Both the position numbers and the translations under genes were made by a program. The notes beneath the pieces were generated by a model, which was given only the letters and a program-made list of their open reading frames with translations, was not told where the DNA came from and made no database searches. DNA of 64,000 nt from Pavona decussata (Eukaryota), in the NCBI GenBank assembly GCA_977016875.1, contig CDRNST010000035.1:1054001-1118000 (forward strand), given 5' to 3'. Positions 1-64,000 of the stretch are shown one piece after another. How positions within the stretch are numbered: the first letter of the stretch is position 1; each line of letters starts with the position of its first letter.

Positions 1-506
1 CATCTTTAGTGCGTAAATACGTGACACTGCACAGGGTGCTTAAAAAAATTGTGCGCCTCTCAGCGAACACAGAATATTATTTACTGGCTTGGATACCCCT
101 TCTCTGAGGCGCCAACACGTAAACTTTTAAATATCATTTATTGCGTTCGACGTAGAAAGAACGTACTCCTAATACAGATTAGAGTCGAGATTGTATGGGA
201 TAATGAATGAATGGATCTTGGGACACGTATCTGGCATTCCCCGCAGATTTTGCAGGGGCGGATGACATCATCATTAACTTGGCAAAGAAGAGAGAGCCTG
301 GGATCGAGATCATCGAGCGCACTCCCTAATCTTTGATTATCACTAGTCAATAACAGTCCAATTGTATTGACCTTGAGGAGTAGACTTTTTTAATAAAGCT
401 TTTATGGCAAATACAACTTTTTTTTAAACCAGATTTTGACTAGGAAAAGTTGTTTGAATCAGATGTTGTTGATGTAACGTGAAATCCTGCCGTTGAAAGA
501 CTCCTG

Positions 507-745
507 GGGCCTGTTTCTCGAAAGTCCTGGTAACTTACCAGGCCCGATAAGTGTCTTTAGTGATAAATGTTTCTTAACAGAAGTAAATTTTTGTTGGCTT
601 TGAATACTTAATTTCCAAATCTTATAATTCTATGAAAACATTGGCCAAGTACCATGTCTGTAATCACTGTGTAATCGGTGAAAAAACATTTCAAAATATA
701 CTTATCGGGCCCGGTAAGTTACCGGGACTTTCGAGAAACGGGCCC
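507..745. mobile_element. Non-autonomous PIF/Harbinger-like MITE (about 240 bp)
   Basis: Long terminal inverted repeats GGGCCTGTTTCTCGAAAGTCC...GGACTTTCGAGAAACGGGCCC flanked by CTG/CTG. A second copy lies at 54690-54927. Confidence 0.85.
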
Positions 746-2384
746 CTGGACATCCAAACACCAGGAAGAACCCTCGAACGAATTCCGGGAGACCTAAAGA
801 TAACTCTGGTTCAAATTCCCCACTCCCCTGACACAGTACACAGTATAGAAAGTCCCAGTTTTGAGGGAGAAAACGTTGAGCGCAATACCTGTGGCATTGG
901 CAGTCACTGAACGCATCCATGTTGTTTTATACCAATTTGTTAGGGTATAACACAGCGAAAGGAAGGAGCGTTTAATCTTCTGCTTCTCTTTTAACGTTTT
1001 ATTTGTTCACACTAAAACTTACAGCAACTCCGTTTTAGAAACAAACTAGAATGGCAACGAAGGATTTGCTCTAGCTACTTTTATTATACGTCACGGCGGA
1101 AAACGTCAATTGTCTTTTTCTCGTCAAACGTAATTTTAGGCTAACGTAATGTCTTGTGTAGTAATTCTTATGTGATAGTATGCTTGTGCACGAGAGTAAT
1201 TAACATAGTGTTACAGTAGTCGAAATGATTTTCTTCTTAAATTTTCAATGTGACTCCCAAATGATCTGGACGAAACAAAGTAAGGAAAGCAATATCAAAA
1301 TTACGAGGAACACAATATTGCTATCAATTACAAATGCACACTGCCTAAATACAAGATGAATCATAAGTTGAATAAAATTACATAACTGCACTCTTCAACA
1401 TAAGCTATTTTATAGAATACAACCTTCTCCAAATACCTTAACTGTACGTGTTAGTACAATGGATCTGGTACAGTAGGTTTTACCGTACAACGATCACTTA
1501 GATTTAAAACCTTAACTTTTGTTTGTTATCTAAATAATTAAAGGTAAAAAATCAACTGGTACAAATTTGGTTTAAAGCACGGCGGAATCACAAAAAATAT
1601 CAACAACGGATAATAAGTTATTTCCAGGCTATTTCTGGCAAGAGGTTAACTGAATGACCAGACGTAATTAAGCAATCCATTGTTATTTCTGAAAACCAAT
1701 TTGGGCCGTATTTAATCTGTAGTATGTTTCCGAAGAAACAGTTAAAAACAGGACTTTTGGTTCACAGAATTCGTATCGGGAGAAAACAACTTTTGACCAG
1801 CATAACTAAAATTTAGTCTACGAAAAACTGTTACGTCTCGGTTAAGAGATATCAACTAACTCAGTTTCGACTGCAATACTTGTAAAAAAAATAGTTCAGA
1901 GAAAGGTAATCTAGACAGTCCCGGGAAGTCCGGTTCACAAGGTAAAGTGTTACTTCTCAATGACTTTCCGACTACGCAATTTGTCTCAATTTTCTTAATA
2001 AAAATGCAAAGCACAATGAACACACTTATACTCAACTCATTATTATTTCAACCGCAATATCCTGAAGTAATTACTAGCAATGCAAAACCTCGTAATGATG
2101 AAAGTAACTCGAATAAAGAGCAACTTTGACTGAAATCAATGTTGAAACTTTTACTTCGAAAAGAGCGTAGTTTTATTGTTTAATAGTTGCCTCAGTGGAA
2201 TAACTCAGACACAAAAGAGCACCTACCAACACCAATTAGGTTTAATTAAAAGATTAAATATACCAAAGTCGACAAAGTCTTGTCCACTATTCAACTCGTT
2301 CCTCTTAAACTGAGTCCTAATCAATTAACAATTAATCATCTTGACATTCATAGAGTTAGCCATTCACTGATGGACAGTCCTTCT

Positions 2385-5300
2385 TCACTTGTGCTGCTCT
2401 GCGGGAGTTACTTCCACTTGTACCTTCAGCTTAAACGTGACACCACCAAAGTCTGCCTTACTTTTGTTTTCTTCTGTGCATTCGTCTGGACCTATTACTG
2501 AGATTTAAGAACAGGATTCCGTTGTACATTAATTCCGAGTTAATTTTCTGGAAGAATAGATAATTCGTCCTTTTCAATACATGTGGGTGAAGGGCTCTTT
2601 CTTTTAATCACGGTTCTTGGAATTTTTAATAGAAGCTAAACCAAGGTGAAGATAATGGAAGAGATTTTTACAACTGATTTGACTCAGATGTCATTATTCG
2701 CCAACTGAAGGGGCTGACCGTTTAAAACAGCGATGACCTTTAGTGGTTAACTTATTAAAACTAGTCCTTAAAAATATGTACTGAAGAACGTCGACCGGGA
2801 AGAGTCATATGCATGCACGCCTGTAAAGAAAACCTTCCAGTCGGCTGATATGACGCATTCAATCAATTCACACCATGAAAAGTGATTCCCTTCATTCACG
2901 GTCCTCATAGAAAATGGTCCTTCGTGTCAATCTCGCTCATCAAGTTGCTATGTTCTGTCTTCTTTAGCCTTTGTTTTCACTAGGCATATAAGCAAAAGCA
3001 GAAGCTCAAACGCCGCTTAAGCAAGTTAGAATACCTGCAACATAAGCACGTTCGTTCTTCTTGTGCTTACGATTCAGTGCCATGGCGCCGTTTTCACCAA
3101 TGACAGCAGGGACGACATAAGCACAAGCAAGATAGTGGACGAAAAGGTTGACCGCCTTGTGCTTACATTGACTGAGGGGAGCTGGCATCGAGAATTTCGT
3201 CTAGAAATGATTTTCTGCGCATGCGTCTGTCCTTATGCATATGTAGCTGGTGTTTTCACTTGCTTATCTTTATGTTTGTGTTTATGCTTATGCCCCAGAG
3301 AAAACCAGCCTTTTCTTAGCACAAACCGGCCACCTCGCGCACCTCGCGAGCCATTTAAACCTGTCATAGATCCTGTGAAAAGTGTAAACAATTATCCCCA
3401 CGTGAAATGAGAACTAAGGTATGACTTGATGCACGATACCATTCCTCGTTTTTTTTTTTTTTTTAATACTGACAGACTGTACTGATTTATTACCTTTGCC
3501 ACACAGTCTGTGAGTTTAATTTGTGGACTATCACTGAACCGAAATTAGCCCATTTTCGAAACACAAAACTGTAGGCTGCGTAGCAAGCACAGTGAAATAT
3601 CAAACGAATGAAAAATATAGGGAGTGAGAAAGAGCGGAGTGGGCAAGGGGGATGGGGGAACCTCCCGAACCCCGCTCTTTGCCTCGTACCCTGTATTTTT
3701 TCATGTGCCTGCATGTGCTATAACGGCAAATGTTTCGTCAATGCCATGAATTATTAACTTGATTTCCTGATTGATTTTGATTGACACTAAGTTACGTAAT
3801 TAAGCCACGTGAATAGGCCTGCTTTCAGTTCAGATATTTTAGATTCGAAGATACGTGCATGTTTTGCTGACCTGTTTAGCTGACCCGTCTTCGGTTATAC
3901 CCTGACCTGTTTTATCTGTCGCTGACCTGTACGCCGTGAAACAATCCTACTAGACATCGTCAAAGAAGTAAGTTCCAGTGCTGTTGTTCTAGCTGATAGT
4001 TTTACTCGTGTGTTTATGTACCGATGGATTCTGTTCAGTTTCTCAAATGTATTTCGTTCTTTTCTTTAGATCGAATAATATAGTGGAATAAATTATACGA
4101 TTTGCGTAACCTAGTTGCTGGATTGCCTGTCTGGTTTTATTGGACCAGCAAATGTTTAACATATTGTGCTATCAGCGAGTACTACTTGTTGATGTCAAGG
4201 TTGAGGCGAGGGGAGGGGATTGGTGGTCGTTCTTCTGTGTTCTGATTTGCCTTGAGTTTCTATCTTATACGTACTTGCTTGTAGTCACTGTTCGATTTTT
4301 GCCTCCCTCACTTACCTTCGCGTATATGCAGTAAGCTGGTTTGCTTTGTCTCGTGACCCGTGTCTGGTCCTTCGGTACATTGGACTGGAATTGGAAATGC
4401 TGGTGACTCTTCAGTGCAGACTGAAAGACCGATCGAAATTAAAAATTACAAAAAAATATACAGAGGCATCTAACCTGAAATTTTGCAATTTTCCGTAAAT
4501 GTCTTAGTCGCCTCCCGGAGGGTCGTGGGAAAAGTACTCCATATACATAAGCTAATATTGATATGTGCCGCCCCAAGGCGATGGTTTTTGAGCTGGTTTT
4601 GTCATGAAATGGGTAGAGATTTTATATTTATTTAGGAACCAGGGTCCGTTTGCATAGCCCCTGGAAACGGAAAACGGCTTTTAGCTTAGTGAACCGAAAT
4701 AGCATTCGAGATGCAGAGAAACTCGCACTTACCTTCGTAATTATGTAGAGCACATAACGTTTTCTGATGGAAAAATCGTTATCCAGCAAATAAAAAGCAC
4801 TCCAACTATAATTTTTTTTTCGCCAATATATTACTGATTGGATCCTTAACTACAGGATCCCGTGCTTCTGTTTTCAATGCGCTGGTCCTTAATTACAAAT
4901 ATGTTATCTGCTGGATAGCAAATGATCCATTAAATAGAGTTATCCACTCCTCAAACAACTTAGCGAGCCTCTGAAAAATGCGATGGATTTTACATGCAAC
5001 CAGTTTGAAAACGGATATAGATCTTAGGGGCTGGGTTTAAAAACGAGCATGGAAAAATTAATAGTCCGGGACTTAAAGCCATCGGGCGCCAAACCTTTCC
5101 CAAAATTGTGAAGAGTACTCCTGAAAAACCAATCTTTATTTCAATTAATGCAATGTCACTTTTAATTTAATAGCATGGGAGATTAAGGACAAGAAGGTAT
5201 TTGATTAGTCAGTGGCCTGTGTATTCTAGGGAAATAATTGAGTTCTCCCACCTAGACTGCCTAGAAGTCGAAACTATGACCTTCCGATTACTACTTCGGA

Positions 5301-8287
5301 TGCTTTAACACTTAGCTTCATGTACAAGAGACTCGTGGTAACTAAGCCATTATGGAGTTCCATCCCCGCCAAAATTCTATGTTTTTGTGTTTCATTCTAC
5401 TTCTTGCATTATAATCTTCATTCTACAGTTCCACATTCAAAATTACAATTGTGACATTGTACTTTTCGTTTTCGACATCGCGCATTCGGCATATTATCAA
5501 TATTACCACACGCATTTTAGACTCAACGTTTGATTTTCAGCAATCCTTAGACATTTGGCATACTCAACGTTTCGGGTCTGGATACTGTAATTTTTCAACA
5601 TGCAACTTTTTGTATTTCGGCTTCATTCGAAATTCAACCGCAATACAGGAATCGTGGACGCGCAAAACCCTCGACTGATCATTTGTGGGGATCAATTTCC
5701 CTGATTTCCCTTATTTGTGATTCAAAGTGCGGGTCATTGACGGTCGGGGATTATTTGCGGCTTTGTGGCGCGGTGGTAAGTACATTTCGGAAACAAAATA
5801 GTCCAATCCTTTGTTATTTGATTCCCAGTAATAAATCAGAAGCGCCATGCTTAGCGCTATCTCTTACCAAACGTTTATCACGTCAACATTGATTTTATCA
5901 GTTGTAGCCCATTGAATTGACTTGCATTGAGCATCATCTCTAATGATGTCCGCCTCATTCAAAATTAAGTTGATATCGTATTTACAAGATAGCAGATTTC
6001 TATGGTCTATTTAATAATTATTCCACGAGCGGAGCGCGATGAGATGGTAGATAGCCAACGACGCGCCGAGTTGGCCATAATCATCTCAAATCCAACAAGC
6101 CTAAGTGGAATAATTCAGTTTTATCTAAAACAATCAAGAAAAATGGCTAGATCTTGCTTCTTTCGCCTTGCAATAACAACCAGAAGTCAATTTAATGGTC
6201 GCTATTTCTCGGACATGGTATAATTGCTCAGATATCATGGCCGCTAAGCCAATCAAATCCCTGGAATTGCATTGAACAATAATCCAGTATAGACCGTAAA
6301 ATGACGTCATAAAATGTTCAAAACTTAAGTGGAACCACATACCGCAGGCAAGTGGTCTCACCGCCAAGTTTGTATATTCATCGCGTCATTTTATGGTCTA
6401 GAGGAATTTAGTCCATAGAATACTGTCGTTGATTTGATTTTTCGACGTACGTAGGGGAACACCATTATAAATCAGTCACGGGTGGTCACGTGTCTTAGAA
6501 GCCAGAAAAAATTCAGATTCCGATGGACTGCCAAATGGCACTGTTGTCAACGGTATGGTACGGGTTACCAACACACGAATAATTCACGTCCAACTCTTTC
6601 TTTTATTTTAACACAATGGAAACGTTCACGATCTACGTTTGTCTCAACGATCTCCGTTCTAAGCACGGTTAAAAGGTTCTTTCAGGCTCACATAACAAGT
6701 TAATAAGGAAACGAGAGTCACGCATCATTTGTCAAGCTAACTGAAACCCCTCTCAATTTTTATCAGGGGCCCACTTTCCGCTTTATTTATGCCTGAACAT
6801 GCAGTCTCGTGTTTCCGTATCACTGGCTTCAGCTTCACGACAACAAGAGACGAGAGACACTGTGCTTAGATTCTGTTTTAGTAATCAGTTAAATCCTCTT
6901 ACAGTGGTCTTATCTGTCCAAAATCAGGCATGTCGTTGTGGACCGATTCACCTTCTTGCACCTTCTAAAGAACAGACATGTTGCCGTGCTGAAACGGACA
7001 AAACACCAACTAAACTCGATAGAGTTTGTATAAAGCGGCCTGCAGACTTTGTGTTCGTCTTTCAACTCAACTTCAGATACTTTGTTACTTCGGCTTCCAA
7101 AGGAAATCCTGAGTTTAAAAACTGGGCACGGGTTTTTCTTCCCGTCGCAAATCGCCCTCTGACGTCTTCTGCGCGTGCGCGGGATATAAGAGTATGTGTC
7201 GAAAAGGTCAGCGGACTTCGGCGGAGAACATGGTGTGTTTGCACGCTTGATCAAGTGAACCTATCTGTCGTTGGTGGAACCAGAGGGATTGTAACCTTGA
7301 ATACGCTAAATTTCATTGTAAACTGGCACTAAAATACTACGAGTGTCCATTTTGGAACGCAGAGTCGGCCCATCGGACTTTACGAGAGACCTTAACGGGC
7401 AAATTCTTCCGAATGAATCCAGTATCAAGAAACCTAGATTTAGGGAGCTATCTCTCCAGTCGGATCTGAATCGACTAGACGCTTGGTCAAAAGACTCTGG
7501 TCTCACTTTAAACGAGACAAAATGCAAGGCTCAGAGAATATCCAGGAAACTAAAGCCAATCGAGTCATCGTACAGCATCAAAGGGAAAGTTCTAGAATCA
7601 GTGGTCACCGAGCGCGACTTAGGAGTCTTTGTCGCTAACGACCTCACATGGAGCAAACAAGTACTTGAACAGTCGTGTCGCGCAAATAAGCTGTCCGGGT
7701 TACATTAGACGTAATACGGGATTCGTACGAAGCATTGACTTTAGGCGATCGGTCTAAATTTCACTGATAGTTTCTAAACTTTCTTTGCAACTTTCGACTA
7801 TAACGGCAACGAAACGGTATGTCCGTGACTTAACTACAAGACACAAACACTTGTCTAAGAGGAAAAAAGAAAACGCTTCCGGTTTTCGACCGTGACCGGA
7901 ATGTAAACGATCTAAAATTACAATTATTTTGTGGCAATACTAACTAACCCTAAATTGCTGTTGCTCGAAGCATGGTTAGCGCTAACCCGGGTTACATACC
8001 ATAACAACCTATAGGTTTTAATACCTCTTATTTCATGAATCACACATTTTCTTTTGTTATTCAACATCCTTTATTTAACTTACATACTTCATGAATATTA
8101 AACTAACTGAAACGAGGGATTTATACAGATAAATCCCTCATTTACATTAGCAGTACTGCGAGAAACGCACACATCAGGTTGCTTCTATTGTTCTCCGTTT
8201 CTCACCTAAGTGTGACGGTACTAATTAGCCGGCGTTTGTCCCCTTGAACAAAGGAATAATTTCATGAAATAAGTCAGATAAATACCT

Positions 8288-8324
<37 letters not shown>

Positions 8325-10878
8325 GTAATACCTCCGTTCTCGGTATTTATCTCTTACTTAACCAATGGTTAGCGCTAACCATGCTTCGAGCAACTCAGCC
8401 CAGAACGTTAACATCCCGGTCACGGTCGAAAACCGGAAGCGTTTTTTTCCCTCTNNNNNNNNNNNNNNNNNNNNNNNNNNNNNNNNNNNNNNNNNNNNNN
8501 NNNNNNNNNNNNNNNNNNNNNNNNNNNNNNNNNNNNNNNNNNNNNNNNNNNNNNNNNNNNNNNNNNNNNNNNNNNNNNNNNNNNNNNNNNNNNNNNNNNN
8601 NNNNNNNNNNNNNNNNNNNNNNNNNNNNNNNNNNNNNNNNNNNNNNNNNNNNNNNNNNACGAAGCTCAGAGCTTGTGGGGTCGTGTGAAAATAACTGATT
8701 ACAGTATAAAACTATATTAAAATGGTGATAACATTACATACAGAACACAAAACAATTGACTATAGCAATAAATTGTGTCGTGTAGTAAGGTCACGGACAT
8801 CAAAACTAGCGTTTTCCTCTCCGTTCTCGTCGTTTGAGGTCTACCGTTTCGGCTACCGTTTCGTTGCCGTTATAGTTGAGTGTTACAAAGAAAGTTTAGA
8901 GACCCTCATGGAAATTTAACTTTTTTTATGTTATGTATACATACGTCCTCCCTGGTGTCACTCAACGACCAAGAACGTATACATATACGTCCTCGTACAA
9001 ATTACATCGGTCAGAGTCCGGTCGTTCGATATTCCTTGAATACATCCCCTCTGATTGTTGAAGTAATCCAAGATGGCCGCCGGTTGGAGGGTATACAAGA
9101 CTGTGGTAGGGAAGGGGGCTAATTAATCTCGACAACATTCAAAATGTTTATTGCTTCACAGCAGCGAGACTTTATGTTCGTCTCACAACTCAGTCAAAGT
9201 CAGAAGCTTTGTTTCTTTCACTGTTGGACGAACAACGACAAAAACGGGATCATTCGCGATGAGCAATACGGTAGCCATTTTAATCTCTGTGAATTCTTGA
9301 GGTTTAGATATTAAACATTTCGAAACACGCATTTGGTTGCCTGAAATCAAGGCTTTTGATAGGCTAGTTAGGTCTCCGCATTAAAAATGTTGATCGCTTC
9401 ATAGCAGTGGGATTCTCGCGTAGTGTATGATACGAATGCCTTGGTATATTAGCTATTAAATAGTGGTAGCAAGAAGAAATAAACAGTGCCGTCTTGTAAG
9501 TGCGTTCCTCAATAATTAAAAAACGTTCCGAAAATATTTTGCAAATGTCACGCAACCGACAGTTGCTCTGTCAGACCGTTGTGTCAGACTTGGGATCGCC
9601 TTCAATCCCCTAACTTCAGGGTGAAAGAGTTAAGTAATCCATGTCGCTGATTTGTTCACCCTAAAAGTTAAGTTTTTTGTTTGCCTATTAACTTTGTTTA
9701 TATAATTCCTTTGTCTCCGTGTTGGCTGGCTGTAGCCTCGACATAGCTACCCTAAAAAACGTTAAAACTAATTAAATGAAATTGAAACAATCAGGAAAGG
9801 GCCTACCATAACTAAATTTCTGCTATGCAAGGTATGGTTAGCGAACGCACTCCTATAATTCATGATTACTCCCAGTATTATAGGATTTGCTTTATTTTCC
9901 GTTGAGAAACCGCGCGTGTTTATACATCTGACGTCATCTGTACTCTAATTAACAATTAGACGGCGAGCTCGAGGTTTCTATCGGCTGATAGTTGGCGAGG
10001 GTCGAAGCCCCGAGCCAACTATCAAAGGCGATAGAAACCAAGAGCGAGCCGTCCGATTGTTTAAGCATACCTCAGTGATCGATCTATGAAGCAAAAAAAT
10101 CTTTATATTTCATAAATTTTGATATATTTGTGCAATGATGCATGCTAAATCGCGCGCGCTCTGACAAACTGCCGTCTATCGATCGATAGACGGCACCTGT
10201 GTAGCCAATCAGATTGCGCGTTACGCGATAGTCGGTCACTGAGGTATGCTAATAGACAATAGCTACGAACCAATCAGGGCGCGGGTATTTTGACAGTTAT
10301 TGTAAAAACGTAATCGGGCTATAGCAGTTTCTTATGGCCTGATAAGTGGGCAGTCCTGAAAAGTTGCGTTATTAAGCAATCAAATCGCACTTATAAATCC
10401 CGAATCGACACTTTCTTTTTCCAAGGCCCTTTTCTCTACAAGTTTTTTTCTAGAAGTCGTGAGGTCATCAGAACTAGTAGATAAGAAGTGTTTGTAAGTT
10501 CTCGAACGGGATTGAAATCACCCGGATGCCTACTTGGTATTGTTCGGCTAATAAAACGGGCACTGTTGATACAAAAAATAGAGACAGAAGAGTTATTTAC
10601 CATCCTTCATAACTAACTCAGAATTTAGCACCCCAACTAGACTCTCATCTATTGGCATTTTCTTTCTTAAGAACGACAGGAATATTAAACATATCTTGGC
10701 AATGCCCCGATTTTAAAAGAGGGTCAAGAAAAACGTGAACCGCTTGGGACTCACCAGTGATTCGGGCCTCCGTAAGACGATCATACTCAGTCCGAGTAAG
10801 TAGTCTTTTCAATGACTGGAATAAATACCCCAGGCCACAGCAGTTAAATGACTGCATTTTCTTCTTTGAAGCTTGCAT
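2385..10878 (-). CDS. Small CCGL-leader / TRAF-motif protein, paralog 1 (3 coding exons, 111 aa)
   Basis: Hand-spliced exons 10878-10755 (donor ACTG|GTGAGT), 4420-4316 (tttcag| ... GAAG|GTAAGT) and 2491-2385 (aatag|, TGA); both introns are phase 1 and join in frame. Protein: MQASKKKMQSFNCCGLGYLFQSLKRLLTRTEYDRLTEARITVCTEESPAFPIPVQCTEGPDTGHETKQTSLLHIREGPDECTEENKSKADFGGVTFKLKVQVEVTPAEQHK. The same exon structure recurs in two paralogs. Intron 1 contains an N-gap, so an extra exon cannot be excluded. Confidence 0.8.
7448..7750 (+). mobile_element. LINE (CR1/L2-group) reverse transcriptase C-terminal fragment
   Basis: LQSDLNRLDAWSKDSGLTLNETKCK...ERDLGVFVANDLTWSKQV..RANK, the typical post-YADD region; truncated and frameshifted. 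Confidence 0.85.
7755..8917. repeat. Nested inverted repeats / MITEs around an assembly gap
   Basis: Three concentric inverted pairs: about 7755-7820 with 8853-8917, about 7860-7912 with 8402-8452, and about 7960-7988 with 8365-8395 (GTTGCTCGAAGCATGGTTAGCGCTAACC). Confidence 0.75.
8455..8658. other. Assembly gap
   Basis: Run of N. Confidence 1.
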
Positions 10879-11177
10879 TTTCTCCTAGATACCCCCAGTC
10901 ACTTCGACAGCAAAGCACCTGAGTAATAAAGCGAACGAAGCAATGCTAAACTGTTTGGCACGTTGCGCTTAGCTGACCCCGCAGCTTAAAGCTTCCACTT
11001 TGTGAGCGACGTACCGTGGGAAAAAAAGAAGGGTTGGCAACGCCTACTTTTTCTTTCTTTTCTTTCTTTCTTTTGTTTCCGTCTTGAATGAGGCCATGCT
11101 TACCTGTTGACTGATCACACGAATATAGATCTCAGCTTTGCCCAAGCAGAGCATCTATTAACTGAGTTAAAAACGAT

Positions 11178-12270
11178 AAATCTGACTCGCCACTGTACGT
11201 GTGCGTTGTGACGAATGTAGTGCAGACGTCGGTGCCTTGTTTACACGCGAAGATCCACATCGACATCTTCTGATTGGCCACGAGCAAGCTGCGAGTGACG
11301 AGGTCGAGCGTTGGCATTCAGGCGTAAGGCAATGCACGCGCTACGCGTACACTTGTGGCAAGTAATTAAGCGTAAATGCCGATCACCCAGGTCAACTTGA
11401 TAGTCTTTTTTTTTGTTTGTTTTTTTTTATGCCCAATGGATTAGAGAATGAAGAGAGTAAAGCTATAGCTAACGTAGTCATTGAACGTTTTAAAGTACCA
11501 GAACGGCAAAATTCTGAGAACGCAAAGCTAGCTATCGGTTAAACGCCTTCATTGTAAACCGGCACAATACATTTGGCTAAATATCCCGTGGGAAAAAGCT
11601 GGAAGGTATAAACACAGGTCAACGTTGCATATTTGCTGAATTTGCATTTCAAAGAGGCGTGGGAAAAATGAAAGAGTTTGTACTGGGTCAGTTCTATAGG
11701 GTTTTATAACACTGGCAATTTGAGCAAAAAACGAAATTCAAGTTACTAGGTAAAACATTACCTAGTCTTGTTGTTTATCACTGAGTGTTCTATCGTTACA
11801 TTGTCGCGTACAACGACAAATCCGACTTACCGTTGTACGTGTACGTTAATTGTGACGAATGTATTATGAAACATCAGTGCCTTGTTTACACGCGATGAGC
11901 CACATGGACGTCGTGCGACTGACCACCCTCGTCCGACGAGCACGTGGCACTCGCAGCTTGAGCTCGAGCGTTGGCATTCAGGCGTAAAGCCATGCACGCG
12001 CTACGACTCGTGGCACTTAGCCACAGTCAAAATGAATGCCGATCAGCCAGGTCAACTTGATTGTCTTTTATTTTTGTGCCTCAGAACGGATTATAGAATG
12101 ACTTGAGGGAAGCTATAACTAACGTAGTAAACGTATTAAAGTACCAAAACGGTAACTGAGAACGCAAACCTAACTATCCGTTAAACGTCTTACTATTCAG
12201 TCAACGTGGCACGATACGCTTGGAGAAATATCCTGGGAAAAAGTTGGAGGGTATATTATAAATGCAGGTC
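11178..12270. repeat. Local tandem duplication (about 640 bp period) upstream of paralog 1
   Basis: About 11178-11620 aligns with about 11818-12265. Related copies occur at about 21190-21370 and partly at about 20130-20280. Confidence 0.8.
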
Positions 12271-38571: not shown

Positions 38572-39727
38572 TCATAGCAAATGTTGCACTTGGAACTCAT
38601 CAGTGCCCATGTCACTATGCTCTTCCCGACTAGCATTGTTTTGGCTCATTAATGAGTGGAGCTCATTCATGAGGGCCTCACAGCACTGTTCAACAGTGTC
38701 CTTTATTACTGGGACCTCGGATGGCTCAAACTTGCTCAGCACATAAGCTGTTACGTCATGTCTTTTATCTGGCCTCCCTATTCCTACGCGCACTCTCTTT
38801 ATAGTCTAAGAAAGCAAAAACAAAAACAATTAAATATTTCATATTGAATAAAATTTACTATTTAAAAAAATCTCTCCTTTAAAAAGACACTCTTTGGTCT
38901 GCAGCACTATGTAATAAAATGATCATGACTAGCGAAAATACAGAAAGAGCAACATTATTGTTCCATTCTTTACTGGTAACAATCATACATGTAACCATGC
39001 AAGAGACAATAAGTGTTTTCTTTGTTTGTGTGTTCATTTATTACAGTAGATCTATTTTAGTATAACTCCAATCAATTTTTTTTAATTTTTTTGCGCGTGA
39101 TGATTTTTTTTAATTTTATTTATTTGTGAATGATGATTTTTTAGCTATTTTTAAATTCGTTTGATCTTGTGAAATAATTTTTAGGTAATTTTATTTTTTA
39201 TTTCATTTTTAATTTGCAGGGCCCCACTGAAAACTGCCAAGGCGAGTGGGCTCCCTGGATAAATATTATTATTAGTAGTATTATTGAAACATAAGCAAGC
39301 GAAAATTAAAGTTAATAGCCGATGTTTCGGCGTCCTCGTGACACCATTCTTTTATTTATTTATTTATTTATTTATTCACCACGACATACAAACATAGAAA
39401 GTTACAATGAATAATAGACTAGGATTACAAGTACATAAGTTTAGAGTAAATAATAATAGTAAAAGAAGTAAGAAGTGGCGAGGAGACCTCAAGAAACCCC
39501 CGGGCTTATACTGAGAGGTCTCCTCGGAGATATGTTGGGACTTTAAGACCAGTAAAGACATTGTATTGAGATTTTTTAACATACGGTGGTGGTAAGACTA
39601 TAAAGACATAACAGAGTCGGACGTTTCATGCAATGAACTGAGGAAATCAAGAAGCATTCTCAAGGCAAAGTGGATAAATTAATGCGAAGATTTGAGTTCT
39701 ATACTTTACAGTCTCTACAAATTAGCA

Positions 39728-39780
<53 letters not shown>

Positions 39781-42700
39781 TTTATTTATTTATTTGCCCA
39801 AAATCAACAACTGTTACAATATTTCATTCATCACTGTAGTGACAGTATTGAGCAGGAAGTCCCAGAAGGCTTATCAAGGAGACCCCCCTTACTAACTGTT
39901 ACTAATAACTCAGGCGATATATGAAATTATCATAATCTACGTTAAATTATAAATTCCTAATAGGGCAAGGAACAAGCTATATTAGTCATACTCAACGTCA
40001 TTCTCAGAATTTTCCATGGTTGTTTTTCAAGATAGACTGCGTGGTCAAGAGAAAACCCTAGTGATCCACTGACCAACCTGCATCACCATCTTGAAAGGCA
40101 CTTACATTTGGAAAAAAAGACCTAGGAATGAAGTTGGGTCATGCTCTGTCAGGTATGAAAAAAAAAGGGGGGGGGGGGGGGGGAGGAATAAAATTGCCAT
40201 AATCCAGCAAAGTATCTGAGTAAAATAATAATTGCTAAATCTTACATCACATCTCAGAGAACCAATTGCTGATCTAACACCCTTGTGACCCCTACAAAAA
40301 AAGACATAGGCAAAAAACTATCAGAAATAATGACCTCTTCTGCCTCCATGTATTGGTGTGAGTAGTTACAGTTGTAGTCAACTTAACTTGAAAGCATTAC
40401 TTAAGCTAACAAGGGCCATCATCTTTCACTTCTCATTTCTGGTCAAGGAGCTAAGTGCTCCCTGAGAATTGCAGGCTAAATTTATTCTTCTTTTCGTACC
40501 TGTTCCCTGAGAAAAGATTAATTCCTGAACTCAACTTTTTTAAGCAGAAATTAATAATATTGTGTTTACTTCTACACTGTAATATAAAATACATAACCAG
40601 CAAATGATATGAAGTGGCATTCCCGTACCTACAGCTGTACAAACTACCACAGGCATTTCTTTCTTTTACTAATACTATATACATGTACATGTATGTAGCA
40701 GGCAGATGGGTGGGGCGGGGGATTTAAATGAGGGCCAGTCTTTAATTTACAAAATTGAGTTTTGCACTTCTCACCCTGCACTTCCTCCATGTTTGAGACT
40801 GAATTTCCCCACAGGCTTATCAAGGTCATCATGTACAAGAACAATACTGGATGGGTTCACATTGAACATTGTCGCTGCAAAATGGAGGAATTTGCATAGA
40901 ATAGTCAGACATGCAAATAACAAATAATATACTTTAATGACTTTTTAGAAATGAGGTTCAGACTAGTATCATCCTTGTCAAGGTTATTTAATTACATGAA
41001 CAAATGTTGCCTATACAGTCTGTATGTCAACCTAGAAGTGGGATGCTGGATCCAGCAATCAACCACTGGCAACATTATTTTATATGTTGTGGTTCAATTT
41101 TATCTTTGGCGTAAATTTTTTTTTCCATTGTTTCAAACTCATTATCGTACATTACCATACTCAATAACAATATGAAGATAAAATTTAAACCAACATTTGA
41201 ACTACAACATATATACACATACACAGAGAAGATAAAATTCACATTTAAGTTTAACATCTAAGGAAATACTGGAATCCCTAATCTAAGATAAAATCACGTT
41301 GTGCTTCTTGAATAGTACAATGATTATAATCGCCAAAGACCAATAATTTTGGGAAATAGTGCCTGGCAGCCTCAGGTGAAAGCGGGAGACAGGGGACACC
41401 CTAAGTGTGTGCACTGAATCACATGTAGGTGTACACATTTTCAGCCCTCAAAAAATTCTAAGGTTTTTCATCCTAAAAAGAAAAAAGATTTACCAGAAAA
41501 AGTATTTCCCAGGTCACAATTTGAATAATATTCTGACAATGTAAAAATGTTGGCACAAGAGAGCATTTCCACAAATTAAATTGTCAACAATGATACAATC
41601 GCGCAAATGTAAATATTTAGTACAGTTAGCTTCCAGACTCGATTCAATGTATACAGACTGGGTGCACCCCTTAACTGCATAGTTGAATGCATTCCTGCTC
41701 TTGTTACAGGCTTCCACTCTTTTCTGAAGTGGACTATACAGAAACAGGCAAATTCCCACCTCAAGGAAATGTAACACTATATGTAGTCTACCATTAAGGG
41801 CTCAGCTTTTGGGGTACTTAGATTCAATAGCAAATCTCTCAACCCTCACAAGGGAAAGAAGAAATCTATTAAAACGTTTTCTTTACACAAGTCCAATGCA
41901 TTATTAAATCATTATTATCACATAATCAGATAATCTAGCTCTTGACCTAAATTCTAAGCATAATACAGTAGCAAGCACCATTTTCCCAGGACCATCGCAC
42001 AATTCTCTGAGAGGCAAAGTAAAGAGACCGTCAAGAAATTCAAGAACACTTACATCTTTACAGTGGCCAAATTACCAATTACAAAATCAAACATGTATTT
42101 GTTTCAACTCCGCCACCAATGCAGCCAATGTTTTGTTTTTTTTGTTGCAGCACCACAGTTGCCCAAATAGGCACTAACTCTCTAATATTAACTCTCTTAA
42201 TTTTCTGAGAGTTCTGTAGATACCACTGAGTTTCAAGATGGCCTATAGTATAGTGCCACAGGGTAAATATTTGTAACAAAACACATATAATTTTTTTAAT
42301 ATACATGTAAATTTGGAAACAGGTGCGAACAAACCAAGAAGAGGGATAACAGAAATGATTGAAAATTTTTAATTTTACTGACAATGTTTACACCATACTA
42401 TTAGTTATTTGCATAAAATCATGCAATTTTAAAGGAGCTGACTGATTGACAGAGTAACTTAGTGACTTAAGCTGCTTGATAGATTGATTTTTTGCCTGAA
42501 AATTTGCTGACCGTACCTGCTCTTGCGATGCTCTTTCCATTTACATTCATTGCCACAGTAGGTTTCAGGAGTATAAGCCGCTGGTCATTCATTTTTGTGA
42601 CAGCCAAATGAGCCATAGATTTCCTGTTAAACTGCCAGGTTGCTCCCAGCTGTTTGCCCAGACAATCAACCACTAGCATTCCAACACTGTGCCTTGTGTC

Positions 42701-43232
42701 TGGAAGAATGTAATTACCTAAGCCCACAACCTGCAGGAATATAAACTCCATTCAACAATCATATGCATTGTAGCAAAATACAACAGATAACAGTTTGTAA
42801 ACCTAAATCAAAAGAAATGTAATTTTAGGATAGTCATCATGCATCTATTGAAATTACAGATACTCAGTCTACTCAGTACATGTACCCCGGAAAAAATAAC
42901 TCAAGAAGTGTCAAAAAAAAGCCTCTCTCTAAAATAACTACGAGAATTAAACATCCTGGAATAGCCATTACAAGTCATACTGAGGCTTAATGTTGTACTG
43001 CACTGCTAAATTAAAGTTAGTAGCCAAACTTGATTGAGTCATCGATCAAGTCGAGACACAACGAACATTGAGCACTACAAAAAACAGTTACCATTGCGTT
43101 TAGTTTCCTTGCGTCAGTGGCTTGAGCTTGATTTAAACTCCTCTTGCAAAGAAATCTAAATGATTTTGATGCATTCACGATGCTAGGATAAGCTGAAAAT
43201 ACTCGCCAAACACATCTCCCCCTGTCCACCAT
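38572..43232 (-). CDS. PTRH1: Peptidyl-tRNA hydrolase 1 (bacterial-type Pth, probably mitochondrial), 5 exons, 244 aa
   Basis: Exons 43232-43092, 42730-42517, 40874-40775, 40291-40246 and 38805-38572, all GT-AG and in frame. Pth motifs present: VVGLGNY, TRHSVG (catalytic His), LLKP..MNVNG, LVHDDLD, GGSAGGHKG, RVRVGIGRP, YVLSKF. The N-terminus is basic and presequence-like. Confidence 0.95.
39728..39778. repeat. (TAT)n microsatellite
   Basis: Long uninterrupted TAT run in PTRH1 intron 4. Confidence 0.95.
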
Positions 43233-43297
43233 TGTGGAAGAAAAAAACGAGCCCGCGGAAAGTACCAGCGGTAATAGACACAATTCAAGATGGCGGC
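43233..43297. promoter_or_regulatory. Compact bidirectional promoter region of PTRH1/DNLZ with YY1-type motif
   Basis: 57 bp separate the two divergent ATGs. CAAGATGGCGGC (43286-43297) overlaps the DNLZ start codon. Confidence 0.65.
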
Positions 43298-46265
43298 TAC
43301 TCTGTCGTGTCGTTTGTCACGTTGTGGTTATACATTTATTTCCCGTAGTCTTTTTATCAATAATGCCCTGCGTTCAACTTCTTGTTTACCAAGATCTCGA
43401 AAATACCTTTGTTTTAGACGCACTTTATGTGAAAATGCTGGGGACAATGCTTCCAAATCGCTTGGCTCAATCGAACAGAGTTCCAAGTTCCAATTGGTGT
43501 TTACATGTAAAGTTTGCGAGACACGATCCCGAAAGGTTATCAGTAAACAGGCTTACACAAAAGGAGTTGTTATCGTCAAATGCCCAGGATGTAATAACAA
43601 TCACTTGATAGCTGATAACCTCGGTTGGTTTTTCAACGAAAAAAGGTAAGGACATTGGGATTGGAAAACGAGGAAGATGGCGCGCTCAGCGGTATTGTAA
43701 TCGTGTTTTGTGTTTTAATTTTGAAAACGCTTTATTCTAAAAACCAAACAGCTTGTGCCAGTTTAAAGCTAACCCAGTTAAACCAAACTTTAATCCGACC
43801 GTTAAGCACTATAAACCGCTAAATATAGTGCGTTGGGTGCATCCAAATCACCGTCTAACTTCTCCCTACAATGCATTGTCAAGGAAAGAGAAGATACATG
43901 TCCTAAATTCTCAACGCCAACGGACTGAGGAAGTTCATTGTAACCACTGATATCAATTACAGAGAACAATTATTATTATCCATTGGATTCAAAGTGTTAA
44001 CAGTGTATCTTTTTTAACCAAGTTTAATCTTATCTTAAAATGTATATAATATTCTAAAGGGGCATAGTGCCAGGATTACAAGTTGATTGTTTATTAAGGG
44101 AGAAAGCCATGTGTACTATTAAAGCAACAGAGCTGTATTCCAATGTAATGTGTGATGTACATGCAAATTATATGGAATCCCAAATTAACAAGACAATTTT
44201 AATGGTCCATACCATACCATATTCATGTAAAGGCCAATCTTTGTTTATTAGTTAACTTAAGGTTATGAATTTTTATAACCCACCGATTTATTTCTGCATA
44301 TCTCAATGGACAAAATACATCATTTCGTAAAAATCGGAAGGCGGTTATCAGACAATAACAGTCCTCCAGTTTGATAACAGTCTTCCAAATAGTATTTTTT
44401 TTTTTTTTTTTGGTTGACGAGAAAAACAAAGAAAGAACATCACAGCTTTAGGTCTCAGTTGTTGTAATCTAATCAGAGTTTAATAAAATATAACAGTAAA
44501 CTGGTTCTTTTGACATTTCCACAGTAAAGCACACACATCTCAGAAATTAATCAGAGGGTTATATAATAAATAAACCTTTTCCCAGCTTGCTGTATTTTGG
44601 ATGGTAATGCCCTTGGCTTACAGATTGTTTTTAAAATTTCACAGTTACCCGTAAAACTTTGCATCTTGACCAACTGTTCATTTTCAAAAATCTTTCAGCC
44701 TTGGGTTTTATCCTTTGATATACCAGCCACCTGAAGGGGTTTATTTACTAAACATTGGAGGTCTATATTAATCTTTATTAGAAAGCCTGCAGTAACTACA
44801 GCTGTAGCAGTGAGTGTGTCCCTTATCTGAATTTGAAAACTATGTTTACGTTTGTTGCAATAGTCCCAGACTGTTTGAAAGGAATTTTTGTGCCTGTCTC
44901 AATTGTTTTTGTGGCATTGTTGCATTGAATTCATTATCTACTTTACTGAAAATGAAAAAAGCAACCCAAGGACGAAGGTCATAATATATTTTGATAAATG
45001 CAGATTTCCACATGTGCAGAAGTAAGTAACTTAAAATGCCTCCATTTTGTACCAATTCTCATTATTGTATGCAACAGCCATCACTTACCATGATCACTCT
45101 TACCAGAACCATTTCGTTTACAACTAATTTTTATTTTTATACATTTTAAACCAATTTAAAGTGCATACTTACAATTTGCATGGGCTTGGGGTTTGTATTT
45201 ACATGTATCAACTTGAGCAAAAAAGCTGCAAGTGTTGGTGTATATGTTGTGGTTCAATTTTATCCTTGGTTTAATTTTTATTTCCCATTGTTTTAAACTC
45301 ATTATCATACATTACCATACCCCAACACAAAGGGAAATAAAAATTAAACTAAGGATAAAATTGAACCACAACATATACATGTAATAGGTTGAAAGGTTAC
45401 TAAAAACCCAGGATCTTTTTAAAGAGATCTGTGTTCAAGAAGATAATTGTTGAATGTTTGCTGCGTGTGAACAAAAAATTTGACAATTGTCAGTGAGGCA
45501 CAGGCCAGTTGACAACCCTTCACTGGAAATGCAGACAGATGTCATTGTTGTTTGGAAGGAAGGGGGGGGGGGGGGTGGGTGCAGGCGAGGATAATGTTGT
45601 ATCACACATCACACCACTAAGACTTTCAAACTTGTATGTATCCCCTTGTTGCTTTGTATTCATTCACATAACGCTGGCACCAGACGCTCTTAGACTCATA
45701 CCAGCTCGTATTCACCCGATTTGTTGTAACGGATCAAGATTCTCATATCAATATAAAACACATTTTAGTGCCAACGCCGAACACTGTTTGCCTGTTTATT
45801 TCATAATCCTTTTCGTTTCAAAAATTTAATTGCGGAGTAAAACAAGTGACTTCCACCACCATTAAAACGGTTTATGTAAAGGCATTAAAATATTTTCAGC
45901 TCGTACGGGAATGAAAGGCATACTGGTATTATGAAACATCCCCTTGATTCTCAAGGTCGTATTGCGTATGATCGTTGTTTATCAGTGAGCAGTTATACAC
46001 TTTTGCTGGATTGAACCAAACATCTGCTTATTCAATGTAGATCATGGAACACGCTGAGTAAGCTACTGGACATTATCTTTCAGAGCTAAACTGCTTTTTA
46101 TTTCTTTATTTGATTGTTTAACATATTTTTTCATCTCATAGAAACATTGAGGACATACTGGCAGAAAAAGGAGAGGCAGTCAAGAGGTTATCAGACAATG
46201 ACTCTCTGGAGTTTTTGATTGAAGATGACAACGATAAACATACAAAGGACAAGGGAAACACTTAG
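43290..46265 (+). CDS. DNLZ: DNL-type zinc finger protein (Zim17/Tim15/Hep1, mitochondrial Hsp70 escort protein), 2 exons, 159 aa
   Basis: Exons 43290-43645 (AG|GTAAG) and 46142-46265 (catag|, TAG). Contains the zf-DNL signature [41 protein letters not shown], followed by [12 protein letters not shown]. Arg/Ser/Leu-rich mitochondrial presequence. Confidence 0.96.
45241..45377. mobile_element. TA-flanked MITE; second copy at about 41081-41215
   Basis: TIRs TATATGTTGTGGTTCAATTTTATC...GATAAAATTGAACCACAACATATA. One copy lies in the DNLZ intron and one in a PTRH1 intron. Confidence 0.8.
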
Positions 46266-48808
46266 CTATTGTTGGACACTAGAAATAAATACACAAAATT
46301 TTTCTTAGAATTTGTTCTTTTAGTTGTCCACTCTCCTGAATCTAAAGATAAAAGAGTCCTAAATCGTACACCGCAAACATTTTTTACTCAAATTGCGAAT
46401 CATTGAAACTTGGCACTTCTACTTGAAAAGAAGTCCAAGATGTCTTGTTTTGGTAATAAACGTTGGCCTTGCTCGCCATCACGGAGTTGGACTGCTAACT
46501 ACAATATGTATAACACAGCATTTTTTCCAGAACTCCGAGTTCCCACAATATGTACGTAGTTTCCTTGATGCTAACAAACATCATCTGCGCGGTTGGCATT
46601 TCCAAAAAACGGAGCCCACGAACTTTGTAACCCTGGCCAGAAGTTACTTTGAGCTTGTTCAGATTCAGGAAGAATTGAAAGTATGATTTCATATTGCCCT
46701 GTTGACAACAATGTACATAGTTTTGCAAAAGTAGTGCGTGACCATTCTATGCTCCCTGGAAGAGTGCTTGACAGTAAAGGCGGTATTGTATAAATAAGTG
46801 CGTGAAAGGGGCAAAACAATGCATATAAAAAGACCAAACAAAGCACTTTCACTAGACCCGCTTATTGTCAGATAAAATTGAGTGTAATCTTCACTACAAG
46901 TTGGCGTGTTAGATAAGTGACTGCCCCGTGAAACAAACGGTTATTCTTTTTATTATGAATATCATATTTTACCACAATGACCAATGATCCCTTTCACGAC
47001 AGCGAGTACAATGTCAACAATTTCAACACTACTGCGACATTTCTTGTCATACTCGTTCACAGAGGACCCTGGGAGCGAGAGTTGAAGGAAAGTTTGATTC
47101 CATGACGTCAGTAAGAGCTTTGGAACAGTAATGCAAGTTTCATTTTTGCATTTTAGCAGTTTCTTTGAAACCTATTATGGTTGTTAGTAAAACGTGTAAC
47201 GGCGGGAATTTTTCACGTTTACTTTTATTATTATGTTTTTGTTCTTGCTAAAATTCCCTTTGTTTGGTCATTTTACTTTTCGCTTCCTCCTGAATGGAAT
47301 AGAAACTGGCTACCAACGAGGATTTGTCGATAACAATAAAGTGTATAAATGGGAGTATATATTTTTAATTTATTGATTGTTTTCGGGGTCTAGTTTAGTT
47401 TGTACTGTTGGGAAAGCCCTATTGCAAAAAGTTGATCACCTTGGAACGCAAATAATCACAATCAAGACGTGTCTAAGCTTCATGCGAGTTCACATTCAGG
47501 CCTTAAATAACTTTGAAAAGACATGTATACAAAACAATGTTAACTCGTTGGTATGCACGCCTTGAAATTCTCTAACAGCTCTTTTCTGGATGCGGATTGC
47601 CTTGGTTTGATTATCTTCCAAAAATGTTCCTCACAAGAAGAGGAGAAGATCTAGCCAGAGAGCTCTGCCTGGCTAGTAAATTTTGCAGTTTCAATCAACA
47701 TACTATTTCATGATGTTTTGAATTAAATGTATTTTCTAGTATTTTACTTGCGGTCAGGTCAGTTTTTTTGGACAATTATATATGCGAGGCGGAAAATCCC
47801 GGTAACGTGAAGCGATAAACTGTACAACAACAAACATCTCTTTTCAGGAGAAAACTGTAACAGACCACAATTTCCAGTAGCTCAAAAAAAAATTACGCCC
47901 TCCCTTCTTGTCAGCATATTCAGGAAATAAAAAATTTCGGAGTATGAAAACATAGAAACTGTGCGTGACAACGATCCGCGTTCGGGACTTTTTCCAGCAG
48001 TATACTTGTTGCAGTCGCGGCCGTCAGACTTTTAAATAGCATTGTTTCGAACTTTCTTTGTTCCTTTTTTTCTGTTTCTTTTAATTCAAACGTTTTCAGA
48101 AATAATACTCCACGGATCGCTTTCTTGTTTTACCCGAAAATTTATCGTGAACTGGACACTCCCTTTGCTTTTGTCGCAGAAAATTCGTCGGGGTTCAGCG
48201 ATTAAAAATTATGTCAACGCTTATAACTAATAACTGCATTGAACTTCAAATTAAACACAAGCAAGCCGTTATATGATTTTGCTTGCAATTAACTTGGTCA
48301 ATTTTGTTCAGTCAAAATATCTTGTTACCTTTTCTTTCATTCAAGAAGTACTCCACAGTGAAATTCATATCGCGATTAACGATAAAAATGTACACTGAGT
48401 TAATACAAATACTTCGAGTTCGGCCTCCTCACGAAAGGTATAATTTGTCCTTCTGAAGTTAGTAGATCACTAGTTAGTTAACCTTGTTTTTATTCTATTA
48501 ATGAAAGCGTGAAATGAAAGGAGAAAAAAGATAAACTTAAGAGAAGAAAAAATAAGTTAATATCCCATATAAGGGCAAAATCCCCGTTACCCCGATTCTT
48601 GTTATGAAATACAACATTATGCCGTTACACCTGCTCTACTCGGAAATGTATGCACGTGCGGAAAGTAAAAGCGGAAAAATATACAAAAAACTGTAACATA
48701 TGACAAAAATAGCACTTCCTTTTTGGCGCATCTTTACGCCATTTGAATGACAAACACAGAGAATTACAATAGAAGACAATAGCTTGGCCGCGATATGGTT
48801 ATCACTTA

Positions 48809-49101
48809 GGGGCTTTCCCATCAGATTATCCGTAAATTTAAGTAAGTGACACAGCAAAATTAAACAATAAACGTGAACGATCGATACTGAAGGCAAAAGC
48901 CAGTGAACACCACCGGTAAATAAAAATAAGCCGGTCTTACTTTCATTTCAAATATCTGCTGGAGTACTAGTGGTCAAAATCATACACGGAACGCCGCCTT
49001 GGATTACTTCATGTGCTATTATTGTCGATTTGTGTTTATTAAAAGTAGAGGATTACTTCATATTTTGGTTGGGTAAAATCCCTTAATACTACGCTATATA
49101 A
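48809..49101 (+). promoter_or_regulatory. CARD-only gene A promoter: kB-like sites, IRF-E-like site, TATA box
   Basis: GGGGCTTTCC at 48809-48818 fits GGGRNYYYCC; ACTTTCATTTC at 48939-48949; GGGTAAAATCCC at 49071-49082; TATATAA at 49095-49101. Confidence 0.5.
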
Positions 49102-49194
49102 GTCGTCAGCAAATCGATTGAAATCAGGCCCAACAGCTTACGTTCGTGCTCTCTCTATTTTGGCAGAAATTACAAGTCAGTAAACTTTTCCATT

Positions 49195-50270
49195 ATGGAG
49201 AGAGAAGAGAAAGAAATTATCGACCGTTATTGTGGCCAAATTTGTGAAGACGCTATCCCAGTCGATATGCTGCCGTATCTACCTTGCTTGACTCAGAGCG
49301 ACAAGGAAAAAATCAAATGCGAAGAGACAAACAGTGGTCCCAGGCAAGCTACGGTTAAGTTGTTGTGGCATCTTCGAAGACGGGCCGGTGCTTTTCAAGA
49401 ATTTGTTGTAGCTCTTAGACTTAGCGGTTGCGGACATTTAGCGGATCTTCTTGATCCTCGCGAACAAGGTTTGTGTAGAGATCAGCAGCTCACGTGTTGA
49501 TTACGTGAATTTTAATACGTTTCTATGTGTGATCGATATAGGAACAGTGAAAAAATCATTCCTGAAAGGTTCTGAAGGATTTGTATCCCATAGATATAGA
49601 CGAAAACGTAATTATATAACGAAAATAGAGGAAAAATGCCCTCACCTCTTAGATTTTTGTTATATGTTCGTAAAATTATGTTTTCTTTTTCGTTCATAGA
49701 ACGTACAGAGGATATCATGCACAATGAACTGAACCCAAACGATCTGCCGGACGGAGATGGGATTATTTTGTTTCATGATCAGGTTAAGTACTATAGATAC
49801 CAAGTTATACGCGGCGGTATTGGGCGTCAACTGTTGCAAACAGTTGAAAATCCACTAGTAGTTTATTAAAAACATGGACAATGCATGCATGGGACGCAGA
49901 ATTTAAAACAAAACTTTTAATTGAAAGATATTCGCTGTAATGCATTCCACAGCGTTCCAAATCCCTTGAAGTGAAAGTGTAAAACGCCCTTAGCCTTCGA
50001 CTTAGCCACAATGATATAACCTAATTGGTATTTGTAATTTGTAACTTCTTTACCAATAAAATAGCAGAATTTCCTCCCCTGAAAAGCGATGACAATCCCG
50101 TGGTCAGAAAAGGGTCTTAACACTGGGAAAACTGAGCTGCTACTTAACTGGGCATGCACAAGGAAGACATTAATTTTCCTTCCATTTTATTTACTCGTAG
50201 TACCTCTTTCAGTATAGCGTGATCTGTATACTTTCCACAGGTTCCCTTGGATGACGTCAATTACCCATGA
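49195..50270 (+). CDS. MAVS/RIG-I-type CARD-only protein A (3 coding exons, 128 aa)
   Basis: Exons 49195-49468 (G|GTTTGT), 49700-49782 (catag| ... CAG|GTTAAG) and 50241-50270 (ccacag|, TGA). The CARD contains MLPYLPCLT, LRRRAGAFQEFVVALR and GHLADLL, matching the human MAVS CARD (ILPYLPCLT...RRPGWVEYFIAALR...LADEV). Acidic tail ends VPLDDVNYP. Confidence 0.85.
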
Positions 50271-53200
50271 CAAATGAGACAAGCAAATTTAATCTCAAAT
50301 TGTAGTGTAAGTTGTGTCTTCGCTTTTCCGTTAAATTAATGCACCGTCAGGACTTACTTTTATGGCTTACTTTTGAAATATTTGATGTATTCTAGACTAC
50401 TAAAAATAAAACAGCTTATAACTACTCTCTGTTTACTTTATGAAAGTAGAAGATATGTATCTGTTGATGCAGTCGAGGTCAATTAATGGCCCCTTTTACA
50501 AGGCACCGTTCTGAGAATTCCTCTTTTTTTATCCAGCTGCTGATCTATTTGAACACCTTAAGGCAAGCCCTCTAAATTGGCTAATAAATTCTGTCCTGGG
50601 AGCGTCCCATTTAAAGTTGACTTCACCACAAACTGTAGGCGTAATGAATTCCCGGACGCGTAGTCAAGGAAAAATATCTTGATTTACAATGATTCGAAAT
50701 TTAATTAATTTAACTGATTTCTATGTCCGTCACATAAATTATATTAACGTGAGAATTTGTTTCTCTCAATAGTTTTTTTGAGGACGCTGGACACTTTATA
50801 GATGGCTGCAGATAAATTGATTGCTCGTCATTTGAGATTAGCGTGGACAGCAGTGCTGACGCTGAAGTCGACGTTTTCTATCGATTTGAACAATTTTACT
50901 TCAAATGTTTTCAAGGTGGATCTTTGAAACAATTTCTAGGGAAGGAGATAAACAAATGGTACAACTTTAAACACTTCTCGGTCAATTAACTTGAAGTACG
51001 GTATTTTTTTGTAACACACCGATTTTATAATATGTAAAGCTCTTTTTATATATTTAAACTAGATCTATGCCTAGCACAAGCTGTTTCAAAATTACAAGAA
51101 ATTGTTGGAATTGTTATAAAATAGAGTAGTTGGTTTTAAGTTGATTTTTAGGCAGAGCCATTCACTTGTAAATAGGTAAGCTTTTCACGGTATGTTTTCT
51201 TGGCAATGGGTAATGAAAAAACAGTACCACATTGTATTACTGGGATACTTGCAGCAACATTCTGACTTTTGGTTCGAAATGAAATTGAAACTTAGATCAA
51301 TACACGCAGCTGGTTTTCTTTTTCGAATAAGGGAAAATCACCTTTTCCGTATGTAGCGGGAATTTGTTTTCGGTTACGCATTTGTTTATGTCGCCCTGTC
51401 AGGAAAATTTAGTGTGGTTAGCTTAATTCACAGCTGACTTCTTATTATCATAATCAATTTATCGAACTTTAGCCCAAGTAGTTTATATTTACAATTAGTT
51501 GAGTATCCTTTTTGAATTTTCTACCCTTTTCATTGTTGATAGATAACATCAATTGTCAAACTAATATTAAAAATCGAAGAAATAACACGTACATTAAAGG
51601 AAGATCACGCACTTATTTTGGTTTATTTATACTCCTTACTCTAAACTCAGTTTGTTATCCCACCTTATGCTAATTTGCTTAATCAAGCAACCTTACTCAC
51701 GCTGGATAGCCCAGCATGCAAGGCAAAGTCCAGAATGTCCCTTAATTTCATATTAATATAAACTCCAATAAAAAGCGAAACTGGTTATATATAATGACTA
51801 TTAAGGGCGGAATACACCTAAATTTCAGCAAATTTGAACGAAATTTGAAGAGTTTTAAGAAGGGATAGAGGAAAGAAAATGATTTTTGGAACAATACACC
51901 CACGTAAGAGCACCCCAGGTTGCTAGTGGACTAACTTGGTGTCCGTCTATTAATTATTGACTACAAATTCTAATTTTAAAACTTCACTAAATCTTCAATA
52001 TTTCTTATTTCTCTTAATTTTACCAATCCTTCTAGAAAAACTATCTCCTCCCAAATATACCCAAAAATCACCCCATAATTCACAAACCACCCCACAACAT
52101 AGGTTCACGGGATGAGTGTAGAGTTTTTGAATTGCTTGAAACGTGAACGAGATATTTCCATTAAAGCCATGTCATGTCAACTGGCGGAAAAATGGCGTTT
52201 AGGTTGAATACCCCCTTAAGACAAACATTTCAAGAAAATACTTGATGTAATCGACATCAACCTAAAAGATGCTAAGAAATCCACGACTTCAAGACTTCTA
52301 CCAGAGTTGTGAATGAAAACAGTAATTTTATGACGTTGTAGGACGAAAACAAGCTTCGCACCAAAACGAGGCTGCGCCTCCTGCACATCTAAGAAAATGT
52401 GTCCCACATGGAAGGAAAAGACGCTGTCGCGTCTTATATATATGTTTTCAGCATCATCAGGTTTTTAAGAGCTCCCTCGTGCGGGTGGACCGGTGGGGGT
52501 GGGGCTCTGCAGAGACTCTGCGCCCAAGACAGTTTCGAAAGTGCAGGAAGATTTTAATAGAAAACTCGCGATTTTCAGCCGATGGCGCGGTGGCGTAAAT
52601 AATAGACATTTTTACAATGTTTTCGGTCTCCAATCAATAATTTTTGAATGAAACAATCCTTTTTTTTTTAACATAAACAAACATAAGCCGATGCAGAGCG
52701 AACCAACAACGGGTAATCCCAAGTGGTCAAGATAGCTCCATCTTGCCCGCTCGGACAGCCAATCACAGCGCAGGATTTGACTCATCTTGCTTGCTCGCGG
52801 AGCAAGCCATAAAATTAAAAAAAGATATCAATCAGACTTTATGCTTGGTCAGGAAAAAAACATTTATAGGAGATACTACAGACTACATTTTTATGTTGGC
52901 ACTAGAGATGAAAAGACTTCGGTTACACTTTGTTTGGTTTTGGCTGCATATTAACACGGATGACAAAAATAGTAGCTACTTTTCTTAATATTTTTGGAAT
53001 GCATCACACTCTAGTTGTTTTATTTTCTAGGGAGGAAATCGGAGATCACAGCGTCTTAAAGGGTCACCCAGAAGCCTTAAATAGGAACCAACCTAACAAC
53101 TTTCGAGAAATCCTCATGATTGAGGCTCTTAATAATTAAAGTTCAGCGTATGGATCCAGGAAAATTCGCCCTTGTGGTAACTAAAGTATCAATGACTGTA

Positions 53201-54689
53201 ATTAGTGTTCAAAGAGGAGACTATGTGTCTGTAGCCGCTGGAAATTGAAACTCGGCACCTTACGCTTGTAAATAAACTAAATTTGACATTTGAATCTTGT
53301 GCCTGATTTGAGTTATTAAGCCCACCATATGTTTGACTTTAAAAACGAAAAACTTTAGTAAGCAGCTAACGGCGAACTGTATATTTTTCAACGACGAGAG
53401 TACTGCTGACCTATGCAAATGACAATAAACCTTTCAAAGAAAAAGACCTGAAAAGAAAGATTCACATAAATGGAAGAAAATTGCACGGGAAGGTAGAAAT
53501 AGAGGATATTACATGACCGTTCTGTGCTTTGTTGTGTTGTATCCTTTGAGTGGATGATTTTGAATATGTGAAACATATATTTGAACTTTGAGTGACCACT
53601 ATTTTTTATGTGCGTTAGGTGAAAGTTATTCAGCGTAAAAGATATCAAGAATGTCACCTAAAGAGGGGCATGTCAGGCAGTGTTTCTGCCTAATGACGCC
53701 ACAGGTCCGCCACATCAAAGGCAGTCACCATGGTATCATCAGCCGTGAGTGCCGAGATACTAAGATCAATCAGTTTCGTTCAGTTACAAAATTGTCTTTA
53801 CTTATTTGGCAATATTTGAGTTTAACATTAAATGTTTATTCGAGCCTCCATTCTCCAGTCTAGTCTCTAGTCGTTTTTCCGCAGCATTTAACAAGTCAGC
53901 AGATTTTTTCTTTCAATTATATCTAATTCTGCCACACAGAAATTACTAAGAAGACAAAATAGTTTGCCTATTTTGAAAGTGCATTTGAGAGACCCCAAAA
54001 ACTCAAAACTAAAAGATATTTACGCACAATTCACGTATTGTTTTACAGTTCTAGTTAGAAGGTTAAGAAAATAAATTATCTCCTTGAACTATCCTAATCC
54101 AAGGAAAATTGATGACATCGAAAGTGAACCCAAAAGATCTCTCTACGAGAAGTGTCCGAAGCTGAGGACTGGGGACTGAGGATTATTATTAGCTTCGTGT
54201 GCCATTGCAAGATTGTAAAATTAATTATTTAGATCAAAATGAGCTAAATAAAGATTATTATAATTAGGGGATGACAAATCTCATTTGCTATGTCGAATGG
54301 ATATCAAGATCAACAGTTTCACTATAGAGTTCCAAGACATTTTCGACCGTCCACGGAGGAATGTGGCCAAAATACGGAAAGATCTGCCGTTTTGCCATTA
54401 AAACGTCAGCGTTGACAAGTCGCCTGCCCGTTGTTGACGATCGAGAAAATGGTCTCCTAGCCGTGGAATTTTTGTAGTATTGGATGTACCAAATAAGGAG
54501 GCTGTTCAAGGAGACCCGCAGGCTTGTTTCCCACTGTTTTTAAAAGTCTTAGTTATAACAATTTGGCTCTGTAGGTTAAATTTTGGCAAATACGATCTCC
54601 ACTACTGTCAAAAAACCTACTTGAATACGTCCGTGATTCCTTCTTCTGTTTGAAATAGTGATAAAGTGGAAACTTTAAACTGTTAGCTG

Positions 54690-54927
54690 GGGCCCGTTTC
54701 TCGAAAGTCCCGGTAACTTACCGGGCCCGATAAGTATCTTTGGTGATAAATGTTTCATAACAGAAGTTAATTTTTGTTACCTTTGAACACTAAATTTTAA
54801 AATCCTATAATGCTATGAAAATATTGGCTAAGTACCATGTCTGTAATCATTGTGTAATCGGTGAAAAAGCATTTAAAAATATACTTATCGGGCCCGGTAA
54901 GTTCCGGGACTTTCGAGAAATGCGCCC
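54690..54927. mobile_element. Second copy of the PIF/Harbinger-like MITE
   Basis: Colinear and highly similar to 507-745; flanked by CTG/CAG (CWG). Confidence 0.85.
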
Positions 54928-55579
54928 CAGCTGCTTACAAAGATTGGATAAAACGTCAAACTGGTTAAGCTGGTAAACTAACAAAGTAAGGTAATAGTAA
55001 TGTTTGCATTCCGTAACTAGTAAACGTTTGTCCTCCGCCAGTCTTTGGGGAGGGGGAGGGGAAGTCCTCCCATATGCAGCCTATATTAGCTTGATTTAGG
55101 CAAGAAAAATGGAGTTTCACATCAGACTTTCTGTAAAAGTTACTGAGCACCAAAGCAATATTGCAAGTGAAGGGTACGATGAGGACATAAGCAATTGAAC
55201 TCTAACGTGTTCTGTAAACAGTTTTCACTTTAGAGATCTCTTAGTATAGTAAAAATGCTCTCTAAAGGATTTTATCCAAGGACTCAATTTCAAAAGGCGT
55301 CAATCTGATAGTCTAGACTGCATCATTTTCACGTTAAATTTGTAAAATCAGCTCCAAGATTAAAGACCAAGAAATAGATACAACTCGATTCATGTATCAT
55401 AATCTTTCAATACCTCTTCGGTGCAAATGTCTTCAACAATATCTTATCTCGAGTGGGATTGGAACACCTTTTCACACTCCTCCCCAGGAAAGGGGTTTGC
55501 TTGCTGATTCTGGAAGAGTTGAGAAAGAAGTTTTCGTAATGACTGGAAACTTGTGGTCCAGAGCAATGTTGTTTTCAAA

Positions 55580-56130
55580 CATTGTTGGTTTGGGGCTCTT
55601 GTGGTCAAGCTTTTTTCTCAAACTTGGAATCCATACATGTCAGAGCGGCAAAAATAATATTTAACTTAGATTGGTGTACGCCAAGCAAGGAGGTTCTTGC
55701 CGCAGCAAAATGGAATACCTTGGAGACTATGTATGAGAAACGATTATTAATTTTAGCGCATCAGGCTTATTATTATCTTTTACCATGTCCTATGAACTGT
55801 CTTTTTGTAAAGTATGTAAGTAGCTACGATTTCAGGAGGAAAATGACCTTCAAGTTACCCAGGCCTAGGACTGATATGATCAAGAAATCATGTTCATACA
55901 AGTCAATTATTCGGTGGAATGCCCTGGAAAACCAAATGAGATCAATTTGCGACATTGACGCTTTTAAAGGGTCACTCAAGAGTACTTTTCAGCCACATAT
56001 ATTGTAAATACGTAGAATTCTTGTGATTAGTTTAGGACGTTTAATTTAACATAACTTTCTTGTTGCTTGCAAGGCTTTATGAAAGAACACGACTACAAAT
56101 AACGGAATCCATCGGCAAATAAAAGTTTTA
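55580..56130 (+). mobile_element. LINE (L2/Crack-group) ORF2 C-terminus and 3' end
   Basis: LVWGSC..LESIHVRAAKII..KWNTL..YDFRR..KLPRPRTD..KKSCSY..RWNAL..FKGSLK, the typical non-LTR ORF2 tail. Confidence 0.85.
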
Positions 56131-58137
56131 TTATACAGCGCGCGAAAGGGAAAACAGCATTGAGTATACTGTCAAATAACAATTTTACTATATAACTGCA
56201 GAAATTCTCGCGCGCTCAGTGGCTAATTTTCATCGTCAATAAGCGGAGACACATGAATTTATAATTTATGTGATGTTGACGCAACGAACGACAACGGGGA
56301 ATTTGAAAACAACCAAAGTCAATCTGTCACTTTTCAACCAATACAAAGTGTTCCTTTTTCCATTAACCAAATAGAGAGCGAGACAGGTTTTTGATTTTGG
56401 TCGCGTCAGATTAATAAAATATACTTTTCTTGCATTTTTATCCCGCATTTTGACTTCATTTGAAGTAAAGCCACTTGAAGCAAAGGAGGACGGTAGAGTC
56501 AACCTCTTTCCGAAAAGACCCTGGCAACGATTTGGTTTCGTGACGTCATTAAGTTCACGGAAACTGTCATATTCATTTGATCCAAAGGCGATTGAAAGGA
56601 AGCTTTTGTTGACTTTTCTTATTAAACCGTTACATTCATTTTAGTAACACCTTTCTAAATTCGAAATGGGGACTGTTTAACAAATAGACGGTAGTTTTCT
56701 ATGGCCTATACTCTCAAAGACCACAAAATGACTTCTCAGAAAGTTCAAAACTCTAGTGAACCACGAGTGGTTTCACTACCAAGTTTTGAACATTTTATGG
56801 TGTCATATTATGGTCTATAAGAGTATAGACCATAGAAAACTGCTGTTGATTTTTGTTTGTTTGTTTTGTTTTGTTTTTCTACAACAACACGAAAAATGTA
56901 CGAGCGGAATTGGCTTTATTTTCCGTTAACTGAGAAAGCGCTCGTGTTACATCTGACATAATTTTCATTGCCTGTACTCTTATAGACAATAGCTACGAAC
57001 CAATCAGAGTGTAGGAATATGAACGTTATTGTAAAATAAATATTATGCGTGCTAAAAGTCTAAATGCTATACAGAAAGGTATCTATTAGCGAAAAGGAAC
57101 AAATAATGTATGTTGACCACATGACGTACAAATCGTAAAAGTTTACCACAAAACAAGAATAGCATTTCCTTCCCCGCACATCTTTAAGACAGTTTAATTA
57201 CGACAGTTTAATTAAAAAACAAAACCAGAATATGCACCTAGTAGGTGAGTGTTACTACTGCTGCTGTAATCGAAAGACTTTAATAGAAGACAGCTTGTAC
57301 TCGGGGAATTGTACTTGCAAAAGCAACATGTGAACTAGATTGGATTCTTTACAGACAGTGACGAAATACAAAATTAATGACCGAAAGAATAAACTGATTA
57401 ACAAACTTGAGAATGACTTCAGTTCTAAAATTGTTATATTTGTCCGTCAATTGCTAAAATTGGTCGCGCAAGCTTATATCAAATCTCAAGTAGCTATAAT
57501 ATGCAAATAGTCAATGTTACACGTCGCTTTCCCACACAGAAAGATGAATTACCATACAGAATAATCGATAACAACTTCTCCAGCCAAACATTTTTTTTTT
57601 AAATAAGCGATACATATGCCTTTAGAATTCGAAGTAAAACAGTTTGAGATTTTATTGAGTGCGTGCAAATTACAGAAGTTAAAGAATTTCGGCTCGAATG
57701 ATCATATCAACATTTGAAACAAACATGAATTACCGTACTATAGCGTTTTCCCAAGTCTTGTAAAATCCGTTTGAAGTCCGAAGTTTGGTTTCAATTTTTT
57801 GCCGAATTTAGTCTTTCAAATAAATCCGAACACGAAATGAATTTTCATCGATTTTAAGACATGCATGTCCTCTATTTCTGCGGTTGATCAGTCTACAGGG
57901 ATATGTCTTTCCATTCTGAGTTTCTCGGAGATGAAAGGAAAACATGTATAGTATTTCTTGAAAATTGAGGCCGATCCACGAGGTGCTTTATTTTGAATAC
58001 ATATTCGTATTAAAAATCGGTCATATAAAACCGAGAGAAAACCAATATCTGTTCGTTTTCTAATTCCGAACAGTTCCGAACACAATCCGAAAAATGGCCG
58101 CCTTACGGACTAAACGCGTTGCCTGATAGTGCCTACT

Positions 58138-58192
58138 AATCTCGTACCCAGATCGACATCTCCGAACCAACTGAGATCTGGGTACGAGATTA
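58138..58192. mobile_element. Miniature hairpin element
   Basis: TAATCTCGTACCCAGATC...GATCTGGGTACGAGATTA perfect inverted repeat. Confidence 0.7.
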
Positions 58193-58540
58193 ACTGCCTA
58201 CGTGCCTCAACGTCAGTGCAGTAGCCACAACAATCGAAAATGTCAAAGCTAAATTTAGCCCATCATGTGCCATGTGTTCATCCAGTTTAGGGGTTTTTCA
58301 AAGTTAAGGGGGTTTCTCATCAAAATATCTGTCAAGTCACTGGGCACTAAAACAATACAATTGAATAAAAATTTAAAAAGCTTTAAATTAAATGCGCTTA
58401 GTAACTGGATAACCCTGACTTTAAATTCAAATTAAAAATCCCTCAGACCGCTGGAAAGGTAAACACTACACATGCTTGGACACATTCTAGAATTATCTAT
58501 GCGTGTTCATCAAAAATAGACGATGACTTCAAAATTTGTT

Positions 58541-58570
58541 GGGTAAAATCCCAAAATACTTCACTATATA
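58541..58570 (+). promoter_or_regulatory. CARD-only gene B promoter: conserved kB-like GGGTAAAATCCC and TATA
   Basis: The 12-mer is identical to copy A and has the same spacing to TATATA (58565-58570). Confidence 0.5.
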
Positions 58571-58667
58571 CATTGTCAACAAATCGATTGAAGTCAGCCT
58601 CAACACGGCTCGTTCGTGCTATTTTCACTACTGGCAGAGATTTAGCAAGGGAATAAATTTTAACGAC

Positions 58668-60050
58668 ATGAATCGAGAAGAGAGAGAAAAAATTGATCAG
58701 TTTTCTCCCCAAATCGCCGAAGATGCTATTCCAGTCGATATGTTGCCGTATTTACCTTGCTTGACGCAAGGCGACAAGGAAATAATCAAATGCGAAGAGA
58801 TGAACAGTGGTCCGATGAGAGCTACGCTTGAGTTGTTGTCGCGTCTTCGAAGACGGACCGGTGCTTTTCAAGAATTTGTTGAAGCTCTTAGACTAAGTGG
58901 TTGCGGACATTTAGCGGATCTTCTTGATCCTCGCGAACAAGGTATGTGTAGAGTTACATGTATTTCTATTTCAGAGATTGAATATCATTATAAGCTTGTC
59001 TCAATATTCTCGGCCAAGTACACGTGTGTCCTGACTATATAACTAGATGTTTTGGCGTGTGGTATCGCTGTATATACTTTTACATACCAAAACATCTAAT
59101 AAGAGATTTATCATCGACACCTTTTCTGATAGGTAGCAATGAAAACTATGAGGAAAACAGAAGCAAAATGAGTGCGTGCACGTTTTAAAATTGTTTTTTT
59201 ACTGTACTAATATTACCATGACGGCACCAAGCAGGTTTTTTTTAAAATACAAATGATTGACTGTCTGAAATATCGCATCTGTCGTACTGTGTAGTCTATA
59301 AATTGCTTCAATTTTAGTAAAATCGTACCGTCATATTATTTCAAAATCAAATACACGAAAAGTAACGTCGGAAACCGAAATTGTATAGAGCTTTTTGCTG
59401 CTTCTCGAAACCGGTTTCATTCTAAAAACTATAAAAATTATGGGATAAACTCATCAAGGCGAGAGGTCAGTATCCATCGCATCCTCGCATAATCGGCCTC
59501 CAGTAAACTGGATTAGTATGCGCGTCCGATAAGACCCAGCCAGAAGCAAGTAGAAACCTGACTTTCGAGTAATTAAAGTTACGGTCGAATCTCACGTGCT
59601 ATATACAGTAGACAATGACGTACATTTTTGTTTTAAACTTTTCACTGTTGTGTAAAATTTTCCGCTTTCCGATTCCGTTCACAGAAGATAGAGGAGACGT
59701 TAGACGGAACGAAAACCTAAACGATCAGTTGCCGTTTCGCGACCAGGTAAGTAAGGCGTTACATTATTTGTATTTGCTGTCAATGGAAACATGAACAACA
59801 GACGCAAATTTTCAAGAAAAAAAGTCGTCTTATTCCAAAAATTGACTTTACTTTGCTACCAATGGAATAATTTTAATTTCCTTCCTAGAAAGTATCGATA
59901 CTATTGTGTTCACAAAGGAACCACCTTACTGCTACTCAACCGAAAGCTCTTTGCACTAACACATTTTATTCTATTTGTTGTTAGTAACTCTTTATGACGT
60001 GATCTGGTTACTTTCCACAGGTTGCCTTGGATGACGTCAATCATGTATGA
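58668..60050 (+). CDS. MAVS/RIG-I-type CARD-only protein B (3 coding exons, 121 aa)
   Basis: Exons 58668-58941 (G|GTATGT), 59685-59746 (tcacag| ... CAG|GTAAGT) and 60021-60050 (ccacag|, TGA). Same 274-nt CARD exon, intron phases and stop position as copy A. Tail: EDRGDVRRNENLNDQLPFRDQVALDDVNHV. Confidence 0.87.
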
Positions 60051-63000
60051 CAAATAAAAACAAGCAAATTTAAAATTAATAGTGTGAGTTATATATAATT
60101 ATTTTTTCTGCCCAACTGAAGTAACGAGACTAATTTAAACCCACCTTCACTAATTGATCTCTTTCTTTTCATATTCAGTCACATATTCCAGACTACTGAA
60201 AAAAAAAATAGACACTTGTATCCTGTTAAGTTCGTTGCCACTAATACAGCGGTATTAGTTTATGACTATGCGGGAAAAGTAGATCTTAGCAAGGGCTATT
60301 TGAATCCAAAAAGAAAATTGGATGTAACAACGCATGTTTCATAGATACTAAAGCATCAATGTTTCTAAAAAGCTTTAAAATACATATCTATATGAAATTT
60401 TCTTTCCAAAATAAAAGCTTAATTATCTTTGAAAAATACGAGGTTACCTCCAATTTTCTTTTTGTATTCAAATAGCCCTTGCTAAGATCTGCTTTCTCCG
60501 CGTAGTCATATAAAACCGCGCAATTAAAGCACCGTCTTTAGGAAACCCGAGTTTCTCGGACCATCCCTAGATGCGCAAAACGAATTCGAAGTGGAATAAA
60601 TGCTGTTATGGGCTTTTTTTTATTTATAAGTAGCCTGGAATAAATATGTAATCGCATGAGGCCGAGTAAAATTAAGCATCAATTTTCATGCAAATTTGTA
60701 TTCCTTTTTTTTTTTTAGCTGAACTAAGAATGTATAAACCGAATGTTGGGAATATATTAATTGATTCACCTTAGTGAAGCTTTCTCCCGTTAGAAAATCA
60801 CTCAAACACAGATCGATAAATATAGCAAAGCCGGGGTGCATCCAAAAAAGGACCTTGCAGGAAAATTTCTTGCAAATCAGCTGAATTTGACCTGCTCCTT
60901 CCCCTCATTTAAAGGGAACTTGTCACGTTCCGTTATCTTTTGTTGCACTGAGAAGCTGTAGCGAAGCCGGAAAGTTTTTTCTTTTTTTTTTTTTGTAAGA
61001 CACGAAAGTTTACCTTGAGGCATTTCCTGTAGCACTTTATTTCCATGCGTTATTTTGCACAAACAACCCGGATTGAAAGTCAAACTCCGAAGAACTGATT
61101 GTTGTTGGGTGGAAAATGAAGAAACTAAGCTAAAGAATGTGCGTGCTCAACCAATCAGGAACGGGTATTTTCACCGCTCAACCAATCCAGCCGAAGTGAG
61201 TTACTTTTTCCCCGGTCAAAGGAAAATTAAGGAAAACTGCACTCTGTCTCGACCAATCAGCATTCAGCAGTTTTACCCTCTATGTTATAAATATATTTAA
61301 ACTTTCTTTCTTATTACTTTCTACGTAGGAGGTTTGGCACTGCATAAATGGCTGACGGACACAAGCTTAACATTTTTATTGCTCATCATACCGTTGAGGT
61401 CAACGTGGATCGCAGAGTTAATAAGTCCGTCGTTGAACCAGTTTTACTTGAAGTATTTTCAATGTGTCTGCTAGTGAAGAACTGAATGTGTGGAGAGTAT
61501 ATGCCATTGTAAATCAAAGCTTATAATGCTGAGGAATTAATTATGATTTTTCCTCTTGCTTATTTTGCATCAGTACAATTTAGTGCATTTCCAAATCTAT
61601 CTCACTTGACTGATTCATCCCCGTTATATTCCTGCACATGCTTTGCAGTTAGTGCTGGAAGTAAGGGATCGAAGTAATGCCCGCAATCTTCATCTATCAC
61701 TGCATATGCGGCGATCATGTCAAGGCTGAGAGAATGAAGAAAATATTTATTGAGATAATAAAAGACATGCTTAAGCGCGATGCGCATAAATTAAATTTCA
61801 TCATAGTTTAGAGATAGTCTTATATGTAGCGGTACAGTTTGTCATGGCGTCTAGAACGTGTAATGTAAACTTTATTATTTGTATTTTTATAATAAAAGGC
61901 ATGCTTTTAAATAAATGACTGTGATTACTTAACCATTTGGTTTCAGTGACCTATTAAATTAATTTAAACTTTACTTGCTTTATAGAGCGGTTTACCATTC
62001 AGTGTCGTTAAACCAAAACTGTAATTATTCTGACCAATGAAAACAGACGTAAACAGCGCAAAAAACCAATCAGAAGGCGAAGCAAGTACCGCATGTAACT
62101 GTCAAAAGCAGAAAAACGCGTGCGAAGAAGTCACGACTGATTGGCCTCACATTGGCTGAGAAAATGGCGTAAAGCAAAATCAAGGTCAACTTCTCTTGGC
62201 AAGCAGGTAACAAATATGAAATACGAACAGAAAAATTTAGGTTTCTTAAAATTTTCCGATTTGGACTTTTCGCACCCCGAAGATCGTGAATAAACGACCC
62301 AATCACGGTGAACTGGTCAGCGGCTAAGAAAAAAAAACCACGGTGGACAGTGAATTCCTTCCAATGTGATGGACTTGCTTTACTAAAACTCTTCCAGCGT
62401 TTTTGTTACAATCGAATTGGCAAGACGTGTTTGATCTTGCTTCGTGTGTAAAACGTTCAAAACAATAGTTGTCTTATTTCTTAATTTGTTACTAACATTC
62501 GTTGATAACATGTTCGATGGAAATATGGCCGTCTTATGTCGAATGTTACAACTTTGACCTCTCACTTGTCGAACAGAAACTGGATTGCGGCCAAATGTTT
62601 TAACAGATTTATCACAGTCTATGGATTGAAAATTGCACTGATATGTGGAAGAGCCGTGAGAACGACCCCCATTTTGCGATTTATACTTCTGAACTTGGGC
62701 GAAATAACATGTTGCGCGATAAGTGCTCAAAGTAAATAAACTTTGTGCCCTCAGATTTATTACAGTTATTAAAGCTAATGATTGAAATTCGTCATATAAT
62801 AAACGTGAAGGGTCACCGTTTATAACCAGCGAATTAGGGAATTTTGAATGATCTGTATCAGTTATCCAAAACTAACGGCTGCAAATCTTGCAAAATTCAT
62901 GATCTCGCCAGTGGGTTTCGAGCAGTCAGCCCGGGGGTTGGAAAATTGAATATGAGGATCTTAGAGATGTCCACAAAATTTTTCACCGTTTTTGTACTCG

Positions 63001-64000
63001 CTAACCAATTATAATTATGAAAAGATGTGATAAAATAAAGGAAAATAGAGGTATCGGCGCGTTCAATCACTGTGCCCCTCAACATGTGCGTTTCGCTTTT
63101 TTTCTTTTTCTGCCTCAAGTAGTCGATTTTTGTTCTAGAAGTTATGCAGTAATTTGCATGTTGTTTAGACTGCCTTGACGGGAAAAAACCCTCGCGAGAT
63201 AAGCTGTCAAACACAGCCGAACAAGCGACTACAAGCCTAGAAATGATGTTTTCATTGGTCCGATATATGCTGCTTTTTAAATAGGATATTGTTTTGACCT
63301 GTCGCCTATTGTTTTAAGAGCCAATCGCGTGCCTCCCTGGGGTGAGAGGTAGACTGACTTTGTATTATCATATTCAGTTTATCGAATTTTTTTAACGCTC
63401 GAGGAATTTATATTTGTAAGTCGAAGACAAATATTCCCTTTGTATTTTGTTCGCTTTTTGTTTCGCACAGATAATCATATATTTTCAGAGCGCTTGTAAG
63501 AATCGAATAAATTTGACAAAGTGCATTAAAGGAAAGATCTATTGAGCCGAGAAACACAGCGTCATTTTAGGCATTTGATTCTTTGGAGGTTATAATAGAA
63601 AGTATTCATCCTTACAGTTGGAGATTTGCTTAGGCAAGCAACTCTAGTTTCAATTTCGAGTAATGGGCGCGACAGTTAAGAAAATAGGGCATTGTCCCTT
63701 TAATTTCGATAGTTCAAACAACAGTAAGGCACGTCACCAATATGATGAATATTAATAACTTGCACACTTCCTAGAAAACACCGATTGAAACCGGAAGTGG
63801 AGCTACACAAGGTAAATTACGGTTACTTCACCGCTTGCTTAATTGGTTCCGTTGAGAAATAATAACTGATCTGTAGTAGAAAATACATATTTATGACCTA
63901 AAAATAAGAGGTGAAAGTAACTGTTTCGAAATTTCAATTGGTTTCGCTATGACATGAATAAAAAGTGAAAATTATTTGGGCGTTTTCTGAGAATTCGACC

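Follow-up and report, generated by a model that had tools for sequence, protein, structure and literature searches.

A tandem pair of small CARD genes upstream of two RLR genes in the coral Pavona decussata, probable orthologues of sea anemone CARDIB

The 64,000 nucleotide stretch of Pavona decussata DNA analyzed here (the window) carries two small, adjacent genes on its forward strand, here called copy 1 and copy 2. Their exons and promoters, together with landmarks of the two RLR genes that follow them, are listed in Table 1. The two genes, described in a first-pass annotation as a pair of CARD-only genes, are real: each joins a 91-codon CARD exon to two micro-exons, and the products are 128 aa (copy 1) and 121 aa (copy 2) in length. 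An assembly artefact or a haplotig could be ruled out, since 18% of bases differ between the copies, their introns cannot be aligned, and both copies are present in two other assemblies.

Table 1. Features of the two CARD genes (window positions) and of the adjoining RLR genes (positions with the prefix C35)
Feature	Position	Strand	Description
Copy 1 promoter	49071..49101	+	GGGTAAAATCCC at 49071-49082, then TATATAA at 49095-49101
Copy 1 exon 1	49195..49468	+	ATG, 91 codons plus 1 base, 274 nt; entire CARD_2; phase-1 donor; orthologous exons in relatives
Copy 1 exon 2	49700..49782	+	83 nt; acidic linker RTEDIMHNELNPNDLPDGDGIILFHDQ; from AG/GT sites and translation
Copy 1 exon 3	50241..50306	+	VPLDDVNYP, stop 50268-50270, then 3'UTR to predicted GTAAGT donor at 50307
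Copy 2 promoter	58541..58570	+	GGGTAAAATCCC at 58541-58552, then TATATA at 58565-58570
Copy 2 exon 1	58596..58941	+	5'UTR from ~58596, ATG 58668, CARD_2; RNA contigs start at 58596, 58597 or 58609, with the splice junction at 58941
Copy 2 exon 2	59685..59746	+	62 nt; linker DRGDVRRNENLNDQLPFRDQ; both junctions in 4 runs
Copy 2 exon 3	60021..60083	+	VALDDVNHV, stop 60048-60050, 33 nt of 3'UTR, GTGAGT donor
Copy 2 exon 4	61329..61932	+	3'UTR only; AATAAA at 61893 and 61909; contig ends 61861-61932
RLR CARD exons	C35:1118160 and C35:1140978	same as CARD-only genes	
RIG-I C-terminal domains of the two RLRs	C35:1135849-1136929 and 1152628-1153920		

The structure of copy 2 is documented by RNA. Both coding junctions (58941/59685 and 59746/60021) occur in spliced RNA contigs of four runs from three studies, at a depth of 55-250 versus 5-9 for an unspliced contig. 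Exon 1 contains 91 whole codons (58668-58940) and no stop, with 274 nt from ATG to donor; in both relatives exon 2 is longer by 45 nt, and the frame runs into VALDDVNHV and a stop in exon 3 that is confirmed by RNA. The contigs also revealed two features absent from the first-pass annotation, namely a transcript start near 58596, 31 nt past the TATA box, and a 3'UTR intron (60083|61329, GT..AG) that was found in four runs. The transcript ends near 61932, approximately 2.2 kb ahead of the RLR-1 start, and no splice from copy 2 into the next (RLR) gene was seen in the RNA contigs of the four runs. Skipping of the micro-exons, or their replacement by helicase or membrane-anchor exons, had been named beforehand as grounds for abandoning the CARD-only description, and the copy 2 transcripts include the micro-exons and stop short of the RLR.

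The model of copy 1 draws on canonical splice sites and on the finding that the orthologous exons are intact in two related genomes, the RNA contigs cited above being those of copy 2. Its junctions (49468/49700 and 49782/50241) are GT..AG, as are those of copy 2, so that all four junctions proposed earlier have canonical sites and the two of copy 2 are confirmed by RNA contigs. The whole codons of exon 1 (49195-49467) translate without a stop, exon 2 has the same length, frame and splice sites in the closer relative, and exon 3 is near-invariant across four genes, including its UTR portion and donor; the reading frame is intact through VPLDDVNYP and the stop. Copy 1 also has a predicted UTR donor (GTAAGT at 50307) matching that of copy 2, likewise missing from the first-pass annotation; a 3'UTR exon for copy 1 was sought by similarity to exon 4 of copy 2 and gave no alignment. 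We also considered P0004 as evidence of copy 1 expression and rejected it, since the P0004 contig is metagenomic DNA.

The two genes share a promoter module, consisting of GGGTAAAATCCC followed by a TATA box, which is conserved in both paralogs and in both copies of a relative. Two matches were found in the window where 0.01 were expected, and across the 602 Mb genome the module occurs at these two sites only. The promoters of the neighboring RLR genes instead combine TATA with a kB-like element, GGGAATTCCCC.

Searching the exons individually, we found that exon 1 of each copy matches the Pfam family CARD_2 (PF16739) far above its cut-off of 28.2 bits, with 63.1 bits for copy 1 and 71.7 bits for copy 2 (E values 2e-17 and 5e-20) over profile positions 1-91 of 93. 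The generic CARD family PF00619 scored 16.2 and 21.9 bits, under its cut-off of 23.9 in both copies. The closest solved relatives of the domain are the CARD of MAVS, followed by those of MDA5 and RIG-I. Fold prediction was carried out on a natural spliced homologue, P0010, standing in for the window proteins, and gave a six-helix CARD (pLDDT >90) with a disordered tail, whose nearest folds were the MAVS and RIG-I CARDs (Foldseek TM ~0.8, probability 1.00; the E values all exceed 0.001 because the domain is short). A caspase or NLR type of CARD, which would have counted against the first-pass reading, was rejected given the sub-threshold PF00619 scores and a fold search in which the CARDs of Apaf-1 and caspase-9 ranked below those of MAVS and the RLRs; sequence and fold both place the domain with the MAVS/RLR CARDs. 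The octapeptide LPYLPCLT, taken earlier as characteristic of MAVS, is not specific here because the CARD of the neighboring RLR-2 carries it as well. Copy 1 retains all 29 of the family-invariant residues. D24 and R62/R63, the counterparts of MAVS E26 and R64/R65, are kept in every family member, and MAVS E26 and R64 are the positions altered in E26R and R64C, deposited mutants of the horse MAVS CARD.

Both proteins appear to be soluble, in agreement with the earlier statement that they have no TM segment, helicase or TRAF motif. No membrane segment was found, 19-residue hydropathy windows reaching 0.97 at most. Outside the folded domain there is no strict TRAF2/TRAF6 motif, the sole regex match (AFQE) lying in helix 5, nor is there a strict pLxIS motif in the tail, and the copy 2 mRNA contains no helicase exons.

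It had been suggested that an RLR helicase gene might lie beyond the end of the 64 kb, and two tandem RLR genes on the same strand indeed begin 157 nt past the window end, with the RLR-1 ATG at window-equivalent position 64157 and RLR-2 coming next. Their CARDs resemble those of copies 1 and 2 in Pfam family, in lying entirely within exon 1, in the phase-1 intron after LLDP and in having TATA promoters, but they form their own clade and their exons lead on to helicase exons. In the tree, both copies fall among coral CARD-only proteins, while the RLR CARDs make up a separate clade with support of 96/87. Co-duplication of the small genes with the RLR pair was rejected, as the CARD dS between RLR-1 and RLR-2 is ~1.0 compared to 0.34 between copies 1 and 2, and the gene order has both small genes preceding both RLRs. 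A lone RLR-type CARD exon was also observed elsewhere in the genome (C200), and its P0053 contigs look genomic.

Two related assemblies also carry both copies as a collinear tandem pair with intact tails, and the duplication is thus older than the split from those two genomes. Identity to a relative is 90-92% in coding exons versus 69-78% in introns, dN/dS ranges from 0.13 to 0.66, and both genes are under purifying selection. The copy 1 lineage has the higher value, 0.66 versus 0.13 for copy 2 in the same species pair, a difference that is not significant (p ~0.1). Of the 19 differences between the paralogs, 14 are in helices 1 and 4, and copy 1 lacks R51 and R59, two arginines that are otherwise near-invariant. 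That surface substitutions could alter partner specificity, as the first-pass annotation proposed, is a conjecture, although the differences are indeed concentrated on these two helices.

The micro-exons encode a linker and a C-terminal tail that add approximately 30-40 residues to the coral proteins, and other corals yield spliced mRNAs that are full-length and span 119-139 codons. The linkers are acidic and 20-27 residues long, and the tail ends in a motif, Q-V-x-L-D-D-V-N-H (in its fuller form F-x-x-Q-[VI]-x-L-[DE]-D-V-N-H), that recurs in conserved form across seven coral genera, represented by eight named species. The label "CARD-only" is therefore correct in that the CARD is the sole folded domain, but the proteins are not quite CARD-only because of this end motif shared across stony corals. 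The motif might be a peptide on which a further partner docks.

The first-pass annotation pointed to a CARD protein named CARDIB beside an anthozoan RLR gene, and such a gene has been published. The Nematostella vectensis gene CARDIB (NVE16599), which adjoins RLRb, is MAVS-similar and CARD-only, and linkage of CARDIB to an RLR is also reported in Exaiptasia, Xenia and Acropora muricata (bioRxiv 10.1101/2025.11.22.689925). In Nematostella, CARDIB binds the RLRb CARD and is needed for the poly(I:C) response, and its knock-out and over-expression demonstrate basal repression of immune genes (bioRxiv 10.1101/2025.11.22.689925). In the published phylogeny cnidarian CARDs lie apart from vertebrate MAVS, and the Stylophora protein A0A2B4RF26 is sister to NVE16599 (bioRxiv 10.1101/2025.11.22.689925). 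The coral family described here includes P0046 and P0048, which are near-copies of A0A2B4RF26; word searches for family proteins returned no Nematostella protein among the results, and the connection to NVE16599 is made by this one bridging sequence and by synteny. The coral proteins resemble CARDIB in having a single MAVS-similar CARD_2 as their only fold, in being small and soluble, and in adjoining an RLR gene. We therefore consider it likely that the two genes are tandem paralogs and the stony-coral orthologue of CARDIB, encoding small soluble single-CARD proteins directly upstream of the RLR genes that they would regulate. The suggestion that they are CARDIB homologs is supported by the published gene, by the two RLR genes downstream and by the grouping with coral CARD-only proteins.

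The coral and anemone genes also differ. In the coral there are two diverged tandem copies (dS 0.34), helix 1 is kept in full, and an acidic disordered linker and conserved C-terminal motif are supplied by two micro-exons, whereas the anemone protein, as read from the published construct and primers, has ~92 aa and ends in ...QKQNYRQPQP, so that the tail motif appears to be absent from it. Since the coral proteins carry this extra tail and motif, their function may differ from that of the anemone protein. Vertebrate MAVS provides the best sequence and fold match and has the identical LPYLPCLT along with the E26 and R64/R65 counterparts, but the coral proteins lack its proline-rich region, strict TRAF motif and C-terminal membrane anchor, the published phylogeny gives no support for orthology, and the anemone homologue represses basal signaling.

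Going by its homology to Nematostella CARDIB, each coral protein is predicted to make a CARD-CARD contact with the single N-terminal CARD of a neighboring RLR. In unstimulated cells this contact may keep the RLR quiet within a complex, and the same contact may be needed for signaling once dsRNA has been sensed. A combined repressor and licensing role of this kind could be divided between the two copies, with the linker and tail possibly contributing to it.

A more speculative and rather doubtful extension is that stony-coral CARDIB is a two-part adaptor, in which the CARD engages the RLR, the acidic linker presents a docking peptide that recruits a signaling partner, and the paralogs, which differ mainly on the helix-1/helix-4 face, link this partner to distinct RLRs or distinct states. 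If true, it would correspond to MAVS in function while being soluble and free of an anchor. We regard it as unlikely that the proteins are instead soluble MAVS-like positive adaptors and not repressors, the CARD taking the RLR signal and the C-terminal peptide recruiting a downstream effector such as a TRAF: conservation of the tail motif on a disordered linker, retention of D24 and R62/R63, the requirement for Nematostella CARDIB itself in poly(I:C) activation, and the NCBI name of the Orbicella member ('mitochondrial antiviral-signaling protein-like') would all fit such a role, but the missing anchor, the lack of a strict TRAF2/TRAF6 motif in linker or tail, the basal repression seen on knock-out and over-expression in Nematostella, and the published separation of cnidarian CARDs from MAVS argue against it. 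Similarly improbable is that copy 2 is the sole working CARDIB and that copy 1 is redundant, under relaxed constraint and heading for loss or an unrelated role. The intact frame, canonical splice sites and complete set of 29 invariant residues in copy 1, the conservation in three genomes of its promoter and UTR donor along with exon 2 and the tail exon, and a dN/dS that is below 1 and not significantly different from that of copy 2 speak for a functional gene, set against its higher rate, its derived R51Q, E55K, S58W and R59H at otherwise conserved helix 4 positions, the restriction of RNA support to copy 2, and the long branch on which the more distant relative's copy 1 orthologue sits. It is highly improbable that the CARD exons serve the downstream RLR as alternative first exons, or are non-coding relics of a partial RLR duplication. 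Such a reading would fit the shared strand and closeness to the RLRs, the exon 1 CARD ending in phase 1 after LLDP in both kinds of gene, and the lone CARD exon elsewhere, which shows that partial copies arise. Against it, the copy 2 contigs (which may miss rare isoforms) run from the CARD exon into the micro-exons, contain a stop codon and terminate at polyadenylation signals without joining any RLR exon, which rejects the first-exon reading for copy 2; a separate promoter and separate contigs belong to RLR exon 1; and full-length spliced mRNAs (119-139 codons) occur in other corals.

How cnidarian RLRs signal without MAVS, which a 2021 survey found missing in all 15 of the 15 cnidarians examined, has been an open point, and the first candidate partner is CARDIB, which was described from a sea anemone late in 2025. 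The find is genuine but mostly already known, and the locus extends a known system rather than revealing a new one. It shows the form that the gene takes in a reef-building coral, duplicated, expressed (RNA for copy 2), under selection and upstream of an RLR pair, and the new details are the shared duplication, the faster copy 1, the coral C-terminal motif and the promoter module unique to the two genes. The tail motif and this private promoter element are unmentioned in the anemone work and give concrete starting points for experimental work on the antiviral immunity of corals.

A comparable arrangement is seen in primates, where CARD16/COP, CARD17/INCA and CARD18/ICEBERG are small CARD-only regulators located beside caspase-1. 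These belong to the caspase-1-type CARD subfamily, act in the inflammasome pathway, are much younger and have no conserved tail motif. Like them, the coral genes sit next to the CARD-bearing signaling gene that they would act on, and in both cases the small genes probably arose from the first exon of that neighbor.

Both tandem CARD-only genes of the first-pass annotation, copy 1 and copy 2, lie in a 602 Mb stony coral assembly (G000:C35:1054001-1118000; N runs inside the window at 8455-8658 and 35278-35456). The first observation is confirmed and its interpretation supported: this is a duplicated coral member of CARDIB, a family published in 2025. Domain searches of the window genes were run exon by exon, not on joined proteins, and exon 1 of copies 1 and 2 spans the whole Pfam CARD_2 profile with 63.1 and 71.7 bits, respectively (cut-off 28.2), both translations lying below the cut-off of the generic CARD model. 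The nearest solved structures by sequence were MAVS CARDs (E ~1e-6), followed by MDA5 and RIG-I. The predicted model of P0010, a natural spliced homologue, has a six-helix CARD (pLDDT >90) and a disordered tail (pLDDT <50); its best fold matches were the MAVS and RIG-I CARDs (TM ~0.8), with Apaf-1 ranking lower. The claimed lack of membrane anchors and TRAF motifs agrees with the sequence: no segment of either product is sufficiently hydrophobic, and neither carries a strict TRAF2 or TRAF6 motif, or a strict pLxIS motif, outside the folded domain.

Translation of the proposed exons reproduced the claimed products of 128 (copy 1) and 121 (copy 2) residues. GT..AG ends were found at all four coding-region introns, two per copy, and the micro-exons encode an acidic linker and then VPLDDVNYP and a stop in copy 1, VALDDVNHV and a stop in copy 2. 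Logan RNA contigs from four runs in three studies were placed on C35:1112450-1118440 (5991 bases, copy 2 through RLR exon 1). Both proposed copy 2 junctions, 58941/59685 and 59746/60021, were present in all four runs (depth 55-250); intron 2 was retained in an unspliced contig of depth 5-9. The contigs begin between 58596 and 58609, roughly 31 nt downstream of the TATA box, and contain a third intron missed at first reading (60083|61329, GT..AG). Since it starts 33 nt past the stop codon, the last exon, which ends at about 61861-61932 at AATAAA signals, is pure 3'UTR. The GTAAGT donor of copy 1 at 50307 is the same conserved donor, and copy 1 therefore probably also has a 3'UTR intron. No joint copy 2-RLR contig was found among the four runs over C35:1112450-1118440, a scope from which rare isoforms can escape; RLR exon 1 lies on separate contigs with its own donor at C35:1118436. 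Copy 2 exon 2 is 45 nt (15 codons) shorter than in two related assemblies, ERZ26692669 (the closer relative) and ERZ26692694 (the more distant), and this short form is the one spliced in RNA. A stretch of copy 2 intron 3 (60250-60450; L020:1801-2000) had contig depths of 1500-3900 and many loose ends, and is presumably a dispersed, transcribed repeat.

Coordinates of the features of the CARDIB-RLR cluster and of two related loci
Feature	Position	Strand	Remark
Peptidyl-tRNA hydrolase (Pth) exon	42467-42748	-	upstream of copy 1
zf-DNL exon	43290-43646	+	upstream of copy 1
Copy 1 exon 1	ATG 49195		274 nt
Copy 1 exon 2	49700-49782
Copy 1 exon 3	from 50241
Copy 2 exon 1	ATG 58668
Copy 2 exon 2	59685-59746
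Copy 2 exon 3	from 60021
RLR-1 promoter elements	L005:1340-1420		upstream of ATG
RLR-2 promoter elements	L002:1340-1420		upstream of ATG
Lone CARD exon	C200:3231784-3232050 (L003:1380-1900)
RIG-I C-terminal-domain match	C77:2107641-2107946	-	32.8 bits

The sequence beyond 64 kb had been proposed as the place to look for an RLR gene, and two more CARD_2 exons occur there in the same orientation. The first begins 157 nt beyond the end of the window and the second another 23 kb away, and a RIG-I C-terminal domain comes after each. They belong to two tandem RLR genes, RLR-1 and RLR-2, giving the order Pth, zf-DNL, copy 1, copy 2, RLR-1, RLR-2. The order and orientation of Pth and zf-DNL are kept in both related assemblies, and this pair marks where the CARDIB-RLR cluster is bounded on its 5' side.

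The CARDIB paper to which the first-pass annotation referred does exist (Sharoni et al., bioRxiv 10.1101/2025.11.22.689925). It describes Nematostella CARDIB (NVE16599) as a MAVS-similar, CARD-only gene that adjoins RLRb, with the same linkage in Exaiptasia, Xenia and Acropora muricata; the protein binds RLRb, holds immune genes down at rest and is needed for the poly(I:C) response. Linkage of CARDIB to RLR genes was thus already known for a stony coral, and the additions made here are modest: the duplication, a tail motif, the 3'UTR intron and a promoter element. Word searches returned 50-odd small CARD_2 proteins, the named ones all scleractinian (Porites, Montipora, Orbicella, Oculina, Pocillopora). 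In a CARD-region tree both copies nest among these coral proteins, apart from this genome's own RLR CARDs, which have a clade to themselves (96/87). Two homologues, P0046 and P0048, are nearly identical to Stylophora A0A2B4RF26, the protein that pairs with NVE16599 in the published tree (bioRxiv 10.1101/2025.11.22.689925), and so provide a bridge from the coral family to CARDIB; orthology of the coral genes with anemone CARDIB is well supported but indirect. In CARDIB-type and RLR genes alike the CARD lies within exon 1, which ends in phase 1 after LLDP. This common layout fits an ancient origin of CARDIB from a partly duplicated RLR 5' end.

Exons 2 and 3 each encode half of the tail motif, whose consensus is F-x-x-Q-[VI]-x-L-[DE]-D-V-N-H-x. 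Both copies have it, as do Orbicella, Oculina, Pocillopora, a Stylophora-like sequence and Montipora; in Porites the match is looser. In contrast, anemone CARDIB is about 92 residues long and ends in QKQNYRQPQP without the coral motif, by an OCR-limited reading of the supplement's construct and primers, and neither a C-terminal motif nor a promoter element, nor the exon layout shared with RLR genes, is among the features in that paper (bioRxiv 10.1101/2025.11.22.689925). The exon-3 region is near-invariant in four genes (two paralogs, two species), including 20 intronic bases, part of the UTR and the donor. The first 33-36 nt of the 3'UTR (containing ACAAGCAAAT; 60051-60083 and 50271-50306) exceed CARD-exon synonymous sites in conservation, pointing to a regulatory function of this segment or its intron. 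Both promoters carry GGGTAAAATCCC 12 nt upstream of the TATA box, an element kept in the relatives and found in the whole genome at these two sites only. The RLR promoters differ, having a kB-like palindrome, GGGAATTCCCC or GGGAATACCCC, with a GGCTATATAA box some 45 nt downstream of it.

Only two stretches align between the copies, promoter plus exon 1 (49032-49480 vs 58503-58953, 82%) and the exon-3 region (50198-50292 vs 59982-60073, 83%), alignment being lost in the introns. The two copies are tandem in both related assemblies too, where they keep intact tail exons and collinearity with the window and are spaced 6.7 kb apart in the closer relative and ~28 kb in the more distant. Each copy grouped with its own orthologues (copy-1 group 97/92), and one gene was apparent in other coral lineages. 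Exon 1 of copy 1 vs copy 2 gave a dS of 0.34 (dN/dS 0.35) and the CARD exons of RLR-1 vs RLR-2 a dS of ~1.0 (dN/dS 0.18); the RLR duplication therefore predates that of CARDIB, and the unequal values rule out a joint duplication of both families. Against the closer relative, exon 1 had a dS of 0.10 and dN/dS of 0.66 in copy 1 and 0.11 and 0.13 in copy 2, a rate difference that is only suggestive (Fisher p ~0.1). Copy 2 and its orthologue in the more distant relative are 90-92% identical in coding exons and 69-78% in introns. That orthologue has TT in place of the exon-2 donor GT (L025:11180-11200); the assembly is in error here, or the donor of that species is broken or has shifted.

The copies differ at 19 of 91 CARD residues: 14 fall within helices 1 (positions 2-17) and 4 (50-59; hypergeometric P 5e-5), and none within helix 2, which bears LPYLPCLT, or helix 6. 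Derived states are mostly on the copy 1 side: R51Q and R59H replace an arginine that 15 of 16 outgroup sequences have at these positions, and E55K and S58W were acquired once the closer relative had split off. In death-fold assemblies, one face of the type I contact is built from helices 1 and 4, and the paralogs may therefore plausibly differ in partner preference; the clustering may be partly due to helix 1 being less constrained.

The domain, the RNA-backed gene structure of copy 2, the synteny, membership of the family and selection were observed directly in this analysis, and both coral proteins are most likely CARDIB-type RLR partners. If the Nematostella findings carry over, the coral CARD would bind the one CARD of an RLR, and together they would keep basal signalling in check and permit activation, the direction of effect being that in Nematostella. 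The tail may serve as a docking peptide, and the paralogs may have specialised. The main rival explanation, that the coral protein may be a soluble positive adaptor working through its tail, partly overlaps with a CARDIB-type partner because activation in the anemone requires CARDIB as well. Decay of copy 1 as a surplus duplicate is possible but hard to square with an intact frame, splice sites and invariant residues and a promoter conserved in three genomes.

The lone RLR-type CARD exon on another contig, C200, is 67% identical to the RLR-1 CARD at the amino-acid level and has an RLR-type promoter, with GGGGATTCCCC and a 5'UTR block in common with the RLR genes. Its frame stops 14 codons into the would-be intron 1, with AATAAA directly after, and the flanking 10 kb upstream and 20 kb downstream contain no other RLR exon. 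Its relatives are P0053-P0055, and a partial RLR duplication may here have produced a third CARD-only gene, younger than the other two. The RIG-I C-terminal-domain match on contig C77 is part of one open frame 1350 codons long, possibly a gene of RLR or Dicer type that lacks introns.
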